A stretch of DNA of 64,000 nucleotides from Clostridia bacterium. GTDB taxonomy: Bacteria; Bacillota; Clostridia; UMGS1883. The notes beneath the pieces were generated by a model. It had not been told where the DNA came from and ran no database searches. It was given only the letters and a program-made list of their open reading frames with translations. Made by a program: the position numbers and the translations under genes. The stretch is from assembly GCA_017472685.1 (NCBI GenBank), contig JAFUOO010000022.1, forward strand, positions 77,483-141,482. Direction: 5' to 3'. Shown here in pieces: positions 1 through 64,000 of this stretch; within the stretch, counting starts at the first letter, position 1; the number at the start of each line of letters is the position of its first letter.

Positions 1-1666
1 TTACTGCTACAGCTGTGTAGAGTTCTGTCCCGGATGCGGAGCTTGTAGTTCCTGTGCAGTTTTGTGCAGTGAATGTGGAAACTATTGCTCGGAATGTGCC
101 GATTTATGTGAGGAATGCGGAGGCTGTGACGAGTGCGTAGAGCTTTGCGAGGTCTGCGGATTGTATTGCAGTAAATGCTATTCCGAATGTCCTGTTTGCG
201 GAACTTCAATCGCTATCAGAATAGATAATGTTTCTCTGTCAGGTCTTACAATCCCCAAGGAGGGCAAGACACCCGATTTTACCCTGTCAAGTGATGAGTT
301 TAGTAAATACGCTTTGGTTGGCGGCAGCTATCAGCCCATTACCTGGTGGGAAGACGGCAGGGAAATGAGCAGTACAGACACTTTCAAGGCAGGCAAGAAC
401 TACTCTGTTGATATCTGGGTTTATGCAAAGAACGGTTATGTTTTTGCAGTTGACAAAACAGGTGTTAACTTTGAAACAAAGGTAACAGCTACAATCGACG
501 GTCAAATGGTTACTGTAAGAAAGGCTTATGAGCAGTCCCCATGGGAGGTAATTGAACTTAGTATTGACTTTGGTGAATGTAGTGATGAAGTTATTGAACA
601 CGTTATTATTAATGATGTAACAGCACCCCTTGCAGGTGAATACCCCACTTACTTTGCAACAGTAAAGGGCACAGGCTACAAGATTAATACAAATAAGAAT
701 AGCTATTATGATGCTTACTGGGTAGGTGAAAAGTGGTACTATATCAAAAACGGTATCGGCTGGTTTGATATGACCGACTTTGATTGGGTATACGAAAACG
801 AAACCTTTATCCCCGGACACGAATATCAGGTAAGAATTTACCTTGCAACCAATGACGGATACGAATTTTACTACAATCGTTATTATGAAACACAAGTTAC
901 AGGTACAGTAAACGGTAATGAGGCTATAAATCAAACCACCAGCTGGACTCCTTACGAACAGGAATTTGGATACAACTTTACTTGCAGCGAGCGTGTTATA
1001 AACCAGATTGTTATTGACGATTTGATTGTTCCCTACCAAGGCAGCCGTCCCGATTTGGAAATTACGGTTGACAAACCTAACCTTTATCAGCCCGACCCCA
1101 ATTACGGCTATGCATACTGCGGCGTAATCTGGTACGATGAGAACGGCGCGGCGTTAGGTCGCTATGAAGAATTTGAAGCAGGCAAGAAATACCGTGCAGA
1201 GGTAAAACTCGTGCCCACAAAGGTGGACGGAGTATATATGTCAACCTTCGATAGGAACATGACAGTTGTGAACGTAACACCAACAGGTAAGATGGGCGAG
1301 AACGTATCATATCCTACTGAGCTTTACGTTATGAACAGAGTTGCTTACGCATACTTTGACTACGAATGCCGTGAAAGCGAAGGTACAACAAAGTTAACCC
1401 TCAACGCAAATCCCTCAAGCGGAAGTGTAACTATAGCAGCTTCTCTTTGTACTGACATATGGCAACGTGACCCCATTGTAAGAATTGCCTTCTACGATAA
1501 GAACGATATAATGATTCATACAGAATTTGTTGAAGTGGGACAGGGCTTTGTAACAACCTTTGCACTTATTGATATACCTTCCGGTGCAGTAAGGTGTAAG
1601 GCAATGCTTCTGGACGGAAAAACAATTGAACCTTTCTATGAAGCACAGGTTGCGGAGATTGAGTGA
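1..1666 (+). CDS. 5'-truncated Cys-rich heptad-repeat (CxxCxxx) protein with a beta-rich C-terminal region; function unknown
   Basis: Frame is open from window position 2 (YCYSCVEFCPGCGACSSC...). It continues into at least 10 consecutive 7-residue units of the form C-x-[ED/K]-C-x-x-x, and the remainder is Y/T/N/V-rich. The stop is at 1664-1666. Confidence 0.5.
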   Translation, partial: YCYSCVEFCPGCGACSSCAVLCSECGNYCSECADLCEECGGCDECVELCEVCGLYCSKCYSECPVCGTSIAIRIDNVSLSGLTIPKEGKTPDFTLSSDEFSKYALVGGSYQPITWWEDGREMSSTDTFKAGKNYSVDIWVYAKNGYVFAVDKTGVNFETKVTATIDGQMVTVRKAYEQSPWEVIELSIDFGECSDEVIEHVIINDVTAPLAGEYPTYFATVKGTGYKINTNKNSYYDAYWVGEKWYYIKNGIGWFDMTDFDWVYENETFIPGHEYQVRIYLATNDGYEFYYNRYYETQVTGTVNGNEAINQTTSWTPYEQEFGYNFTCSERVINQIVIDDLIVPYQGSRPDLEITVDKPNLYQPDPNYGYAYCGVIWYDENGAALGRYEEFEAGKKYRAEVKLVPTKVDGVYMSTFDRNMTVVNVTPTGKMGENVSYPTELYVMNRVAYAYFDYECRESEGTTKLTLNANPSSGSVTIAASLCTDIWQRDPIVRIAFYDKNDIMIHTEFVEVGQGFVTTFALIDIPSGAVRCKAMLLDGKTIEPFYEAQVAEIE

Positions 1667-1909
1667 AATTTCCTATTACGACACAAATTGGTAACAAAAA
1701 GTCACATTTTTCTATTGAAATGTGTGGAAACATGAGTTATAATTAAATTGCCTTTCAGGGAGAGCAGTCATGTTCCGGAGTAACCACGGAGCATGAGTGT
1801 TTTCCCTATTTTTTTTGAATTGCAGTGCTATTTGAAAAATAGGTTGATTTTATCCTATAATTGATATATATTTAGACTTAGAAATATATGGTAAGGATGT
1901 AGGTGACAA

Positions 1910-2887
1910 ATGAATAAAGTTAATTTCTGTATTCCTTTTACCGGATATAGCTGTCACAGTTTTTTGAGCGATTTTGCAGCAGTACATACTTATATTACTG
2001 AAACAATGCTAACGGGAGAGAGCGATAAGAATTTGGGCTGGTATCAAGAAATGTATTACTTTTTATTTGGTACCTTAACAGGTTGCAACTCATTTTTGCA
2101 GAATATGGAACAAAGCCGTAATGATCCTGCTGAAGATATTGAAACTGTAGATTTTTGCATGAAATTCTGCGGATATGCTTATGATATGGTTAGGCACAAC
2201 ATGGAAAATGCTTTAATTGAGTCGATAGACAGAGGATATCCTGTCATTGCGAAAATGAAGAATGCTGAATTTGGTCCGTCACGTGTGTTGATTGGCTATG
2301 ATAAGGATAAGATTATTGTTCCTGCTTGTAGCAATGAACAAAGCCCGCCACCTACTGCTCCTATTTATGAAGAAATCGAATGTTTATATATTATTCGTGG
2401 AATTGGTCGAAAAGAACGTACATTACTGGATGGCTTTAGAAACATTGAAAAATCGTTAAAGGAAAGTATCCAATATGGTGCATGGGCTAACTCTGCAGAG
2501 GTTTTTGATTATTTTGGCAAAAATATGAAAGATACGCCCTTTGAGGAAATAAAGTCCCGATTTGAGGCGGTGAAGAATATTGCGTGGAATTTTGACCGCT
2601 GTCACAATTTTGCTGAAACTTTTCGCAAACGTATAATACCAGACTTGAGGGATATTCGTTTAGATGAATATTGTAAGCAGATAGATTATTGGTATAAACA
2701 ATCTCTTGAACAGCAGTGGCAGTTAATTGCATTGCACGACTGCCGTGATTGGAGTGAACGGCGATGGGACTGCTTGGAAGCAGGTATGTGTACTTGCGTT
2801 AACTGGACAATGGAAAGCTTGGCAAAAAACGATGAAGAGGTATTGAAGGTTGTTCAGCAAATGATTGAAGTATTAGAAGCTGATTAA
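1910..2887 (+). CDS. hypothetical protein (325 aa)
   Basis: Long ORF following an AT-rich upstream region. No family recognised from the sequence. Confidence 0.4.
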   Translation: MNKVNFCIPFTGYSCHSFLSDFAAVHTYITETMLTGESDKNLGWYQEMYYFLFGTLTGCNSFLQNMEQSRNDPAEDIETVDFCMKFCGYAYDMVRHNMENALIESIDRGYPVIAKMKNAEFGPSRVLIGYDKDKIIVPACSNEQSPPPTAPIYEEIECLYIIRGIGRKERTLLDGFRNIEKSLKESIQYGAWANSAEVFDYFGKNMKDTPFEEIKSRFEAVKNIAWNFDRCHNFAETFRKRIIPDLRDIRLDEYCKQIDYWYKQSLEQQWQLIALHDCRDWSERRWDCLEAGMCTCVNWTMESLAKNDEEVLKVVQQMIEVLEAD

Positions 2888-2927
2888 GCGGACCGTCGGG
2901 GACGCCGGTCCCTACGGTAAATATATT

Positions 2928-2958
2928 AAAAGAGACGGTTCAATGAACCGTCTCTTTT
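2928..2958. terminator. bidirectional rho-independent terminator between convergent genes
   Basis: Perfect hairpin aaaagagacggtt-caatg-aaccgtctctttt, flanked by A/T runs on both sides. Confidence 0.7.
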
Positions 2959-2969
2959 AATATATTTAC

Positions 2970-3530
2970 TTATTCATTATGAGCAGCTAAATAAGCGTTT
3001 CTGCCCTGTTCGTAGAGGTTGTTGCCTTCGCTGTCAATAATAACAACCAAGGGCATATCTTCTACGTAGAGCTTTCTGAGTGCTTCTGCACCCAAATCTT
3101 CAAATGCGATGAGTTCGGCACTCTTAATGCACTTAGCAAGGAGTGCGCCTGCACCGCCGATAGCACCAAAGTATACACCACTATGTTCCTTCATAGCTTC
3201 AACTACTTCGGGAAGACGGGCACCCTTACCAATCATGCCGCGTGCACCCACGGACATCATTGTAGGAGCGTAAGCGTCCATACGACCGCTTGTTGTAGGG
3301 CCTGCAGAGCCGATAACCTGACCGGGCTTAGCAGGAGTAGGACCTACATAGTAGATTGTAGCATCAGTAGGGTCAAATGGAAGAGGTTCGCCTTTTGCGA
3401 TAGATTCACACATTCTCTTGTGACCTGCGTCACGGGATGTGTAAATAGTACCTGTAAGAAGTACGCTGTCGCCAGCCTTAAGAGTTTTTGCAAGCTCTGC
3501 GGTTAAGGGGAGTGTAATTCTCTTTTCCAT
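2970..3530 (-). CDS. class I fumarate hydratase / Fe-S hydro-lyase, beta subunit (fumarate/tartrate family)
   Basis: 186 aa with the beta-subunit motifs GPTTSGRMD, GKGARLPEV and YFGAIGGAGALL. Its stop overlaps the start of the alpha subunit. Confidence 0.8.
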   Translation of the reverse strand: MEKRITLPLTAELAKTLKAGDSVLLTGTIYTSRDAGHKRMCESIAKGEPLPFDPTDATIYYVGPTPAKPGQVIGSAGPTTSGRMDAYAPTMMSVGARGMIGKGARLPEVVEAMKEHSGVYFGAIGGAGALLAKCIKSAELIAFEDLGAEALRKLYVEDMPLVVIIDSEGNNLYEQGRNAYLAAHNE

Positions 3531-4372
3531 TATATCACCTCCGACTTATGTCTTGTAACGTGGCAGTTGATGTTGATAGCACAGGGCATACCTGCGATAT
3601 GTGTGGGCAAAGTTTCGATATTTAAACCGATAGCTGTGCTCTTGCCGCCAAAGCCCTGAGGACCAATGCCTAATTTATTAACCTTTTCAAGCATTTCCTT
3701 TTCCAAATCTGCATAGAAGGGGTCGGGGTTGGGAACATCGATAGGACGCATAAGAGCCTTCTTAGCAAGGAGCGCCGCCTTATCAAATGTACCGCCGATG
3801 CCTACGCCGATTGTCATGGGAGGACAGGGGTTGGGACCTGCAATTTCAACTGTTTCAAGAATGAAATCCTTAATGCCCTGTAAGCCAGCTGAGGGCTTGA
3901 ACATACGGATTGCACTCATGTTTTCGCTACCGAAGCCCTTGGGACCTACAGTAACCTTAACACTTTCACCGTCAACGATTTCTGTATAAATCATTGCGGG
4001 AGTGTTGTCGCCTGTGTTACCACGGCGAACGGGGTCAGCTACAACGCTCTTTCTAAGATAGCCGTTAGCATAACCACGGCGAACACCTTCGTTGATGGCA
4101 TCTGTAAGGTTGCCGCCAACAAAATGAACGTCCTGACCGATTTCAAGAAATACGCAAGCCATACCTGTGTCCTGACAAATGGGAACACATTCTTTTTCTG
4201 CGATTTCATAGTTTGTGATAATATTGTCTAATACACCTTTTGCAATGTCCCAGTCTTCACAAGCACGGCAGGTTTTGATAGCATCCTGCACGTCCTTGGG
4301 GAGGAACTGGTTTGCTTCGATACAAAGCTTTTCAACTACATCTGTAATTGTCTGTACCTGAATTTCGCGCAT
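3530..4372 (-). CDS. class I fumarate hydratase / Fe-S hydro-lyase, alpha subunit
   Basis: 280 aa. CQDTGMACVF and GVGIGGTFDKAALLAK motifs are typical of the FumA/TtdA alpha subunit. Confidence 0.8.
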   Translation of the reverse strand: MREIQVQTITDVVEKLCIEANQFLPKDVQDAIKTCRACEDWDIAKGVLDNIITNYEIAEKECVPICQDTGMACVFLEIGQDVHFVGGNLTDAINEGVRRGYANGYLRKSVVADPVRRGNTGDNTPAMIYTEIVDGESVKVTVGPKGFGSENMSAIRMFKPSAGLQGIKDFILETVEIAGPNPCPPMTIGVGIGGTFDKAALLAKKALMRPIDVPNPDPFYADLEKEMLEKVNKLGIGPQGFGGKSTAIGLNIETLPTHIAGMPCAININCHVTRHKSEVI

Positions 4373-4428
4373 TTTAAGTCACCTCTGTAATTAGAATGAA
4401 TAATGAATGATGAATAATGAATAATTTC

Positions 4429-4459
4429 GGAAGGAACACGAGCAAACCCGTGTTCCTTT
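4429..4459 (-). terminator. hairpin terminator downstream of the flavoprotein gene (minus strand)
   Basis: gaaggaacacg-agcaaaccc-gtgttccttc with a U-rich tract on the minus-strand transcript. It lies between the frdA-like stop and the fumarase start. Confidence 0.5.
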
Positions 4460-4473
4460 CTATTCATTATATC

Positions 4474-6072
4474 TTATCTTTCATGTCTTGCGTACTTGGG
4501 CAATAAGAGGGGAGAAACCTGTTCGGATTCAAGCCCTGCAGCGGCAAGTTCGTCAGCATATGCCTTAACGTGGTCAAGGTTCATGTTGCCAAGTTCAACT
4601 TCTCTAGCCTTAGCTGCAGCTGCCTTACCTGCGTTACGACCGAATACGATAATGTCAAGAAGAGAATTACCCATGAGACGGTTTCTGCCGTGGATACCAC
4701 CAACAGCTTCACCTGCAACGAGGAGGTTGTCGATAGCCTTTGTAAAGCCGTCGCCACCAATCTCAAGACCACCGTTCTGGTAGTGGAGTGTGGGGTAAAC
4801 AAGGATGGGCTCTTTTCTCATATCGATACCGTAGTTAAGGTACATTCTGAGCATTGCAGGGATTCTCTTTTCGATTGTGCCTTCGCCGTGGAGGATTTCA
4901 ATCATGGGAGTATCGAGCCATACGCCACTTCCAAGAGGTGTTTCTACACCCTTGCCGTTAGCACATTCGCGGATAATAGCGGATGCGGAAACATCTCTAG
5001 TTTCAAGAGGATGAGCGTAAGCTTCGCCGTCTTTGTTAACAAGCATCGCACCGATGGAACGAACTTTTTCTGTAACGAGTGCACCGAAAATCTGTGCGGG
5101 GTATGCAACACCTGTGGGGTGGTACTGAATTGTATCCTGATAAAGAAGAGGAGCACCTGCACGGTAGCCGAGGATTAAGCCGTCAGCTGTTGCGCCATAG
5201 TGGTTAGAGGTGGGGAAGCCCTGGTAGTGAAGTCTGCCTGCACCACCTGTTGCGATGATAACAGTCTTTGCCTTTGCTACCATGTAATCGCCTGTTTCCA
5301 TGTTGAGGAGAACTGCACCTGCAACCTGACCCTTATCGTCCTTGATAAGTTCAACAGCGGATGTGAATTCAACAACGGGAATCTTACGGTTAATAACTTC
5401 GTCGCGGAGTGTACGCATGATTTCAGCACCGGAATAGTCCTTACAAGCATGCATTCTCTTTCTGGAAGTGCCGCCACCGTGTGTTGTAACCATTTCGCCG
5501 TCTTCGTTCTTGTCAAACATAACGCCCAGGTCATTTAACCAACGGATAGCATCGGGAGCTTCCATAACAAGTCTCTTCAAAAGCTCGGGACGAGCTGCAA
5601 AGTGACCGCCACCGAAAGCATCGATATAGTGCTGAACGGGGGAGTCGTTTGCCTTATCAGCTGCCTGGATACCGCCTTCAGCCATCATTGTGTTAGCGTC
5701 ACCAATACGGAGCTTTGTAACGATCATAACATCTGCGCCTGCTTCGTGAGCTTCGATAGCCGCACTGCTGCCTGCGCCGCCGCCACCGATAACAAGCACG
5801 TCTGTTTCGTAGTCAACCTTACTAAGGTCAACGTCAACGTCTAAAAGACGGCTGTTGGAGTGGAGAAGGTTACCGAGTTCTGTAGGAATTTTTTCGCCCT
5901 TGTTGGGACCAATTTTAATTTCAACAAAGCCTTCTGCCTTATAGTCGGGATGATATGATTTAAGAAGTTCATCCTTTTCTTCAGCAGTCATACGACGAGG
6001 TTCTGTCTTCATTCTTTCTGCTCTTGTTGCTTCTACCTTTTTGATAGATTCACGCATTGCTTCTGTAAACAT
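4474..6072 (-). CDS. fumarate reductase / succinate dehydrogenase family flavoprotein (FrdA-like); non-covalent FAD predicted; about 90-aa N-terminal extension
   Basis: GGGGAGSS dinucleotide fold, catalytic-region motif QYHPTG, and C-terminal capping domain. There is no His in the segment MMAEGGIQAA where the covalent-FAD His sits in SdhA. The first 90 residues precede the FAD-binding fold. Confidence 0.8.
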   Translation of the reverse strand: MFTEAMRESIKKVEATRAERMKTEPRRMTAEEKDELLKSYHPDYKAEGFVEIKIGPNKGEKIPTELGNLLHSNSRLLDVDVDLSKVDYETDVLVIGGGGAGSSAAIEAHEAGADVMIVTKLRIGDANTMMAEGGIQAADKANDSPVQHYIDAFGGGHFAARPELLKRLVMEAPDAIRWLNDLGVMFDKNEDGEMVTTHGGGTSRKRMHACKDYSGAEIMRTLRDEVINRKIPVVEFTSAVELIKDDKGQVAGAVLLNMETGDYMVAKAKTVIIATGGAGRLHYQGFPTSNHYGATADGLILGYRAGAPLLYQDTIQYHPTGVAYPAQIFGALVTEKVRSIGAMLVNKDGEAYAHPLETRDVSASAIIRECANGKGVETPLGSGVWLDTPMIEILHGEGTIEKRIPAMLRMYLNYGIDMRKEPILVYPTLHYQNGGLEIGGDGFTKAIDNLLVAGEAVGGIHGRNRLMGNSLLDIIVFGRNAGKAAAAKAREVELGNMNLDHVKAYADELAAAGLESEQVSPLLLPKYARHER

Positions 6073-6084
6073 ATTTATCCCTCC

Positions 6085-6759
6085 TTATTTCTCAATTTCT
6101 CTTGTGTTGTAAAGTTCTTTCATTTCAGTGATGGGCTTAGCCATAACCTGTTCGATAAGCTCATCGTACTGACCGTGGTTGATTTCATCAACTCTTACCT
6201 TAAGGTGCTCTGTTTCAGGAGCAATGTACTTACCTGTAAGGCGTCTTGCAAGAAGACCAACCATGGGATGAGTGATGCCTGCAGGACAACGAACAGAGCA
6301 GCAGCCGCAGCCTACGCAGTCGAAGGATTCTTCTGCGCACTTTTCATATTCGCCACGCTGTGCGTAAGCGATGTACTGCATAACGTTCAAGTCCTGTGTA
6401 CAAGCATTTGTACAAGCGTTACAGCCGATACAGCTGTAAATTTCGGGATAAAGCTCCATCATAATCTGCTGAGTGGGCTTAATCTCCTGAATATCATAAG
6501 TTCTCTTGTCCTGGGGATAGAAGGGGATAGTAGCGATGTACATGCCTTCCTGCACCTGTGTCTGGCACGCAAGACAAGTCTTTAATTCGTTCTGACCTTT
6601 AATACGGTAAATAGTAGCACAAGCACCGCAGAAACCGTGACGGCAGCCACAACCGCGTGTAAGTGTGTAACCTGCGTATTCCATAGCTGTCATGATTGTC
6701 AAATCGGCAGGCACCTTGTACTGTTTACCGAAGAAATATACATTAACCATGTTTTCCAT
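6085..6759 (-). CDS. Fe-S subunit of fumarate reductase/succinate dehydrogenase type (2Fe-2S plus two Cys clusters), short soluble form
   Basis: 224 aa. CGCRHGFCGAC...C resembles a plant-ferredoxin 2Fe-2S motif, and CIGCNACTNAC and CVGCGCCSVRCP are cubane motifs. It sits immediately upstream of the flavoprotein gene. No membrane-anchor genes are present. Confidence 0.7.
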   Translation of the reverse strand: MENMVNVYFFGKQYKVPADLTIMTAMEYAGYTLTRGCGCRHGFCGACATIYRIKGQNELKTCLACQTQVQEGMYIATIPFYPQDKRTYDIQEIKPTQQIMMELYPEIYSCIGCNACTNACTQDLNVMQYIAYAQRGEYEKCAEESFDCVGCGCCSVRCPAGITHPMVGLLARRLTGKYIAPETEHLKVRVDEINHGQYDELIEQVMAKPITEMKELYNTREIEK

Positions 6760-6822
6760 TTCTGAATCTTCCTTTCGTTAATTTGAATGCAAGAGGGCGA
6801 GTAATGCATGCCCTCCCTTGCC

Positions 6823-7680
6823 TTAATACTCTGCCGGGATTTCGTCGAGCTCGTCGCAGTGGAATACGGGACCGTCCTTACAAACGTACTTACTACCTAT
6901 ATTACATCTGCCGCACTTGCCAACGCCGCACTTCATACGAAGCTCAAGTGTTGTGATAATCTGCTTCTTGTCAAAGCCCATTTCCTGTAAGCCCTGAAGT
7001 ACGAACTTAATCATAATCGGAGGACCGCAGATAAGAGCAACCTTGTTTGTATCAAAGCCGATTTCCTTAAGATAGGAAGGAACAAAGCCAACGTGACCGT
7101 CCCAGCCTTCCTGTTCGCGGTCGATTGTGAGGTACACATTTACGTTGGGAGCCTTCATCCATACTTCCTGGATTTCCTTGAGCTGAACGAGGTCGTCAGC
7201 ACTTCTTGAGCCATAGAGAATGTCAACTGTGCCGTAGTTTTCACGGTTGTCTAAAACATAGTTGATAACACTACGAAGAGGAGCAAGACCGATACCACCT
7301 GCGATGAAGAGAAGGTTTTTGCCTTTAAGCTCTGTTTCAACGGGGAAGTTGTTACCGTAAGGTCCTCTTACTGTGATTTCTTCGCCTACTTCCATAGCAT
7401 GGAGATAGTCTGTAAGAACACCACACTTTTTAATGGAAAATTCCTGGAATTCCTTATTTGTGGGGGAGGAAGTAATAGAAAACATTGCTTCACCCACACC
7501 GGGAACAGACACCATAGCGCACTGACCGGGCATGTGTTCAAAGAGTTTGCTTCCGTCGGGAGCTACCACGCGGAAGGTTTTAACGTCGGGAGTTTCCTGA
7601 CGAATATCTGTTACAACGCCAACCTTAGGAATGAGTGTATCCTCATAAAAGCTGTCGTGATTGCATGTGCATTCGCTCAT
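6823..7680 (-). CDS. FAD/NAD(P)-binding oxidoreductase with C-terminal 2Fe-2S (FlxA / AsrB / HydG-like)
   Basis: 285 aa. It has a ferredoxin-NADP-reductase-like fold (GGIGLAPL) and a C-terminal CGVGKCGRC...C motif. Its stop overlaps the upstream gene. Confidence 0.7.
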   Translation of the reverse strand: MSECTCNHDSFYEDTLIPKVGVVTDIRQETPDVKTFRVVAPDGSKLFEHMPGQCAMVSVPGVGEAMFSITSSPTNKEFQEFSIKKCGVLTDYLHAMEVGEEITVRGPYGNNFPVETELKGKNLLFIAGGIGLAPLRSVINYVLDNRENYGTVDILYGSRSADDLVQLKEIQEVWMKAPNVNVYLTIDREQEGWDGHVGFVPSYLKEIGFDTNKVALICGPPIMIKFVLQGLQEMGFDKKQIITTLELRMKCGVGKCGRCNIGSKYVCKDGPVFHCDELDEIPAEY

Positions 7681-8711
7681 TATCTGTTACCTCCCTTTTC
7701 AAAAGCTTTAATAACCTTTACAATGTTTAAGCCTATGGGGCACTTGTCAACGCAACGTCCGCAGCCTACGCAGGAGTACATACCGTCGTTATTCTGAGGG
7801 AAGTATACAAGCTTGTGCATAAATCTCTGGCGATAACGCTGCATCTGGCTTGTACGGTTGTTACCATGAGCCATCATTGTAAAGTCTGAATACATACAGG
7901 AGTCCCAGCAGCGATAGCGCTGTACGCCATTACCTGTGTTGTAGTCCTTAATATCGTAGCACTGGCATGTGGGGCACACGAAGGTACATGTACCGCAAGC
8001 AAGACAGGGCTTGTAGAGTTCTTCCCAGATGGGAGAATTGAACTTGTCAAGTAATACTGCGTCCTTACCCCAGCCTTCGAGAGAAAGACTTGAATAGGGA
8101 AGACGGGAAACGATTTCCTTAATGGAAGCCTTTTGGGCTTCTACCTTTGCTTCGTCAGCATCTGTAAGAAGAGAGGCAACCTGCTTTGTGAGCTTTTCGC
8201 CCTTCTCTGTAACTGCATTCCAGTACATTTCGTCGCCAATCATATATACCACTACATCGCCTTCGGGCTGGCTAGCATCAATGCCGAAAACGTTACAGAA
8301 GCAAGCTTCCTCGGGCTGAGAGCATGCGAGAGATACGATAATGCCGTGCTCTCTTCTTGCCTTGTAGTAGGAGTCAACAGGGTCAACAAGGAAAACCTTA
8401 TCAAGCACTGCTAAACCTCTTACATCACAAGCCTTCATGCCGAATACTACAAAATCCTTATTCTGTAACTCTTCGGGAGTAATGGAAAGCTTCTTGCCAT
8501 TTCTCTTACAGGAGTATAAAGTTTCGCTCTGGGGGAAGAATGCATCTTTAGGAGACTTAACAGTTTTTAATGTGTCAAGGTCCACAAGCTGCTCTTCGTC
8601 CCATGCTGCAAAGTTAACGCTGCCGTTAATATTACAGGGAACGTAAAGTTCGTTTGCGTCCGCAATGCAGGAGAATAATGCGGACAGATTTTCTTTATTT
8701 ATCTTGTACAT
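7680..8711 (-). CDS. 4Fe-4S protein of AsrA / HydB / FlxB type
   Basis: 343 aa with CLACGTCTFVCPTC and CVGCGRCVDKCP motifs. It is paired with the AsrB-like gene. Confidence 0.65.
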   Translation of the reverse strand: MYKINKENLSALFSCIADANELYVPCNINGSVNFAAWDEEQLVDLDTLKTVKSPKDAFFPQSETLYSCKRNGKKLSITPEELQNKDFVVFGMKACDVRGLAVLDKVFLVDPVDSYYKARREHGIIVSLACSQPEEACFCNVFGIDASQPEGDVVVYMIGDEMYWNAVTEKGEKLTKQVASLLTDADEAKVEAQKASIKEIVSRLPYSSLSLEGWGKDAVLLDKFNSPIWEELYKPCLACGTCTFVCPTCQCYDIKDYNTGNGVQRYRCWDSCMYSDFTMMAHGNNRTSQMQRYRQRFMHKLVYFPQNNDGMYSCVGCGRCVDKCPIGLNIVKVIKAFEKGGNR

Positions 8712-8714
8712 ACA

Positions 8715-9692
8715 TTATCCCCTTTCTGTAACAATACTGGGCTCAACATCATCAAAAGTGAATGCTGTGAGCGGGCCTTTTGTTTCGCTATCTTCGCCTG
8801 CCTGGAACTCGCCGTAGAATGTGTCAATATCCTTGATGAACTTGCGGTTGAAAAGGTGAAGCGGAATGCCCTGAGGACAAACACGGCTGCATTCACCGCA
8901 GTCAGTACATCTGCCTGCAACATGGAAGGCACGGATAATGTGGAACATCTTTTCTTCGAAGGAGTCAACGTTTGCCTTTGTTGCTTCGTCAAACTTATTT
9001 GAGTCAAATACGCACTTACGGCAGGAGCAAGCAGGGCATACGTTACGGCATGCGTTACAACGGATACACTTACTAAGCTCCTTCTTGAAAAATTCAAACT
9101 TTTCCATGGGGCTCATTGCTTCAATTTTTTCGATTTCGGCAAAGCGTTCCGCATCCTTTGTATCACGGCTGTCGAGCATTACTTCATCACAAATCTGATG
9201 CTCTTTGCCCTTACAAACGTGGCAGCGTTCAAGCATAGCGTCGTTGTAGCTTACTTCTTTATCACCGTAAAGTGTTTTAACTGTGAGTGTTTCGCAGTCG
9301 GAGTTAATGTCGGCACCGCTAACTTCAAGGATACCCTTAACACCCATAGCCTTAATAGCCTCAATATCAAGCTTACCCTTACAGCCAACGCCGATGATGT
9401 AAGCCTTTTCGCGGTCAACTCTGTGTTCCTTTATAAGCTGGTTGAAGCTGTAGGTATCGCAGGGCTTTAAGAACACAAGTGTCTTGCCGTCCTTCTTACT
9501 TGCTTCAATCATGTACTTTGAAAGGTTTGCACCACAGAAGCCGTCATAGACAAAGTCATTGTCTAAGCTTTCTGCAGTTTCAAAATAGGAGGGTTCGGGG
9601 TTGAAGCCTAAATCGCCTTTTTTCCAACCAAGGACACGAGCAACTTCACCCGATGCCAAAAGTTCTTTTGCGCGGTCGATTAATCTTTGCAT
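8715..9692 (-). CDS. F420-hydrogenase-beta-like (FrhB/FlxC-type) Fe-S flavoprotein
   Basis: 325 aa with CIRCNACRNVCPAC and CTDCGECSRVCP motifs, and the typical Hdr-cluster context. Confidence 0.6.
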   Translation of the reverse strand: MQRLIDRAKELLASGEVARVLGWKKGDLGFNPEPSYFETAESLDNDFVYDGFCGANLSKYMIEASKKDGKTLVFLKPCDTYSFNQLIKEHRVDREKAYIIGVGCKGKLDIEAIKAMGVKGILEVSGADINSDCETLTVKTLYGDKEVSYNDAMLERCHVCKGKEHQICDEVMLDSRDTKDAERFAEIEKIEAMSPMEKFEFFKKELSKCIRCNACRNVCPACSCRKCVFDSNKFDEATKANVDSFEEKMFHIIRAFHVAGRCTDCGECSRVCPQGIPLHLFNRKFIKDIDTFYGEFQAGEDSETKGPLTAFTFDDVEPSIVTERG

Positions 9693-10117
9693 CTCAAATC
9701 CCCCAATCTTACGTTTTCGCCAAGTGAACGGATTTTGTCAACAAATTCGTTCATTGTTGTGGAGAACTTAACGCCTTCTGCAGCAGATACCCATTCAACA
9801 CGTGTTCTGCCGTTCTCAATGCCTAAGTATTCAAGCATGGAGAAGAGGAGTGTCATTCTTCTTCTTGCGTAGTAGTTACCTGTGGAATAGTGACAGTCAC
9901 CGGGGTGGCAACCACACATGATTACGCCGTCAGCGCCCTTTTCAAATGCACGGAGAATAAACATGGGGTTTACTCGGCAGGAGCAGGGAACACGGATAAT
10001 CTTAACGTCGGCGGGGTACTGAAGACGGCTGCTGCCTGCAAGGTCAGCGCCTGCATAACTACACCAGTTACAGCAAAATGCCACTATTTTAGGCTTAAAT
10101 TCATTGTTCATCGACAT
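9680..10117 (-). CDS. mvhD: MvhD / FlxD-like methyl-viologen-reducing hydrogenase delta-subunit homolog
   Basis: 145 aa. FCCNWCSY...CSCRV...CGCHPGDCHY is the MvhD signature. It overlaps the hdrA stop. Confidence 0.8.
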   Translation of the reverse strand: MSMNNEFKPKIVAFCCNWCSYAGADLAGSSRLQYPADVKIIRVPCSCRVNPMFILRAFEKGADGVIMCGCHPGDCHYSTGNYYARRRMTLLFSMLEYLGIENGRTRVEWVSAAEGVKFSTTMNEFVDKIRSLGENVRLGDLRCKD

Positions 10118-12126
10118 ATTGCATCCACCTCCGCTATAATCTGTCTGTTACTAAAGCCCTGAAGGTCCATAGCACCGGAGGGACAAGCAACCGTACAAGC
10201 ACCGCAGCCCTGGCAGAGAGCGTTGTTAACACGAGCAACGCGTCTGTCTTCGCGGATACCGTGGTCGTTAACCTGTACAACCTCGTAGCTGATAGCACCG
10301 TAGGGACATACATTTGCACAAACGGAGCAACCGTTACAAAGAAGCTCGTCGCTCTTTGCTGTGCAGGGGTTGGTCAAAAGCTTATCCTTTGCAAGAAGAC
10401 CGATTGCCTTAACCGCTGCCGCACCTGCCTGTGCAACTGTTTCGGGAATATCCTTGGGTCCCTGACATACGCCGGAGAGGAAAATACCTGCTGTGGGCGA
10501 TTCAACGGGACGAAGCTTTGCGTGAGATTCTGTAAGGAAGTTGTTTGTGTCAATGCTTGCTGTGAGCATTGTTGCAATACCTCTTACACTTGCTTCGGGC
10601 TCAATAGCTGTTGCAAGAACAACCATGTCTGCCTTCATTTTAATCTGCTTGTTGTCAAGAAGGTCACTTGCCTGTACAAGAAGTGAGCCATCGGGCTGGG
10701 GAGCAACCTTACCAACCTGACCCTTGATGTAGTTTACGCCGTATTCTTCAACAGCTCTGCGGTAGAACTCATCAAAGTTCTTACCGGGAGTACGAACGTC
10801 GATATAGAATACAGTAACCTTAACATCCGGATACTTGTCACGGATGAGCATTGCGTGCTTAGCTGTGTACATACAGCAAATCTTTGAGCAGTAGCTCTTG
10901 CCGCGGTTGTCATTACAACGACTTCCTACGCACTGTACAAATACAATGTGCTCGGGGTGCTTGCCGTCACTAAGACGCTCAAGGTGACCCTTTGTAGGAC
11001 CTGCCGCGTTCATAACTCTTTCCAATTCCAAAGATGTGATAACATCCTTGGACTGGTTATAAGCGTATTCGTCGTAGTTATCAAGCTTTATTGTGTCAAA
11101 GCCTGTTGCAACAACGATTGCGCCGTACTTTTCTGTTACGATTTCGTCTACCTGGTCGTAATTGATAGCGCCTGCCTGACAAACCTTTTCACAAAGACCG
11201 CACTTGCCTGTCTTGAACTTGATGCAGGCATCACGGTCAATTACGGGAACATTGGGAATAGCCTGAGCAAAGGGAGTGTAGATAGCACTGCGATTGTTAA
11301 GACCACGGTTGAATTCGCTCGGTGTCTTCTTGGAAGGACACTTTTCCTGACAAACACCGCAGCCTGTACATTTGTCCATATCTACGCTTCTTGCTTTCTT
11401 TCTTATATCTACTGTGAAATCACCAACGAAGCCTGTTACCTTGTCAACCTCGCTGTATGTGTAGATGTTAATCTTTTCGTGAGCTGCAGCCTCAACCATT
11501 TTAGGTGTGAGGATACAAGCGGAACAGTCAAGTGTGGGGAAGGTCTTATCAAGCTGGCTCATTCTGCCGCCGATGGAAGGAGTCTTCTCAACAATGTCAA
11601 CCTCGTAGCCTGCATCTGCAATGTCGAGAGCTGTCTGGATACCTGCAATACCGCCACCGATAACAAGTGCACGCTTTGTAACGCGGCTTTCACCGGGGAA
11701 CAAGGGCGCATTGAGGTTAACCTTTGCAATAGCTGCTCTGGCAAGAATAACTGCCTTTTCGGTAGCTTCTTCCATATCCTTATGAATCCAGGAGCAGTGC
11801 TCACGGATGTTTGCAATTTCAACCATGTAGGGGTTAAGACCTGCTCTTTCAGCAGCCTTACGGAATGTACCCTCGTGCATTCTGGGAGAACAGGAGCAAA
11901 CTACGATACCGGAAAGATTCTTTTCCTTAACAGCATCCAATATTTTTGCCTGACCTGCCTCGGAGCACATGTACTGATAATCCTCGCAATGTACAACACT
12001 GGGCTCCTGTGATATAATTTCTACAACCTTTTTAACGTCAACTGTGGCTGCAATGTTACTGCCGCAGTGACATACAAATACACCAATTCTCTGCATTTTG
12101 TCACCTCCTGTAACGTCTGAACGCAC
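10108..12126 (-). CDS. hdrA: heterodisulfide reductase subunit A-like (HdrA; FAD, multiple 4Fe-4S)
   Basis: 672 aa. N-terminal VFVCHCGSNI, FAD fold VIGGGIAGIQTA, and several CxxCxxCxxxCP ferredoxin motifs. Confidence 0.85.
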   Translation of the reverse strand: MRSDVTGGDKMQRIGVFVCHCGSNIAATVDVKKVVEIISQEPSVVHCEDYQYMCSEAGQAKILDAVKEKNLSGIVVCSCSPRMHEGTFRKAAERAGLNPYMVEIANIREHCSWIHKDMEEATEKAVILARAAIAKVNLNAPLFPGESRVTKRALVIGGGIAGIQTALDIADAGYEVDIVEKTPSIGGRMSQLDKTFPTLDCSACILTPKMVEAAAHEKINIYTYSEVDKVTGFVGDFTVDIRKKARSVDMDKCTGCGVCQEKCPSKKTPSEFNRGLNNRSAIYTPFAQAIPNVPVIDRDACIKFKTGKCGLCEKVCQAGAINYDQVDEIVTEKYGAIVVATGFDTIKLDNYDEYAYNQSKDVITSLELERVMNAAGPTKGHLERLSDGKHPEHIVFVQCVGSRCNDNRGKSYCSKICCMYTAKHAMLIRDKYPDVKVTVFYIDVRTPGKNFDEFYRRAVEEYGVNYIKGQVGKVAPQPDGSLLVQASDLLDNKQIKMKADMVVLATAIEPEASVRGIATMLTASIDTNNFLTESHAKLRPVESPTAGIFLSGVCQGPKDIPETVAQAGAAAVKAIGLLAKDKLLTNPCTAKSDELLCNGCSVCANVCPYGAISYEVVQVNDHGIREDRRVARVNNALCQGCGACTVACPSGAMDLQGFSNRQIIAEVDAICR

Positions 12127-12490
12127 TTACCAGAAGCTGCTGAGGAAGCTCCTCGTCCAAAAGTTCGGGAATTTCGTCAGCCTTAAGGTAATCTGCGCCT
12201 TTTTCGCGGACAACAAGCTGTCTTGCCGCATCAATGAGCTTGCCGGGCTGTACACTTCTGGGACAACGCTCAATACAAGCAAAGCAGGAAAGACACTTCC
12301 AGAGAGACTTGGAAGAAGCTAAAGCTTCAATGTCGTCGTTTACTACATAAGAAACAAACTGATGAGGCTTAATGTCCATTTCATCAAAAGCGGGGCAGGT
12401 TGCAGAGCACTTACCGCACTTCATACATTTAAGAGGATTAACGCCGCTGATTTCTTTTATCTTGTCAGCTTTATTTGCACCATGACTCAT
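12101..12490 (-). CDS. hdrC: heterodisulfide reductase subunit C-like (two 4Fe-4S)
   Basis: 129 aa with CMKCGKCSATCP and CLSCFACIERCP motifs. Confidence 0.75.
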   Translation of the reverse strand: MSHGANKADKIKEISGVNPLKCMKCGKCSATCPAFDEMDIKPHQFVSYVVNDDIEALASSKSLWKCLSCFACIERCPRSVQPGKLIDAARQLVVREKGADYLKADEIPELLDEELPQQLLVSAFRRYRR

Positions 12491-13284
12491 TCTGCATCCT
12501 CCTTAACGCCCAAAGCTTCAGCAAGAAGCTCTGTGAAATAATATACGGGAACATCGCCTACTGTGTTCTTGTTTAAGTTATACATACAAAGAGGGCATGC
12601 AGTAATAAGCATTTCAGCACCGAAGCCCTTTGCGCTTTCTACAATTGTGTCACACATGGATTTAGCCATGTCCTTTTCTTTCAAGGAAATGTAACCGCCG
12701 CAGCATTCGTTGCGGTAGGGGTATACGACAGGTGTTGCACCAATTGCCTTGATAAAGTCTTCTATAATAGTGGGGTTTTCGGGATTGTCAAAAGCAAGGA
12801 TTTCGCCCGGGCGGAGAAGAAGGCAACCGTAGTATGCACCAATCTTCTTGCCTGTTAAGGGGTTTGTAACCATTTTCTTAAGGTTATCAAAGCCAACACG
12901 GTCGCGGAGAACTTCCAAAAAGTGAAGAACGTTTGTTTCACCCTTGTAAGGCTCCGGGAGCTTCATGTAGTTGTTGGCACGACTCTGAATGTCGGGTACA
13001 TTTTTCATGTCGTCGTTGACACGCTTTATAACGTGATGACACGCAGAACAGAGAGTAACCAGATCCTGACCCTTTTCCTTTGCTTCATTGAGAACACGAA
13101 CGGAAGAAAGCTTTGTTGCTATTTCATCACTGCCAAGGGGATACACGCCGCCGCAGCACTGCCACTGGGTAACTTCTTCAAGCTCGAAGCCGAGAGCTTT
13201 GGCAGATGCCTTTGCGTATGCATCAAGGTCCTTAGCCTTAGTTCTCAAAGTACAACCGGGATAATATGTGTACTTCATAGTCAA
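12487..13284 (-). CDS. hdrB: heterodisulfide reductase subunit B-like (two CCG domains)
   Basis: 265 aa with YPGC...CCGG...C and a second ...CCGG... cysteine-rich CCG motif. Confidence 0.8.
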   Translation of the reverse strand: MTMKYTYYPGCTLRTKAKDLDAYAKASAKALGFELEEVTQWQCCGGVYPLGSDEIATKLSSVRVLNEAKEKGQDLVTLCSACHHVIKRVNDDMKNVPDIQSRANNYMKLPEPYKGETNVLHFLEVLRDRVGFDNLKKMVTNPLTGKKIGAYYGCLLLRPGEILAFDNPENPTIIEDFIKAIGATPVVYPYRNECCGGYISLKEKDMAKSMCDTIVESAKGFGAEMLITACPLCMYNLNKNTVGDVPVYYFTELLAEALGVKEDAE

Positions 13285-13323
13285 TCGTCCTTTCGTAATA
13301 ATGATATATTGAGCAATTCTATT

Positions 13324-14289
13324 TTATTCAGCCTCGGGCATGGACATATCGATCTGAGCGATAATATCCTTAAGCACCTGAGCAGATGCCTTAAGCTTGT
13401 CAATTTCACTGTTCTTAAGGTCCATGGGAATCTTGCCCTGGATACCGTTGGGACCAACAAGTGTAAGTGTGGAAAGACATACATCGTCAATGCCGTATTC
13501 GCCATGCATCATGGAGGATACTGTAGCAACGGAGTCACTTGCTGCTGTTACGATAGAACAAATCTGGCAAACAGAAGCAGATACTGCGTAGAAGGTAGCA
13601 CCCTTAGAAGCAATGATTTCGCCGCCGGACTTCTGAACGTATGTGAGCATAGCTTCCTTGTTGAGGGGAGTGAGCTTCTTGCCCATGCGTTCTGCACATT
13701 CGTAGTAGTCTTCCAATGCTACGCCTGCAACGTCAGCACAGGACCAGGGAACGAAGGAAGAGTCACCGTGTTCGCCGTATACATAAGCATGAATGTTTTT
13801 CTGAGCAACCTGAAGCTGTTCGGACAAGCCCTGCTTGAGACGTGCTGTGTCAAGGATTGTACCGGAGCCGATGATCTGGTTTTCGGGAAGACCGGAAATC
13901 TTTGTGAACACATATGTCATAATGTCAACGGGGTTAGAAACGATGATGTAAAGAGCCTTGGGAGCATACTTTACAATTTCGGGAGTGATACTCTTTAAGA
14001 TGTTAACGTTTGTCTGTGTGAGCTCGAGACGTGTCTGACCGGGCTTACGAGCAAGACCGGATGTGATGATAACGATGTCGGAATCAACAGCGTCTTCATA
14101 TTCGCCTGCTGTAACCTTAATGGGGTTACGGAAGCAAGTACCCTGGATAATGTCCATTACTTCGCCCTTTGCCTTTGTCTTGTTGATATCAATCATCACG
14201 ATTTCGGATGCGATATCACCCTGACTGAGTGTGTAAGCGATTGTGGAACCTACGCTACCTGCGCCAATGATAGTGATTTTGCTGCTCAT
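13324..14289 (-). CDS. mdh: LDH-like malate dehydrogenase (L-lactate/malate dehydrogenase family; Arg at the substrate-specificity position)
   Basis: IIGAGSVGS Rossmann fold and catalytic GEHGDS. The specificity segment reads GLARKPGQTR, which has Arg where lactate dehydrogenases have Gln. It is the first gene of the hdr/flx/frd cluster. Confidence 0.7.
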   Translation of the reverse strand: MSSKITIIGAGSVGSTIAYTLSQGDIASEIVMIDINKTKAKGEVMDIIQGTCFRNPIKVTAGEYEDAVDSDIVIITSGLARKPGQTRLELTQTNVNILKSITPEIVKYAPKALYIIVSNPVDIMTYVFTKISGLPENQIIGSGTILDTARLKQGLSEQLQVAQKNIHAYVYGEHGDSSFVPWSCADVAGVALEDYYECAERMGKKLTPLNKEAMLTYVQKSGGEIIASKGATFYAVSASVCQICSIVTAASDSVATVSSMMHGEYGIDDVCLSTLTLVGPNGIQGKIPMDLKNSEIDKLKASAQVLKDIIAQIDMSMPEAE

Positions 14290-14603
14290 AGTAAAATCTC
14301 CTTTTTATAAAAATATTTTTTAAACTTAAACACGGTTTACACCACATCATATTGTACCATAATATATAAGTTGGGACAAGTGTTTTTTGCAAAAAAAATC
14401 GCTGAAAAAGCAGTAAAATATAAAAAAATATGTATAAAATGCCGTAAATACTGGATTTAAGAGTGATATGTGGATAATAACAGAATTTTTAACAAGATTT
14501 TGGTAATCTTTTTGTAGTTTTTCACATTGAATTTGAAACGGGAAAATGTTATACTTAAAATGTATTTCCAAAAAATTGTTTTTGAAGGAAAAGGAGAGTT
14601 ATC

Positions 14604-16016
14604 ATGGGCGGTTTTTTTGGTGTTGCAAGTAAAGAGGACTGCGTGTTTGACTTGTTCTTTGGTGTGGATTATCACAGCCATTTAGGCTCACGCCGTGGCG
14701 GTATGGCAGTCTACGATAAAGAAACAGGCTTTTCGAGGTCCATTCACAAAATAGACAATGCACCCTTCAGGACAAAATTTGAAAACGAAGCCAATACAAT
14801 GCACGGTAACTTAGGCGTTGCAAGTATTTCGGACTATGAGCCTCAGCCTATACTTGTGAGAAGCAATAACGGTACGTTTGCTATCACAACAGTAGGCAGG
14901 GTAAACAATATTGACCAAATCGTTGAAAAAATGCTCCAGAAGCATACTCACTTTTATGAAATGCAGTCTGGCGGCATCAACCAGACTGAGCTTATTGCTG
15001 CGCTTATCAACCAGAAGGATAATCTCATTGAGGGTATTCAGTATGCCCAGGAGGTTGTGGAGGGCTCAATAAGCATTCTGCTTTTAACACCCCTCGGTAT
15101 TTATGCAGCGCGTGATAAAATGGGCAGAACACCTGTTGTAATTGGCAAAAAGGACAACGCATTCTGCGTATGTATGGAATGCTATGCGCATAACAAGCTT
15201 GGCTATCATGACTATAAGGAGCTTGGTCCCGGCGAAATTGTTGTTATAGAGCCCGACAAGGTTACAACCTTGGTTGACCCCGGAAAAGAAATGAAAATGT
15301 GTACCTTCTTCTGGGTTTACTACGGCTATCCCTCCTCGGCTTATGAAGGCATGAGCGTAGAGCAGATGCGTTACAACTGCGGCAAGTGCCTTGCCCAGCG
15401 CGACGGCAACAACATAGATGTTGACATTGTAGCAGGTGTGCCCGACAGTGGCTTAGCAACAGCAATCGGCTATTCCAACGAATCTGTAAAGCCCTTTGCT
15501 CGTCCCTTTATAAAATATACTCCTGCATGGTCACGTTCCTTTACACCTACAATACAGGCAAAGCGCAAGCAGATTGCAAAAATGAAGCTTATTCCCATCA
15601 GAACACTTATTGAGGACAAAAAGCTATTAATGGTGGATGACTCAATCGTACGCGGTACACAGCTTGGCGAAACCACCGACTTTCTGTATGAATGCGGCGC
15701 AAAGGAAGTTCACATAAGAACAGCATCACCTCCGGTAATGTACGGCTGTAAGTATCTTAACTTCTCAACCTCGTCCTCCGAAATGGAGCTTATTACAAGA
15801 CGTGTTATAACCGAGCTTGAGGGCAAAGAGCCTGACCACAATACAATATATGAATATTCAATACCCGGCACGGAAAAGTACAACAAAATGGTTGAAACAA
15901 TCCGTCAAAAGCTTAATTTCACAACCTTGGAATATTTAAGACTTGACGATATGCTTAAGTCAACGGGTGTTGACGAAAGCAAGCTTTGTACTTACTGCTG
16001 GAACGGTAAAGAATAA
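14604..16016 (+). CDS. amidophosphoribosyltransferase (PurF)-like protein lacking the N-terminal nucleophile Cys
   Basis: 470 aa with the PRPP-binding motif LMVDDSIVRGTQ and a C-terminal CTYCWNGK Fe-S-type motif. The N-terminus is MGGFFGV rather than MCG... An AAGGAG ribosome-binding site lies 8 nt upstream. Confidence 0.7.
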   Translation: MGGFFGVASKEDCVFDLFFGVDYHSHLGSRRGGMAVYDKETGFSRSIHKIDNAPFRTKFENEANTMHGNLGVASISDYEPQPILVRSNNGTFAITTVGRVNNIDQIVEKMLQKHTHFYEMQSGGINQTELIAALINQKDNLIEGIQYAQEVVEGSISILLLTPLGIYAARDKMGRTPVVIGKKDNAFCVCMECYAHNKLGYHDYKELGPGEIVVIEPDKVTTLVDPGKEMKMCTFFWVYYGYPSSAYEGMSVEQMRYNCGKCLAQRDGNNIDVDIVAGVPDSGLATAIGYSNESVKPFARPFIKYTPAWSRSFTPTIQAKRKQIAKMKLIPIRTLIEDKKLLMVDDSIVRGTQLGETTDFLYECGAKEVHIRTASPPVMYGCKYLNFSTSSSEMELITRRVITELEGKEPDHNTIYEYSIPGTEKYNKMVETIRQKLNFTTLEYLRLDDMLKSTGVDESKLCTYCWNGKE

Positions 16017-16021
16017 AAAAT

Positions 16022-16054
16022 AACAGGTTGGATATCCAACCTGTTATTTTTTAT
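16022..16054 (+). terminator. rho-independent terminator
   Basis: aacaggttggatatccaacctgtt followed by attttttatt. Confidence 0.8.
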
Positions 16055-16342
16055 TCAGCGATATAAATTCCTTGCGGAATTTGCGATATTCCCCTTTGGG
16101 GAGCGATATGTTGCAAGCAACGTGATATGTCCTGCGGGACGTTGGGAATTTATATTATATCGAGTTTGTAGGGACCGGCGTCCTCGACGGTCCGAAAAAA
16201 CATATCGAATTTACGAAGTAAATATATCGAGCAAACGAAGTCTGCATATCGACAAACAAGCTGTCTTTTTATATAAAAAGCTTGAAATTCGGGGTTTTGT
16301 GTGCTATAATGGCAAGGATTTGGAAAAAGAAAGGTGAATAAA

Positions 16343-17005
16343 ATGACATTTTTGGAAAAGTTTGAAGAGCTTAAGTCAATCTGCAACGGTGCAGATATTA
16401 AGTTCGACCGTGACTTTGCGGTACAGATCAACATGACAGACGAAAACTGTGGCGGTACTTACTACATTGAACACCGCGCAGGCGTGTTGAACGTTGAGCC
16501 CTATGACTATCATGACAACAATGCTGTTATGACAGCTACTTCCGATATTCTTGAAAAAATGCTTACAGGTAAAATCGATTCCGTTGCGGCATTTTTTGAA
16601 GGCAAGTTCACAATTGACGGCGATGTTGAGGCAGTTCTGCAGCTTACAAAAATTTCAGATGCAGTAAAGGCAATGAGAAAAGCTGAAGAAAAGGCAAAGA
16701 AAGAAGCTGAAAAGGCAGCAAAAGAAGCTAAGAAGGCTGAAGAAAAAGCAAAGAAGGAAGCTGAAAAGAAAGCTAAAGCAGAGGCTGAAAAGAAAGCAAA
16801 GGCTGAAGCTGAGAAGAAGGCTAAAGCAGAAGCTAAAGCTGAGGCTGAGAAAAAGGCAGCTGAAGAAGCTAAAAAGGCTGAAGCAAAGAAGGCTCCCGTA
16901 AAAAAGACTGCCGCAAAGAAAACCGCTGAAAAGGCAGAAAAGAAGCCCGCTGCAAAGAAGAGTGCAGCAAAGAAAGCCGACAAGCAGATGAAGCTTGACA
17001 TATAA
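16343..17005 (+). CDS. SCP2 sterol-carrier-like domain fused to an Ala/Lys/Glu-rich repeat tail
   Basis: The N-terminal approx. 110 aa (GKFTIDGDVEAV...) resemble SCP2. The C-terminal approx. 105 aa consist of AEKKAKAEAEKK repeats. An ATG with ribosome-binding site AAAGGTG is preferred over the upstream GTG. Confidence 0.65.
   Translation: MTFLEKFEELKSICNGADIKFDRDFAVQINMTDENCGGTYYIEHRAGVLNVEPYDYHDNNAVMTATSDILEKMLTGKIDSVAAFFEGKFTIDGDVEAVLQLTKISDAVKAMRKAEEKAKKEAEKAAKEAKKAEEKAKKEAEKKAKAEAEKKAKAEAEKKAKAEAKAEAEKKAAEEAKKAEAKKAPVKKTAAKKTAEKAEKKPAAKKSAAKKADKQMKLDI
16675..16870 (+). repeat. in-frame tandem approx. 24-nt DNA repeats encoding the (AEAEKKAK)n tail
   Basis: gctgaaaagaaagctaaagcagag units are repeated at least 4 times. 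Confidence 0.7.
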
Positions 17006-17046
17006 TGTAATGCAGAATGCAGAGTGCAGAATGCAGAATTAAGGAA

Positions 17047-17076
17047 AAGACAGGCTCGAGAGCCTGTCTTTTTTGA
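17047..17076. terminator. bidirectional terminator
   Basis: aagacaggctcgagagcctgtctt followed by tttttt. It lies between convergent genes. Confidence 0.8.
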
Positions 17077-17078
17077 TG

Positions 17079-18035
17079 TTATTCTGTTTTGTTTGTGAAG
17101 TGAAGTATAATGTGCGTTAAAACGTATGATGCAATAATTACAGCTATATCAACAGGGGCGAGGATGATGTGGGGAATACCATCAAAGAAAAATCCTTGAC
17201 CGAAGCGGTATAAATGCCCTGACAAAAGAAACATTTCACCTATATACATTACCAGGGTTATAATTGACGAAACGATTGACGGAATAATAACTGAAAAGAT
17301 TGTTTTCCTGCCGATAAGAAACGAGCCCGTGTAAATGCCCATGGTAATACCAAAAACAATAAAAAACAGTATCATCAGAAATGCAGATAATGGCGAAACA
17401 ACAATATCACCTGTTCGGAAAAAGGCGGTAAAGCACGCAAAGATACAAAGAGCAAGGAAGAAAACTGCCGAAACTGACTGGAGGATAAGAGGCTTTAAGC
17501 GGCGATGGTCTTTGTGTTTTATCATTTGATAAAAGCCGTAGAAGCAGTTTAAGAATGCTAATATAAGCACGATTGAGATTATGTAAAAATGTATTTTGAA
17601 GGTGGGGGAATAGTCCCCTATGAAAAAGTCGACGACACGTTGTGTTTCGGTGGTTGTCTGTGTTTCAGATATATAGGGCGAAATGCACATAAATGATTGC
17701 CAGCCTTCGATTGTTGTTGTAACAACTGTTTCGGTTACTGTTGCAACGAGCATATTCTCAAAAATAAGTTCTGCCACAAAGAAAATAGCCGAAGAAAAGG
17801 CAGAAGAAAACAAAAGCGCGTATTTTTTAAAAATGTGAATAATTAAAGGCATAAGAAGCACGCCGACAATTATTGCTATACTTATGGGAGTATAAGGAAT
17901 AACATATTTAGGGTAATTTTGCTGCAGCACATAGCCGTCACGTATTATGTCACAAATTACCTGCGTACCCATCTTCAACGGATAAAAGGATGCTAAAAGA
18001 ACACCTATAACAGACAAAAAATAATACTTTTTCAT
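17079..18035 (-). CDS. polytopic membrane protein, function unknown
   Basis: 318 aa and highly hydrophobic, with multiple predicted transmembrane segments. Confidence 0.45.
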   Translation of the reverse strand: MKKYYFLSVIGVLLASFYPLKMGTQVICDIIRDGYVLQQNYPKYVIPYTPISIAIIVGVLLMPLIIHIFKKYALLFSSAFSSAIFFVAELIFENMLVATVTETVVTTTIEGWQSFMCISPYISETQTTTETQRVVDFFIGDYSPTFKIHFYIISIVLILAFLNCFYGFYQMIKHKDHRRLKPLILQSVSAVFFLALCIFACFTAFFRTGDIVVSPLSAFLMILFFIVFGITMGIYTGSFLIGRKTIFSVIIPSIVSSIITLVMYIGEMFLLSGHLYRFGQGFFFDGIPHIILAPVDIAVIIASYVLTHIILHFTNKTE

Positions 18036-18046
18036 TTGTAAACCTC

Positions 18047-18997
18047 CTATAGCGCATTAGTTAAAAGTGTGTAAAAAATCATGCATGAAAGCAAAACAAA
18101 ACATATTAGCGAAAACAGCGAAAGCCTTTTATAGGACAAAATATTTTTTATACGTGACGATAAATTTGCACCGCCGAAAGGAGAGGAAAACGCCGCTTTT
18201 CTCTCGAGAATATTTAAAAGAGAAAGAGCATAATCCTTCTTCTCTTTAAGGCTTAAATTTTTAACAACAGCTTCATCACAGGAGTGTTCCATATCCTGCA
18301 AAAAGCATTTCAAAAAGAGCCATGCAAAGGGGTTAAACCAATGAATGACAGCTGTTATAATTGCCAATATCCGCCGGAGATTGTCCATACGCTTTATGTG
18401 AATGCTTTCATGAGCAATAATGTAGGTAAGGTCAGCATCTCTAAAAGCTACGGGAATAATAATTTTAGGCTTAACAATGCCGTAAACGGCAGGGGAAGGT
18501 GTGCTTTCACAGGTGTAAATATTGTCTTTAAAATGAATGGCAGTTTTGTTGTTAAGAATTGTTTTTATGTAAAGACAAAGAAAAACAATAAAAAGGAACA
18601 GCACAACGCATAGCCATATGATTGCCGAAGTATTGAAAATGCCCTCCAACACATTTGTTTTGTAAGTTATGGGAAAGTAGCTTTCGGCTGCGCCCACAGA
18701 ATTCATCATGGACATTGACGGCGAATATGGATAATAAGAAGGAGCGCTGTATTCATATGCAACGGTGGTTTTAATTGAAAGCTCACTGAGCAAATTCATA
18801 AATGAATACTTGCTGTCAAGACCTATGGGCACCAAAAAACGAATAAACGGAATTATCCACAAAGCATAAATCATTCTTCGGGGAATTCTTTTTATATACC
18901 CAAGAAGCAAAATAATAATTCCCGTAAATGTGCCCATAATGCTCATGTTAAATACCCAATAGAATATTTCGCCGAGCATACTGTCACCTCTTTTCAA
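18047..18997 (-). CDS. BlaR1/MecR1-like M56 family membrane metallopeptidase (no sensor domain)
   Basis: 316 aa with a HESIH zinc motif (IIAHESIHIKRMD) and transmembrane segments. It overlaps the blaI-like stop. Confidence 0.7.
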   Translation of the reverse strand: MKRGDSMLGEIFYWVFNMSIMGTFTGIIILLLGYIKRIPRRMIYALWIIPFIRFLVPIGLDSKYSFMNLLSELSIKTTVAYEYSAPSYYPYSPSMSMMNSVGAAESYFPITYKTNVLEGIFNTSAIIWLCVVLFLFIVFLCLYIKTILNNKTAIHFKDNIYTCESTPSPAVYGIVKPKIIIPVAFRDADLTYIIAHESIHIKRMDNLRRILAIITAVIHWFNPFAWLFLKCFLQDMEHSCDEAVVKNLSLKEKKDYALSLLNILERKAAFSSPFGGANLSSRIKNILSYKRLSLFSLICFVLLSCMIFYTLLTNAL

Positions 18998-19337
18998 TCA
19001 TTTCACGCAAAGCAGAAAGTTCTTCGGAAGTTAAGCTTTCGTCCTCAAGGAGCGCCGAAAAAAGAGCACTTTTAGAGCCTTTGAAAAACTTGTCAATAAG
19101 ACTTTTGGTTTCTTTTTTGCATACCTCCTCACGTGGTATGAGCGAGGTGCAGACAAACCCCGGGTCATCACGCTTGACAAAACCTTTTTCAACAAGCTTT
19201 TTTATAACCGTGTAGGTTGTGTTTTTGTTCCAGCCTATTGTGCCTGCTGCAATAACGCTCAATTCCTTTGCACCTATGGGCTCGTTAGCCCAGATTAATT
19301 CCATAACCTTAATTTCGCTGTCAAATAATTTTTGCAT
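18984..19337 (-). CDS. BlaI/MecI/CopY family transcriptional repressor
   Basis: 117 aa with a winged-helix N-terminus (IWANEPIGAKEL) and a C-terminal dimerisation helix. Confidence 0.75.
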   Translation of the reverse strand: MQKLFDSEIKVMELIWANEPIGAKELSVIAAGTIGWNKNTTYTVIKKLVEKGFVKRDDPGFVCTSLIPREEVCKKETKSLIDKFFKGSKSALFSALLEDESLTSEELSALREMIEKR

Positions 19338-19347
19338 ATTAAAACCT

Positions 19348-19387
19348 CCAGACTATTTCTATAGTCTATACTATCAGAGTAGTCTGG
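19348..19387. promoter_or_regulatory. palindromic candidate operator upstream of the blaI-like gene
   Basis: ccagactatttctatagtctatactatcagagtagtctgg contains nested inverted repeats (agactat/atagtct and ccagacta/tagtctgg). Confidence 0.4.
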
Positions 19388-19566
19388 AAAAGTCAAGTAT
19401 TGAATTGAAATGTCGCAGATGATATAATAACCGCAAGAGTGCGATTATTATATCATCTGCAGGATTTTATGCGCCGCCGAAAATTTCCTCGCACACTCGG
19501 AAACGGCGATGTGCCTGTTATACCATTAAAAAATGGTATAATAAAACCCAATAAAGGAAGTGAAGC

Positions 19567-20683
19567 TATGTTAAACAGATTAACGGGTATTCTTATGAAT
19601 TTAATATACATTCTGGCTTTCGGGTATTGCGGAATACTGGTAAGTATATATGAACATATTTATGACATACCCCGGGGAGTGAGTGTCATCTTTTCAATAA
19701 CGGGTATTATCCTGGTTTATGCGGCAATGTTTCTGCAAACGATAATTCATGAAGCAGGGCATCTTGTGTTCGGGCTTTTGTCGGGATATAAGTTTTCGTC
19801 CTTCAGGATATTGAAATATACTTTTGTAAAAGTGAACGGAAAAATCAAAGTGAAAAAGTATAACATCCCGGGTACATTGGGGCAGTGTCTTATGGAGCCG
19901 CCTGAGCTTAAGAATGGCAAAATACCCGTTGTGCTGTTTAATTACGGCGGCGTTATTTTCAATTTTTCAGCATCGCTTTTATGCTACGGAATTTATTATG
20001 CCATCGGTTATGTAAGCTACTCAGATATGTTTTTGCGTATAATGATTGTTGTGGGGCTGTGCCTTGGCTTGACAAACGGAATACCCATGAAAAACAAACT
20101 ACTCGCCAATGACGGTTATCATATAATTTCCATGCTGAAAAACCAAAAGGCGTTATTAAGCATGTGGACGCAACTGAAAATTAATGCAATGCTGACAAAG
20201 GGCGTGCGTATTAAGGATATGCCCGATGAGTGGTTTTATTTGCCCGATGACGAGGCAATGCAAAACAATTCCGAGGCTGTCATGGGTGTGTTTTACTGTA
20301 GCCGTATGGTGGACGAGGGCAGGTTTCTTGATGCGGGCGAGCTGATAGAGCATTTGCTCAACATAAAGAGCGGTATTACAGGTTTGCACCGTATTCAGCT
20401 TACATTGGATTATATGTTCTGCGAAATGATGACTGAAAGCCGCAAGGCTGTGATAGACAAGCTCTGCACAAAGCAAATTGCAAAATCAATGAAAGCAATG
20501 AGCTGCTTTTTGTCCACAATAAGAACAGAATATGCATATGCGCTGTTGGTTGAAAAGGACATGGCAAAGGCAGAGCTTGTTATGAAACACTTTGAAAAAA
20601 CAGCAAAAAGCTACCCTTATCCTGCAGAGATAGCTGCGGAGTATGAATTTATAAAGCTGGTAAACGAAAAGGTCAAAGCTTAA
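19567..20683 (+). CDS. membrane zinc metalloprotease, site-2-protease (M50)-like
   Basis: HEAGH lies in a predicted transmembrane helix (IIHEAGHLVFG), with a downstream NDGYH motif. The ATG at 19567 with a GGAAG ribosome-binding site is preferred over the ORF-track start at 19439. Confidence 0.5.
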
Positions 20684-20799
20684 GCATTTAAAAAAGGACT
20701 TTTGCAGTACAAAATTGCACAAGTCCTTTTTTTACTATGGTTGAATTGCAGTAATTGTTGTGGTAAAATTACAGTAACAAACTTAAAAGGGTGATTATT

Positions 20800-21345
20800 A
20801 TGCTTACAAAACAGGATTACGAAAAATACAGCAGCCTTGCACTTGAATACCTTGAAAAAGCAGGTATCGTCATAACAGAAACGGAAAAGAAAAATGTTGA
20901 GGTTGCAGAATATGAGCTTGGCTGCATTGAAAAGGTAGGGCTTGAGCTTGTTGTGTACGTTAACACTGAAAAATGCTGTGCAAAGGAGCTTGTTTTGCTC
21001 CCGGGGCAGACCTGTCCCGAGCACCGTCACCCTGCAATAGGTGGGGAGGACGGCAAGGAGGAAACCTTCCGCTGCCGCTACGGTAAGGTGTATCTTTACG
21101 TTGAGGGCGAAGAAACCGAAAACAGGCAGACAAATCCTCCCGAAGGCATGGAGGAATACTTTACCTGCAAAAAGGAAATTGTGCTTAACCCCGGCGAACA
21201 GTACACCATCATGCCAAACACCCTTCACTGGTTCCGTGCAGGGGACTGCGGTGCAATCGTGTCGGAATTTTCTACAAAGAGCAGGGATGAATACGACATT
21301 TACACAGACCCACGGATTATAGCTGCAGGAGCGAGACAAGTATGA
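20800..21345 (+). CDS. D-lyxose/D-mannose isomerase-like cupin
   Basis: About 180 aa cupin with the metal motif CPEHRHP...E...H and the size typical of D-lyxose ketol-isomerases. Confidence 0.55.
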   Translation: MLTKQDYEKYSSLALEYLEKAGIVITETEKKNVEVAEYELGCIEKVGLELVVYVNTEKCCAKELVLLPGQTCPEHRHPAIGGEDGKEETFRCRYGKVYLYVEGEETENRQTNPPEGMEEYFTCKKEIVLNPGEQYTIMPNTLHWFRAGDCGAIVSEFSTKSRDEYDIYTDPRIIAAGARQV

Positions 21346-22283
21346 AAAAATTTGACGTTACAGCCTTAGGCGAAATTCTTATCGACATGACCTATGCAGG
21401 GAAAAGCGATTGTGGGCAGACCCTTTTTGAACAAAACCCCGGTGGCGCACCTGCAAATGTTTTAAGTGCAGTAAGCCGTCTGGGCGGAAAATGTGCATTT
21501 ATTGGCAAGGTTGGCAGCGATATGCACGGCAGATTTTTGCTCGATGTTTTAAAGAGTGAGGGCATATCTGCCGACGGCGTTATAGAAGATGAAAAATATT
21601 TCACAACACTTGCCTTTGTAAACCTTGACGAAAAGGGCGAAAGGAGCTTTTCCTTTGCACGTAAACCCGGTGCAGACACCTGTCTTACTGAAAGCGAAGT
21701 GCGCTTTGACATAATTGAACAGAGCAAAATATTCCACGTTGGGTCGCTGTCCTTAACAGACGAGCCTTGTCGCAGTGCAACCTTTGCCGCATTAAAGCAT
21801 GCCAAAGAAAAAGGGCTTTTAATTTCCTATGACCCGAACTACCGCGCAATGCTCTGGCAGAGCGAGGAAAAGGCAATTATGGGCATGAAGTCAATAATTG
21901 CCTACGTTGATATAATAAAAGTTTCCGACGAGGAGATAAAGCTCTTAACAGGCTTTGAGGATGAAGTAAAGGCTTCGGAAGCACTTTTGAATATGGGGGT
22001 AAAAGTTGTTATCGTAACCCTTGGAGCAAAGGGTGCCCTTGTGAGAAACAAGGAGGGCTATATTTATTCAGAAGCCCGAAAGGTCAATGCAATTGACACC
22101 ACTGGTGCAGGGGATGCATTTATGGGCGGCTTTCTTTATAAAGTGATTGAAAGCGGAAAAGGTGAATTCACCCTCAGAGAAATTGAAAACTTTGCCGCAT
22201 TTGCAAACCGTGTGGCAGCACATTGTGTTCAAAGGCGTGGCGCGATAAACGCAATGCCGTTTATTGACGAGATAAAGAACTGA
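21342..22283 (+). CDS. PfkB family carbohydrate kinase (fructokinase-like)
   Basis: 313 aa with the GGAPANV and DTTGAGDAF signature motifs. Confidence 0.8.
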   Translation: MKKFDVTALGEILIDMTYAGKSDCGQTLFEQNPGGAPANVLSAVSRLGGKCAFIGKVGSDMHGRFLLDVLKSEGISADGVIEDEKYFTTLAFVNLDEKGERSFSFARKPGADTCLTESEVRFDIIEQSKIFHVGSLSLTDEPCRSATFAALKHAKEKGLLISYDPNYRAMLWQSEEKAIMGMKSIIAYVDIIKVSDEEIKLLTGFEDEVKASEALLNMGVKVVIVTLGAKGALVRNKEGYIYSEARKVNAIDTTGAGDAFMGGFLYKVIESGKGEFTLREIENFAAFANRVAAHCVQRRGAINAMPFIDEIKN

Positions 22284-22288
22284 AAAAA

Positions 22289-22314
22289 CGACAGACCGAT
22301 GGTCTGTCGTTTTT
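22289..22314 (+). terminator. rho-independent terminator
   Basis: acgacagaccgatggtctgtcgt followed by tttt. Confidence 0.8.
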
Positions 22315-22362
22315 GATTGAAATTGATAAAAGAATATTGTATAATAAATTTGGGGTGATATC

Positions 22363-22659
22363 ATGATGGATTACGTAATTGGAATTTTGGTTATAGGATT
22401 AATGGGGCTCTGCTATTGGAACTTGTTCAAAAAAAGCTTTGCAAAAGTAAAAAAGGTTAAGGCACAGCTTGTGGAAAAGTATACATATACGCCTGTTTCA
22501 AGAAGCGAGGCTAACCCTAAGGTTTATGTTCTGGTGTTTGAATGTGAAAAGGGCAAGCGGCTTTCATTTAATGTGCCTCAGTTTTCCTATGGCGGCTATA
22601 AGCTTAAAAAGAAAGGCACTCTCAAATATAAGGGCGACATGATATTGGAGTTTAAGTGA
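22363..22659 (+). CDS. small hypothetical protein with N-terminal transmembrane segment
   Basis: 98-aa ORF with a GGTG ribosome-binding site upstream. Confidence 0.35.
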   Translation: MMDYVIGILVIGLMGLCYWNLFKKSFAKVKKVKAQLVEKYTYTPVSRSEANPKVYVLVFECEKGKRLSFNVPQFSYGGYKLKKKGTLKYKGDMILEFK

Positions 22660-22671
22660 GGAGAATGAAAA

Positions 22672-23019
22672 GTGAAAAAAGACAAGCTTTTAATGCTTCT
22701 GCGTTTTTTGGGCGTAGCAATTTTTATTATAGGCGCATTTGCCCGTGAGTGGTTACCTGACGATAAAGAATACCTTTCACTTATGCTGATGGTAATTGGT
22801 ATTGCAACTAATTTGTCTGCTGTTTTTCAAACAAAAATTGTGTATGTGTGCCCTGTGTGTAAAACACAGTTTGACATGCCCAAGGGCGAACTTGTGTTAA
22901 CTGCAGGCACCCATAGAAGCGCACTTAAAGCATCGCTTTTAACCTGCCCTTGCTGTAAAAAAACCAATTTTTGCATGAGAAAAAGAGTGGCAAAAGTAAA
23001 GGAGATAGAAAATGATTGA
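22672..23019 (+). CDS. small membrane protein with zinc-ribbon (CPVC...CPCC)
   Basis: 115 aa with two transmembrane helices followed by 4 Cys arranged as two CxxC-type pairs. Confidence 0.35.
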   Translation: MKKDKLLMLLRFLGVAIFIIGAFAREWLPDDKEYLSLMLMVIGIATNLSAVFQTKIVYVCPVCKTQFDMPKGELVLTAGTHRSALKASLLTCPCCKKTNFCMRKRVAKVKEIEND

Positions 23020-23470
23020 ATTCGGTAGCGAAAATATTGGCATGGAAAAGGGAGCTTTTCTTGAAAGATTAGAAGAAGGCGAGGATAACAAGCTTACTGT
23101 TACCATTTCACTTTCAACAAATGGAGAAGTTGGGGAGAATATCCCTAATTATGAAGAAGATGTCATAAAACGTATACTTGAAAAAGCAAAGCCCGTATAT
23201 CCCGATAAGGAAAATACATATGAAATATATTTTGATAACTACGTTATGTATCAGGTGCGAAACGAATCCTTTGCAGCCTTTGATGAAGATGAGGCAAGGT
23301 GCGGAAACAGACTTATAATTTTTGAAAAGTCAAAGCTTCTGGATTATGTGAAAACAGTTGTATGGGCTGATGAAAAATATTTTGGTGGATATAAGCACTA
23401 TGGTATATATACCGAAAATCAGATTATAGATGTAATTTCACAAATTGAGCCGACAGTTAAGAAGCTGTAA
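23012..23470 (+). CDS. hypothetical protein (152 aa)
   Basis: ORF overlapping the previous stop. No family recognised. Confidence 0.35.
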   Translation: MIEFGSENIGMEKGAFLERLEEGEDNKLTVTISLSTNGEVGENIPNYEEDVIKRILEKAKPVYPDKENTYEIYFDNYVMYQVRNESFAAFDEDEARCGNRLIIFEKSKLLDYVKTVVWADEKYFGGYKHYGIYTENQIIDVISQIEPTVKKL

Positions 23471-23555
23471 AACGCTCCCTTGAAAGGCTCCCTTGTGTAA
23501 AGGGAGCTGTCACGAAGTGACTGAGGGATTGGCTGAAAAAATCGGAGGAATTGTA

Positions 23556-23915
23556 ATGGATAGAAAACACAACAAAGATATAGTGCCATTTGCGAAAAAC
23601 TTACGTAAAAATATGACAAAAGAAGAACGGCATCTTTGGTATGATTTCTTAAGAAGCTATCCTGTGAAATTTTTGCGGCAAAAAGTATTGGGAAAATACA
23701 TAGCAGATTTTTATTGTGCAAAAGCGATGCTGGTTATAGAACTTGACGGCTCGCAACACTATGAGGAAAAAGGCCTGGAAAATGATTTGCAGAGAACGAA
23801 ATTCTTAGAAGAATATGGGATAAAGGTTATAAGAATTTCAAACCTTGATGTGAACAGGAATTTTGAAGGTGTATGTGAATATATAGATTGTTTGGTAAAA
23901 CAATCTATTGGATAA
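23556..23915 (+). CDS. DUF559 / Vsr-like endonuclease-fold protein
   Basis: MDRKHNKD...LRKNMTKEERHLW...VIELDG.QH is typical of DUF559. It is followed by two short hairpins (catgctgaagcatg and ccctcctttacacaaggaggg). Confidence 0.6.
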   Translation: MDRKHNKDIVPFAKNLRKNMTKEERHLWYDFLRSYPVKFLRQKVLGKYIADFYCAKAMLVIELDGSQHYEEKGLENDLQRTKFLEEYGIKVIRISNLDVNRNFEGVCEYIDCLVKQSIG

Positions 23916-24021
23916 AACAATCCTCCCGTCATGCTGAAGCATGCCACCCTCCTTTACACAAGGAGGGCTATCGTGAAGAAAGTTAAGTAGTGGACATTCG
24001 AAAAAAGAAAAGGAGAAAAAT

Positions 24022-25114
24022 TATGTTTAATTATTTAATGCCCACAAAGGTAATTGTAGGCGAAAACTGTGTTAAGGAAAACGCAAGCGAATTAATCTTA
24101 GGCTCAAAATGCATGATTGTAACAGGCAGAACAAGTGGTGCAAAGAGTGGTGCCCTTGGCGATGTAACAGAGGTTTTAAAGGAAAAGGGAATCGAATACC
24201 TTGTGTATGACCATATTGGCAACAACCCCACCATTGAAGAATGCGCAGAGGGTGGAAAGGTAGCCAAGGATTTCGGAGCCGACTTTTTAATAGGCATTGG
24301 CGGTGGCTCGCCCCTTGATGCGTGCAAGGCTATCGCGGTGTATGCCGTTAATGATATGGATATGTATGATATTTTTGAGGGTAAATTTACTAACAAGCCT
24401 CTGCCCATGGCGGCAATCCCCACAACTGCAGGCACAGGCAGCGAAACTACGCCTTATTCCATTTTAACGCTTCACAAAATCAATAACAAGCAGAGCTTTG
24501 CCCACCCGGATGTTTTCTACAAGGTGGCATTCTTAGACGGCAGATACACCGTTAAGTTGCCGCTTCAGATTGCACGCAACACTGCAATTGATGCAATGAG
24601 CCATCTTTTAGAAGGCTTTACGGATAAAAAGGCGAGCATGGCAAGCGACTACATTGCCCTTGAAGGCTTGCGCATTATCGGCAAGTATGTTGACAATTTA
24701 AGAAACGGCAATTTCAACACCCAAATCTGCACCGACCTTTTGTGGGCTGCGAGCTTAGGCGGCATTGTTATCAGCCAGACGGGCACAACAATCGTTCACT
24801 CCATGGGCTATGCCTTAACTTACAACAAGGACATACCTCATGGCATGGCAAACGGGCTTCTATTGGGCGAATACCTTGAACGCACAAAGGCAGTATTGCC
24901 CGAGAAAATTGCTTTGGCAATGAATGCTCTGGGTATGAGCTTAGAGGCTTTTAAAGCCTTTCTTAAAGAGTGCCTGCCCTGCAATGCCCATTTTGACGAG
25001 GAGGAGCTTATAAAATGGAGCGAAACCGCCATCAAGGCTAAAAACGCTATGGTTTGCCCCTTTGATATAACACAGGAGGACGAGATAGAAATTTACAAAA
25101 AGTGTCTTTTATAA
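24022..25114 (+). CDS. iron-containing (group III) alcohol dehydrogenase
   Basis: GGGSPLD, metal-binding His residues and about 365 aa. Ribosome-binding site AAGGAG. Confidence 0.8.
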
Positions 25115-25126
25115 GGAGGAAAAACA

Positions 25127-26377
25127 ATGTCAACTTTACTTTGTTTATTGTACCTTTTGGCAAGTGTGATATTTCTTATTATCCCTAAAACCCGACATAT
25201 CGGCAAAATAATGCTTACAGTCGGAATTGTTGCATTTTCGCCCCTTATGGTGCTGTACGCTTTTATACTTGCGGCGTTTTCTTCGGGAAACATTCTCGTA
25301 CCCATATGCTCGGTTGCATTGTGCGTTTGTTTATCCGTTCTTATTTTAGGCGTAATCTGGGGCTTTATCAAAAACAAAAAGTGTTACATACCTGTTATCT
25401 CGGTGCTTGTTTTAAGCGCAGGAGTACTCGGCGGTATATACGCACACAAGGCGTATATTAATTCCATACCCACAGTGGGCGAGGGCAGAAATGTTTTGTA
25501 CGACTATACCCCTTATGAATACAATTCAAAAACAGCCTCTCTTGAAAAAGAAGCATCCCTTCTTTTAAGCGAGGATTTACCGAAAATGGACGGCGCAACA
25601 GCGCTGTACCCCGTTTATGCAGCTTTTGCAAAGGCGGTTTATCCCAAGGAGGTTTTCTTCGACGAAAACGGTAACGTTGAAAATTATCACAACAACAAAT
25701 ACGTTACCTGCACAACCACAAGTAATGCCTACGGAAAAATTGTAACAGGTGAGGCTGATATTATTTTTGTGGCATCACCCAGCAAGGAGCAGGACCAATT
25801 TGCCCATGAGTGCGGAGTTGAGCTTGTATACACTCCCATCGGGAACGAGGCCTTTGTGTTCTTTGTAAACAGCAAAAACCCCATAGAGGATATTACTCTG
25901 GAGGCTGTGCAGAAAGTATATTCTGGCGAAATAAAAGATTGGAGCGAGCTTGGTGTTGCGTCTTTGGGCAAAATCCGTGCCTTCCAGCGCGAAGAGGGCA
26001 GCGGAAGCCAGTCAACGATTATAAAGCTCATGGCGGGCAAAGCCTTAAAGGAGCCCGAGATGGAAGATGTGGTGGACGGCATGGGCGGAATAATAAGCCG
26101 CACGGCAGATTACAAAAACTACAAAAATGCCATCGGCTATTCCTTCAGGTTTTATTCAACCGAGATGGTCAAGAACAACATGATAAAGCTTCTTAAGATA
26201 AACGGCATTGAGCCTACTCTCGAGAACATTGAAAACGGAACATACCCCATAACAGGCAATTTTTACGCTGTGACAAGAAGCAACATGAGCGAAAACACAA
26301 AAAAGCTTCTGGAATGGATACAGGGCGAGGAAGGACAGAAGCTCATTGAACTTACGGGGTATACGCCACTTAAATAA
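25127..26377 (+). CDS. membrane-anchored PstS-like periplasmic-binding-domain protein (orphan)
   Basis: 3-4 N-terminal transmembrane helices followed by a phosphate-binding-protein-like domain. No adjacent ABC permease genes. Confidence 0.5.
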   Translation: MSTLLCLLYLLASVIFLIIPKTRHIGKIMLTVGIVAFSPLMVLYAFILAAFSSGNILVPICSVALCVCLSVLILGVIWGFIKNKKCYIPVISVLVLSAGVLGGIYAHKAYINSIPTVGEGRNVLYDYTPYEYNSKTASLEKEASLLLSEDLPKMDGATALYPVYAAFAKAVYPKEVFFDENGNVENYHNNKYVTCTTTSNAYGKIVTGEADIIFVASPSKEQDQFAHECGVELVYTPIGNEAFVFFVNSKNPIEDITLEAVQKVYSGEIKDWSELGVASLGKIRAFQREEGSGSQSTIIKLMAGKALKEPEMEDVVDGMGGIISRTADYKNYKNAIGYSFRFYSTEMVKNNMIKLLKINGIEPTLENIENGTYPITGNFYAVTRSNMSENTKKLLEWIQGEEGQKLIELTGYTPLK

Positions 26378-26393
26378 TACGGGCGGTGAAAAA

Positions 26394-27632
26394 ATGGCTT
26401 ACAAAGAGCTTGTAAAAAGCTTTGAAAAAATAAGAATGTATATGCGTGATTTTTATGTTTACGGCTTTAAAACGCGCAATGATTTCAATAAAAAAAGCCT
26501 TCGTAGCTATGATGACGAAAAGCGCAGGATAGAGAGCTATCTGGGAAATTATATGTATTTTGAAAGCTCAAGTGACGGAAAAAGAGTTTTTTTATCAATC
26601 GACAGCAGAGAGGCTGTGCACAATCCGCTTTTTAAGGCATGGAAAGCAAAGAGCTTTACCGACGGTGACATAACACTGCACTTTATATTGTGCGATATTT
26701 TGTCAAAAGGGGTAAGTATGTCACCTGTTGATATTGTAGCAGAGGTTGACAGGTATTTGTCTGTATTTGAAAAGCCTATGACCTTTGACGAGTCCACCGT
26801 AAGAAAAAAGCTGAAGGAATACGAAAAAACAGGTATTGTAGTCAGCGAAAAGCAGTCGCGGAAAACACTCTACCGCATGGCAGAATGTACAGACATTTCC
26901 CATATGACAGATATGCTCAACTTTTTTGCCGAGGCATCTCCGTTAGGTGTTATTGGCTCGTTTTTGCTGGATAAAACACAGGAGAAGAAAACAAGCTTTT
27001 CCTTCAAGCACCATTACATAACCGCCACCATGGATTGTGGGATTTTATACAGGCTCCTTTGCGCAATCCATGAAAGAAAAAGCTGTGAGACACAGATTGT
27101 TTCCGCAAAAACAGGAGCAGAGTATGCCTATAGCATTGTTCCTTTACGAGTGTTGTGGAGCGTGCAATCCGGGCGTTATTATTGCATGGGCTATAACAAT
27201 TTAAGGCATAGAATAGAAACCTACAGGATTGACCACATAACCGATGTAAAGAAAGGGGATGTGAGCCCTGATTTTGACAAGTACCGCACAAGGCTTGCCA
27301 ACATAGAAAAGCACATGTGGGGTGCATCTGTTCCCATAGCTAAGGACAAACTGCAAACGGTATCGTTCACACTTTTTGTAAACGAAGGTGAAGAATACAT
27401 AATAAGGCGTCTTGAGCGAGAAAAAAGGTGTGGCAGCATAGAGCAGGTTGATGAAAATCATTATAAATTTACTGCCACCGTTGCAGATGAATGGGAATTA
27501 ACCCCCTGGATAAGAACATTTATCTGCCGTATAACCAATATAAGCTTTTCTGATAAGGAAAACGAGAAAAGGTTTAAAAATGATATAGCTGCCATGTGTA
27601 CGCTTTACGGTATCGGAGGTGAAAAGGTATGA
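26394..27632 (+). CDS. WYL-domain protein (HTH-WYL-WCX architecture), PafB/C-like
   Basis: The central region (IVPLRVLWSVQSGRYYCMGYN...RIETYRIDHI) resembles a WYL domain. It is translationally coupled to a second WYL gene. Confidence 0.5.
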   Translation: MAYKELVKSFEKIRMYMRDFYVYGFKTRNDFNKKSLRSYDDEKRRIESYLGNYMYFESSSDGKRVFLSIDSREAVHNPLFKAWKAKSFTDGDITLHFILCDILSKGVSMSPVDIVAEVDRYLSVFEKPMTFDESTVRKKLKEYEKTGIVVSEKQSRKTLYRMAECTDISHMTDMLNFFAEASPLGVIGSFLLDKTQEKKTSFSFKHHYITATMDCGILYRLLCAIHERKSCETQIVSAKTGAEYAYSIVPLRVLWSVQSGRYYCMGYNNLRHRIETYRIDHITDVKKGDVSPDFDKYRTRLANIEKHMWGASVPIAKDKLQTVSFTLFVNEGEEYIIRRLEREKRCGSIEQVDENHYKFTATVADEWELTPWIRTFICRITNISFSDKENEKRFKNDIAAMCTLYGIGGEKV

Positions 27633-28531
27633 TGTTTTCCGAGCTTTACGGAGCATACTACAATACTGTTGCAAAGCTTATTGAACATGCCATTGACGGA
27701 AACCTTACACTTGACCTTATGCGTGAAATTATTAACAGCAACGCCTTTTCGGAAAGCGGATGGCTTATTGAGGATGCAATAAAAACAGAGCGTTGGCAGC
27801 TTATTACACAAGACTGGAAAACACCTGTTACGTGTAAGCCTGTAATGCCATTAACCGAGCTTGAAAAGAGCTGGCTTAAGGCAATCAGCCTGGATGAAAG
27901 AGTAAAGCTCTTTGGTGTGGATTTTGGTTTTCTTGAAGGTGTTGAACCGCTTTTTACAAGTGAAGACATAAGAATTTATGACCAATATCTTGACGGAGAT
28001 AATTACTCGGATGCGGGATATATTGAGCGTTTTAAAATAATACTGGAAGCCGTAAAAAAGGGTCTGCCTCTTGAAATTGTAATGCTCAACCGCCGTGGCG
28101 AAGAAATACTCAGATACGTTCAACCAAAAAAGATAGAATATTCACCCAAGGACGATAAGTTCCGTCTTATTGCCAGAGGTCTCAGGAGCTTTGAAACAAT
28201 AAATCTGCAGAAGATTACCTCCTGCAAAATAAAGGACGGCAAGCTCAGATTTGAGCGAAGAACACAAAAAGAGGAGCCCTCCTTTGTAACCTTTGAGCTC
28301 TATGACGAGCGAAAGGCATTGGAGAGAGTGCTTTTGCACTTTGCACATCTTAAAAAGAAAACCGTGCAGACAGGGGACAACACCTATTTGGTAACCATCT
28401 ATTACGATAAGTTCGACGAAACGGAAATCCTGATAAGGATACTGTCCTTCGGGCCTATGATAAAGGTTACGGCACCTGATAAGTTTGTAGAGCTTGTAAA
28501 AGAAAGACTAATTAAACAGCTGGAAATTTGA
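27629..28531 (+). CDS. WYL-domain protein, second member of the tandem pair
   Basis: LEIVMLNRRGEEILRYVQPKKIEYSPKDDKFRLIARG is a WYL-like core. Its start overlaps the upstream stop (ATGA). Confidence 0.5.
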   Translation: MMFSELYGAYYNTVAKLIEHAIDGNLTLDLMREIINSNAFSESGWLIEDAIKTERWQLITQDWKTPVTCKPVMPLTELEKSWLKAISLDERVKLFGVDFGFLEGVEPLFTSEDIRIYDQYLDGDNYSDAGYIERFKIILEAVKKGLPLEIVMLNRRGEEILRYVQPKKIEYSPKDDKFRLIARGLRSFETINLQKITSCKIKDGKLRFERRTQKEEPSFVTFELYDERKALERVLLHFAHLKKKTVQTGDNTYLVTIYYDKFDETEILIRILSFGPMIKVTAPDKFVELVKERLIKQLEI

Positions 28532-28534
28532 AAA

Positions 28535-28564
28535 AGTTGCGAAATGTTTTCGCAACTTTTTTTC
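28535..28564 (+). terminator. rho-independent terminator; also left copy of an approx. 50-bp direct repeat
   Basis: agttgcgaaatgttttcgcaact followed by ttttttt. Confidence 0.75.
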
Positions 28565-28605
28565 CGTGCCAAAATACAAAAAATGGGCTATTATGTAATC
28601 AACAA
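28546..28605. repeat. direct repeat copy A (ttttcgcaactttttttccgtg... aaaata..aaatggg.tatt..gtaat)
   Basis: It shares a 22-nt exact core and about 85% identity over about 55 bp with 31044-31100. Confidence 0.7.
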
Positions 28606-28638
28606 AGCAATTACATAAATGAAAGGACGTTATATTTT

Positions 28639-28812
28639 ATGAATTTTGTAGCATCTGTTTTAACAGGAGCAAGCCTTGGGAGTATGATGGGGAGCACGGT
28701 TGCAACCATTGGAAAAAAGTCGGTTGATGTGGCTATTGCCATAGGAACACTGGTTGGTGCAGCAATAGGTCTTATTGCTGAAATGGCAGAAACACGAAGA
28801 AAAGAAAGGTAG
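28639..28812 (+). CDS. mini membrane protein with glycine-zipper motif (57 aa)
   Basis: ATG with AAAGGA ribosome-binding site. GxxxGxxxG-type hydrophobic segment. Confidence 0.3.
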   Translation: MNFVASVLTGASLGSMMGSTVATIGKKSVDVAIAIGTLVGAAIGLIAEMAETRRKER

Positions 28813-28820
28813 GATTAACA

Positions 28821-29165
28821 ATGGCTATATACAAACCCGGAAGACCTGTAAAATATAACCTTGGCACAGAAAAAGGTACAAAACCGCCTTCTAAGCCGGG
28901 CGAATACCGGATAAGAGACAACTCTGGGCAGATATCCTATGTGGGCGAAACAAACAACCTTGCCCGCAGGATGTATCAGCACACCAAAAGCGGAAAGCTG
29001 TCTGTGGAGAAGGGTAACAGTACCTTTGAGTATAAGATTGCCGACGGCAGGTCAAGCTCAAGAACAAGGCGTATCCACGAGAAAGAGAAAATAGCAAAGC
29101 ACAATCCTTATCTTAATAAATCAGGCGGAGGAGAAGGCAGGCTTGCAAAAAAGAAAGGTGCATGA
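28821..29165 (+). CDS. small GIY-YIG nuclease-domain protein
   Basis: GEYRIRDNSGQISYVGETNNLARRMYQH fits the GIY-(x10)-YIG...R...H/Q pattern. It has a basic C-terminal tail. Confidence 0.6.
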   Translation: MAIYKPGRPVKYNLGTEKGTKPPSKPGEYRIRDNSGQISYVGETNNLARRMYQHTKSGKLSVEKGNSTFEYKIADGRSSSRTRRIHEKEKIAKHNPYLNKSGGGEGRLAKKKGA

Positions 29166-29208
29166 AAAAAGCAGAAAAGCGAAAGCTTTTCTGCTTTTTT
29201 GTTATATG

Positions 29209-30978
29209 TTACTCGTCATCAGAGGAGTCGGTTTCATCTTCATCGGGCTGAATAAGCTCAGGAGCAAGCCAGTCAGATTCAGGACGGCAGATGAGGCGTG
29301 CATTGTTATAAGCCATTTCGTGAGTGAGAATGGTATTAATCTGATAATAAATTTCACCGTCGTCACGGATGCGGCGTTCAACCACCAGTGCTATAGGCTT
29401 ATCATCGTTGTCGTCAAATCGAACGGGGATAAGCCAGGAAAGTGTATTATCTTCAGGATAATAACAAGGAATGGCAGAACGCCAGTTCCAACGCACATTG
29501 CGAAGAGCATTTTCCGTAAATTGTTTTAACCTATCCTTAAGTGACTGAAAATCTTTCCCTAACTCTGCAGAGGCAGAGAGTTCATCATGGTCTTTGATAT
29601 AATCGTAGATTTGTTGTCTCTTGTCTTTAACGGAAATTTCGTCGTTGTCAAGCATTTTTCGTATGGCACCATTATTCCAATAAATTTTGAAGAAGGATAA
29701 CGGCAAACGGTCAAAGCGCTCTTTTATAATATGCTTAAAGTTAATTTCTGTTGTGGGGTTAATCGGCGGCTGCAAAAAGGTGTCTTCATGTTTGCTGAAA
29801 TATACCGGTCTGGACGGAAGATTGGATGAAAAGTGTTCGTTGAATATTTTTCCGTCACCATAGGTTTTACCCGTATCGCTGTCAATAAACGCTATAAATT
29901 TGTATTGATGTGGGAGGTGTAACGGACTGCATTCATTTTTAGCTGAGTCAACCTTTTTGAAAAGTGCATAAATCTCTTTGTATTCTTTATCGGGAAGACC
30001 GGTATTGAACGCTGCATAATTTCCGCTAAAGCATATCTGATTGTTGAAAGCAGCAGAAGTGTTGCCTGAAATATAATTGTTGTAAAGTCGGCAAAACGTG
30101 TAATTAAGATAGTTGAATAAAATGCTGTCTTTCTTTGTGCCTAAAGACCAGTGTTCAGGCAGAGTTTTTGAAGCAAGATTGCCGATTGCGTCGAAAAAGT
30201 TGTCAAAGGATGCCCATTTCTGAAGCCACAGCTTTTTAGGGAACAGCTCAAGCGACGGGTTTTCATATATTAAATGCTGATAATACCAACCAGTACCGCG
30301 TATTCCTTTACGGTAAGAAAATAAAGCATAGACTGTTTTTTCTTTATTTTCTTTGGTATCTGTAAAAGTGAAACCCGTATCGATACAACGCGACGATAAA
30401 TATATTGGATTATTTAGTGTAGCCCCGTCACGATTTATGTATATGGATTTATCCTTGTTTGCATTAACAGTATTATGTATATCCTGAGCCGGGGTGGTTG
30501 TATCACCGCAAAGGGCAACTATATCGCTCTTTAAGTCGTTCCAGTCATCAAAAAGGTCGTCCTTAATCGGAGCTACAAGCTTTTCGCAGTACCATATAGT
30601 TTTGTTGTCTTTATCTTTTACACATAAAAGTTTAAGACAAGCTCCTTCTTTATCAGGAATACCTGTTTTTAACACAAGACGGTTATTGTCAGATGCTATT
30701 TCAGAATCCGAAAGCTTGTAATAGGTTTCTTTAATTGTTTTCAAGAGCTTAGCCTTCTGCTCCGATTCGGATAAGCCTTCAAAAAAACCTTCATGTGCAT
30801 GTTTTTTTGCGTATGCAAATATCATATCATCTTTTAATGTGATGAATTTGTCAAATTCAACTCGGGACGGAGTCGGCGTTATTACTTTATCCTCCTGAAT
30901 CTGAGGAGCGGAGGCTTGCTGACTAACAGTAGCTTTAGATTCGGTTGATTGTCTGAATATCTTTTTTAATAAGTTCAT
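29209..30978 (-). CDS. large hypothetical protein (589 aa) with an acidic C-terminal tail; low GC
   Basis: Long ORF convergent with the GIY-YIG gene. No confident family. Ends ...PDEDETDSSDDE. Confidence 0.5.
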   Translation of the reverse strand: MNLLKKIFRQSTESKATVSQQASAPQIQEDKVITPTPSRVEFDKFITLKDDMIFAYAKKHAHEGFFEGLSESEQKAKLLKTIKETYYKLSDSEIASDNNRLVLKTGIPDKEGACLKLLCVKDKDNKTIWYCEKLVAPIKDDLFDDWNDLKSDIVALCGDTTTPAQDIHNTVNANKDKSIYINRDGATLNNPIYLSSRCIDTGFTFTDTKENKEKTVYALFSYRKGIRGTGWYYQHLIYENPSLELFPKKLWLQKWASFDNFFDAIGNLASKTLPEHWSLGTKKDSILFNYLNYTFCRLYNNYISGNTSAAFNNQICFSGNYAAFNTGLPDKEYKEIYALFKKVDSAKNECSPLHLPHQYKFIAFIDSDTGKTYGDGKIFNEHFSSNLPSRPVYFSKHEDTFLQPPINPTTEINFKHIIKERFDRLPLSFFKIYWNNGAIRKMLDNDEISVKDKRQQIYDYIKDHDELSASAELGKDFQSLKDRLKQFTENALRNVRWNWRSAIPCYYPEDNTLSWLIPVRFDDNDDKPIALVVERRIRDDGEIYYQINTILTHEMAYNNARLICRPESDWLAPELIQPDEDETDSSDDE

Positions 30979-31043
30979 TTAAATCTTCTCCTGTCTATGA
31001 TAAAGAATTATAGCATAAATGAAAGTGCATTTGCAACAATTTG

Positions 31044-31100
31044 TGAGTTTTCGCAACTTTTTTTCCGTGTAAAAATAAATGGGATATTTTAGTATGTAAT
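31044..31100. repeat. direct repeat copy B
   Basis: ttttcgcaactttttttccgtgtaaaaataaatgggatattttagtatgtaat matches 28546-28605. Confidence 0.7.
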
Positions 31101-31453
31101 TGTCGGACGGATGCGGGTGTGTTGCCTCACCCGGGTGCATAAGGTGTACCAAAATGTATGCTTGCCGACAACGCAGGTTCAACTCCTGCCTGTACATGTG
31201 TACAGCCAAGTGGTTTTGGATATCGTCCGAAAGGACTCGCCTTAAAGAAAAAGTCTAAAACGCAATTTCTCCGCCTTCTCTGAACAGAGTTTCGGGCAAT
31301 GAGTAAAGGATTTTGCCAAGCGTGGATACCGTATGCTGTCGCATAATGCCAGAGCACAGCTTCCGCACAATGGGAGAACATACTCAAATTGCTTGCCATC
31401 CCTACTCATGAGAAATTGCAACGATTATTATTACCGAAAGGGGTTTATACATA

Positions 31454-32548
31454 ATGAAAAGAATAACAGTTAAAGAAACACAGAGAGCACTTTTATTTAA
31501 AAACGGAAAATTTGAGGGCGTACTTGAAAGCGGCAGATATTTCGACTCGAAAAACAAGCTGTTTGTAATCTGTTCGATTGACAAGGCGGTGGATACATCC
31601 AACTGTTCTTTGGAGGTTATGCTGAAAAACAACAGCTTCAAGGCTGCCGTTACAACAGTGGAAGTTAAGGATGCACACCTTAAAATGCATTTTGTAAACG
31701 GTAAGTTTACACATGTTCTTTCCTCGGGTAGCTATGCGTTCTGGAACGCAGCAGGTGAGCACACCTTTTGGGAGGTTGACCTGTCCTCTCCCGAGGTTGA
31801 TGCAGGCTTTCCCGAGTATCTTTTCAAAATGATGCCTGCAGCCTACTACGAGAAAATACAGGTTCGGGAATACGAAAAAGCAAGGCTTTATTTTGATAAA
31901 AAATTTGTACGCCTTCTTGACAGCGGTGTTCACTACTTCTGGAAAACAAATGTAGAGGTTGATTATTCGCTGGCAGATACACGCCTTTTGGAAAAGAACA
32001 TTACAGGACAGGAAATGCTCACACGTGACAAGGTCTCTGTAAGGATAAACTGCGTATGCACCTACCGTATTGTAGATTATGTTAAAATAGTAACCGAGGT
32101 TGATGATTACGAGGGTCAGCTTCACACTGCGCTGCAGATGGCACTCCGTGATTTTGTAGGTCGCTACAGACTGGACGAGATCCTTGAAGAAAAGGAAAAA
32201 ATGAGCGAATATGTTCTTGAAAAGCTCAAGGAAAAGGAAGAGGAGCTCTATATTGACGTTAAAAGCGCAGGTGTTAAGGACATTATTCTGCCCGGAGAAA
32301 TCCGCGATATTATGAACACTGTTCTTATTGCGGAGAAAAAGGCACAGGCTAATGTTATATCGCGTCGTGAGGAGGTTGCGTCAACACGCTCACTTCTTAA
32401 TACTGCACGGCTTATGGACGAAAATGAAACACTTTACAAGCTTAAAGAGCTTGAATACATGGAAAGAATATGCGAAAATGTAGGTAATATAAATATTGAC
32501 AACGGAACTAATATAATTGCACAGCTTTCACGTCTGTGCGAAAGGTGA
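31454..32548 (+). CDS. SPFH/band-7 domain protein (no obvious transmembrane anchor)
   Basis: The central region (TRDKVSVRINCVCTYRIVD...AQANVISRREEVASTRSL) is typical of stomatin/prohibitin-like domains. Confidence 0.55.
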   Translation: MKRITVKETQRALLFKNGKFEGVLESGRYFDSKNKLFVICSIDKAVDTSNCSLEVMLKNNSFKAAVTTVEVKDAHLKMHFVNGKFTHVLSSGSYAFWNAAGEHTFWEVDLSSPEVDAGFPEYLFKMMPAAYYEKIQVREYEKARLYFDKKFVRLLDSGVHYFWKTNVEVDYSLADTRLLEKNITGQEMLTRDKVSVRINCVCTYRIVDYVKIVTEVDDYEGQLHTALQMALRDFVGRYRLDEILEEKEKMSEYVLEKLKEKEEELYIDVKSAGVKDIILPGEIRDIMNTVLIAEKKAQANVISRREEVASTRSLLNTARLMDENETLYKLKELEYMERICENVGNINIDNGTNIIAQLSRLCER

Positions 32549-32553
32549 TTAAA

Positions 32554-33762
32554 ATGATTGAAATTAAAGGATTATATAATACTGCACTTTGCTATACGGA
32601 CACTCTTGAGGAAGAGTCGGAAAAGCAGATTGCAAAGTTTTGCGACAGGGAAGAATTCAAGGATTGCCGTATACGCATTATGCCCGACGTACACGCAGGT
32701 AAGGGGTGTACAATAGGCACAACCATGACGCTCATCGATAAGGTTGTGCCTAACATGGTGGGCGTTGACATAGGGTGCGGTATGGAAACTGTTAAGATAG
32801 CCGAAAAGGAAGTTGACTTTGAAAAGCTTGGCAGAATTATAAGAGGGAACATACCCTCGGGGTTTAATGTGCGAAAGTTTTCACACAGGTACAATGATGA
32901 AATCGACCTTAATGAATTAAGGTGCATTGAGTATATTAACAAAGAGCGTGCGGTGCATAGCCTCGGCACACTTGGAGGCGGAAATCACTTTATAGAAATG
33001 GACCGTGACGACGAGGGGAATTTGTACCTTGTTATACATTCGGGCAGCAGGCATTTGGGTGTTGAGGTGGCTGAATATTACCAGGAATCGGGCTTTCGGA
33101 TGCTTTACGGAGGCTTCAGGACGCAGATTGAGGAAACTATAGCGTCTCTTAAGGCATACGGACGTGAAAATGAGATTGAGAGAACAATCAAGGATATACG
33201 CGATAAGATTAAAAAGGTGAGGCATGAACAGGAGTTTGCATATGTAGAGGGCGACCTTTTCGAGGATTATATTCACGATATGAGGATTGTACAGCGCTTT
33301 GCAACCTTGAACCGAAAGGCAATGTGTGATGTTATCTTTCGCGGAATGGGCTTTAACGAGGTTGAAAGCTTTACAACAATTCATAATTATATTGATACTG
33401 ATGAAATGATACTCAGAAAGGGAGCGGTTTCAGCAAAGAAGGGCGAAAGACTTCTGATTCCGATTAATATGCGTGACGGAAGCATTATCTGCACAGGTAA
33501 GGGCAATGAGGAATGGAATTGCTCCGCACCTCACGGTGCAGGCAGGCTTATGAGCCGCAAAGCGGCGTTCAAGGCACTTGATATGGATGAGTATATTGAG
33601 CAGATGAAAAATGTTTACTCCACAAGCGTTGTACCCGATACATTGGATGAGTCACCCATGGCATATAAAAGCATGGAGCATATTATATCGCAGATTGAAC
33701 CTACCTGTGAGATTGAGGCGATTATAAAGCCTGTATATAACTTCAAGGATTCGGGAAGATAG
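32554..33762 (+). CDS. rtcB: RtcB family RNA ligase
   Basis: Metal-binding motifs MPDVHAGKG, GGGNHFIE and HGAGR. An ATG with GAAAGGTG ribosome-binding site lies inside the ORF-track start and overlaps the SPFH gene end. Confidence 0.85.
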   Translation: MIEIKGLYNTALCYTDTLEEESEKQIAKFCDREEFKDCRIRIMPDVHAGKGCTIGTTMTLIDKVVPNMVGVDIGCGMETVKIAEKEVDFEKLGRIIRGNIPSGFNVRKFSHRYNDEIDLNELRCIEYINKERAVHSLGTLGGGNHFIEMDRDDEGNLYLVIHSGSRHLGVEVAEYYQESGFRMLYGGFRTQIEETIASLKAYGRENEIERTIKDIRDKIKKVRHEQEFAYVEGDLFEDYIHDMRIVQRFATLNRKAMCDVIFRGMGFNEVESFTTIHNYIDTDEMILRKGAVSAKKGERLLIPINMRDGSIICTGKGNEEWNCSAPHGAGRLMSRKAAFKALDMDEYIEQMKNVYSTSVVPDTLDESPMAYKSMEHIISQIEPTCEIEAIIKPVYNFKDSGR

Positions 33763-33898
33763 AACATTGCCCTTGCGGTGCCATATGTTTTTGCTTTGCA
33801 AAACGAGAATTTGAAAAGCTGTTGAAAAAAATAGAAGAATATGATATGCTGAAAAAGGATACTGAAATGTATCCTTTTTGTTTAAGAAGGAGAATGAG

Positions 33899-34250
33899 TA
33901 TGCTTAAATTTATCTGCTACCCTAAATGCACCACCTGCCAGAAGGCGCAGGCGTGGCTCAATGAAAAAGGGATAAAATACGAAACAAGAAACATTAAAGA
34001 GGACAAGCCCACATACGATGAGCTTAAGGCATGGTATGAGGCGTCAGGCTTAGATATAAAGCGGTTTTTCAACACCTCGGGGCTACTTTATAAGTCATTG
34101 GATTTAAAGAATAAGTTGCCCGGAATGACAATAGAAGAAAAGCTCAAGCTTTTATCGAGCGACGGCATGCTTGTTAAAAGACCCATTGTAATTGGCGACG
34201 GAGTTGTGCTCCTCGGCTTTAAGGAAAAGGAATGGATTGATACAATATGA
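33899..34250 (+). CDS. ArsC/Spx-family thioredoxin-fold protein (YffB-like)
   Basis: N-terminal YPKCTTC CxxC motif with a glutaredoxin-like fold. About 117 aa from the ATG with AGGAGA ribosome-binding site. Confidence 0.55.
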
Positions 34251-34795
34251 TTATAGAAACAGAAAGGCTGATACTGCGTCCGTGGGAAGAGTCGGATGCT
34301 GAAAGCCTGTACACTTATGCAAGTGACCCTGACATAGGGCACCCTGCCGGCTGGAGCGCGCATACAAGCGTGGAAAACAGCCTGGAAATTATAAAAAATG
34401 TTCTTTCTGCCAATGAAACATATGCCGTGTGCTTAAAGGCAGACAATAAAGCTATCGGAAGCGTGGGGCTGAAAATGGGCAGTGCAACGGACATGACAGA
34501 GCGTGACGACGAATGCGAGCTTGGCTATTGGCTCGGAAAGCCCTTTTGGGGAAGAGGCATAATACCTGAAGCGGCAAGAGCGCTTATTTGTCATGGCTTT
34601 CAAAACCTCGGCATGCGTGCAATATGGTGCGGATATTATGACGGCAATGAAAAATCAAAAAGGGCTATGTCAAAATGCGGATTTAAATATCATCATACAA
34701 CAGAAGGCTTGGAGGTGCCGCTTTTGGGTGAAGTGCGTACAGGTCATGTTACGCTTTTGACAAAAGAGGAGTGGTTAAACTATGGCAACAAGTAG
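34247..34795 (+). CDS. GNAT family N-acetyltransferase (RimJ/RimL-like)
   Basis: ERLILRPWEESDAESLY N-terminus and an acetyl-CoA binding region (GRGI). Confidence 0.7.
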   Translation: MIIETERLILRPWEESDAESLYTYASDPDIGHPAGWSAHTSVENSLEIIKNVLSANETYAVCLKADNKAIGSVGLKMGSATDMTERDDECELGYWLGKPFWGRGIIPEAARALICHGFQNLGMRAIWCGYYDGNEKSKRAMSKCGFKYHHTTEGLEVPLLGEVRTGHVTLLTKEEWLNYGNK

Positions 34796-35096
34796 GGAAT
34801 ATTTGGATTTTGTAATGGATAATCTGTCACTTTTGGATAATATTTCGTACAAGCAGATGATGGGCGAGTACATAATTTATTACCGTGGCAAGATTGCGGC
34901 ATATGTTTGTGACGACCGCCTTTTGGTAAAGGTTGTACCCTCTTCAATAAAAATGTTTCCCGATGCAAAAAGAGAAGCACCCTATGAAGGTGCAAAGGAA
35001 ATGCTTTTGATTGAGAATGTCGAGGGAAAGGAATTCTTAAAGGAATTGTTTGATGCGATGTATGACGAATTGCCAATGCCGAGGAAAAAGAAATGA
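34782..35096 (+). CDS. TfoX N-terminal-domain-like protein
   Basis: About 100 aa with EYLDFV...L...Y and a GK pattern. Confidence 0.45.
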   Translation: MATSREYLDFVMDNLSLLDNISYKQMMGEYIIYYRGKIAAYVCDDRLLVKVVPSSIKMFPDAKREAPYEGAKEMLLIENVEGKEFLKELFDAMYDELPMPRKKK

Positions 35097-35413
35097 TTTG
35101 TGAACATAAAGCTTTTGAAATCATAAAAGAATATGACCCAAAGCCTAAAAACCCCGACGGAAGCACAAGGTGGTTTTTGTTTCGCTGGGACGACGGCAAG
35201 GACGGTTACAGACAGCTTGTAAAATGTAAAAGCTGTAACGCATATTTCTTGGTGCAATGCTATCGCTTAAGTAAATTTGCTGACGGCGAGGGCAGAATGC
35301 ACCGTGATTGGTATGCCATTCGTGACGAAAAAGACGCTGATGTGCTGAACGCAAAATACACGGGTATGGAGCTGGAGAGGAATTTTGAATCTGCAAGAAA
35401 AGAGGTGTTGTAA
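35093..35413 (+). CDS. hypothetical protein (106 aa)
   Basis: Overlapping ORF within the operon. Confidence 0.35.
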   Translation: MICEHKAFEIIKEYDPKPKNPDGSTRWFLFRWDDGKDGYRQLVKCKSCNAYFLVQCYRLSKFADGEGRMHRDWYAIRDEKDADVLNAKYTGMELERNFESARKEVL

Positions 35414-36045
35414 TGCCGTTTGATTTTAAGAAAGAATTTAAAGAGTTTTATATGCCTAAAAATAAACCCGAGATTGTGAATGTGCCAAAAATGAACTATA
35501 TAGCAGTACGCGGTAAGGGCAACCCGAACGAAGAAGGAGGGGCATACCAAAAGGCGATAAGTGTACTGTATGCTATTGCGTATACCCTTAAAATGAGTTA
35601 TAAGTCAGACTATAAAATCAAAGGCTTTTTTGAATATGTTGTGCCACCGCTTGAAGGATTCTGGTGGCAGGGTGGCATTGATGGAGTTGACTACAGCGAT
35701 AAAGATAAATTTAACTGGATAAGTGTCATCCGCCTGCCCGATTTTGTAACAAAAGAGAATTTTGACTGGGCAGTTGAAACTGCAACAAAGAAAAAGAAAA
35801 TCGATTGTAGTGAGGCAGAGTTTTTAACAATAGACGAAGGCTTATGTGTGCAAATAATGCACAGTGGCTCTTTTGACGATGAGCCTGAAACAGTTGCATT
35901 GATGGATAAATTCATAGAAGAAAACGGATATGCAAACGACTTGGGAAACGAGAGACTACATCACGAAATTTACCTTTCTGATGCAAGGAAAGTTCCCTGT
36001 GAGAAGTGGAAAACGGTTATACGACATCCTGTAAAGAAGATTTGA
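35413..36045 (+). CDS. GyrI-like small-molecule-binding domain protein
   Basis: 210 aa with PEIVNVPKMNYIAVRGKG and FLTIDEGLCVQIMHSGSFD, typical of the GyrI-like (AraC effector-binding) fold. Confidence 0.55.
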   Translation: MPFDFKKEFKEFYMPKNKPEIVNVPKMNYIAVRGKGNPNEEGGAYQKAISVLYAIAYTLKMSYKSDYKIKGFFEYVVPPLEGFWWQGGIDGVDYSDKDKFNWISVIRLPDFVTKENFDWAVETATKKKKIDCSEAEFLTIDEGLCVQIMHSGSFDDEPETVALMDKFIEENGYANDLGNERLHHEIYLSDARKVPCEKWKTVIRHPVKKI

Positions 36046-36047
36046 AG

Positions 36048-36076
36048 CAGTCGGGTAAACCCGACTGTTTTGTTTT
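36048..36076 (+). terminator. rho-independent terminator
   Basis: cagtcgggtaaacccgactg followed by ttttgtttt. Confidence 0.75.
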
Positions 36077-36084
36077 ATCAATAT

Positions 36085-36164
36085 CTGTTTAGAGAAATAT
36101 CTAAATAGCTATTGACAGGAGTAATGCGGTATGATATATTCTGTTTAGAAACTTTTCTAAATAG
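36085..36164 (+). promoter_or_regulatory. sigma-70-like promoter flanked by two near-identical palindromic operators (autoregulatory site of the ArsR/SdpR-like gene)
   Basis: IR1 ctgtttagagaaatatctaaatag (36085-36108) and IR2 ctgtttagaaacttttctaaatag (36141-36164). TTGACA at 36112-36117, a 17-nt spacer, and TATATT at 36135-36140. Confidence 0.6.
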
Positions 36165-36183
36165 CTTGAAAGGAGTGACATAA

Positions 36184-36453
36184 ATGGGATTAAACGAAAC
36201 CTTAAAGGCAATAAGTGACCCTGCAAGGCGTGATATACTGTTAATGCTTAAGGGCGGGCGAAAGTCGGCAGGGGAGATTGCAGAGCATTTCAACCTTACG
36301 GGTGCAACGGTTTCCTACCATCTGGCAAAATTAAAAAGTGCGGATTTAATAAGTGAAGAAAAATACAAAAATTTTATATATTACACACTTAACGCCTCTG
36401 TTTTCGAAGAGGTGTTAACCTGGATATATCAGTTAGGAGGCAAAAAGGAATGA
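36184..36453 (+). CDS. ArsR/SdpR-family winged-helix repressor
   Basis: ISDPARRDILLML...GEIAEHFNLTGATVSYHL. Confidence 0.75.
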   Translation: MGLNETLKAISDPARRDILLMLKGGRKSAGEIAEHFNLTGATVSYHLAKLKSADLISEEKYKNFIYYTLNASVFEEVLTWIYQLGGKKE

Positions 36454-37067
36454 AATTTATTAAATGGAAAACTCTTTTTATAACAAGCTTAGTGTGCTTA
36501 TTGCCCATAGCTTTCGGCATAGCGTTGTGGGACTATCTTCCCGACAGCATTGCCATACATTTTGACATCAATAACAACCCCGACAACTTTGCGTCCAAGG
36601 GCTTTGCAGTTTTCGTAATGCCTTGCCTGATGGCAGCATTGCAGGCTTTCTGCTGTTTTGTAAACGATATAAACGCGTATAAGCACGGCGAAAGGAAAAA
36701 GTTTGAAAAAGTGACAAAATGGACAATACCAATCATGACTGTTATACTGCAGGCAGTGACCTTTGGCTATGCATTAGGCTTTAATTTGGACATAAGGCGC
36801 GTTGCGGCTTTCATTGTAGGTGCGGTGCTCATTGCTATTGGCAACTATCTGCCAAAGTTTGATTATATAAAGAATTATGATGTCGAAAAGGAAAAGGCGA
36901 GAAAAATTAACCGCTTTATAGGCTTTGAAACTGTTGTTATGGGTCTGTGCTTTATTGTGAGCATATTTATGCCGCCCATTGCAACGGTTTGCTGCCTTAT
37001 ATTATTATTGCCTTATACACTTATAGGTGTTGTGTACGGAATTAAGGTAGGACGAAAAAATCAATAG
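36450..37067 (+). CDS. SdpI/YhfL-family membrane protein
   Basis: 205 aa with about 5 transmembrane helices and a DUF1648-like N-terminus. Coupled to the ArsR-like gene, as in sdpR-sdpI. Confidence 0.6.
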   Translation: MKFIKWKTLFITSLVCLLPIAFGIALWDYLPDSIAIHFDINNNPDNFASKGFAVFVMPCLMAALQAFCCFVNDINAYKHGERKKFEKVTKWTIPIMTVILQAVTFGYALGFNLDIRRVAAFIVGAVLIAIGNYLPKFDYIKNYDVEKEKARKINRFIGFETVVMGLCFIVSIFMPPIATVCCLILLLPYTLIGVVYGIKVGRKNQ

Positions 37068-37176
37068 CAAAAGGCTTGTTGACAAAATATTACGGTAGCA
37101 ATATAATTTTAACAGTGGTATTTGGCAAAACAAAAAATCTGTACAAGAGTATCTTTAAAAACGGAGGCGGAAAATC

Positions 37177-37851
37177 ATGAAAAAACTGATGAGTATAGTT
37201 TTGGGTGCAATATTGATTGCATGGGGTGTTGTTTATATTTTAGGCTTGTTCGGGATTGCGGATATCGAATTTTCCCTTGATGGCTGGTGGACGCTTTTTA
37301 TAATTATTCCTTGTCTCAACAGTCTTATCACAAGCCGTGACAAGACAGGCAGTGCGATTGGTCTGGGTGTTGGTATTTTGCTTCTTCTTGCGGCGCAGGA
37401 AGTAATAGAATACGATGTGATCTGGAAGCTTATTGTGCCAATTATAATAATTATGATAGGAATTAAGATGATAAAAAAATCAATCTGTTCCGAAAAAGCG
37501 GTAAAAAAGGAGGCTGAAGAAAACGGAGAAAAGGAATGTATGGCGGCGTTTTCTTCAGAGACAGTTGATTATTCGGATGAAGAAATAAGTGTAGCTAAGG
37601 TTTCGGCGGTTTTTGGCGGCGTAAAATGTAACCTCACCGATGCAAAATTGAAAGATGGCAGTATAATTGACCTGCTGTGTTTGTTTGGCGGAGCAGATAT
37701 AATCGTGCCTGAAAATGTTAATGTTAAGATGAACGCATTCTGCCTCTTTGGCGGAATCAGTGATAAAAGACAAAACAAAAGCAATGATTTAAATGCACCT
37801 ACTGTTAATATAAACGGATTTTGTATGTTTGGCGGTGCAGACATAAAATAA
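37177..37851 (+). CDS. LiaF-like membrane protein with C-terminal FGG-repeat beta domain
   Basis: N-terminal transmembrane helices and a C-terminal repeated (F/L)FGG motif, as in the LiaF/DUF2154 domain. Confidence 0.45.
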   Translation: MKKLMSIVLGAILIAWGVVYILGLFGIADIEFSLDGWWTLFIIIPCLNSLITSRDKTGSAIGLGVGILLLLAAQEVIEYDVIWKLIVPIIIIMIGIKMIKKSICSEKAVKKEAEENGEKECMAAFSSETVDYSDEEISVAKVSAVFGGVKCNLTDAKLKDGSIIDLLCLFGGADIIVPENVNVKMNAFCLFGGISDKRQNKSNDLNAPTVNINGFCMFGGADIK

Positions 37852-37976
37852 ACTGAAGTAGTAATAATGTGTGGAGGCAGGGATAGTCCGGCCTCCGCTT
37901 TTTCTTAAGAAATATTAATAATTTTAGTGGTTAAATATTAAGAAATTGGTGTTACAATAAAGCCGAGGTGAGGAGA

Positions 37977-38657
37977 ATGAACATATTGATTGTTGACGAT
38001 GACAGAGAAATTGTTGAAAGTATTTCCATATTTTTGTCGGGTGAAGGCTATAAAATACTTAAGGCATATAACGGGCTTGACGCGTTGGACATTTTAAGTC
38101 AAAACGAAGTGCATCTTATGGTGCTGGACATTATGATGCCCGAGCTGGACGGAATAAAAACGCTTATGAAATTACGCGAGAGTAAGAACATTCCTGTTAT
38201 TATCCTGTCGGCAAAGAGCGAGGATGCCGATAAAATACTTGGGCTTACAGCAGGGGCTGATGATTATGTGACAAAGCCCTTTAACCCCTCGGAATTGGTG
38301 GCGAGGGTAAAGTCACAAATAAGGCGGTATACAACCCTTGGCTCAATAGAAAGCAAGGCAGGAGAGATTGTGATAAAAGGGCTCGTAATTAATACCGAAG
38401 AAAAAACTGTAGCGGTTGACGGTGAAGACGTGCGCCTTACGCCTATTGAGTATAAAATACTGGAGCTTTTGGCAAAGAACAAAGGAAAAGTGTTTTCAGC
38501 AGATGAAATTTACAAGAGGGTTTGGCGTGAGGATACTGTTGTGGGTGACAACACCATTGCGGTGCATGTGCGCCATATCCGTGAAAAAATCGAGATAAAC
38601 CCCAAAGACCCAAAATACCTAAAGGTGGTTTGGGGAATAGGCTACAAAATAGATTGA
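37977..38657 (+). CDS. OmpR-family response regulator
   Basis: Receiver domain (ILIVDDD...D...K) and winged-helix output domain. Confidence 0.85.
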   Translation: MNILIVDDDREIVESISIFLSGEGYKILKAYNGLDALDILSQNEVHLMVLDIMMPELDGIKTLMKLRESKNIPVIILSAKSEDADKILGLTAGADDYVTKPFNPSELVARVKSQIRRYTTLGSIESKAGEIVIKGLVINTEEKTVAVDGEDVRLTPIEYKILELLAKNKGKVFSADEIYKRVWREDTVVGDNTIAVHVRHIREKIEINPKDPKYLKVVWGIGYKID

Positions 38658-38667
38658 GGAGGTAACC

Positions 38668-40662
38668 ATGAAGAGATTTATATATTCATCGTATACAAAA
38701 TTTGCAGTATTAGTGCTTGTTGTTTGCTCTTTGGCATTTGCCGCGAATGTGGTGCTTGATACAATATACATTTACACCAATGAATACCAGTTATACGGAT
38801 TTGAGGAAAGTTTTGAAAAATCGCGCTATTTTGCGGCAATTCTTAACGACCCGTCAGGATATGTTGATAACGCGTATGCTCAATATTATCACAGTGAAGA
38901 TAAAACCGATATGAGCGTTGAAGATAATTTGAAAACGGCACTGGAATATCTTGATGCGTCAAAAATAAACTATTTTATTTCCATAGACGATACGGTGTTC
39001 ACAAACTGCGGAGCAGAAAGTGAAGATGATATTGTAGATGCTAAATATTATATGCTTCAAAAGAGACACGCTGGCGGACGGTTGGAATATGAATCAAATT
39101 ATGCTGAAATTTACGGACTATTAGAAGGGATATATGAATATAACAGTGAAGACGAAATAGTGGTTGCTGCAAGCGTTAAGGAGGATTACGCAAAAGAGTG
39201 TGAGGCATTGTGGACCCGTCAGGCGGCATATATCAAGGATGCTTTTATTAAGGGTGTTGCCCTGTGCATAATTGCACTTTTACTTCTCATTTACTTAGTT
39301 GCAGTTTCGGGAAAAACATATACGGGCGAACACAAAAAAATGTGGCTTGACTCTATCTGGACAGAATTGCATCTTGCGGACATAATTTTTGCAGGCGGAT
39401 TGGCAATAGGTGCTTGGTCTATTGTATTTGATATGTATTTTTATAATCAGATACCCTATTACATGGCAAAAACAATTGTGATTTTTGCGCTTTGTGCAGG
39501 ATGTTTGCTTGTTATAACTTCGCTCTTATCAATAGTACGTAAGATAAAATGCGGCATATTTGTAAATAGCAGTATCAGCTGTAAATTACTTATATGGGCA
39601 TGGAAAGTATTTGTGTATGTAATCCGATATGTGCGGGGCTGCGTTGTCCGTGTGAGAAATGCAGTGAAAATTGGTGTTAACAGGAAAACAGCCTCAATTC
39701 TTATAGGAATGCTGTTTGTGTATACGGCGTTAATTGGGCTTTGCGGAATATTTACACCCGAGACGGGTACGGCGTTGGTGTTTGGAATAGTGCTGTTTGC
39801 TTTTGCATCTTTTATACTCATGTATCGCGCTAAGGATATTGACAGCATCCGAAAGGGTGCAAATGAAATAAGAAAAGGCAACCTCACATATAAGATAAAC
39901 GATATAAAAAGCGAGGACTTGAAAGCCTTGGCAGACGATATCAACGGAATAGGCATGGGGCTTGACGAGTCCGTATCCGCAAAGATGAAGGCAGAACGGT
40001 TAAAAACTGAGCTTATAACCAATGTGTCTCACGATTTGAAAACGCCGCTTACATCAATCATAAGCTATACAGAGCTATTGTCAAATGTGGAAAAACTGCC
40101 CGAGGAAGCGAAGGATTATATCCGGATTATTGAAAAGAAGAGCCAGAGGCTTAAGAATCTTACGCAGGATTTGTTCGATATTTCAAAGGTGCAGAGCGGC
40201 AATGAGGTTATAAATTGTGAAAGACTGGATATTGCACTTCTAATTAATCAGGCTTTAGGTGAGCATGACAGTGAGATTAAAAATGCAGACCTGGCATTTT
40301 GCGTAAACGTTGAAAAAGAGCTGTTTGTAAATGCGGACGGAAGAAAAATGTCCAGAGTTATGAGCAACCTTATAAGCAATGCATTGAAGTATTCCATGAA
40401 GAACACAAGAGTGTTTGTGTCGGCAGTTGAAAAGGGCTACGAGGTGATTGTTGAGTTCAAGAACATTGCCTCATATGCCATGGATTTTGATGCCGAGGAA
40501 ATAATGGGAAGATTTGTAAGAGGCGACGAATCCAGAACAACAGAAGGAAGCGGCTTGGGGCTTGCGATTGCAAAAAGCTATACCGAAGCCTCGGGAGGAA
40601 GCTTTAATGTGGTAACAGACGGCGATTTGTTCAAGGCGATAATAAAGTTTAATAAAGCATAA
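38668..40662 (+). CDS. sensor histidine kinase (large N-terminal sensor region, HAMP, HisKA, HATPase)
   Basis: H-box ITNVSHDLKTPLTSI and a C-terminal ATPase with G-boxes. Confidence 0.8.
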   Translation: MKRFIYSSYTKFAVLVLVVCSLAFAANVVLDTIYIYTNEYQLYGFEESFEKSRYFAAILNDPSGYVDNAYAQYYHSEDKTDMSVEDNLKTALEYLDASKINYFISIDDTVFTNCGAESEDDIVDAKYYMLQKRHAGGRLEYESNYAEIYGLLEGIYEYNSEDEIVVAASVKEDYAKECEALWTRQAAYIKDAFIKGVALCIIALLLLIYLVAVSGKTYTGEHKKMWLDSIWTELHLADIIFAGGLAIGAWSIVFDMYFYNQIPYYMAKTIVIFALCAGCLLVITSLLSIVRKIKCGIFVNSSISCKLLIWAWKVFVYVIRYVRGCVVRVRNAVKIGVNRKTASILIGMLFVYTALIGLCGIFTPETGTALVFGIVLFAFASFILMYRAKDIDSIRKGANEIRKGNLTYKINDIKSEDLKALADDINGIGMGLDESVSAKMKAERLKTELITNVSHDLKTPLTSIISYTELLSNVEKLPEEAKDYIRIIEKKSQRLKNLTQDLFDISKVQSGNEVINCERLDIALLINQALGEHDSEIKNADLAFCVNVEKELFVNADGRKMSRVMSNLISNALKYSMKNTRVFVSAVEKGYEVIVEFKNIASYAMDFDAEEIMGRFVRGDESRTTEGSGLGLAIAKSYTEASGGSFNVVTDGDLFKAIIKFNKA

Positions 40663-40663
40663 A

Positions 40664-40697
40664 AGTAAAGCGCAGAAAAACTCTGCGCTTTACTTTT
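40664..40697 (+). terminator. rho-independent terminator
   Basis: agtaaagcgcagaaaaactctgcgctttact followed by tttat. Confidence 0.75.
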
Positions 40698-40745
40698 ATG
40701 ATAGAGTGATATATAATACAAACAAAATTAGTTTTGGAGTGAATT

Positions 40746-41672
40746 ATGAAGCTTTTATTTGCGCCCTTAGAGGGCATTACAAATTTTGTGTACCGAAACA
40801 CCCATAACGAAATGTTCGGTCACTTAGACGAATACTATTCGCCCTTTATAACCCCCAGTGAGGACGACAAGGTAAACCGCAAGGGACTTAACGATATTAT
40901 CCCCGAAAATAACCCGAACATTGTTATAAAGCCACAGGTTTTAACAAACAGCGCTGAAGCCTTTTTAAAGTTTACCGAAAAGCTAATGAATGTGGGCTAT
41001 GACGAGGTTAACCTTAACTTCGGCTGCCCCAGTCAGACCGTTGTTAAAAAGGGCAAGGGCTCGGGCATTTTAAAGGACCCTGACAAGGTGGAGGAGCTCC
41101 TTTACAAGGTTTTTGAAGAAAAGCCCATGAAAATATCCGTCAAAACAAGAACAGGCTTTCTCGATGGAAGAGAAATGGATAAGCTAATGGAAATTTATAA
41201 CAAATATCCTATAGAGCTTCTCATTATCCACCCAAGGACACGGAGCGATTTTTATAACGGCGTGCCCGACCTGGAGGTTTTTAAAAAAGCGTTTTACAGC
41301 TCAAAAAACCCTGTCTGCTACAACGGTAACATTGACACTGTGGAGGACTATGAGCGTATTAAAAATATGTTCCCCGAGCTGGATTGTATGATGCTTGGCA
41401 GAGGACTCATCCGCAATCCTGCTCTCCCGCGGTATATACGGGGCGGAAAAAATATTACAACCGAGGAAATCGTGGCGTTTTCAAAGTGTCTTGCGGACAA
41501 CTATCAGGCAACACTACGAAGCGAAACCTTTACCCTCAACAAGCTCAAAGAGGTATGGATGTATATGATACAAAACTACCCTACGGAAAAGAAGATTTTT
41601 AAAACAATACGTAAGGCAAATAAGCTTGCGGAATTTATCGGTGCAATTGAAGCTTTGCCTGAATTAAATTAA
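40746..41672 (+). CDS. tRNA-dihydrouridine synthase (Dus family)
   Basis: TIM-barrel motifs NLNFGCP and KISVKTR, and an LGRGL motif. Confidence 0.8.
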   Translation: MKLLFAPLEGITNFVYRNTHNEMFGHLDEYYSPFITPSEDDKVNRKGLNDIIPENNPNIVIKPQVLTNSAEAFLKFTEKLMNVGYDEVNLNFGCPSQTVVKKGKGSGILKDPDKVEELLYKVFEEKPMKISVKTRTGFLDGREMDKLMEIYNKYPIELLIIHPRTRSDFYNGVPDLEVFKKAFYSSKNPVCYNGNIDTVEDYERIKNMFPELDCMMLGRGLIRNPALPRYIRGGKNITTEEIVAFSKCLADNYQATLRSETFTLNKLKEVWMYMIQNYPTEKKIFKTIRKANKLAEFIGAIEALPELN

Positions 41673-41767
41673 TGTTTTCTGGAAATATATAAATATTGAC
41701 ACATACGTATATTTTTATTATACTGCAATTGTAGGGGAAATCCCTTAAATATACGAAAAAAGGAAGA

Positions 41768-42256
41768 ATGACGATGAAAAGAATAATCACACTTGCATTG
41801 GTTTTAATAATGGCTTTGTCCTTAGCTGCATGTGGCGGCAATAATGAGGCAGAAAACTTAACTGTAGGGCAGACACTTCTTAAAGACTTTGAAGAAAGAG
41901 CCGAAAAGGAAGATGTTACTGCCATTGCAGAAGGGCTTCTCTCTAACGAAATTATTCAGTTTATGGGCGGCAGCATGCCTATTGAGCCCGGTTACCTTAC
42001 AGGCTTCGGCGAGTATGAGGTTACAGGCTTCTCCGAGGGCGCTATGTTTTCTCCCATGATTGGCACAATACCCTTTGTAGGCTATGTTTTCCAGCTTGAA
42101 GAGGGTACTGATGCGGACGAATTCATTGCAAGCCTCGAAAAAAATGCAGACCTTCGCTGGAACATATGCACCGAGGCTGAGGAAATGGTTTCGGGCAAAA
42201 AGGGCGACAAGGTGTTCTTTGTTATGTGCCCCACAGCTTTTGAAGAGGTTGAGTAA
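41768..42256 (+). CDS. lipoprotein, function unknown
   Basis: Signal peptide with lipobox LAAC (LSLAACGG). Confidence 0.5.
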   Translation: MTMKRIITLALVLIMALSLAACGGNNEAENLTVGQTLLKDFEERAEKEDVTAIAEGLLSNEIIQFMGGSMPIEPGYLTGFGEYEVTGFSEGAMFSPMIGTIPFVGYVFQLEEGTDADEFIASLEKNADLRWNICTEAEEMVSGKKGDKVFFVMCPTAFEEVE

Positions 42257-42266
42257 ATAATTAATT

Positions 42267-42294
42267 AAAGGCGGGCATAAAAGCCCGCCTTTTA
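42267..42294 (+). terminator. rho-independent terminator
   Basis: aaaggcgggcataaaagcccgcctttt. Confidence 0.8.
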
Positions 42295-42311
42295 AGCATA
42301 GGAGAGAGGAC

Positions 42312-43709
42312 ATGCTTTTTTCAAGTATTCCGTTTTTGTACTACTTTTTGCCCATAGTTTTAATATGCTACTTTCTGGCACCGAAAGGTTTAAAAAACGC
42401 GGTGCTTTTAGTGTTTTCCTTAGGCTTTTACGCATGGGGCGAGCCCAGGTATGTTTTTTTGATGATTGCTACCGTCCTTGTGAACTATTTCATGGGGCTT
42501 CTCATTGACAGATACCGCGGAACATTAAAAGCCAAGGCTTCTTTAGCAATCTCCTGCATATTCTCCTTAGGCAGTCTTGCGTATTTCAAATACGCTGACT
42601 TTTTCATTGAAAACTTCAATCTGGCAACAGGGCTTGGTGTAAAGCTTTTAAACATTGCGCTTCCCATCGGCATAAGCTTTTACACCTTCCAGATTTTAAG
42701 CTACACCATCGATGTGTACCGTAATGATGTCAAGGTGCAGAAAAGCGTTGTGGCATTGGGTGCATATGTGTCGCTTTTCCCGCAGCTTATTGCAGGTCCC
42801 ATCGTGCGGTATTCCGATGTGGAACGTGAGCTCAAGGGAAGAGTGCACAGCTTCGATAAAGCCGCAGAGGGCATAAGGCGGTTTGTAATCGGCTTGTCAA
42901 AAAAGGTAATCATCGCCAACACAATGGGCGAAATGTGCGACGCTTTTAAAATGAGTGACGACAAATCCGTTCTCTTTTACTGGCTTTTTGCAATAGGCTA
43001 CACCCTCCAGATTTATTTCGACTTTTCGGGCTACAGCGATATGGCAATCGGTCTTGGCAAAATACTCGGCTTTGAATTTATGGAAAACTTTAACTACCCC
43101 TTTACATCAAAGAGCATAACCGAGTTCTGGCGCAGATGGCACATATCACTCGGCAGCTGGTTTCGTGACTATGTCTACATTCCCATGGGCGGAAACCGCG
43201 TGGGAAAGGCAAGGCTCTTTGTAAACATTTTTACGGTGTGGTTTCTCACCGGCTTTTGGCACGGTGCCGAATGGAATTTCATTGTGTGGGGGCTGTTCTT
43301 CGGTGTTTTGCTTACACTGGAAAAGTTCTTTTACGGCAAATGGCTCCAAAAGCTTAAAGGGCTTAACCACGTGTACGTTCTTTTTGCGGTTTTAATAAGC
43401 TTTGTAATTTTCAGTGCATCAGGAATGGGCGAGGCAATGGAGTATGTTGGCGGAATGTTCGGCTACGGAAACTTGCCCTTGGTGTCTGAAAGCTTTGTAT
43501 ATAATGCTGTAAGCTATATCTTTGTTATTATACTGGCTGTTGTCGGCTCAACACCCATAGTTAAAAATGCGTACAACAAGCTGCATAGGACAAAGGCGAG
43601 GGGTTTCCTTGATGTGCTCGAGCTGCCGATTCTTTTGGTTTTGCTTTTTGTTGTGACGGCATATCTTGCAGACGGGTCCTTCAACCCGTTCTTATATTTC
43701 AGGTTTTAG
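42312..43709 (+). CDS. MBOAT family membrane O-acyltransferase (AlgI/DltB-like)
   Basis: 465 aa, polytopic, with the conserved His-containing region (FWRRWHISL). Confidence 0.8.
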   Translation: MLFSSIPFLYYFLPIVLICYFLAPKGLKNAVLLVFSLGFYAWGEPRYVFLMIATVLVNYFMGLLIDRYRGTLKAKASLAISCIFSLGSLAYFKYADFFIENFNLATGLGVKLLNIALPIGISFYTFQILSYTIDVYRNDVKVQKSVVALGAYVSLFPQLIAGPIVRYSDVERELKGRVHSFDKAAEGIRRFVIGLSKKVIIANTMGEMCDAFKMSDDKSVLFYWLFAIGYTLQIYFDFSGYSDMAIGLGKILGFEFMENFNYPFTSKSITEFWRRWHISLGSWFRDYVYIPMGGNRVGKARLFVNIFTVWFLTGFWHGAEWNFIVWGLFFGVLLTLEKFFYGKWLQKLKGLNHVYVLFAVLISFVIFSASGMGEAMEYVGGMFGYGNLPLVSESFVYNAVSYIFVIILAVVGSTPIVKNAYNKLHRTKARGFLDVLELPILLVLLFVVTAYLADGSFNPFLYFRF

Positions 43710-43719
43710 GAGGTAGGCT

Positions 43720-44805
43720 ATGAAAAGTAAAATAACAACTTTTGTGTTTGCCATTGTGCTTTTTGTAACCTCCGCAATCTGTATTGTTAAGCCTTCGGGA
43801 AGCTATTCGGAAAGCGAAAGGCGCCCCTTGGAAAAAATGCCTGCATTTACTGCCGAAAAGGTTTTTGACGGCACTTTCATGACAGGCTTTGAAAAATATG
43901 CAACGGACCAATTTCCCGCACGTGATTTTCTCAGGGGAGTGAAAGCCGCCTTTGTAACGGATGTTTTAATGAAAAAGGACAACAACTCGCTTTTTGTCAA
44001 GGACGGACACATTTCAAAGCTCGACGGCAGCATCAACGAAAGTATGCTTGACTATGCGGCAACGCTTTTTGAAAGGCTTGCAGCTAAGCACGCAAAGGGC
44101 AAGGTTTATTTTTCAATCGTGCCCGACAAAAACCTTTATCTCACAGAAAATAGCATATATCCTTCCATGGATTACACCGCATTTATCGAAAGCATGAAAC
44201 AAAAAACGCCCTTTATGGAGTATGTTGACATAACGCATCTCTTGGATATTGATGACTACTACAAAACCGACACCCATTGGCGACAGGAGAAAATTGCCCC
44301 CGTGGCAGCCTTTCTCGCAAATACAATGGGCACCGTAATCCCTGCCGAATACACCGAAAACGAAGTGGAGCGGGATTTTTACGGGGTGTATCACGGACAG
44401 CTGGCGTTGCCTTTTGAGGCTGACAAAATGGTTTATCTCACAAACAGCGTTATTGACCAATTCAATGTGACCTATCTCAGCACGGGTGAAGCTGTCCGTG
44501 GCGATGTGTACAACATGAAAAAGGCAATGGGACGCGATATGTACGAAATGTTCCTTTCGGGCTCAGAAAGTGTGGTTGTCATTGAAAACCCCATGGCAGA
44601 AAACACTAAGGAGCTTGTTATCTTCCGCGATTCGTATGCATCAAGCCTTGCACCACTTCTTGCACAAGGCTACAAAAAAACAACTCTTGTTGACATTCGC
44701 TACATGCAGTCAGCATTTTTAGAAAATTACGTTGATTTCAGTAGCTGCGATGTGCTGTTTTTGTACAGTACATCGGTACTGAATACAAGCACATCTATGA
44801 AGTAA
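43720..44805 (+). CDS. DHHW family protein (AlgJ/AlgX-like partner of MBOAT)
   Basis: N-terminal anchor, the motif DTHWRQE, and placement downstream of the MBOAT gene. Confidence 0.7.
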   Translation: MKSKITTFVFAIVLFVTSAICIVKPSGSYSESERRPLEKMPAFTAEKVFDGTFMTGFEKYATDQFPARDFLRGVKAAFVTDVLMKKDNNSLFVKDGHISKLDGSINESMLDYAATLFERLAAKHAKGKVYFSIVPDKNLYLTENSIYPSMDYTAFIESMKQKTPFMEYVDITHLLDIDDYYKTDTHWRQEKIAPVAAFLANTMGTVIPAEYTENEVERDFYGVYHGQLALPFEADKMVYLTNSVIDQFNVTYLSTGEAVRGDVYNMKKAMGRDMYEMFLSGSESVVVIENPMAENTKELVIFRDSYASSLAPLLAQGYKKTTLVDIRYMQSAFLENYVDFSSCDVLFLYSTSVLNTSTSMK

Positions 44806-44833
44806 AAAAAGCTTGCCGACGGCAAGCTTTTTT
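44806..44833. terminator. bidirectional terminator between convergent genes
   Basis: aaaaagcttgccgacggcaagcttttt. Confidence 0.85.
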
Positions 44834-44836
44834 ACT

Positions 44837-45350
44837 TCATATGTACGATACAATATCGTCAATGTTTTTAAACTGTGAGTGCATGTCAATAGGTGCGCTA
44901 TCCTCAGCCGGGTAACCCATAACAAGTAGTGCAACAGGCACAAGATTTTCGGCAATTTCAAATTCCTCAACCATTTTCTGAGGGTTAAAGTGCATAACCC
45001 ATGTTGAGCCTACGCCTAATTCCGTTGCTTCCAGCATCATGTGTGTTGTCACGATAGACGCATCAACAAAGCCCGAGCTTTCGCCGTCATACTTTCTTAC
45101 CCAGCATTCGTCCTTATTGTAGCAAACAAGCATTGCCAAGGGTGCATCAAAGTGACAGCGTGTGCAACTCTTGAGCTTTTCAAGCCCCTGGGGGGAATTG
45201 ATAACAAAAATCCTCTGGGGCTGGTAATTGCAGGCTGTAGGCGCAACGTGACCTGCCTTAAGAATCTTGTCAATAACTTCTTTTTCCACGCTTTCGTTTC
45301 TGAACTTACGCACAGAGTATCTTTCTTCTGCTAATTTTAAAAAATCCATT
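44837..45350 (-). CDS. nitroreductase family protein
   Basis: MDFLKLAEERYSVRKF start with AAGGAG ribosome-binding site, an FMN-binding fold, and RCHFDAP. Confidence 0.7.
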
Positions 45351-45465
45351 CTCAATCGCTCCTTTTTATTGATTGTATCATAAGAAAATCCTTTTCGCAA
45401 CTGTTTGACAGAAATATTCTGTTATGATAAAATGTTCTTAATTAAGCATTTTTTGGAGTGGTTTC

Positions 45466-47190
45466 ATGCGAATACTGAATAAATATCTCAAAAAATATTA
45501 CCCCAGGATGGCACTGGGCTTTTCCATAAAAAGCATTGGTACTCTCAGCGAGCTGATGCTTCCTTACATTCTTAGTCATATCCTTACAAATGTATTGGGC
45601 AAAAATGTTGGCGAGATAATTATGTGGGGCGGGCTGATGGTTTTATTCTCCGCCATTGCTTGTAGCTTCAATATTGTTGCCAACCGTATGGCGGCAAAGG
45701 TATCAAGAAATTTTGCCGAAGCACTCAGAAGGGATTTGTTTTATAAAACCCTGCATCTGTCAGCGAGACAGACGGATAAATTCACCATACCGTCCCTTGA
45801 GTCGAGAATTACCACCGATACATACAATGTGCACCATTTTGTGAATATGATACAGCGCCTTGGTGTAAGAGCGCCCATGCTGCTTATAGGCGGCATTGCT
45901 GTTACTCTTGTGATGGATGCATATTTGTCTCTTGTTATGATTTCCATGCTTCCGCTCATGTTTATTGTGGTGTATTTCATATCACGCAAGGGTGTGCCTC
46001 TTTACACAAAGGTACAGAAAAGGGTTGACTCAATGGTGCGTGTTGTACGCGAGGACGCTCACGGCATACGGGTGATAAAGGCATTGTCAAAGACAGATTA
46101 CGAAAACCGACGTTTTGACAAGGTCAACCGCGAGCTTGTAGGCGAGGAAACAAAATCCGGTGTTATCATGGGCAGCGTTAACCCCATTATGACCCTTTTC
46201 ATGAATATGGGCAGTGTGGCAGTTATTGCAATCGGTGCTCACAGAGTGACGGGCAGCTTGTCCAGTGCGGAAACCGTAATCGCTTTTATGCAGTATTTTA
46301 CCCTTATTTCAAATGCTATGATGTCTGTTACAAGAATGTTTGTTATGTATACAAAGTCTGCCGCTTCTGCAAGACGAATTTCCGAAGTTCTCTATACAGA
46401 GGAGGAGCAAAGGGTTGAAGCGAAAGAAAAATTCCCGGATATTAAAACCGACGCTCATATAAAATTTGACAAAGTATGTTTTTCCTATAACGGCAAAAGG
46501 AACAACCTTACAAATATTGATTTTGAAATCAAAAAGGGCGAATCCTTGGGCATTATCGGCGCAACAGGCGCAGGTAAGTCCACAATTGTGAAGCTTCTTC
46601 TCAGGTTTTACGATGCAAATTCGGGAGGCATATACATAAATGGGGAAGACATACGCACCGTTGAAAAGAGCAGGCTTTATGAAATGTTCGGCTCTGCACT
46701 CCAGCACGACTTTTTGTACGCCGATACAATAGAGGAAAACATCCGCTTCGGTCGCAATGCTGTTTCACACGACGATGTAGAACGAGCAACAAAAACAGCT
46801 CAGGCAGAGGAATTTATAAAAGCCTTCCCCGAAGGGTATGAGCATGTGTTATCCCAGCATGGAACAAACATTTCAGGCGGTCAGAAGCAGAGGCTTTTAA
46901 TATCCCGAGCCATATGTACAAAGCCCGACATTCTTATTCTTGACGACTCGTCCTCCGCGCTGGATTACAAAACCGACGCGGCGTTAAGGCGTGCTCTTAA
47001 GGAACAAATGGCAGGCACCACAGTTGTAACCGTTGCTCAAAGAGTGAGCAGCATAAAGGACTGCGAGCTTATAATTGTCCTTGACGAGGGCAGGATTATC
47101 GGCATGGGAGACCATTCCTGCCTTATGGAAAACTGCAGTGAATATAACGAAATTGCATTATCCCAGATGGGAGGTGCCTTTGTTGACTAA
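45466..47190 (+). CDS. ABC transporter permease/ATP-binding protein (exporter half, type I fold)
   Basis: Six transmembrane helices plus Walker A GATGAGKST, the LSGGQKQR signature, and Walker B ILILDD. Confidence 0.85.
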   Translation: MRILNKYLKKYYPRMALGFSIKSIGTLSELMLPYILSHILTNVLGKNVGEIIMWGGLMVLFSAIACSFNIVANRMAAKVSRNFAEALRRDLFYKTLHLSARQTDKFTIPSLESRITTDTYNVHHFVNMIQRLGVRAPMLLIGGIAVTLVMDAYLSLVMISMLPLMFIVVYFISRKGVPLYTKVQKRVDSMVRVVREDAHGIRVIKALSKTDYENRRFDKVNRELVGEETKSGVIMGSVNPIMTLFMNMGSVAVIAIGAHRVTGSLSSAETVIAFMQYFTLISNAMMSVTRMFVMYTKSAASARRISEVLYTEEEQRVEAKEKFPDIKTDAHIKFDKVCFSYNGKRNNLTNIDFEIKKGESLGIIGATGAGKSTIVKLLLRFYDANSGGIYINGEDIRTVEKSRLYEMFGSALQHDFLYADTIEENIRFGRNAVSHDDVERATKTAQAEEFIKAFPEGYEHVLSQHGTNISGGQKQRLLISRAICTKPDILILDDSSSALDYKTDAALRRALKEQMAGTTVVTVAQRVSSIKDCELIIVLDEGRIIGMGDHSCLMENCSEYNEIALSQMGGAFVD

Positions 47191-48961
47191 GAAGAAAAAT
47201 GTAAAAGGCATATTTTTACGACTGTGCGGATATGTTTTTTGTTACTGGTATCTTTTTATCCCTGCGGTTATACTGACGCTTCTGTCAAACCAGCTTTCTC
47301 TTCTCGGGCCCAGGTTTTCGGGCGATGCAATTGACGCCATTGCAGCAGTGGGCGGAGTTCAGTTTGACAAGGTGCAAAGCGCTGTAATAGCTATGGTAGT
47401 ATGTTACATCCTTTCGGCGCTTTTGAGCTACATACTTGCGGTGCTGATGATTTTTATCGGTCAGAAAATTGTTTATACCATGCGCCGTGAGGTTTTTGAA
47501 AAACTGACAAGTCTTCCTGTGGGCTACTTTGACACACATCCTGCAGGTGATTTGATAAGCCGTATTTCATATGATATAGACACAATCAATTCAACTCTTT
47601 CTCATGACCTTGTACAGGTTATGACAAGCGTGTATACGGTTGTGGGGTCACTTATATTCATGTGGAATATATCAAAGCCCCTTATTCTTGTTTTTACAAT
47701 TACAGTGCCCTGCGCAGTGTTGTTCACAAGATTCCGTTCAAAAAGGATAAGACCCCTGTTCTCTGAACGAAGTAAAAAGCTGGGCGAGCTGAACGGATAT
47801 GCCGAGGAAATGCTTTCAGGCGTAAGAAGCATACAGGCATATGAAAGGGAGGAGGAAATTTCCTCCAGGTTCAATAAACGGAACAAGGAGTCTATGGACG
47901 CTTATTATAAAGCCGATTATTACGGCTGTACCATGGGTCCTACGGTGAATTTTATCAACAATCTGTCAATCTCTCTTGTTATGATAATGGGCGGCATTTT
48001 ATACCTTTATTCTCAGAACGGCGTGGCACCAATTGGCTCTTTCTTTTTCATAACATTGGGCGGCGTTGCACAGTTTGTGCAGTATTCGAGAAAATTTGCA
48101 GGCCCCATAAACGAATTTGCCAATATTTTAAGCGAATTCCAGTCTGCATTTTCCGCAGCAGAGCGAGTTTTCAGAATTATTGATGCGGATGCCGAAAAAG
48201 CCGATTGTGAAAATGCAAAAATTCTTGAAAATGTAAAAGGCGATGTTGAGTTCGAAAACGTAAAATTCGGTTACGTGCCCGATAAAACAATTCTGCACGG
48301 CATATCCTTCAAGGCTCCAAAAGGCAAAACGGTTGCCATTGTTGGCCCTACGGGAGCGGGTAAAACAACAATAATCAGTCTTCTCATGCGCTTTTACGAC
48401 GCAACAAGCGGAAGGATAACCGTTGACGGGGCTTCTTCCACCGCCGTAACGCGGAAATCTCTTCGCAGCGCATATACAATGGTGCTTCAGGATACATGGC
48501 TTTTTGCAGGCAGCATATATGATAATATTGCCTACGGCCGCGAAGGTGCAACCATGGACGAGGTAATTGCCGCGGCGAAATCGGCGCGAATTCACTCTTA
48601 TATTGAAAGTCTGCCTGAAGGCTACAATACCATTCTGACGGATGACGGCATAAACATTTCAAAGGGGCAGAAACAGCTTATAACAATTGCACGTGCTATG
48701 ATTTCCTCTTCGCCCATGCTTATACTGGACGAAGCAACAAGCAACGTTGACTCAAGGACCGAGATTAAAATTCAGGAAGCAATGAAAGAGCTTATGAAAG
48801 GACGAACCTGTTTCATTATTGCTCATCGTTTGTCGACAATTCAGAATTCTGATGTTATTCTTGTTCTTCAGGACGGTAAAATAACAGAAATGGGCAACCA
48901 TGACGAGCTGATGGCAAAGGGTGGATTTTACAGCAGCCTTTACAATTCTCAATACGAATAA
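47177..48961 (+). CDS. ABC transporter permease/ATP-binding protein (second half of a heterodimeric exporter)
   Basis: Walker A GPTGAGKTT and Walker B LILDEATS; the C-loop here reads ISKGQKQL instead of the canonical LSGGQ. A TTG start with GGAGG ribosome-binding site overlaps the upstream stop. Confidence 0.8.
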   Translation, partial: PLLTKKKNVKGIFLRLCGYVFCYWYLFIPAVILTLLSNQLSLLGPRFSGDAIDAIAAVGGVQFDKVQSAVIAMVVCYILSALLSYILAVLMIFIGQKIVYTMRREVFEKLTSLPVGYFDTHPAGDLISRISYDIDTINSTLSHDLVQVMTSVYTVVGSLIFMWNISKPLILVFTITVPCAVLFTRFRSKRIRPLFSERSKKLGELNGYAEEMLSGVRSIQAYEREEEISSRFNKRNKESMDAYYKADYYGCTMGPTVNFINNLSISLVMIMGGILYLYSQNGVAPIGSFFFITLGGVAQFVQYSRKFAGPINEFANILSEFQSAFSAAERVFRIIDADAEKADCENAKILENVKGDVEFENVKFGYVPDKTILHGISFKAPKGKTVAIVGPTGAGKTTIISLLMRFYDATSGRITVDGASSTAVTRKSLRSAYTMVLQDTWLFAGSIYDNIAYGREGATMDEVIAAAKSARIHSYIESLPEGYNTILTDDGINISKGQKQLITIARAMISSSPMLILDEATSNVDSRTEIKIQEAMKELMKGRTCFIIAHRLSTIQNSDVILVLQDGKITEMGNHDELMAKGGFYSSLYNSQYE

Positions 48962-48964
48962 ACA

Positions 48965-48997
48965 AAAAGCGGTGTTCTGAAAAGAAACACCGCTTTT
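48965..48997. terminator. bidirectional terminator
   Basis: aaaagcggtgttctgaaaagaaacaccgctttt. Confidence 0.8.
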
Positions 48998-48998
48998 G

Positions 48999-49487
48999 TC
49001 ATATGAATTTAACAGGCAAGGGCTCGCAATCCATGCTCTTTAAAATATCCGACACCGACTGTCTTCCGTGAAGGCTCAAAAGCTTGCTCGTGCCGTAGGC
49101 AATTATTTTACCTGTTTCGTCTGTCATGGTAACCTCGCACAGAACAATGCTTCTGCCTTCTTTAATGGCAGTAGCTGTTGCAATGAGCTTGCCCGAGTAT
49201 GCCATGGCAAGGTTTGTCACCTCTAAATCAAGGCTTGTGAAGCCGCTGTCCTCGTCCTTGTTGCAGTAGGCTGCCCAGTATGCGGCAGAGTCAATGAGCG
49301 AAGCGTAACAGCCTCCGTGAACACTGCCGAAGGGGTTTAAGTGCTTGGGCTCTATATCCATTTCGATTATGGAAAACCCCGGTCCCAGGTCAACAAGCTT
49401 CATATTCAGCAGGACTGAATAGGGGCTCTGGTTAACAACATCCTTAAGCTTTTCAATATGCAAAGGATTAATCTTTTTCTGCTCCAT
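48999..49487 (-). CDS. PaaI/hotdog-fold thioesterase
   Basis: GSVHGGCYASLID motif and 162 aa. Confidence 0.7.
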   Translation of the reverse strand: MEQKKINPLHIEKLKDVVNQSPYSVLLNMKLVDLGPGFSIIEMDIEPKHLNPFGSVHGGCYASLIDSAAYWAAYCNKDEDSGFTSLDLEVTNLAMAYSGKLIATATAIKEGRSIVLCEVTMTDETGKIIAYGTSKLLSLHGRQSVSDILKSMDCEPLPVKFI

Positions 49488-49560
49488 AATAACTGCTCCT
49501 TAATTGTACTGATAAAATTATATCATTGAATAACAGGAAATTCAATGATATAATTGTGTT

Positions 49561-50103
49561 ATGATAAAGCATATTATTTTAAACGGACGCAAAATTGAAT
49601 ACACCCTGCAGTATAAAAGTGTGAAAAACATAAATCTTCGCATCAAAGGTGATGGCAGTGTGCATGTTTCGGCAAACAGGAGGACACCGCTTGATGCCAT
49701 TGAAGATTTTATGCACAAAAAAGCACACCTGATACTGAAAGCCATTGACAATTGCCAAAAGAGTGAACTGAAAGAATATTTCACCGAGGATGACTTGAAA
49801 CGCTTTATACTGTTGTCTTGTGAACGGGTTTACCCATACTATGCAGAAAAAGGCATAGCAAAGCCCGAGGTTAAATTCCGCAAAATGGTTTCCAAATGGG
49901 GCTGCTGTAATATTACAAAGAAAACAATCACCTTTTCAACTAATCTCAAGTTTGCACCTGCCGAGTGTGTGATGTATGTAATATGGCACGAATTTACGCA
50001 CCTTTTGGTGCCAAACCATTCCAAGGCGTTTTACCTTGAGCTTGAAAAGGTGTGCCCCGATTGGAAAGGGTGCAGACAAAAGATGAAAGGGATAAAAATA
50101 TGA
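49561..50103 (+). CDS. YgjP-like (DUF45, M48-related) metal-dependent hydrolase
   Basis: VKNINLRIKGDG N-terminus and a C-terminal WHEFTHL HExxH motif. Confidence 0.6.
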   Translation: MIKHIILNGRKIEYTLQYKSVKNINLRIKGDGSVHVSANRRTPLDAIEDFMHKKAHLILKAIDNCQKSELKEYFTEDDLKRFILLSCERVYPYYAEKGIAKPEVKFRKMVSKWGCCNITKKTITFSTNLKFAPAECVMYVIWHEFTHLLVPNHSKAFYLELEKVCPDWKGCRQKMKGIKI

Positions 50104-50816
50104 AAATGACAAGGCCATACATAATTTGTCACATGGTGACAAGTATTGACGGAAAGGTCACGGGGGACTTTTTGTACCGTCCCGAATGTGAAAAGGCAAC
50201 GGAGGTCTATTACGAAATCAACCGCAATTATAATGTTGACGGCTTTATCTGCGGGAGGGTAACCATGGAAAGTAGCTTTACAAATTGTTGGTATCCCGAT
50301 TTGTCAGCATATGATAGTGTTGAGGACAAGCGTGATTTTATTCCCCATAACCTTTCAGGCTTTTATGCTATAGCTTTTGACCCCAAGGGCAAGCTGGGCT
50401 GGAAGAGCAGCATTATTATTGACGATGACCCCGGCTATGGAAATGCGCAGATAATCGAGGTTTTAACAAAGCAGGTTGACTGTCGCTATCTTGGCTATCT
50501 TCAAAAAACGGGCATTCCGTACATCTTTGCAGGTGAAACCGAAATTGATGTTAAGACAGCTCTTTTTAAGCTTAAAAACCTTATGGGTATAGGCACCCTT
50601 CTTTTAGAGGGCGGAAGCATTGTAAACGGCTACTTTGAGCGTGCAGATGCTATCGACGAGCTTAGTTTGGTTGTGGCGCCTGTGGTTGCAAAGGGTGAGG
50701 ACAAGCCGCTTTTTACGGATGCATGCATTGCAGACTACAGATTGCTTGATGTTAAAAAATGTGATTATAGCGTTATATGGTTAAACTACAAAAAAGATAA
50801 AAGCTGCACAGAATAA
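50099..50816 (+). CDS. RibD-C-terminal / dihydrofolate-reductase-like domain protein
   Basis: ICHMVTSIDGKV...LLLEGGSIVNGYF. ATG at 50099 with ribosome-binding site. Confidence 0.55.
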
Positions 50817-50832
50817 TCAAAGGAGCAAGGTT

Positions 50833-52305
50833 ATGTCAAACATGTTGATACTTTCTATTACGAAAATCGGTGATTTACTGACTGAAAAAAGAATAACGAA
50901 AGACGAAAACGGACAACCAATAGATAATATTAATTTAGTCATACCCGAATATCAGCGCCCATATAAGTGGACCGCAAAAAATGTTAATCAGCTGCTGGAT
51001 GATATTATACAGGCAAAGAGTGAGAACAAGGAAGTATACCGCGTCGGAACACTCATTTTACATAAGGATAGAAACCGCGGAGAATACAATGTTGTGGACG
51101 GACAGCAACGAATAACAACCTTTGCATTGCTTCTGAAAGCATTGGGCGTTGGAAATGTTTCATTTCTTGAGCAGAAAATGACAGATAATCCCTATAACAG
51201 ATTTAACATTATCAATAACTATCGCACACTGAAGCGTCGTGTGGATAATTTGGCTGTTCAGAAGGGCGACCTTTGCAATTACATAAAAAACAATTGTGAA
51301 TTGATAGTTGTCATTACCGAAAATATTTCAGAGGCATTCCAATTTTTTGACTCCCAGAATGCACGCGGAAAAAAGCTATACCCACATGACCTCCTGAAAG
51401 CATACCATTTGCGGGAGATGAATGATTTGGATGCGGAGGAAACCGAAAAGATTGTTAAAACGTGGGAGGATTTAGACCAAAAAACACTTGCTGAGCTGTT
51501 TTCTGATTACTTATACCGTTTGAAAGAATGGATAAAGGGAAATAAGTCGGGTGAACTTAATGAGCACAATTATGATATGTTCAAGGGTGTAACGATGCAC
51601 GATAATTTTCCTTACGCACAGTTTTATAAAGGTGCATTTGCATACGCAGACAACATCAACAATTCGCCCATCCCGTTTGTTACGGGAATGCGTAAGCTCA
51701 GCGCTTTTCAGTTAGATACGCCTATTGTTGCCGGAAAACCGTTTTTTGACTATGCAAAACACTATTTTGAGCTTCTGGCGGATATAAGAAATAACGACAA
51801 ATACGAGGGGCATTTTATAAATGATAATAAAATAATGAAAACCTTAAATTTAAGGGAAAATCGCAATGGTGTAGGTAACACAATAGTAAGACGTATGCTT
51901 GACGCTGCCATACTTCTGTATATAGACAGATTCTGCCCTGAAAAGCCCACCGGCACAGATACCGAAATGCTTGACCAATTTGTAGTGTTTGCTTTTGTAT
52001 GGGCATACTCTCTCAGGGCACAATATCAAAATCTTGGTTGGCAAGCCGCTCAGAATTACATTATGGGAAACAATGGCAAAGTAACCAATTCGTTCAATCT
52101 TTATAAAGTCATAACAGAGAGCGATTCGCCCGTTGAACTTTTCAGCACACTTTCTGATAAAATTTTGCCACTGTCATATAATGATTTACCTGCATCCGAT
52201 AAGTACAGAGAAGCGAAAGTAGCAAATATAAACGAAAAAGATAAGAATGATGTTTATCAGAATTATCTTCATTTCTTCGTTGAGCATAATTTTTGGAGGG
52301 GATAA
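50833..52305 (+). CDS. DUF262 (ParB/GmrS-like NTPase) domain protein
   Basis: Hallmark motifs IPEYQRPYKW and DGQQRITT. Very low GC. Confidence 0.7.
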   Translation: MSNMLILSITKIGDLLTEKRITKDENGQPIDNINLVIPEYQRPYKWTAKNVNQLLDDIIQAKSENKEVYRVGTLILHKDRNRGEYNVVDGQQRITTFALLLKALGVGNVSFLEQKMTDNPYNRFNIINNYRTLKRRVDNLAVQKGDLCNYIKNNCELIVVITENISEAFQFFDSQNARGKKLYPHDLLKAYHLREMNDLDAEETEKIVKTWEDLDQKTLAELFSDYLYRLKEWIKGNKSGELNEHNYDMFKGVTMHDNFPYAQFYKGAFAYADNINNSPIPFVTGMRKLSAFQLDTPIVAGKPFFDYAKHYFELLADIRNNDKYEGHFINDNKIMKTLNLRENRNGVGNTIVRRMLDAAILLYIDRFCPEKPTGTDTEMLDQFVVFAFVWAYSLRAQYQNLGWQAAQNYIMGNNGKVTNSFNLYKVITESDSPVELFSTLSDKILPLSYNDLPASDKYREAKVANINEKDKNDVYQNYLHFFVEHNFWRG

Positions 52306-52307
52306 AA

Positions 52308-54359
52308 ATGAAAAATAAAGCATTGCCTCTTAAAGAGATTTCGGTTTCGGAATTGTATAACGGCAGCAACAAAATGATTTTTGAAGTGCCTGTTTATCAA
52401 AGAAATTACGCATGGGAAAAAGATGAAATATCCGCCCTGATCCAGGATGTATACGATGCCTGTATAAAGGGCTCGGATGTGTATTTCATCGGAACTCTCG
52501 TGACTTTTAATAAAGGTGATAATGTTTACGAGGTTATTGATGGTCAGCAGCGACTTACTACAATAAATCTTATTTTAAATGCCTTGCATATAAAGCCGAA
52601 CAACCCTCTCACGTATAAAGCACGAAAAAAATCAAATAACACAATAAAGCACATTCCATCCTTTGACATAGATGAAAAAGATCATGGCATTGTTAATGGC
52701 TTCAAGTATGCTGAAACATCGATAAACGAAAAAATTGCAAGTGATGATTTTGAAGCGTTTAAAACATATTTTCAAAACAATGTACACATCATTCATTACG
52801 AGGTCCCACGTGATATTGATTTGAATCATTATTTTGAGATAATGAATTCCCGCGGCGAACAGCTTGAAAAACACGAAATTGTAAAAGCACGTTTAATAAG
52901 CTATATAAAAAATGATTACGATAAAAGCACATTTAATTTTATATGGGAATGCTGCTCGGAAATGGGTGTATACGTACAGCAAAAATATAAGGAAAAAGAC
53001 GTTTTCGGACCTGATTTGTGTGAACTTATTGTCGATGCGTTTGAGCAGCTGCCTTTCACTAAAAAAGATTCCGAAGAACAGCTTTCCATTAATGCATTGA
53101 TTGAAAGCGAAGCTAAGTACGAATTGAAAAATCCTAACATATCAGATGACAAGCCCGATTCCTTTCAGCCTGTTATTGATTTTCAGAATTTCTTGCTGAT
53201 AGTTCTTAAAATAACAAGAATAACTAATGAGCATAATTTTAATCCCATCAGCTTTAACCTTGACGACAAAGAACTGATTAATGAATTTGAGAAAGTAGCC
53301 TGTGATAATTATGGCGGAAAGGAAAGCTTTGCAAAAAACTTTGCTTACAACTTATTAAAAATAAAATATCTGCTTGATAATTATGTGGTGCATCATTCCA
53401 ATGAGGAAGACACTATCGAAAACAACCCATGGAAGCTGCAGTATTGGCAGTATAATACTGATAAGAAAAAAGGTCCTCTCAGGTCATTGTGTAGTGATGA
53501 AGAGTTGCAACACAAGCTTGTGCAGCTGTTGTCCATGTTTGAGGTGTCATTTACTGCCCGACAAAGAAAAAATTATTTATTTTATTGCCTGCTGTTTTTG
53601 TTTGAAAAATATAATTCCCATACTTACGATGAAGACCTTTTGCCTGAATACGGGAATTTTGTGGAAGCTCTGGCAAAAAAATATTTTTGTGATGTTTATT
53701 TAGTTGAGGATAAACTGAATAATATCAACACGCCCAAGCCGGGCAGCTTTGACGAGGTTGTTTTATGTAATAATAAACTCAATGTGATAGCTGATAATCT
53801 GAACATCCATGTTTTTGAAAAAATTTACGGTGACGGAACTGTAGCCTCGAAAGGTGTACCGTTGTTTATTTTTAACTATCTGGACTATAAACTGTGGGAA
53901 TATTATGCAGAAAATCTGCGCGGTGAAAAACTGAAAGAAAAAAGTCCCGCACGTCGGGAGTTCTTTAACGAACTGGGGTGTAGCGATTTTGGACTTGATG
54001 TTTTTAATCAGTTTTATTTTTCAAGAACAAGGAGGAGCCTGGAGCACTACTATCCTCAGGCAAATATTACGAATTCAACCATGGATGATAATCAGATTAA
54101 TTGTTTGGGTAACTATGCAATGATAGGCAGTGCAATAAACAGCGCCGGTTCAAATTGGAGCCCAAAAACAAAATTAGACTGTTATCTGGACACATCGGGG
54201 AAAATAAAACAGGTTAGCGTAGCTTCGTTAAAGTTTATGATTATGATGCAAAAATGTAAGGATGAAGACAGAAAAGGTGAGAGAAATCCGGGGTGCGAAT
54301 GGATATTTGAGGACATAAAGGAACACCAGAAAAAAATGCTGAAATTTTTTGAAAAGTAA
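52308..54359 (+). CDS. DUF262-DUF1524 (GmrSD-like) protein with C-terminal His-Me-finger nuclease
   Basis: PVYQRNYAW and DGQQRLTT N-terminally. C-terminally SLEHYYPQ...N...GN is a DUF1524/HNH-like motif. ATG with GGAGGGG ribosome-binding site. Confidence 0.7.
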   Translation: MKNKALPLKEISVSELYNGSNKMIFEVPVYQRNYAWEKDEISALIQDVYDACIKGSDVYFIGTLVTFNKGDNVYEVIDGQQRLTTINLILNALHIKPNNPLTYKARKKSNNTIKHIPSFDIDEKDHGIVNGFKYAETSINEKIASDDFEAFKTYFQNNVHIIHYEVPRDIDLNHYFEIMNSRGEQLEKHEIVKARLISYIKNDYDKSTFNFIWECCSEMGVYVQQKYKEKDVFGPDLCELIVDAFEQLPFTKKDSEEQLSINALIESEAKYELKNPNISDDKPDSFQPVIDFQNFLLIVLKITRITNEHNFNPISFNLDDKELINEFEKVACDNYGGKESFAKNFAYNLLKIKYLLDNYVVHHSNEEDTIENNPWKLQYWQYNTDKKKGPLRSLCSDEELQHKLVQLLSMFEVSFTARQRKNYLFYCLLFLFEKYNSHTYDEDLLPEYGNFVEALAKKYFCDVYLVEDKLNNINTPKPGSFDEVVLCNNKLNVIADNLNIHVFEKIYGDGTVASKGVPLFIFNYLDYKLWEYYAENLRGEKLKEKSPARREFFNELGCSDFGLDVFNQFYFSRTRRSLEHYYPQANITNSTMDDNQINCLGNYAMIGSAINSAGSNWSPKTKLDCYLDTSGKIKQVSVASLKFMIMMQKCKDEDRKGERNPGCEWIFEDIKEHQKKMLKFFEK

Positions 54360-54370
54360 AGGAGTAAAAA

Positions 54371-54931
54371 ATGAGAAAAAATTTTGGAGCAAAAGCAATG
54401 CTTTATCCCATGCCGGTACTTATTATCGGCACATACGACAGTGAGGGAAGAGCAAACGCAATGAACGCCGCATGGGGCGGAATAAGCGAAGCGGATGAAA
54501 TATCCATCTGCGTGGACGACGGGCACAAAACGGCAGAAAACGTTATTGAAAGAAAAGCCTTTAGTGTAAGCGTGGCAGATTGTGAAAATGTTGTTTCTTG
54601 CGACTATGTAGGTATTGTTTCGGGCAACAACGAGCCGGACAAAATCAAAAAAGCGGGGTGGAGCGTTATAAAAAGCGAATTTGTGGACGCACCGCTTTTT
54701 GACAAGCTGCCCATGGCACTTGAATGCGAATTAAAGAGCTACGACAAGGAAACCTGCCGCTTGGTGGGACGGATTGTTAACGTCTGTGCCGACGAAAGCA
54801 TCCTGGGCGAGGACGGGCAGATAGACCTTAGCAAATTTAAACCCATAACCTACGACAGTGTGCATCATAACTATATCGCCTTGGGTGAAGTGGTGGGTAA
54901 AGCGTTTAATGACGGAAAGAAATTGAAGTAA
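54371..54931 (+). CDS. flavin reductase-like domain protein
   Basis: About 186 aa with an FMN-binding split-barrel (LYPMPVLIIGT...). Confidence 0.6.
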   Translation: MRKNFGAKAMLYPMPVLIIGTYDSEGRANAMNAAWGGISEADEISICVDDGHKTAENVIERKAFSVSVADCENVVSCDYVGIVSGNNEPDKIKKAGWSVIKSEFVDAPLFDKLPMALECELKSYDKETCRLVGRIVNVCADESILGEDGQIDLSKFKPITYDSVHHNYIALGEVVGKAFNDGKKLK

Positions 54932-54945
54932 AATTCCACAAAACA

Positions 54946-54978
54946 AAAGACAGCACCTTTTGGTACTGTCTTTTGTTT
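54946..54978 (+). terminator. rho-independent terminator (imperfect stem)
   Basis: aaagacagcaccttttggtactgtcttttgtttt. Confidence 0.65.
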
Positions 54979-54999
54979 TGTGGCGGAGAAGGTGGGATT
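54972..54999 (-). repeat. attachment-site-like direct repeat copy 1 (tRNA 3'-end core plus flank)
   Basis: tttgttttgtggcggagaaggtgggatt is repeated at 55074-55102. Confidence 0.6.
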
Positions 55000-55073
55000 T
55001 ACCCGTTCGGGCATAAACTTCGAATCCTTTCATCATCCAAAAAACAAAAAGCACTATCTTTCGATAATGCTCT

Positions 55074-55130
55074 TTGTTTTTTGTGGCGGAGAAGGTGGGA
55101 TTCGAACCCACGTCCCTCGGGGGGCATCAT
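55074..55130 (-). other. tRNA 3'-end fragment (T-arm, acceptor 3' strand, G discriminator, CCA) = attachment-site direct repeat copy 2; no complete cloverleaf
   Basis: The minus-strand sequence reads ...GGGACGTGGGTTCGAATCCCACCTTCTCCGCCA. The T-loop TTCGAAT is canonical. No matching 5' acceptor strand or D-arm could be found upstream on that strand. Confidence 0.55.
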
Positions 55131-55367
55131 GATTTCGAGTGATATACACTCTGACTTTCTTAATCGTTTCTACAATCTGATATAACTCTCTTGAAAGAGC
55201 TGAAAACCTGGAAAAATAAGGGTTTTTGGCTCTTTTTTGTGTGCTTAAGACTTGATTTTTGTGGCTTTTGAAAAATGTGATTTTAACACAAAAAATTCAC
55301 TTTGGGCAAAACTAGGGCAAAACAGATTTATACTTAAAAACCATTAAAACGTATGAAAGGGCACATT

Positions 55368-55643
55368 ATGAAAACGAAATGGAAGGAATTTTGCGAAGCT
55401 TGGCTTGCTGACGAGCCTGATATATTAACCGTGCTTGAAGTCAAACGTATCACAGGCTATTGCAAAAGCTCGGTGCAAGGCTGGATTGACAGAGGACTTG
55501 TTGTTGCCTTTCGGGCAAAACGGTCAAATAAAATTCCCAGGTCATCGCTGCTCAAATTTATGGCAAGTGATTATTTTCGCAATATGCACGTTAAATCAAA
55601 AAAGCTGAAGGAAAAATTAAGTGAGTTTGAAAGGATGGATTGA
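55368..55643 (+). CDS. excisionase/HTH-type DNA-binding protein
   Basis: VKRITGYCKSSVQGWIDRGLV resembles an HTH_17/Xis-like helix-turn-helix. Confidence 0.45.
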   Translation: MKTKWKEFCEAWLADEPDILTVLEVKRITGYCKSSVQGWIDRGLVVAFRAKRSNKIPRSSLLKFMASDYFRNMHVKSKKLKEKLSEFERMD

Positions 55644-55646
55644 TTT

Positions 55647-55997
55647 ATGAGGGTTGATTATATCAAATACGGAAGGGGCTATTTGCCCACTGCAGCACCG
55701 AAGGAGAGCTATGATATTTGCAGATTCGGACACGCATATTTAAGCTACTTAAAGCAAAATAAACGAGTATTATATTCACGGTTATTGATTACCGGAAGGC
55801 TTTTAAAGCATGTTGCACACGTGGATAAACTGGCCCGGCAGATGTACGATGATATCATTCGTGACAGAATTGGAGATGCACCGCCCAGAGAAAACCAGAA
55901 GGAATGGGACGAGTTTATAAATAGACTTCGCAATAGTGCCGAGAAAATCGTGTATAAGGAAATTCTTTTCAAAGATGAAAGAATCAGAGAGGTGTAA
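55647..55997 (+). CDS. hypothetical protein (116 aa)
   Basis: ORF within the island operon. Confidence 0.35.
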   Translation: MRVDYIKYGRGYLPTAAPKESYDICRFGHAYLSYLKQNKRVLYSRLLITGRLLKHVAHVDKLARQMYDDIIRDRIGDAPPRENQKEWDEFINRLRNSAEKIVYKEILFKDERIREV

Positions 55998-56004
55998 GAA
56001 AACC

Positions 56005-56814
56005 ATGAGAATAGCATACCCAATCGGATTTACACAAATACCCAATTACATACTACGCAGCAAGGTGTTAAAGCCCTTGCAAAAGGTCGTGCTTGCCGTT
56101 TTGTGTAGCTATGCCAATGATGAAAATCTCGCATTCCCGTCTTACCAGACTATTGCAAATGACAGCGGAATCAGCAGAAGAAAAGCCATTGAGATTATTG
56201 GTGACTTGGAAAGGCTTGGTTGCATCAGAAAGATTGCACAGAAAAGCACTAAGGGCGATAATACCGCCAATGATTATGTAGTTCTGATAGGTGGTGCAGA
56301 TTTTGCACTACCCGGTGAATCTCCTGCACTACCTGGTGAATATGGTGCACCACCCTGTGGTGAATCTCCTGCACCACGTGGTGAACGTCGTGCACCCAAT
56401 CAATATATAGATAATAATATTAATATTTATTTTAATAATAACCATCAATCCATCACGGCTGCCGAGATGGATGAGATGGAAGAACAAATCAAAGAAAATA
56501 TTGATTATACGATTTTGAAACAGAGCTATACAGACGGTATGCTTGAAGAAATTGTCAGCGTAATGGTAGAAGCTACTTGCGCTACTGCTACGACGATTCG
56601 TATTGGAGACAACGAATTTCCGCGAGAGGTTGTTAAAGCCCAAATGCTGAAGCTCGGCAGCGAGCATGTGGAGTATGTAATCGATTGCATCAAGAAAAAC
56701 ACTACCAAGGTACGAAACATAAAAGCCTATATGCTAAGGTGCATTTACAACGCTCCGCAGACCATAGCCCACTACTACACCGCAGAGGTGAATCACGATT
56801 TGTACGGCGGATAG
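56005..56814 (+). CDS. replication initiator / replisome organiser (N-terminal HTH, C-terminal DnaD-like domain) with internal Pro/Gly-rich tandem repeat
   Basis: The N-terminus (FPSYQTIANDSGISRRKAIEII) is a Rep-type winged helix. The C-terminus (KAQMLKLGSEHVEYVIDCIKKN...KAYMLRCI) is DnaD-like. DNA repeats lie at about 56290-56400. Confidence 0.55.
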   Translation: MRIAYPIGFTQIPNYILRSKVLKPLQKVVLAVLCSYANDENLAFPSYQTIANDSGISRRKAIEIIGDLERLGCIRKIAQKSTKGDNTANDYVVLIGGADFALPGESPALPGEYGAPPCGESPAPRGERRAPNQYIDNNINIYFNNNHQSITAAEMDEMEEQIKENIDYTILKQSYTDGMLEEIVSVMVEATCATATTIRIGDNEFPREVVKAQMLKLGSEHVEYVIDCIKKNTTKVRNIKAYMLRCIYNAPQTIAHYYTAEVNHDLYGG

Positions 56815-56925
56815 CTCAGAGCTGTAAAACGATAGTTTTTGTATTAGCAAGCACGGCATTTGTATAGACAAAAGCCGCTTGTTAGGGATAATCCCTAATA
56901 CCCATTTGTTATTGGAGGTGGAACT

Positions 56926-57243
56926 ATGAGATACAAGCAAAAGCAATTAAATTTTTATGTTTCTGATAAGGTGTGGGAAAAACTTCAAAAATTGAAAAAG
57001 AAATCAGGCTTAACTATGACAGCGATAATATCAAAACTTATCATGGGTTACGAAATTCATCCTCTTAAAACTGAAGAGCTTTTTAGAATATACAAAGAGC
57101 TGAACCATATAGGCAATAACATAAATCAAATTGCTCATATCGCCAATTTGGAAAAACATGTGTCTAAAGAAAAAATTAGCGAGGTAGAAAAGCTTATGGA
57201 CCAAATATGGGAATGTGTCTTAAGCTACGATGAGAAGAAATGA
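56926..57243 (+). CDS. MobC-like mobilisation accessory protein (no cognate relaxase present)
   Basis: About 105 aa with YKELNHIGNNINQIAHIAN, typical of MobC / Bacterial_mobilisation. Confidence 0.55.
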   Translation: MRYKQKQLNFYVSDKVWEKLQKLKKKSGLTMTAIISKLIMGYEIHPLKTEELFRIYKELNHIGNNINQIAHIANLEKHVSKEKISEVEKLMDQIWECVLSYDEKK

Positions 57244-57391
57244 TTATGAGCTTTGAAAAAACTGTATTACGAAAATCTAAATTCTGGCGAAAAACAGATT
57301 GGATGAGCGTATTTATAACCTTGAAAAAAGTTGACACAGAAAAAGAAATGTATATAATAAATTACAGAAGCTTTTTATTTTCCAAGGAGTT

Positions 57392-57604
57392 ATGATTATG
57401 AGTAAAGAAGGAAAGTTTTTAGTTTTTTGTATTGAACAATATAAGTCGGCCAAAAATTTAACAGGAAAACAGGTTGCAGAATTGTTCAGGAAGTATGAAG
57501 TATATGAATATATTTTTAGTTGCTACGGAGCGTTGCATACTACAGGAACAAACTATATTATTGCAGATATAGACTTATTTATCGAGGCACGACAAGCAGG
57601 CTGA
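57392..57604 (+). CDS. small hypothetical protein (DUF3791-like)
   Basis: 70-aa ORF with a GGAG ribosome-binding site. Confidence 0.4.
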   Translation: MIMSKEGKFLVFCIEQYKSAKNLTGKQVAELFRKYEVYEYIFSCYGALHTTGTNYIIADIDLFIEARQAG

Positions 57605-57799
57605 TAAAATTTAATTATGATAAACAATGAGGTTATGCACGTGAGAGCATAACCTCGTTTTTGTTGGTTTAAGCTTATAGGACTTTATGCTGATGATAAC
57701 GCGAAAGCCAATTAGTCAATCGTGAATTACTCATTTATACTTGACTAAATTGCTTTGTATGTGCTATACTATAGATAACCAAAAATGGAGGTCATACAT

Positions 57800-59194
57800 A
57801 TGTTTATTGGCAGAGAACGCGAGCTTAATGCTCTGAATAAACTTTATGAATCGAATAAATTTGAATTTGCTGTTATCTATGGCAGACGTCGTGTTGGTAA
57901 AACTGCGCTCATAAATGAGTTCATAGGCGATAAAAAAGCTATTTACTTTATGGGCGTTGAAAGCAACGCAAAGCAGAATCTTGAAAACTTTTCAAAAAGT
58001 ATTATGGAGTTTGCAAGCGGTATTGAAACGGAGTCCTCTTTCCTTTCTTTTCAGGCTGCATTAGAGTATGTTTTTAAGCTTGCAGAGAACGAAAGAATAA
58101 TCCTTGCTATTGACGAATACCCTTACGTGGCTCGTTCATCAAAAAGCCTTGCATCTACCTTACAGCTTTTAATTGATAAATATAAAGATAACTCAAAGTT
58201 GATGCTCATTCTCTGCGGTTCCTCTATGTCATACATGGAAGACCACGTGCTTGCATACAAAGCACCCTTATACGGTCGCAGAACGGCTCAAATGAAGCTT
58301 TTGCCATTTGACTTTGAAGAAACTTGCCGATATTTCAAAAACCTTTCTGACGAGGATAAGGCGCTTATTTACGGTATAGCAGGCGGTACGCCTCAGTACC
58401 TTTTGCAGATGGATGACAATTTAAGCGTTGAGGATAATATCAAAAACACATACTTGAATCCGATTTCATTCCTTTACGAAGAACCGACTAACCTTTTAAA
58501 ACAAGAGGTTCGTGAGCCTGCAATTTATACAGCTATCATTACAGCGATTGCAACAGGTTCATCAAGAATGTCGGAGATTTCAAGCAAGGTTGGCGAAGAT
58601 ACTAATGTTTGCACAAATTACATTAAGAACCTTATGAACCTTGGTATTGTGCAAAAGGAAACTCCCTACGGAGAAAAGGCTTCTCGTAAGTCGATTTACT
58701 CTATTGAGGATAATATGTTCCGTTTCTGGTATCGCTTTGTGCTTGATAATAATTCAATCATTGCCCGTGGTGCTGCTGATCTGGTTTATAAGAGAATTGA
58801 GCCTCAGCTTTCAGACTATATGGGTAAGGTTTTTGAAGAAATCTGTAAGCAGTACCTTTGGAAACAGCTTCTTTCAGGCAACTGCCCGGTAGAGTTCACT
58901 TCCCTTGGTCGTTGGTGGGGCAACGATCCTACAGAAAAATGCCAGGCAGAAATCGATATTATGGGCGAACAGGACAAAAACACAGCCCTCTTTGCAGAAT
59001 GCAAATGGACAAATGAAAAGGTTGACCTTGGCGTTTTAGAAACACTTGTAAAACGCGGCAATCTGTTCCCGTATAAAACAAAGCATTATTACCTGTTCTC
59101 AAAATCCGGATTTTCAAAGGGATGTGTGGATAAAGCGAATGAAATGGGTAATGTGAGTTTGGTAAATTATCGAGATATGGTGGAGGAAAAATAA
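57800..59194 (+). CDS. AAA-type ATPase of the COG1672 family with DUF234 C-terminal domain
   Basis: MFIGRERELNAL...YGRRRVGKTAL Walker A, and a conserved C-terminus. ATG at 57800. Confidence 0.6.
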   Translation: MFIGRERELNALNKLYESNKFEFAVIYGRRRVGKTALINEFIGDKKAIYFMGVESNAKQNLENFSKSIMEFASGIETESSFLSFQAALEYVFKLAENERIILAIDEYPYVARSSKSLASTLQLLIDKYKDNSKLMLILCGSSMSYMEDHVLAYKAPLYGRRTAQMKLLPFDFEETCRYFKNLSDEDKALIYGIAGGTPQYLLQMDDNLSVEDNIKNTYLNPISFLYEEPTNLLKQEVREPAIYTAIITAIATGSSRMSEISSKVGEDTNVCTNYIKNLMNLGIVQKETPYGEKASRKSIYSIEDNMFRFWYRFVLDNNSIIARGAADLVYKRIEPQLSDYMGKVFEEICKQYLWKQLLSGNCPVEFTSLGRWWGNDPTEKCQAEIDIMGEQDKNTALFAECKWTNEKVDLGVLETLVKRGNLFPYKTKHYYLFSKSGFSKGCVDKANEMGNVSLVNYRDMVEEK

Positions 59195-59279
59195 GATGGG
59201 ATAGTTAAGCTATAACTAATGGATTTGGAGATTTCTTTAAGATAATCATTTAAAAAAATAAACAAAAGGAGAATGAATT

Positions 59280-61310
59280 ATGCGTTTAATTAAAGCACGA
59301 GTACAAGGATATCGAAGTATAATTGATACAGGGTATTTTGAAGTGGAAAATGACAAAACAATTTTGGTTGGACCAAACGAAGCGGGAAAAACCGCAATTT
59401 TGCAAGCGTTACAAAAACTTAATCCTCCGGAAGGGGTTGCGTTATTTGATCCTTTGAGAGATTATCCTCGTTCTAAATATGATGAGGATATTAAAAACGG
59501 CAATATTGATTCTAGCACATTTACTGTAGTAGAAGGTCATTTTGCTTTGGAAGATGACGATAGAGATGAATTGCCAGAAGCCTACAAGGATGTTATTTAT
59601 GTCTGCGGACGATACTTAGATAATACAATGTGGCATCGACTGGATAACGCACCATCAAAACTTATTTTTTCTGAAATTGAAAAGGATTTATTGAAGATTT
59701 GTCAACATTACAAAAATACAAGCGTGGCAAATGGAGACCCAGAAGCCAAGCAGGTAGCTATACAAACTGGGTATGATACTGCAGTTTTATATCTTCGCAG
59801 GACAAGTGTTATCTCTAGCGTTAAGGCAAAACAAATCACTACTTGGTTGAAAAACAATTTAGTATATCTTGAAGATGATAATGCAACAGAAGAAAAGAGG
59901 TATGAAAAACTTCTTGAACTATTGGAAAAACCTATAGAACGCAATGATGTTCTTACAATTTGCGAAGAGAGATTACCTAAATTTATACTTTTTAGTAATT
60001 ATTTTAGAATTAAGCCAGTGTTGCATTTGAAGAAGTTAGCAGAACGCATCGACAAAAAAATGTTGGATGATGAACAGTATGACTACGGAAATATATGTTT
60101 GCTTAAATTTTTAGGGTTTACTCCCAAAGAACTTGCAGAAGCAGGCGAAACTTCAAAATATGATCTGAATAAACCGGATCAGTACGAGCAATATCGAGCG
60201 CAATTAGACAAAAGAGATTATCAACTAAATGCTGCTACTATTAGGCTTACAGATGCAATTTGTGAAATTTGGAATCCAAAAAAAGATGGGCGAGACGCAA
60301 ATAAGCTTAGAATTAAGGTTGATGGACAATATCTCAAGGTTGTTGTTGAAGACGATTTGGGTGTAGAAGTAGAACTTGATCAGCGTTCTGAAGGTTTCCA
60401 ATGGATGGTATCATTCTATGTTGTGTTCTTCGCAGAGGCATCTGATAAACATAAAAATGCAATTTTATTGTTAGATGAACCGGGTCAAAGTTTACATGCT
60501 CTTAAACAAGCAGAGTTTATTGAAACATTGACAAAATTGAGTAAGAAAAACCAAACATTGTATACTACACATTCCCCATTCCTTGTTGGGACAGATGAAC
60601 TTGATAAGGTCCGTGTTGTTGAGATGACAGATAGAACAACCGGTACAAAAGTAAATTTGTCGTTAACGGCTAGCGATAGTGGTGCAATGCTTCCATTACA
60701 AGAAGCGTTAGGCTACGATTTGGCGCAAAGTTTATTCTTCCATAAAAAGAACCTCGTTCTTGAAGGATTGACTGACATGTGGTATATAGAAAGTTTATCA
60801 GAGTTGTTTAAGGCCGATGGAAAAACTGGGATTAACGAACAAATTGCATTAATTCCTGCTAACTGCGCGAGCAAGGTAGTATATTTTGCAACAATTCTGC
60901 ACGCACAAAATCTTAAAATTTCGGCACTTTTGGATTCGGATGCAGAGGGAGAATTGGCGGCGAAACAAGAGACATTAATTAACGCAGTAGGTGCTAAGCG
61001 TATCCTAAGGACAAAGGATGTTTACAGTGGACAAGTATCTGCTGTTGAAATTGAGGATATACTTAGGGATACATTGTTGAATATCGCAAAAGATCAATGC
61101 GGTTGGGATGCTATAGCTGTTGCTAAAACACAAGCAAAACGTCCAATTGTAGATGTTTTAAAGAGTGTAGCAAAAGCTGATTTTTCTAAGTATAAGTTAT
61201 CTAAAGCTTTTATAAGATGGTCTCGGGATCACGGATTAAACGATTTACAACCTCATGAAATTGCACAGGCAGGACAACTTATAGAAAAGATTAACAAATC
61301 TCTTCAGTAA
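59280..61310 (+). CDS. OLD-family nuclease: ABC-type ATPase fused to a TOPRIM domain (stand-alone, class-1-like)
   Basis: N-terminal Walker A GPNEAGKT, and an ABC signature/Walker B region (LLLDEPGQSLH). C-terminal TOPRIM (LVLEGLTDMWYIE...DSDAEG). Confidence 0.7.
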   Translation: MRLIKARVQGYRSIIDTGYFEVENDKTILVGPNEAGKTAILQALQKLNPPEGVALFDPLRDYPRSKYDEDIKNGNIDSSTFTVVEGHFALEDDDRDELPEAYKDVIYVCGRYLDNTMWHRLDNAPSKLIFSEIEKDLLKICQHYKNTSVANGDPEAKQVAIQTGYDTAVLYLRRTSVISSVKAKQITTWLKNNLVYLEDDNATEEKRYEKLLELLEKPIERNDVLTICEERLPKFILFSNYFRIKPVLHLKKLAERIDKKMLDDEQYDYGNICLLKFLGFTPKELAEAGETSKYDLNKPDQYEQYRAQLDKRDYQLNAATIRLTDAICEIWNPKKDGRDANKLRIKVDGQYLKVVVEDDLGVEVELDQRSEGFQWMVSFYVVFFAEASDKHKNAILLLDEPGQSLHALKQAEFIETLTKLSKKNQTLYTTHSPFLVGTDELDKVRVVEMTDRTTGTKVNLSLTASDSGAMLPLQEALGYDLAQSLFFHKKNLVLEGLTDMWYIESLSELFKADGKTGINEQIALIPANCASKVVYFATILHAQNLKISALLDSDAEGELAAKQETLINAVGAKRILRTKDVYSGQVSAVEIEDILRDTLLNIAKDQCGWDAIAVAKTQAKRPIVDVLKSVAKADFSKYKLSKAFIRWSRDHGLNDLQPHEIAQAGQLIEKINKSLQ

Positions 61311-61312
61311 AC

Positions 61313-61355
61313 AAAAATAGAAGGTAGGTGTGTTTTACCTACCTTCTATTTTTGT
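61313..61355. terminator. strong bidirectional terminator
   Basis: aaaaatagaaggtaggtgtgttttacctaccttctattttt. Confidence 0.85.
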
Positions 61356-61363
61356 TTACTATA

Positions 61364-62305
61364 CTATCTGAATTCATCAAGCCAGGCTTGGAATTGCTCG
61401 AGGGTGATTTCACCGTTATAGCATTTTTTTCGTTCTGCACGGGCGAGCTTACCGAATTCTTTGAATTCTTCCTTTGTGATGAGCTTTGCTCTCTGACGGG
61501 AATCCATACGACGATAAGCCGTGATGTAGGCTTTGTGGATTGCATCATCTTTATGAACAATATCAAAGGTTTTAATTGCGCCGATTTCGCTACAAGGCTT
61601 TGTTTCACCTGACATAATTCTTTCGCAGTATTCGCTGTTTACACGACCACGGGGGATAAAATATTCACCGCAGCATTTACAGGGCTTAAGCTTAATCTTA
61701 TTTACAAGCATAAGCATTATATCAAAGCGGATTACATCGTCTATTGTTTCAAGGGGATAGACTGTGATGCCATTATCTGCATCAAATTGAGTTACAAAAT
61801 CAAAATTAAACAGCTTGCTCTCTTCACGGTGCTTTGTAAAGCGCTGAGGAAGAGAGCCTTCTTTATCTTTAATAATTTCATCTAACAATGGTTTGATTTC
61901 TGTCTTTTTCTTATGGATGCTTACGAGTATCGCATTAAGAAATTTTTCAAAATACTTTTTAGAGCCTTCTTCGGGTGCAATAAAATCACTTCCAAGGAAG
62001 GTTATAAATTCACTGCTACCGTTAGCAAGATAATCAATGAAAGAAGCAATATATATGGTCAAATAGCTGTTCTTGTCAACATAAGCAGCAGCTTTCTTGA
62101 CTGCCTGTTCTATGTCTCCGCCACCGAATGCAATAATTATATCAATGAAAATCAGTCTGAACATTTCGGTGTCAATCCAAAGAAAGTCAAAAAGAGCCTT
62201 GCCGGAGGTTGTGCCGACAACGGTTTCTTCTATCTGATCAAATTTTAACTTATATGAGGTCTGGTTGCCATTGGCAAAGCCAAAGATTTTTGTATTTTCT
62301 TTCAT
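61364..62305 (-). CDS. hypothetical protein with Cys cluster (CKCCG...C...C)
   Basis: The ORF extends to 62380. The preferred start is MKENTK at 62305, with a GAGGA ribosome-binding site. Confidence 0.4.
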   Translation of the reverse strand: MKENTKIFGFANGNQTSYKLKFDQIEETVVGTTSGKALFDFLWIDTEMFRLIFIDIIIAFGGGDIEQAVKKAAAYVDKNSYLTIYIASFIDYLANGSSEFITFLGSDFIAPEEGSKKYFEKFLNAILVSIHKKKTEIKPLLDEIIKDKEGSLPQRFTKHREESKLFNFDFVTQFDADNGITVYPLETIDDVIRFDIMLMLVNKIKLKPCKCCGEYFIPRGRVNSEYCERIMSGETKPCSEIGAIKTFDIVHKDDAIHKAYITAYRRMDSRQRAKLITKEEFKEFGKLARAERKKCYNGEITLEQFQAWLDEFR

Positions 62306-62529
62306 AATACATCCTCTTGATAAACGATTATAAATAATTCCTGAAAGTATTATATCGCGTCGTTTTTGAAAAGTCAACACAAATGCATAAAACGATTATT
62401 TGAAAACAAATTTTGAATAAACTTGACAAGCGTTGGGCGGTATGGTACACTATGAACGACGATAAGAAAAAATAAGTATAATAATCGCCAGAAACGCAAA
62501 CTAAGAATAACTAATGAGGAGGTGAAATC

Positions 62530-62724
62530 ATGAATGTATTAAACTATACACAAAAATTAAAGCATTATCCTGATGTGCTGACTACCGATCAGGCGGCTGA
62601 AATTCTTAATGTCAGCAAGAAAACGATTTATATGGCAATTAAAAACAAGGAACTACACGCTGTAAAAATTGGACGAGAATACAGGATAGTAAAAGCAAAG
62701 CTTGTTGAAATGCTGGTATCGTAA
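62530..62724 (+). CDS. excisionase-family HTH protein
   Basis: LTTDQAAEILNVSKKTIYMAIKNKEL is a classic Xis/MerR-type HTH. It lies directly upstream of int. Confidence 0.6.
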   Translation: MNVLNYTQKLKHYPDVLTTDQAAEILNVSKKTIYMAIKNKELHAVKIGREYRIVKAKLVEMLVS

Positions 62725-62732
62725 GAGGGTGA

Positions 62733-63929
62733 GTGTTTTTGAAAAAAGAAATTAAGGTTTCCGGACATCTGGAGGTTATCAAGGGCGTTTACCATATGAA
62801 GCTATCTTGGGTGTCTGCAGAGGGTAAGCGACAGAGAAAATCAAAAAGCACGAATTTACCTGAACGAGGAAACAAAAAGCGAGCGCATGATATGCTGATT
62901 GATTTTCAGCGTGAGCAAGAGGCAGAGCTTATAGCTAACGGAAACGGAATAAAGGATATACTTTTCACCGATTATTTGAAGCAATGGCTTGAAAAGACCA
63001 AACTACAAATCCGCCTTACTACCTACAGTGGTTATCATGATAATATACACGGGGTAATAATTCCATACTTTGAGCCCATGAAGCTTAAGCTTAGAGAGGT
63101 TACTCCGAAGCATATTCAGGATTTTTATACGAATCAAAGAAAGCGTGTAAAAGGAACAACGGTCAAAAGCTATCATGCAAATATTCATAAGGCATTTAAG
63201 GATGCAAGGAAGCTACAGCTTATAGACTCAAACCCTATGGAATGTGTAGATCCACCCAAAAAGGAACCCTATCATGGTCAGACCTACACCGTTGAGGAGG
63301 CACAAAAAATACTTGCATTAGTAAGTGATACTATTTATGAAATACCTATAACCGTGATGCTGTTTTACGGTCTTCGTCGTGAGGAGGCAATCGGGCTTAA
63401 GTGGCAGAACATTGATTTTGAAAGCAATACTTTTTTGATTGCACATACTGTAACCGAAACAAGTATCGATGGACGCCTGCAGGTGATTAAAGAGGATTTG
63501 ACTAAAAACAACAGCAGCTACCGTTCACTTCCGTTGGTGCCTCCTGTTAGGGAGCTGCTTTTAGAAAAGAAGCAAAGCATTCGGGAATACAGAAAGCTTT
63601 TCAGAAAAGGTTATTGCTTCAAGGATTCGGATTATGTCTGTGTGAATGAGCTTGGTGAGTTAATCAGACCGAGAACCCTGTCGGATAACTTCAAAAGAAT
63701 TATTCGCAAGAACAGGCTCAGAACTTTAAGATTATACGATTGCAGACATACTGCGGCGAGCATAATGTTGAAAAACGGTGTCAATATGAAGCAGATTCAA
63801 ATGATACTGGGACACAGTGATTTTGCGACAACTGCAAATATTTATTCTCACCTTGATTATTCCGATAAAATATCAGCAGCAGAAAAAATGAGAAATATAA
63901 TCTACGGTGAAGATAATGAATCGGTTTAG
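62733..63929 (+). CDS. tyrosine site-specific integrase
   Basis: N-terminal SAM-like domain. The catalytic domain has R (GLRREEA), HxxR (CRHTAAS) and a C-terminal Y (ANIYSHLDY). The exact start is uncertain (GTG/TTG). Confidence 0.85.
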   Translation: MFLKKEIKVSGHLEVIKGVYHMKLSWVSAEGKRQRKSKSTNLPERGNKKRAHDMLIDFQREQEAELIANGNGIKDILFTDYLKQWLEKTKLQIRLTTYSGYHDNIHGVIIPYFEPMKLKLREVTPKHIQDFYTNQRKRVKGTTVKSYHANIHKAFKDARKLQLIDSNPMECVDPPKKEPYHGQTYTVEEAQKILALVSDTIYEIPITVMLFYGLRREEAIGLKWQNIDFESNTFLIAHTVTETSIDGRLQVIKEDLTKNNSSYRSLPLVPPVRELLLEKKQSIREYRKLFRKGYCFKDSDYVCVNELGELIRPRTLSDNFKRIIRKNRLRTLRLYDCRHTAASIMLKNGVNMKQIQMILGHSDFATTANIYSHLDYSDKISAAEKMRNIIYGEDNESV

Positions 63930-64000
63930 GGCAAATCGAGGCAAATTTGGGCAAAACAAGCCCTGTTTTAGATAAAGTAAATGCGGGCTTGCAACATAGC

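What the first reader, a model, noticed from the sequence alone, without database searches (positions are those of the whole stretch)
55131..64000. Integrative mobilizable-element-like island with decayed mobilisation genes and GGGCAAAAC repeats at both ends
Between the attachment-site repeat and the terminal integrase lie two Xis-type HTH genes, a DnaD-like replication initiator, and MobC without any relaxase or coupling protein. There are also an ATPase, a nuclease and a Cys-cluster protein. GGGCAAAAC/GGGCAAAT motifs occur at 55304-55323 and again just after the integrase stop (63929-63957), consistent with arm-type recombinase binding sites. The element appears to have lost autonomous transfer functions but retained integration, excision and replication functions.
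Basis: partly seen in the sequence, partly recalled or inferred. Interest (0 to 1): 0.55.

Follow-up and report, generated by a model that had tools for sequence, protein, structure and literature searches.

The report
Mobile island carrying a replacement tRNA
A 9-kb mobile DNA island has inserted into the serine-tRNA gene of a gut Clostridia bacterium, splitting that gene and apparently bringing its own intact copy; the island type is ordinary, but this tRNA-replacing end has so far been described only for a few phages.

Summary
Window 55141-64000 is the first 8.9 kb of a 9.13-kb integrative element. It ends 267 nt past the window end, as shown by an identical metagenome scaffold (L001).

The element lies in the anticodon loop of a tRNA-Ser(CGA) gene. 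The host 3' half is at 55084-55140. The host 5' half lies beyond the window, next to tadA.

Related species have an uninterrupted tRNA there and no island. Elements with 71-87% identical integrases sit at the same tRNA in many gut Clostridia MAGs.

GGCAAA-type repeats form the only three clusters in 66 kb, all at the element ends, and are conserved across relatives.

Some relatives carry mobC plus a relaxase; this element has mobC only. But mobC is under purifying selection (dN/dS 0.10) next to a conserved oriT-like block. This is a known relaxase-less IME design, not simple decay.

The new point: neither junction rebuilds the tRNA. The element carries a complete tRNA-Ser(CGA) plus a 155-nt arm-like spacer ending in a second 8-bp core (TTTCGAGT). 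This layout recurs in 16 of 22 informative loci. It resembles tRNA-dependent lysogeny of actinophages, here in a mobilizable island with anti-phage cargo. Excision and transfer are untested.

The parts
54935..54999 (-). Older scar: a terminator hairpin plus a 19-nt copy of the tRNA-Ser 3' end (54981-54999).
   Evidence: It is 82% identical to 55036-55102. The 19-mer occurs twice in the window, against 0 expected. It resembles the native terminator plus tRNA end of the empty-site species L072.
55038..55083 (-). Terminator hairpin downstream of the displaced tRNA 3' half.
   Evidence: Inverted repeat read directly from the sequence.
55084..55140 (-). Displaced 3' half of the resident tRNA-Ser(CGA) (attL side). 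The 8-bp core TTTCGAGT is at 55133-55140.
   Evidence: 55 of 57 nt match the 3' half of the intact tRNA beyond the window. It maps to the 3' half of the uninterrupted tRNA in L073 and L072. Joined to the distal 5' half it gives a valid tRNA-Ser(cga) in ARAGORN; attL alone gives none.
55141..55352 (+). Left arm of the element. It holds a conserved hairpin followed by a T-run (about 55197-55238) and two direct GGGCAAAAC repeats (55304-55312, 55315-55323).
   Evidence: About 81-82% identical to the left ends of the relatives L052, L053 and L059 (L079 carries the same left end); the repeats keep the same distance from the core. It is one of only three GGCAAA clusters in 66 kb.
55368..55643 (+). 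HTH_17 protein at the left end, role unknown. It contains a third exact GGGCAAAAC at 55513-55521.
   Evidence: Pfam HTH_17 scores 29.1 bits. There is no hit to the excisionase model. Homologues are 63-96% identical in 73 protein clusters.
55647..55997 (+). TnpV-family protein (backbone gene).
   Evidence: Pfam PF14198, E = 9e-18. It is 79% identical to the L052 protein.
56005..56814 (+). HTH_36 + DUF6017 protein. It is a putative replication or maintenance protein; this role is unproven.
   Evidence: Pfam. It is 88% identical to the L052 protein. Homologues of about 30% identity, annotated only as DUF6017, occur on Enterococcus and Clostridium plasmids. No PDB relative was found.
56841..56898 (+). 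Putative oriT: an invariant block GTATTAGCAAGCACGGCATTTGTA (56841-56864) plus the inverted repeat TTAGGGAT/ATCCCTAA (56882-56898).
   Evidence: The block is identical in all five relaxase-less relatives, although the surrounding intergenic DNA has diverged. The relaxase-carrying relatives L052 and L053 have a variant block. The inverted repeat was found. That it is an oriT is inferred from its position upstream of mobC (PMC12084326).
56926..57243 (+). mobC (NikA-like/MobC relaxosome accessory protein). No relaxase gene follows it.
   Evidence: Pfam NikA-like E = 2.9e-13 and MobC E = 1.8e-10. The gene is intact in L059, L040 and L038. dN/dS is 0.10 against L059.
57240..57395 (+). 51-aa ORF whose start is a remnant of a DUF6809 gene. 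It marks the left edge of a deletion or replacement relative to L059-type relatives.
   Evidence: Nucleotide homology to L059 stops at 57281. There is an 11-aa match to the DUF6809 N-terminus. No Pfam hit.
57392..57604 (+). DUF3791 protein, an orphan component of a candidate defence system.
   Evidence: Pfam DUF3791, E = 2.6e-22. PADLOC PDC-M13C, E = 3e-35.
57785..59194 (+). ATPase_2 + DUF234 ATPase. It is a conserved backbone gene of the family and a candidate defence gene.
   Evidence: Pfam. PADLOC PDC-S27, E = 1.6e-66. It is 87-95% identical in L019, L035-L040 and L052.
59280..61310 (+). OLD-family ATPase + TOPRIM nuclease. This is variable cargo in the slot between the ATPase and DUF6076.
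   Evidence: Pfam AAA_15, AAA_21 and OLD-like_TOPRIM. PADLOC 'Old', E = 3.6e-24. Relatives carry other cargo in this slot, such as restriction-modification genes, a reverse transcriptase and a SLFN-like helicase.
61364..62380 (-). DUF6076 Cys-cluster protein. It is always next to the Xis-Int pair.
   Evidence: Pfam DUF6076, E = 1.5e-13. Present at 61-84% identity in every relative whose upstream DNA is held.
62530..62724 (+). Excisionase-family HTH protein (Xis / recombination directionality factor).
   Evidence: TIGR01764 'excise' scores 55.6 bits against a cut-off of 28.8. Pfam HTH_17, E = 2.8e-13.
62733..63929 (+). Tyrosine integrase.
   Evidence: Pfam Phage_integrase and two SAM-like N-terminal domains. 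Distant PDB relatives include the Tn1549 Int. Relatives 71-87% identical all lie about 90 nt from a tRNA-Ser(CGA).
63928..63957 (+). Integrase-proximal cluster of three direct repeats: GGGCAAATC, (A)GGCAAATT and GGGCAAAAC.
   Evidence: Conserved in most relatives but absent in L061 and L062.
63981..64000 (-). Start of the terminator hairpin (to 64010) that follows the element-borne tRNA.

Beyond the window, in coordinates extended with L001:
- intact tRNA-Ser(CGA), 64018-64106, minus strand
- spacer 64113-64267, with GGCAAA repeats at 64145, 64163 and 64175
- second core TTTCGAGT, 64268-64275
- host 5' half, 64268-64313
- tadA, 64357-64818, minus strand
   Evidence: L001 is identical to the window over 11,471 nt. 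ARAGORN calls the tRNA. Sequence and repeats are shown. The terminator-like hairpin was found.

Best explanation
What it is. Window 55141-64000, plus 267 nt beyond the window, is a 9.13-kb integrative, mobilizable-type element. It belongs to a family common in gut Clostridia (Oscillospiraceae-like MAGs). It is inserted in the anticodon loop of the resident tRNA-Ser(CGA) gene, downstream of tadA.

Shown:
- The resident tRNA is split at the 8-bp sequence TTTCGAGT. Its 3' half stays at the left junction. Its 5' half, with its native upstream DNA, stays at the right junction.
- Neither junction rebuilds a tRNA.
- Just inside its right end the element carries a complete, structurally conserved tRNA-Ser(CGA) with its own terminator. 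This is followed by a 155-nt spacer that looks like a second, degenerate copy of the integrase-proximal arm (GGCAAA repeats, then a decayed 3'-half-like stretch). The spacer ends in the second core.

Inferred mechanism:
- The tyrosine integrase, helped by the excisionase-family protein, recombines at the 8-bp core.
- The direct GGGCAAAAC-type repeats on both arms are arm-type integrase sites.
- The element's own tRNA replaces the one it destroys.
- Because the element holds two cores, it can recombine at either one. Using the outer core moves the tRNA and spacer with the element. Using the inner core gives a classical element that regenerates the tRNA, and leaves a tRNA-plus-spacer scar.
- The element-borne tRNA is also a fresh landing site, which would explain the tandem and nested arrays seen in relatives.

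Transfer (inferred). The element has no relaxase. It keeps a conserved oriT-like block and a selected mobC, so it would be mobilised by a relaxase and mating pore supplied in trans.

Cargo. Its genes are candidate anti-phage genes: an OLD nuclease, an ATPase_2/DUF234 ATPase and an orphan DUF3791 gene.
For: Boundaries:
- An identical scaffold extends the window.
- The intact tRNA lies 89 nt after the integrase stop, and a second 5' half lies 201 nt further on.
- Empty sites in related species (TadA 82-84% identical) hold one intact tRNA and no integrase or spacer.
- The L073 tRNA maps in two pieces, to 55081-55143 and to 64268-64320. The pieces overlap only at the core.
- The native upstream motif 'aagttaatatatac' is attached to the distal half, not to the element tRNA.
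- ARAGORN accepts the rejoined host halves as a tRNA and rejects both junctions.

Family:
- 16 of 22 informative loci have the layout integrase - tRNA - spacer of 154-157 nt (32 nt in L021; L028 not measured) - TTTCGAGT - locus-specific 5' half - unrelated flank.
- Spacer identity tracks integrase identity (Spearman 0.75, p = 0.005). The flank beyond stays at about 50%.
- The tRNA-spacer block is 84% identical between the window and L061, although the hosts' tadA genes are only 68% identical.
- L061 and L062 have GGCAAA repeats only in the spacer.
- In the element tRNAs, 18 of 25 base pairs show compensatory changes.

Recombination at the outer core:
- L077 joins spacer and core to the left end of an element; the same left end abuts the inner core in L036.
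- L078 has stacked 5' halves with spacers from two arm-motif families.
- L059 has a tRNA, then a foreign spacer and core, then this family's left end.

Recombination at the inner core: L038 has a chimeric tRNA, L040 a simple end, and L035 and L039 are tandems.

Mobilisation.

Cargo.

Precedent: PMC10865867.
Against: - No excised circle and no same-species empty site was found.
- The empty sites come from species whose DNA is only about 75-79% identical to the window host.
- In the window itself, the element tRNA differs from the rejoined host tRNA at only 3 positions. It is 88/89 identical to the resident tRNA of L072. Pairing of the halves therefore cannot tell which 5' half is native. That call rests on flanking sequence and on family comparison.
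- The sequences next to the outer core do not resemble the anticodon-stem half-sites of attB.
- The integrase N-terminus hits no Pfam arm-binding family, and the structure model was useless (pLDDT 34).
- The oriT, arm-site binding, tRNA expression and current mobility are all untested.
- A near-identical copy in another sample has indels in mobC and in the OLD gene, so some copies are decaying.
Confidence: 0.62

Rival explanations
1. Classical integration into a pre-scarred site. A canonical element, whose attP is the tRNA 3' half plus the core, integrated at the inner core. It regenerated the tRNA in the usual way. The 5' half of that tRNA, the spacer and the distal 5' half were already in this chromosome, left by an earlier element. 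On this reading the present island ends at 64074 and does not carry a whole tRNA.
For: - Simple and chimeric right ends in L040 and L038 show that classical crossover at the inner core happens in this family.
- The 57-nt repeat 55084-55140 / 64018-64074 (96.5% identical) is what a classical island would show.
- In the window the intact tRNA is host-like, 88/89 identical to the L072 tRNA.
- L059 shows that a tRNA plus spacer plus core can sit in a chromosome without an adjacent integrase.
Against: - Nearly every host, across many species, would need a prior scar from the same arm-motif family. 16 of 22 informative loci have the array. Spacer identity tracks integrase identity, and the spacer is better conserved than the host tadA gene.
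- The empty sites seen have no such scar.
- The scar itself could only have been made by an element of the outer-core type, so the family-level conclusion stands either way.
Confidence: 0.22
2. Fixed, immobile remnant. The island was once mobile but can no longer excise or transfer, and is drifting toward loss.
For: - It has no relaxase.
- A DUF6809 remnant and an orphan DUF3791 gene mark an internal deletion.
- A 99.74% identical copy in another sample has two indels that break mobC and the OLD gene.
- All 10 contigs with the identical flanking flavin-reductase gene either carry the island or break at the repeat.
Against: - The integrase, Xis, DUF6076, HTH_17, TnpV and DUF6017 proteins, mobC and both arms are full length.
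- The left-end proteins (HTH_17, TnpV, DUF6017) are 79-88% identical to those of L052.
- mobC is under purifying selection.
- The arm repeats and both cores are intact.
Confidence: 0.12
3. Phage satellite or other phage-related island. On this reading it is moved by a helper phage rather than by conjugation.
For: - It is small, has an integrase, Xis and a Rep-like gene, and lacks a relaxase.
- Relatives with 44-45% identical integrases occur in 'Bacteriophage sp.' contigs from faecal virome data.
Against: - No capsid, terminase, packaging or phage-regulator family was found.
- mobC and an oriT-like block are conserved, and close relatives carry a MobA/VirD2-type relaxase.
- No relative was found in IMG/VR.
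- The virome records are unverified.
Confidence: 0.04
4. Ancestral, non-mobile gene cluster that only looks like an island.
For: None beyond the shared gene order in contigs of the same strain lineage.
Against: - Related species have an intact tRNA and no island.
- The same module sits at tRNA-Ser(CGA) in hosts with unrelated flanks.
Confidence: 0.01

Closest known systems
Non-canonical IMEs devoid of relaxase (mobile genomic islands; the 'oriT + relaxosome accessory factor' scheme V in Guédon et al. 2017, PMC5704250). Also the relaxase-less MGEs with a mobC-type oriT in Faecalibacterium (PMC12084326).
   Same: It has a tyrosine integrase and an excisionase, no relaxase, no coupling protein and no T4SS. 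It has an accessory MobC next to a conserved oriT-like sequence, defence and adaptive cargo, tandem and nested composite structures, and a gut Clostridia host.
   Different: Mobilisation is untested and no helper is identified. The Rep-like/TnpV/DUF6076 backbone and the tRNA-carrying right end are not features described for those elements in the papers read.
tRNA-dependent lysogeny of actinobacteriophages (Fionnbharth and Cluster L phages; Guerrero-Bustamante and Hatfull 2024, PMC10865867). The Lactobacillus johnsonii prophage Lj965 is cited there as a possible case.
   Same: [quoted passage not shown] No tRNA is rebuilt at either junction. [quoted passage not shown] Close relatives use the canonical long-core mode at the same tRNA.
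   Different: This element is not a phage; it has conjugative-mobilisation parts. Its tRNA lies directly beside the att site and itself contains a second usable core, so both modes coexist in one element. The need for the tRNA is untested. The host is a Clostridia bacterium, not an actinobacterium.
Classical tRNA-targeting genomic islands, anticodon-loop sublocation (as catalogued by Islander, PMC4383910).
   Same: The integrase lies next to an intact tRNA. A displaced 3' fragment of 57 nt lies at the far end. The crossover is in the anticodon loop.
   Different: A further 5' half with the native upstream DNA lies 201 nt beyond the intact tRNA, after a conserved element-type spacer. Classical integration does not produce this.
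Tn4451/Tn4453 clostridial mobilisable transposons, the source of the TnpV family name (from my own knowledge).
   Same: It encodes a TnpV-family protein, is small, and is mobilizable rather than conjugative.
   Different: It has no large serine recombinase (TnpX) and no TnpZ-type Mob protein. It uses a tyrosine integrase and a tRNA site.

Membership tests
Canonical integrative and mobilizable element (IME) | Own integration/excision module (integrase, att sites) | tested here: met
   A tyrosine integrase and an excisionase-family protein are present. A split tRNA target and empty sites in relatives were found.
Canonical integrative and mobilizable element (IME) | Own relaxase gene | tested here: not met
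   No relaxase domain is present in any ORF, and tblastn with the relaxase of relative L052 finds nothing in the island.
Canonical integrative and mobilizable element (IME) | No complete conjugation (T4SS) module | tested here: met
   All eleven island ORFs were assigned or scanned. None is a VirB4, VirD4 or other T4SS protein.
Relaxase-less IME / MGI (oriT + relaxosome accessory factor) | Relaxosome accessory factor present and maintained | tested here: met
   NikA-like/MobC Pfam hits. The gene is intact in diverged relaxase-less relatives, with dN/dS 0.10.
Relaxase-less IME / MGI (oriT + relaxosome accessory factor) | Functional oriT recognised by a helper relaxase | tested here: inconclusive
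   An invariant 24-nt block and an inverted repeat lie upstream of mobC. A related variant occurs upstream of mobC-relaxase in L052 and L053. No nicking or transfer data exist.
Relaxase-less IME / MGI (oriT + relaxosome accessory factor) | Mobilisation by a co-resident conjugative element | not testable with these tools
   This needs mating assays. No helper was seen in the window.
tRNA-dependent lysogeny-type integration | attB overlaps a host tRNA gene; tyrosine integrase | tested here: met
   The target is the anticodon loop of tRNA-Ser(CGA).
tRNA-dependent lysogeny-type integration | Only a short common core, so no functional tRNA is rebuilt at attL or attR | tested here: met
   An 8-bp TTTCGAGT is the only identity between the two junctions. 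ARAGORN finds no tRNA at either junction. Caveat: the classical-integration rival places attR at the inner core.
tRNA-dependent lysogeny-type integration | [quoted passage not shown] | tested here: met
   A complete tRNA-Ser(cga) lies inside the inserted DNA. Its structure is conserved with compensatory changes across relatives.
tRNA-dependent lysogeny-type integration | Element tRNA is required for survival of integrants; the host tRNA is single-copy or essential | not testable with these tools
   The host genome is not available beyond the window. This needs genetics.
tRNA-dependent lysogeny-type integration | The element is a temperate phage | tested here: not met
   No phage structural, packaging or lysis families were found. 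Mobilisation genes are present instead.
Classical tRNA-regenerating genomic island | The island supplies only the 3' part; the regenerated tRNA uses the native 5' half and promoter | tested here: not met
   The native upstream sequence seen at empty sites is attached to the distal 5' half, not to the intact tRNA. It is met in the relatives L038 and L040.
Tn4451/Tn4453 family | TnpX large serine recombinase and TnpZ Mob protein | tested here: not met
   Only TnpV is shared.
OLD-family nuclease defence (single-gene, P2 Old-like) | N-terminal ABC-type ATPase plus C-terminal TOPRIM in one protein, with no partner helicase | tested here: met
   Pfam AAA_15 and AAA_21 hits. OLD-like_TOPRIM scores 23.0 bits, just under its 23.2 cut-off. 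PADLOC 'Old' E = 3.6e-24. No UvrD-like gene is adjacent. Anti-phage activity is untested.

The most novel reading that the evidence does not exclude
A guild of small mobilizable islands in gut Clostidia-class bacteria (at least three integrase/arm-motif families: GGGCAAAAC, GGGGAGAAC/GGAGAGAA and GTTAGAA) uses a 'split and replace' strategy at tRNA-Ser(CGA). Each element destroys the resident tRNA through an 8-bp anticodon-loop core and supplies its own tRNA. That tRNA carries a second core.

If so, elements could switch between a tRNA-carrying form and a classical tRNA-regenerating form. They could leave replacement tRNAs behind as scars. They could also offer a new landing pad to the next element, building stacked arrays of defence cargo and steadily replacing the host's tRNA-Ser allele.

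This would extend tRNA-dependent integration from actinophages to conjugatively mobilised islands, and add a two-core switch.
Probability: 0.4. Interest if true: 0.7.

Novelty: new variant of a known kind. Interest (0 to 1): 0.5.

Why it matters
- Island-mapping tools assume that a tRNA-targeting island regenerates its target and is bounded by a displaced 3' fragment. Here they would place the right boundary about 200 nt too early. They would also miss that the intact tRNA is foreign.
- If the two-core design works as proposed, it explains how tandem and nested arrays of defence-carrying islands build up at one tRNA in gut Clostridia.
- It would also show how host tRNA alleles get replaced by element-borne ones.
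- It would show that integration dependent on an element-borne tRNA is not limited to actinophages.
- It gives a concrete, testable case of a relaxase-less island that keeps oriT and mobC under selection.

Tried and rejected
- ARAGORN and Rfam on the window found no tRNA. Only a T-arm fragment hit the tmRNA model. I rejected tmRNA because the discriminator base is G and because the full tRNA-Ser lies beyond the window.
- An exact-protein look-up of the integrase with the GTG start found nothing. Xis worked instead.
- The look-up of the flanking flavin reductase gave only occupied or broken contigs, with no same-species empty site.
- I searched for loci holding both junctions and a discriminating acceptor stem. 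The relaxase-carrying relatives L052, L053 and L079 are too long for the 10-kb flank, and the L040 locus misses the left core by about 60 nt.
- The Xis homologue list did not contain the contigs I wanted.
- The predicted outer-core attP junction has no exact match in viral contigs, and no integrase relative is in IMG/VR.
- Circularity of the virome contig L077 could not be shown.
- The integrase N-terminus hits no Pfam arm-binding family.
- The single-sequence AlphaFold model of the integrase was unusable (pLDDT 33.6), so no fold search was run.
- The Rep-like protein has no PDB or NCBIfam match.
- The promoter scan for the element tRNA gave one consensus match, no better than chance.
- The literature search returned nothing on DUF6017, DUF6076 or DUF3791; the few TnpV hits listed were not read.
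- The 51-aa ORF is not a relaxase remnant. It is a DUF6809 N-terminal remnant.

Full report
**1. Observation**

They are:
- an HTH_17 protein (55353/55368-55643)
- TnpV (55647-55997)
- an HTH_36+DUF6017 protein (56005-56814)
- NikA-like/MobC (56926-57243)
- DUF3791 (57392-57604)
- an ATPase_2+DUF234 ATPase (57785-59194)
- an AAA_15 + OLD-type TOPRIM protein (59280-61310)
- a DUF6076 protein with a Cys cluster on the minus strand (61364-62380)
- a second HTH_17 protein (62530-62724), which passes NCBI's excisionase model
- a tyrosine integrase (62733-63929)

No relaxase, coupling protein or T4SS family is present.

The 9-mer GGGCAAAAC occurs four times in the window, against about one expected. 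With the 6-mer GGCAAA, the only same-strand clusters in 66 kb are the three at the element's ends. Shuffled sequence never gives a cluster of three.

**2. The attachment site is a tRNA-Ser(CGA) gene**

ARAGORN finds no tRNA in the window. But 55084-55140 reads as the reverse complement of a tRNA 3' half, from the anticodon loop to CCA.

A metagenome scaffold (L001) is identical to the window over 11,471 nt and continues past it. I use window coordinates extended with this scaffold. Features after the integrase stop (63929):

| Feature | Coordinates |
|---|---|
| three GGCAAA repeats | 63928-63957 |
| terminator hairpin | 63981-64010 |
| intact tRNA-Ser(cga), minus strand | 64018-64106 |
| spacer with three more GGCAAA repeats | 64113-64267 |
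| second TTTCGAGT | 64268-64275 |
| second copy of the tRNA 5' half | 64268-64313 |
| tadA, minus strand | 64357-64818 |

The spacer also contains a stretch that aligns to the integrase-proximal arm.

**3. Empty sites**

Species whose TadA is 82-84% identical (L072-L075) carry, downstream of tadA, one uninterrupted tRNA-Ser(CGA). They have no integrase and no spacer.

In blastn, the L073 tRNA maps in two pieces. Its 3' half maps to 55081-55143. Its 5' half plus upstream DNA maps to 64268-64320 at 96% identity. The two pieces overlap only at the core.

The native upstream motif (aagttaatatatac-GGAG) is attached to the distal 5' half. The intact tRNA has a different upstream sequence (caatttcatatac-GGAG).

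Rejoining 55084-55140 with the distal half gives a valid tRNA-Ser(cga). Neither junction is a tRNA.

So, relative to empty sites, the inserted DNA is 55141-64267 (9.13 kb), and it includes the intact tRNA and the spacer.

**4. The family and its right end**

Integrase relatives (71-87% identity) from Clostridia and Oscillospiraceae MAGs, and from metagenomes, all lie about 90 nt from a tRNA-Ser(CGA). The sources include human gut samples and a water-deer rectum sample.

Of 22 loci with enough DNA after the integrase:
- 16 show the composite layout: integrase, tRNA, spacer (154-157 nt; 32 nt in L021, not measured in L028), TTTCGAGT, a 5' half with locus-specific stems, then an unalignable flank.
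- 2 (L038, L040) have a simple end. In L038 the element-type 3' half is joined at the inner core to a non-matching 5' half. This is the signature of classical crossover.
- 4 (L027, L035, L036, L039) have another element's left end abutting the inner core.

Several results tie the spacer to the element rather than to the host. Spacer identity to the window tracks integrase identity (Spearman 0.75, p = 0.005), while the next 200 nt stay at about 50%. The tRNA-spacer block is 84% identical between the window and L061, although the hosts' tadA genes are only 68% identical. The distal half and its 12 upstream bases are identical in the two. L061 and L062 lack GGCAAA repeats next to the integrase and have them only in the spacer. 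Across 15 element tRNAs, 18 of 25 base pairs show compensatory changes.

**5. Both cores are recombination joints**

Joints at the outer core:
- In L077 (integrase 44% identical), a spacer and core are joined to an element left end. The identical left end abuts the inner core of a window-family element in L036.
- L078 has a stacked series: tRNA, spacer (GGAGAGAA repeats), core, a 5' half, a second spacer (GTTAGAA repeats), core, a 5' half, then host DNA.
- L059 has a complete tRNA, then a GTTAGAA-type spacer and core, then this family's left end.

Stacked 5' halves cannot arise from classical integration. They are what successive outer-core integrations into the previous element's tRNA would produce.

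Inner-core joints are listed in section 4.

**6. Mobilisation module**

Relatives whose left-end HTH protein is 79-85% identical to the window's (L052, L053, L055, L079) share the left 1.8 kb of backbone at about 82% DNA identity. They then carry a NikA-like gene plus a 443-aa MobA/VirD2-type relaxase, followed by DUF6809 and further genes.

The window has a different mobC type, 27% identical to the L052 NikA-like protein, and no relaxase. The same relaxase-less arrangement occurs in L059 and L060 (mobC 84% identical) and in L036, L038 and L040 (56-64%). For mobC, dN/dS against L059 is 0.10, with dS = 0.89.

Upstream of mobC, the block GTATTAGCAAGCACGGCATTTGTA (56841-56864) is invariant in all five relaxase-less elements, while the neighbouring intergenic DNA differs. 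A related variant precedes mobC-relaxase in L052 and L053. An inverted repeat follows at 56882-56898.

I read this as an oriT plus its accessory protein, matching the 'oriT + accessory factor' scheme in PMC5704250 and the relaxase-less MGEs of Faecalibacterium in PMC12084326. This is an inference.

Real decay is also visible:
- Homology to L059 stops 38 nt after mobC.
- The 51-aa ORF is a DUF6809 stub.
- DUF3791 is an orphan.
- A 99.74% identical copy (L002) has two indels that break mobC and the OLD gene.

**7. Cargo**

PADLOC assigns the ATPase_2/DUF234 protein to candidate system PDC-S27, the 676-aa protein to Old, and DUF3791 to PDC-M13.

The ATPase is backbone: it is 87-95% identical in relatives. 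The slot between it and DUF6076 is variable. Relatives hold restriction-modification genes, a reverse transcriptase with an AAA_15 protein, a SLFN-like helicase or a radical-SAM gene there.

**8. Mechanism and confidence**

Shown: the split target, the 8-bp shared core, the foreign intact tRNA, the conserved repeats on both arms, and joints at both cores within the wider family.

Inferred:
- The integrase and Xis act at the core.
- The repeats are arm-type sites.
- The element tRNA compensates for the split gene.
- Use of the outer or the inner core decides whether the tRNA travels with the element or stays behind.
- Transfer needs a relaxase in trans.

I could not decide one point for this particular copy: whether the tRNA 5' half and spacer arrived with it, or were left by an earlier element of the same kind. 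In the window, the element tRNA and the rejoined host tRNA differ at only three positions. Either way, that DNA is foreign to the locus.

**9. Comparison with known systems**

The closest mechanism is tRNA-dependent lysogeny of mycobacteriophages (PMC10865867). It has a short core, no rebuilt tRNA and a phage-borne tRNA of the same isotype, and sister phages use the canonical mode.

The present element is not a phage. It also keeps both modes in one structure.

As an island type it is a relaxase-less IME. None of the 15 listed abstracts, among 23 papers that mention tRNA-dependent lysogeny, concerns a mobilizable island. I rate it a new variant of a known kind, of moderate interest.

Noticed in passing
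window 49528-54343: A 4.8-kb low-GC block lies between the 4HBT thioesterase and flavin-reductase genes. It holds a YgjP-like gene, RibD_C and two adjacent GmrSD/DUF262-type genes (50833-52305 and 52293-54359). The two GmrSD/DUF262-type genes give PADLOC hits to HEC-06, Orf5 and SspE-like models. The block is absent at this position in the related species L073. It looks like a second, integrase-less defence insertion beside the island.
   Followed up: partly
window 54935-54999 versus 55036-55102: Two 82% identical copies of [terminator hairpin + tRNA-Ser 3' end] lie in tandem left of the island. L072 has a comparable duplicated 3'-end-plus-terminator about 300 nt after its tRNA. L061, L062 and L073 have 17-18-nt tRNA 5'-end fragments about 190 nt upstream. 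The locus carries many small tRNA-end scars of unknown origin.
   Followed up: partly
extended coordinates 55081-64880, compared with L073 6938-7759: The [tadA - tRNA-Ser] segment is inverted in the window host relative to L072 and L073. In those species the order is flavin reductase, tadA, tRNA, then the 306-aa gene, all on one strand. Whether the inversion is linked to the element was not examined.
   Followed up: no
window 57785-59194: The ATPase_2/DUF234 gene (PADLOC PDC-S27) is the best conserved protein of the family. It is 87-95% identical where the integrase is 71-87% identical. This suggests a backbone role or a recent sweep rather than ordinary cargo.
   Followed up: no
L001 11489-11577 (extended 64018-64106), compared with L072 7671-7759: The window's element-borne tRNA is 88/89 identical to the resident tRNA of the empty-site species L072. 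It is unlike the element tRNAs of the closest integrase relatives, such as L019. The tRNA seems to be exchanged or gene-converted between element and host copies.
   Followed up: partly
L028 11255-12120: In this relative a tRNA-Pro(cgg) sits between the integrase and the element tRNA-Ser. A second tRNA-Pro(cgg), plus extra 15-nt tRNA-Ser 5'-end fragments, lies 400-700 nt further on.
   Followed up: no
L061 11740-12160, compared with L062 4170-4380: Two samples from the same study differ by a tandem duplication of about 200 nt. It lies just upstream of the displaced host 5' half.
   Followed up: no
L001 11623-11650 (extended 64152-64179): The only promoter-like match upstream of the element tRNA (TTGCCC-16-TATTAT, minus strand) overlaps the spacer's GGCAAA repeats. 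If real, integrase binding and tRNA transcription could interfere with each other. The match is no better than chance.
   Followed up: no
L035 9722-10260 and L039 10104-10600: The elements inserted at the inner core of window-family elements carry their own direct repeats (GGGAACT-type) on the left arm, at a similar distance from the core. This suggests a parallel integrase and arm-site family at the same tRNA.
   Followed up: no

What the first reader, a model, noticed from the sequence alone, without database searches (positions are those of the whole stretch)
57800..61310. Stand-alone OLD-family ATPase-TOPRIM nuclease with an upstream DUF234-type ATPase as cargo of the island
The 676-aa protein has an N-terminal ABC-type ATPase (GPNEAGKT ... 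LLLDEPGQSLH) and a C-terminal TOPRIM (DxD-containing LLDSDAEGE). No UvrD/PcrA-type helicase partner is adjacent, so it is class-1-like rather than Gabija-like. Its neighbour is a COG1672/DUF234 ATPase. The two together could form an uncharacterised two-ATPase anti-phage module carried by the element.
Basis: partly seen in the sequence, partly recalled or inferred. Interest (0 to 1): 0.55.

Follow-up and report, generated by a model that had tools for sequence, protein, structure and literature searches.

The report
Stand-alone OLD nuclease, incidental ATPase neighbour
A small mobile element inserted in a tRNA-Ser gene of a gut Clostridia genome carries two separate, already-catalogued kinds of anti-phage gene side by side (a solitary OLD ATPase-TOPRIM nuclease and a DUF234/PDC-S27 ATPase-nuclease), and their pairing is a local accident of cassette shuffling, not a new two-gene system.

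Summary

No helicase, reverse transcriptase or separate AriB gene is nearby, so it is Class 1 by context. The upstream 464-aa protein (57800-59194) is an ATPase_2 + DUF234 protein matching PADLOC's single-gene candidate PDC-S27 (1.6e-66).

Both are cargo of a ~9-kb integrative element bounded by a tRNA-Ser direct repeat. The proposed two-ATPase module is not supported:
- Of 138 distinct OLD relatives with flanks, only this element has DUF234 adjacent.
- Its nearest element relative has a methylase cassette between the two genes.
- OLD homologues 91-92% identical, and six of seven DUF234 contexts, lack the partner.
- DNA homology to other contexts stops at each gene's ends.

Verdict: a new member of known kinds, of modest interest. 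Minor novelty: this large, uncharacterised OLD clade is longer than studied Class 1 enzymes and has a C-terminal helical domain with a conserved lysine.

The parts
54981..54999 (-). Short remnant of the tRNA-Ser 3' end (19-mer TGGCGGAGAAGGTGGGATT), probably an older att scar
55084..55140 (-). attL: displaced 3' part of tRNA-Ser(CGA). It is a ~57-nt direct repeat (2 mismatches) of the intact tRNA that lies just beyond the window end
55353..55643 (+). HTH_17 DNA-binding protein of the element backbone
55647..55997 (+). TnpV-family protein (backbone)
55936..56814 (+). HTH_36 + DUF6017 protein, replication-initiator-like (backbone)
56926..57243 (+). MobC/NikA-like relaxosome accessory protein; no relaxase follows it in this element
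57392..57604 (+). DUF3791 small protein
57626..57659 (+). Terminator-like hairpin that closes the backbone operon
57710..57770 (+). Left edge of the DUF234 cassette: conserved promoter-like region with inverted repeat TTAGTCAA...TTGACTAA overlapping the -35
57800..59194 (+). ATPase_2 + wHTH + DUF234 (PD-(D/E)xK) protein, 464 aa from the ATG at 57800; matches PADLOC candidate PDC-S27
59280..61310 (+). OLD-family ABC ATPase-TOPRIM nuclease, 676 aa
59370..59393 (+). Walker A (G31-K37-T38), invariant in 57 of 57 family members
59652..60284 (+). Large helical insert in the ATPase (about residues 125-335), at the position of the OLD dimerisation domain
   Evidence: position compared with Ts OLD as described in PMC7049728
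60465..60572 (+). Walker B LLLD399-E400 through H-loop H431
60735..61067 (+). TOPRIM domain with E495, D499, D552, D554, E590, E592
61068..61307 (+). C-terminal helical domain carrying conserved K637
61309..61357 (.). Perfect 21-bp hairpin between the convergent OLD and DUF6076 genes (bidirectional terminator)
   Evidence: read directly from the sequence
61364..62380 (-). DUF6076 protein (backbone, conserved with L023)
62530..62724 (+). HTH_17 excisionase-like protein
62733..63929 (+). Tyrosine integrase

Best explanation
The 9-kb stretch from 55.1 kb to just past the window end is a small integrative, formerly mobilisable element inserted in tRNA-Ser(CGA). Between its replication/mobilisation module and its DUF6076-Xis-integrase module it has a cargo slot holding two independent single-gene defence cassettes.

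Cassette 1 (57710-59199) has its own conserved promoter. It encodes an ATPase_2/wHTH/DUF234 protein with a PD-(D/E)xK nuclease motif, the PDC-S27 candidate.

Cassette 2 (about 59217-61311) encodes a solitary (Class 1 by context) OLD nuclease.

Inferred mechanism for the OLD protein, from Ts OLD, Vc OLD and P2 OLD:
- It dimerises through the helical insert in its Rad50/SMC-like ABC ATPase.
- ATP binding and hydrolysis (K37, D399-E400, H431) control the enzyme.
- The TOPRIM domain cuts nucleic acid by two-metal catalysis (E495, D552, D554 as metal A; D499, E590, E592 as metal B; K637 as the likely transition-state lysine).
- The target is phage or host DNA (nicking or exonuclease) or tRNA anticodon stems. 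Either way phage replication stops.

Shown here: domain identity, intact catalytic residues, the solitary context and the cassette boundaries. Inferred: oligomeric state, substrate, trigger and the anti-phage role. In this element the two genes are probably co-transcribed (85-nt gap, no terminator), but that is a consequence of cassette placement, not a functional partnership.
For: OLD identity:
- Pfam, PADLOC and PDB hits.
- Profile against 6p74 at E=4.6e-23, versus GajA about 5e-9 and AriA about 3e-9.
- Catalytic residues are invariant or nearly so in 57 diverse relatives.
- The C-terminal part alone hits PADLOC Old best and no AriB model.

Solitary nature:
- 11 GTDB genomes with 69-84% homologues have varied neighbours and no DUF234.
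- In 160 further metagenomic and viral loci, 0 DUF234-like ORFs by phmmer.
- A census of 137+7 flanking proteins has integrases and recombinases as the commonest, with no UvrD helicase among the listed families and no ATPase_2.
- L023 has MTase+S between the two genes. L024-32, L201 and L202 lack DUF234.

DUF234 independence:
- PDC-S27 at 1.6e-66.
- Described as a single-gene ATPase + PD-(D/E)xK candidate (PMC12988326).
- Contexts without OLD.

Other:
- Cassette borders.
- Element borders.
- Class 1 OLD defence activity and mechanisms: PMC7049728, PMC12392090, PMC12445682.
Against: No experiment exists on this clade, so the anti-phage role, substrate and trigger are extrapolated from proteins only about 15-18% identical to it.

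The protein differs from characterised Class 1 enzymes. It is 676 aa against 528 aa for Ts OLD, with a larger ATPase insert and an 80-aa C-terminal helical domain.

In this element there is no terminator and no convincing promoter between the two genes, so functional coupling here cannot be strictly excluded.

One other OLD context (L029-32) has a different AAA_14/DUF4143 ATPase downstream. This could hint at a looser affinity for such ATPases, though those are among the commonest defence-island genes.
Confidence: 0.8

Rival explanations
1. The DUF234 ATPase and the OLD nuclease form a dedicated two-ATPase anti-phage system. One would sense and the other execute.
For: The genes are adjacent, on the same strand, 85 nt apart with no terminator, and bracketed by terminators at 57626 and 61309. 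Both families are defence-associated.
Against: The pairing is found only in this element, out of 138 distinct OLD groups. It is split by an RM cassette in L023. It is absent from 91-92% identical OLD homologues and from 6 of 7 DUF234 contexts. Homology breaks exactly between the genes. Each protein has its own ATPase and its own nuclease.
Confidence: 0.05
2. The OLD gene is a promoter-less add-on cassette. It docks at the 3' end of other defence operons (RM, DUF262-HNH, PDC-S27) and acts as a co-expressed second-line effector for whichever system lies upstream.
For: In 7 of 11 informative close contexts a same-strand gene ends 100 nt or less upstream of OLD: DUF234, S subunits, DUF262-HNH and unknowns. 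Conserved homology starts only 24-63 nt before the ATG. No good promoter match lies in the gap.
Against: The upstream genes are heterogeneous and are complete systems in their own right. Other contexts have 186-590-nt gaps or divergent neighbours. Across the wider family, neighbour orientation and spacing look random. Co-transcription in defence islands is common without any functional coupling.
Confidence: 0.12
3. A decayed multi-gene OLD system (Gabija, retron Eco8-type or PARIS) that has lost its partner.
For: PADLOC GajA, AriA and retron ATPase-Toprim models give hits. The C-terminal helical domain is reminiscent of Class 2.
Against: No helicase, RT, msr/msd RNA or AriB was found in the element, or beside the 138 sampled relatives among the families the census lists. 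The best profile match is Class 1 Ts OLD by 14 orders of magnitude. The family is large and uniformly solitary.
Confidence: 0.03

Closest known systems
Class 1 OLD family nucleases (Thermus scotoductus OLD, PDB 6P74; P2 Old; Vibrio cholerae Vc OLD; E. coli YbjD/OldB)
   Same: [quoted passage not shown] Single-gene context with no conserved partner. Carried on a mobile element. Best profile hit (E=4.6e-23) and best Foldseek hit.
   Different: About 90-150 aa longer. It has a much larger helical insert (about 210 aa) and an extra C-terminal helical domain of about 80 aa with conserved K637, whereas Ts OLD uses R487 from a loop and lacks that domain. Only about 14-18% identity. It sits inside defence islands next to RM, GmrSD and AbiE genes, whereas the 2023 review described Class 1 genes as not proximal to other defence genes.
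Class 2 OLD / Gabija GajA (with GajB helicase)
   Different: No UvrD/PcrA/Rep-like gene downstream here, or among the listed families in the census of 138 relatives. Profile similarity is far weaker (about 5e-9).
PARIS (AriA + AriB), Class 4
   Different: ATPase and TOPRIM are fused in one chain. The TOPRIM part hits Old and GajA models, not AriB. There is no separate AriB gene.
PADLOC candidate PDC-S27 (ATPase_2 + DUF234 / COG1672)
   Same: The upstream gene matches the PDC-S27 model at 1.6e-66 over nearly its full length. It has the same ATPase + PD-(D/E)xK build described for PDC-S27.
   Different: None of note. PDC-S27 itself has no experimental validation.
Defence-cargo hotspots of integrative mobile elements (e.g. 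P2/P4 hotspots, SXT ICE hotspot 5). This comparison rests on general knowledge and was not tested here.
   Same: A fixed backbone (Int, Xis, DUF6076, Rep-like, MobC) with a slot where defence cassettes are exchanged: window DUF234+OLD; L023 DUF234+MTase/S+OLD; L015 DUF234+type I RM.
   Different: A different element family in gut Clostridia, targeting tRNA-Ser. The relaxase is missing in this copy.

Membership tests
OLD family nuclease | N-terminal ABC-type ATPase with Walker A, Walker B and H-loop | tested here: met
OLD family nuclease | C-terminal TOPRIM domain with conserved Glu and DxD plus metal B ligands | tested here: met
OLD family nuclease | Helical dimerisation domain inserted in the ATPase | tested here: inconclusive
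   The AF2 model shows long helices between residues 131 and 331 inside the ATPase fold. Dimerisation itself cannot be tested with these tools.
Class 1 OLD (context definition) | Single gene with no conserved partner gene | tested here: met
   Neighbours are heterogeneous in 138 distinct relatives.
Class 1 OLD (structural traits of Ts OLD) | Shorter than Class 2, with no C-terminal helical domain | tested here: not met
   676 aa (family median 679). Helices 596-674 follow the TOPRIM, with K637 conserved in 47/57. This trait is descriptive of Ts OLD and is not part of the context-based class definition.
Class 2 OLD / Gabija | [quoted passage not shown] | tested here: not met
   The downstream gene is a convergent DUF6076. 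No helicase family appears among the families listed for the 144 flanking proteins of relatives; single-member families are only partly listed.
Class 3 OLD / retron I-B | Adjacent reverse transcriptase and msr/msd ncRNA | tested here: not met
   No RT domain in the element's ORFs. Rfam gathering scan found only Gut-1 at 16 kb.
Class 4 OLD / PARIS | Separate AriA ATPase and AriB TOPRIM proteins (or a fusion with an AriB-type TOPRIM) | tested here: not met
   Single chain. The C-terminal 237 aa hit PADLOC Old (9.7e-7) and GajA only, with no AriB.
PDC-S27 (upstream gene) | Match to the PADLOC PDC-S27 profile; ATPase fused to a PD-(D/E)xK domain | tested here: met
   PDLC04984 at 1.6e-66 over residues 6-434. 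ATPase_2 + DUF234. Motifs in 469-aa ORF numbering: GRRRVGKT at 33, D110-E111, D391, E405-x-K407. The description of PDC-S27 is in PMC12988326.
PDC-S27 (upstream gene) | Demonstrated anti-phage activity | not testable with these tools
Proposed DUF234-OLD two-gene system | Conserved co-occurrence and adjacency across lineages | tested here: not met
   Adjacent only in the window element. Split in L023. Absent elsewhere (DUF234 side).
Integrative mobilisable element | Integrase, flanking att direct repeats at a tRNA, mobilisation genes | tested here: met
   Integrase and Xis. ~57-nt tRNA-Ser repeat. MobC/NikA is present, but the relaxase found in the related backbone L015 is absent here, so mobilisation may be defective.

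The most novel reading that the evidence does not exclude
This roughly 680-aa clade (783 clusters at 50% identity with E<=1e-30) may be a distinct, unstudied sub-class of OLD nucleases. It is solitary like Class 1, but it has a Class-2-like C-terminal helical domain bearing the catalytic lysine and an enlarged dimerisation insert. It may travel as a promoter-less cassette that attaches behind other defence operons (RM, DUF262-HNH, PDC-S27) and works as a co-expressed back-up effector. If so, the DUF234-OLD juxtaposition here would be one instance of a general 'piggy-back' arrangement.
Probability: 0.12. Interest if true: 0.5.

Novelty: new member of a known kind. Interest (0 to 1): 0.2.

Why it matters
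It removes a tempting false lead, a 'two-ATPase system' that is only cassette juxtaposition. It also identifies a very abundant, highly conserved OLD clade of gut Clostridia mobile elements and phages that no one has characterised. Few Class 1 OLD enzymes have been studied (P2, Ts, Vc, YbjD), and they differ in substrate (DNA nicking versus tRNA anticodon-stem cleavage). A further, structurally divergent clade with a confident model and mapped catalytic residues is therefore a reasonable target for biochemistry. The locus also shows how single defence genes are swapped as discrete cassettes in a small tRNA-Ser element.

Tried and rejected
1. The first AlphaFold run, with 26 close homologues (72-92% identical), gave an unusable model (pLDDT 54.8). 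It was replaced by a run with 57 diverse representatives (pLDDT 92.8).
2. Single-sequence phmmer against PDB gave only marginal OLD and PtuA hits. The narrow-alignment profile was little better. The diverse profile was needed.
3. A text search for 'DUF234' by word start returned T6SS papers about DUF2345. The whole-word search gave only the 2012 PD-(D/E)xK survey, which I did not read.
4. The Pfam census on 145 neighbours exceeded the residue limit. It was redone without the 7 largest proteins, which were scanned separately.
6. Fused PARIS was considered and rejected: there is no AriB-type hit.
7. Retron association was considered and rejected: there is no RT or ncRNA.
8. A promoter between the two genes was looked for, and none was convincing.
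9. The middle insert (residues 48-350) has no PADLOC match.
Full report
**Observation**

Two same-strand ORFs lie where the finding says: 59280-61310 (676 aa) and 57785-59194. The second most likely starts at the ATG at 57800, behind a conserved GGAGG. That gives 464 aa, as in gene calls on the identical contig L001 and in homologues of 461-465 aa. The quoted motifs are present at residues 31-38, 396-406 and 550-558.

**The 676-aa protein is an OLD-family nuclease**

- Pfam gives AAA_15 (3.5e-21) and AAA_21. OLD-like_TOPRIM scores 23.0 bits, just under its 23.2-bit cut-off.
- PADLOC ranks Old first (3.6e-24), then AriA and GajA models.
- The single-sequence TOPRIM signal was marginal, so I built a diverse family alignment from the representative search. 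That search found 6983 clusters at E<=1e-3 and 783 at E<=1e-30, with typical length 633-714 aa.
- The family profile hits the Class 1 Thermus scotoductus OLD structure 6P74 at E=4.6e-23. The hit runs from Walker B through the TOPRIM Glu and DxD. GajA scores about 5e-9 and AriA about 3e-9.
- 36 of 57 family members pass PF20469 individually.
- An AlphaFold model built on that alignment is confident (pLDDT 92.8, pTM 0.82). Its best Foldseek PDB hit is 6P74.

Using the Ts OLD catalytic map (PMC7049728) and the profile alignment, the catalytic residues correspond as follows, with conservation:

| This protein | Ts OLD | Conservation in 57 relatives |
|---|---|---|
| E495 | E377 | 57/57 |
| D499 | D381 | 55/57 |
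| D552 | D431 | 55/57 |
| D554 | D433 | 48/57 |
| E590-x-E592 | S478-x-E480 | E592 57/57 |

The E590-x-E592 pairing is my inference: the profile alignment ends before this region. ATPase residues K37, D399, E400 and H431 are likewise conserved.

**Which class**

No UvrD-like helicase, reverse transcriptase or AriB gene occurs in the element, in the sampled large ORFs of the window, or downstream in L001. Rfam finds no retron RNA. The C-terminal 237 residues hit PADLOC Old and GajA, but no AriB model. By the context-based scheme (PMC10568477, PMC12392090) this is Class 1.

It departs from the studied Class 1 enzymes in three ways:
- It is about 150 aa longer than Ts OLD.
- Its helical insert in the ATPase is about 210 aa.
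- About 80 aa of helices follow the TOPRIM, with K637 conserved in 47/57. This recalls the Class 2 C-terminal domain that supplies K562 in Bp OLD. I could not superpose coordinates, so this equivalence is inferred.

**The upstream protein**

- It has ATPase_2 (1.9e-31) plus DUF234 (2.8e-28), with a weak Mrr_cat signal at the C-terminus.
- It matches PADLOC PDC-S27 at 1.6e-66 over almost its full length.
- It is distantly related to the archaeal Walker ATPases 2QEN and 2FNA.
- In 469-aa ORF numbering it has Walker A GRRRVGKT (33-40), Walker B D110-E111, and a classical PD-(D/E)xK pattern D391 ... E405-C-K407.
- PDC-S27 is described as a single-gene candidate with an ATPase fused to a PD-(D/E)xK domain. 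It is abundant in archaea and bacteria and not yet validated (PMC12988326).

**The island**

A 19-mer of a tRNA 3' end occurs twice, at 54981 and 55084. The second copy extends to a ~57-nt imperfect repeat of the tRNA-Ser(CGA) gene. That gene lies just after the integrase in the longer identical contig L001, at a position equivalent to window ~64018-64106.

The element is therefore about 9 kb. Its gene order is HTH_17, TnpV, HTH_36/DUF6017 (replication-initiator-like), MobC/NikA, DUF3791, a terminator, DUF234 ATPase, OLD, a hairpin, DUF6076 (minus strand), Xis-like HTH_17, and integrase. A related backbone (L015, 80% nt identity over 55077-56903) keeps a relaxase that this copy lacks.

**Test of the two-ATPase module: the OLD side**

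- Eleven GTDB genomes with 69-84% identical homologues show no DUF234 ATPase next to OLD.
- Their upstream genes are IIB-like methylase-nuclease + S, Mrr, C5 methylases, GmrSD, EcoRI-type methylase + DUF262-HNH, DUF6273, or unknowns.
- The closest element relative (L023: OLD 89%, same DUF6076-Xis-Int backbone) has DUF234, then N6 methylase, S subunit, then OLD.
- Homologues at 91-92% identity (L201, L202) have Flg_new and Fic neighbours.
- Homologues at 81% identity sit in a different element, after AbiEii, two methylases and DUF262-HNH.
- Homologues at 75% identity are followed by an AAA_14/DUF4143 ATPase and type III RM.
- In 160 more loci from metagenomes and viral contigs (25-74% identity), phmmer finds no DUF234-like ORF within the flanks.
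- Over 138 distinct (90% identity) OLD groups, neighbour size, strand and spacing are heterogeneous. A Pfam census of 144 flanking proteins is led by integrases (8) and serine recombinases (5). No UvrD-type helicase appears among the families listed, though single-member families are only partly listed. No ATPase_2 family appears either, and the phmmer scan found no DUF234-like ORF in these flanks.

**Test of the two-ATPase module: the DUF234 side**

Homologues at 90-95% identity occur without OLD in six of seven contexts. They are often beside RM modules or a Tn916-type integrase.

**Test of the two-ATPase module: nucleotide level**

- Homology of the DUF234 gene to four other contexts begins at 57710/57711 and ends at 59161-59199.
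- Homology of the OLD gene to five contexts begins at 59217-59256 and ends at 61311-61314.
- In L023 the 3.2-kb RM cassette sits in the 17-nt junction between the two.

The two genes are therefore separate cassettes. In this element they are probably co-transcribed, because there is no terminator and no convincing promoter in the 85-nt gap. Nothing else links them.

**Mechanism**

This is inferred from relatives. Ts OLD is a dimeric ATPase whose TOPRIM uses two metals to nick and degrade DNA (PMC7049728). Vc OLD is a DNA nickase that blocks phage replication and needs both ATPase and nuclease residues in vivo (PMC12392090). P2 OLD, activated by ATP hydrolysis, cuts tRNA anticodon stems (PMC12445682).

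With every corresponding residue intact, the window protein most likely acts the same way: as an ATP-controlled nuclease that halts phage infection. Which substrate it cuts and what triggers it cannot be told from sequence. The DUF234 protein most likely acts independently, as an NTPase-regulated PD-(D/E)xK nuclease.

**Novelty and score**

Both genes belong to catalogued kinds, and the pairing is incidental. This is a new member of a known kind. The residual interest lies in the size, conservation and structural peculiarities of this uncharacterised OLD clade, and in its frequent position directly behind other defence genes: 7 of 11 informative close contexts have a same-strand gene 100 nt or less upstream. 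Interest 0.2.

Noticed in passing
window 57710-57770; L023, L015, L017, L021 equivalents: The DUF234 cassette carries a conserved promoter-like region with an 8-nt inverted repeat (TTAGTCAA ... TTGACTAA) overlapping the -35. It is identical in five contexts and may be an operator, since the protein itself has a wHTH.
   Followed up: partly
L015, L017, L021, L023, L196 (DUF234 homologues at 90-95% identity): The DUF234/PDC-S27 ATPase lies next to restriction-modification modules in 5 of 7 distinct contexts. In three it sits directly upstream (2-15 nt gaps in L021 and L023) of an N6_Mtase methylase (HSDR_N_2 fusion in L021 and L196) plus an S subunit; in L196 a DUF5655 gene lies between. This linkage may be more real than the one with OLD.
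   Followed up: partly
window 56926-57604 versus L015 3366-5038: The element keeps MobC/NikA but lacks the PF03432 relaxase present in the related backbone, so this copy may no longer be mobilisable.
   Followed up: partly
window 54981-54999 and 55084-55140: There are two copies of the tRNA-Ser 3' end about 100 nt apart. The shorter one looks like a scar of an earlier integration or excision at the same site.
   Followed up: partly
window 50833-54359: Two tandem DUF262/GmrSD_N proteins (490 and 688 aa; the first also has DUF7834) hit PADLOC HEC-06, Orf5 and SspE models. They lie just outside the tRNA-Ser element, next to a flavin reductase gene, and form a separate defence locus.
   Followed up: partly
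L009, L012, L024-L028: A block of EcoRI-type methylase(s) + DUF262-HNH + OLD recurs in different mobile elements, with OLD 77-84% identical to the window protein. It is the most repeated neighbour arrangement seen for this OLD clade.
   Followed up: partly
window 61309-61357: A perfect 21-bp-stem hairpin lies between the convergent OLD and DUF6076 genes. It starts inside the OLD stop codon and was missed by the consensus terminator scan.
   Followed up: no
window 16056-16133: Gut-1 RNA (RF01706, 52.2 bits against a gathering score of 50). This fits a gut Clostridia origin for the window.
   Followed up: no
window 29209-30978 (-): A 589-aa DUF3825 protein on the minus strand in a lower-GC patch. 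It was not examined further.
   Followed up: no
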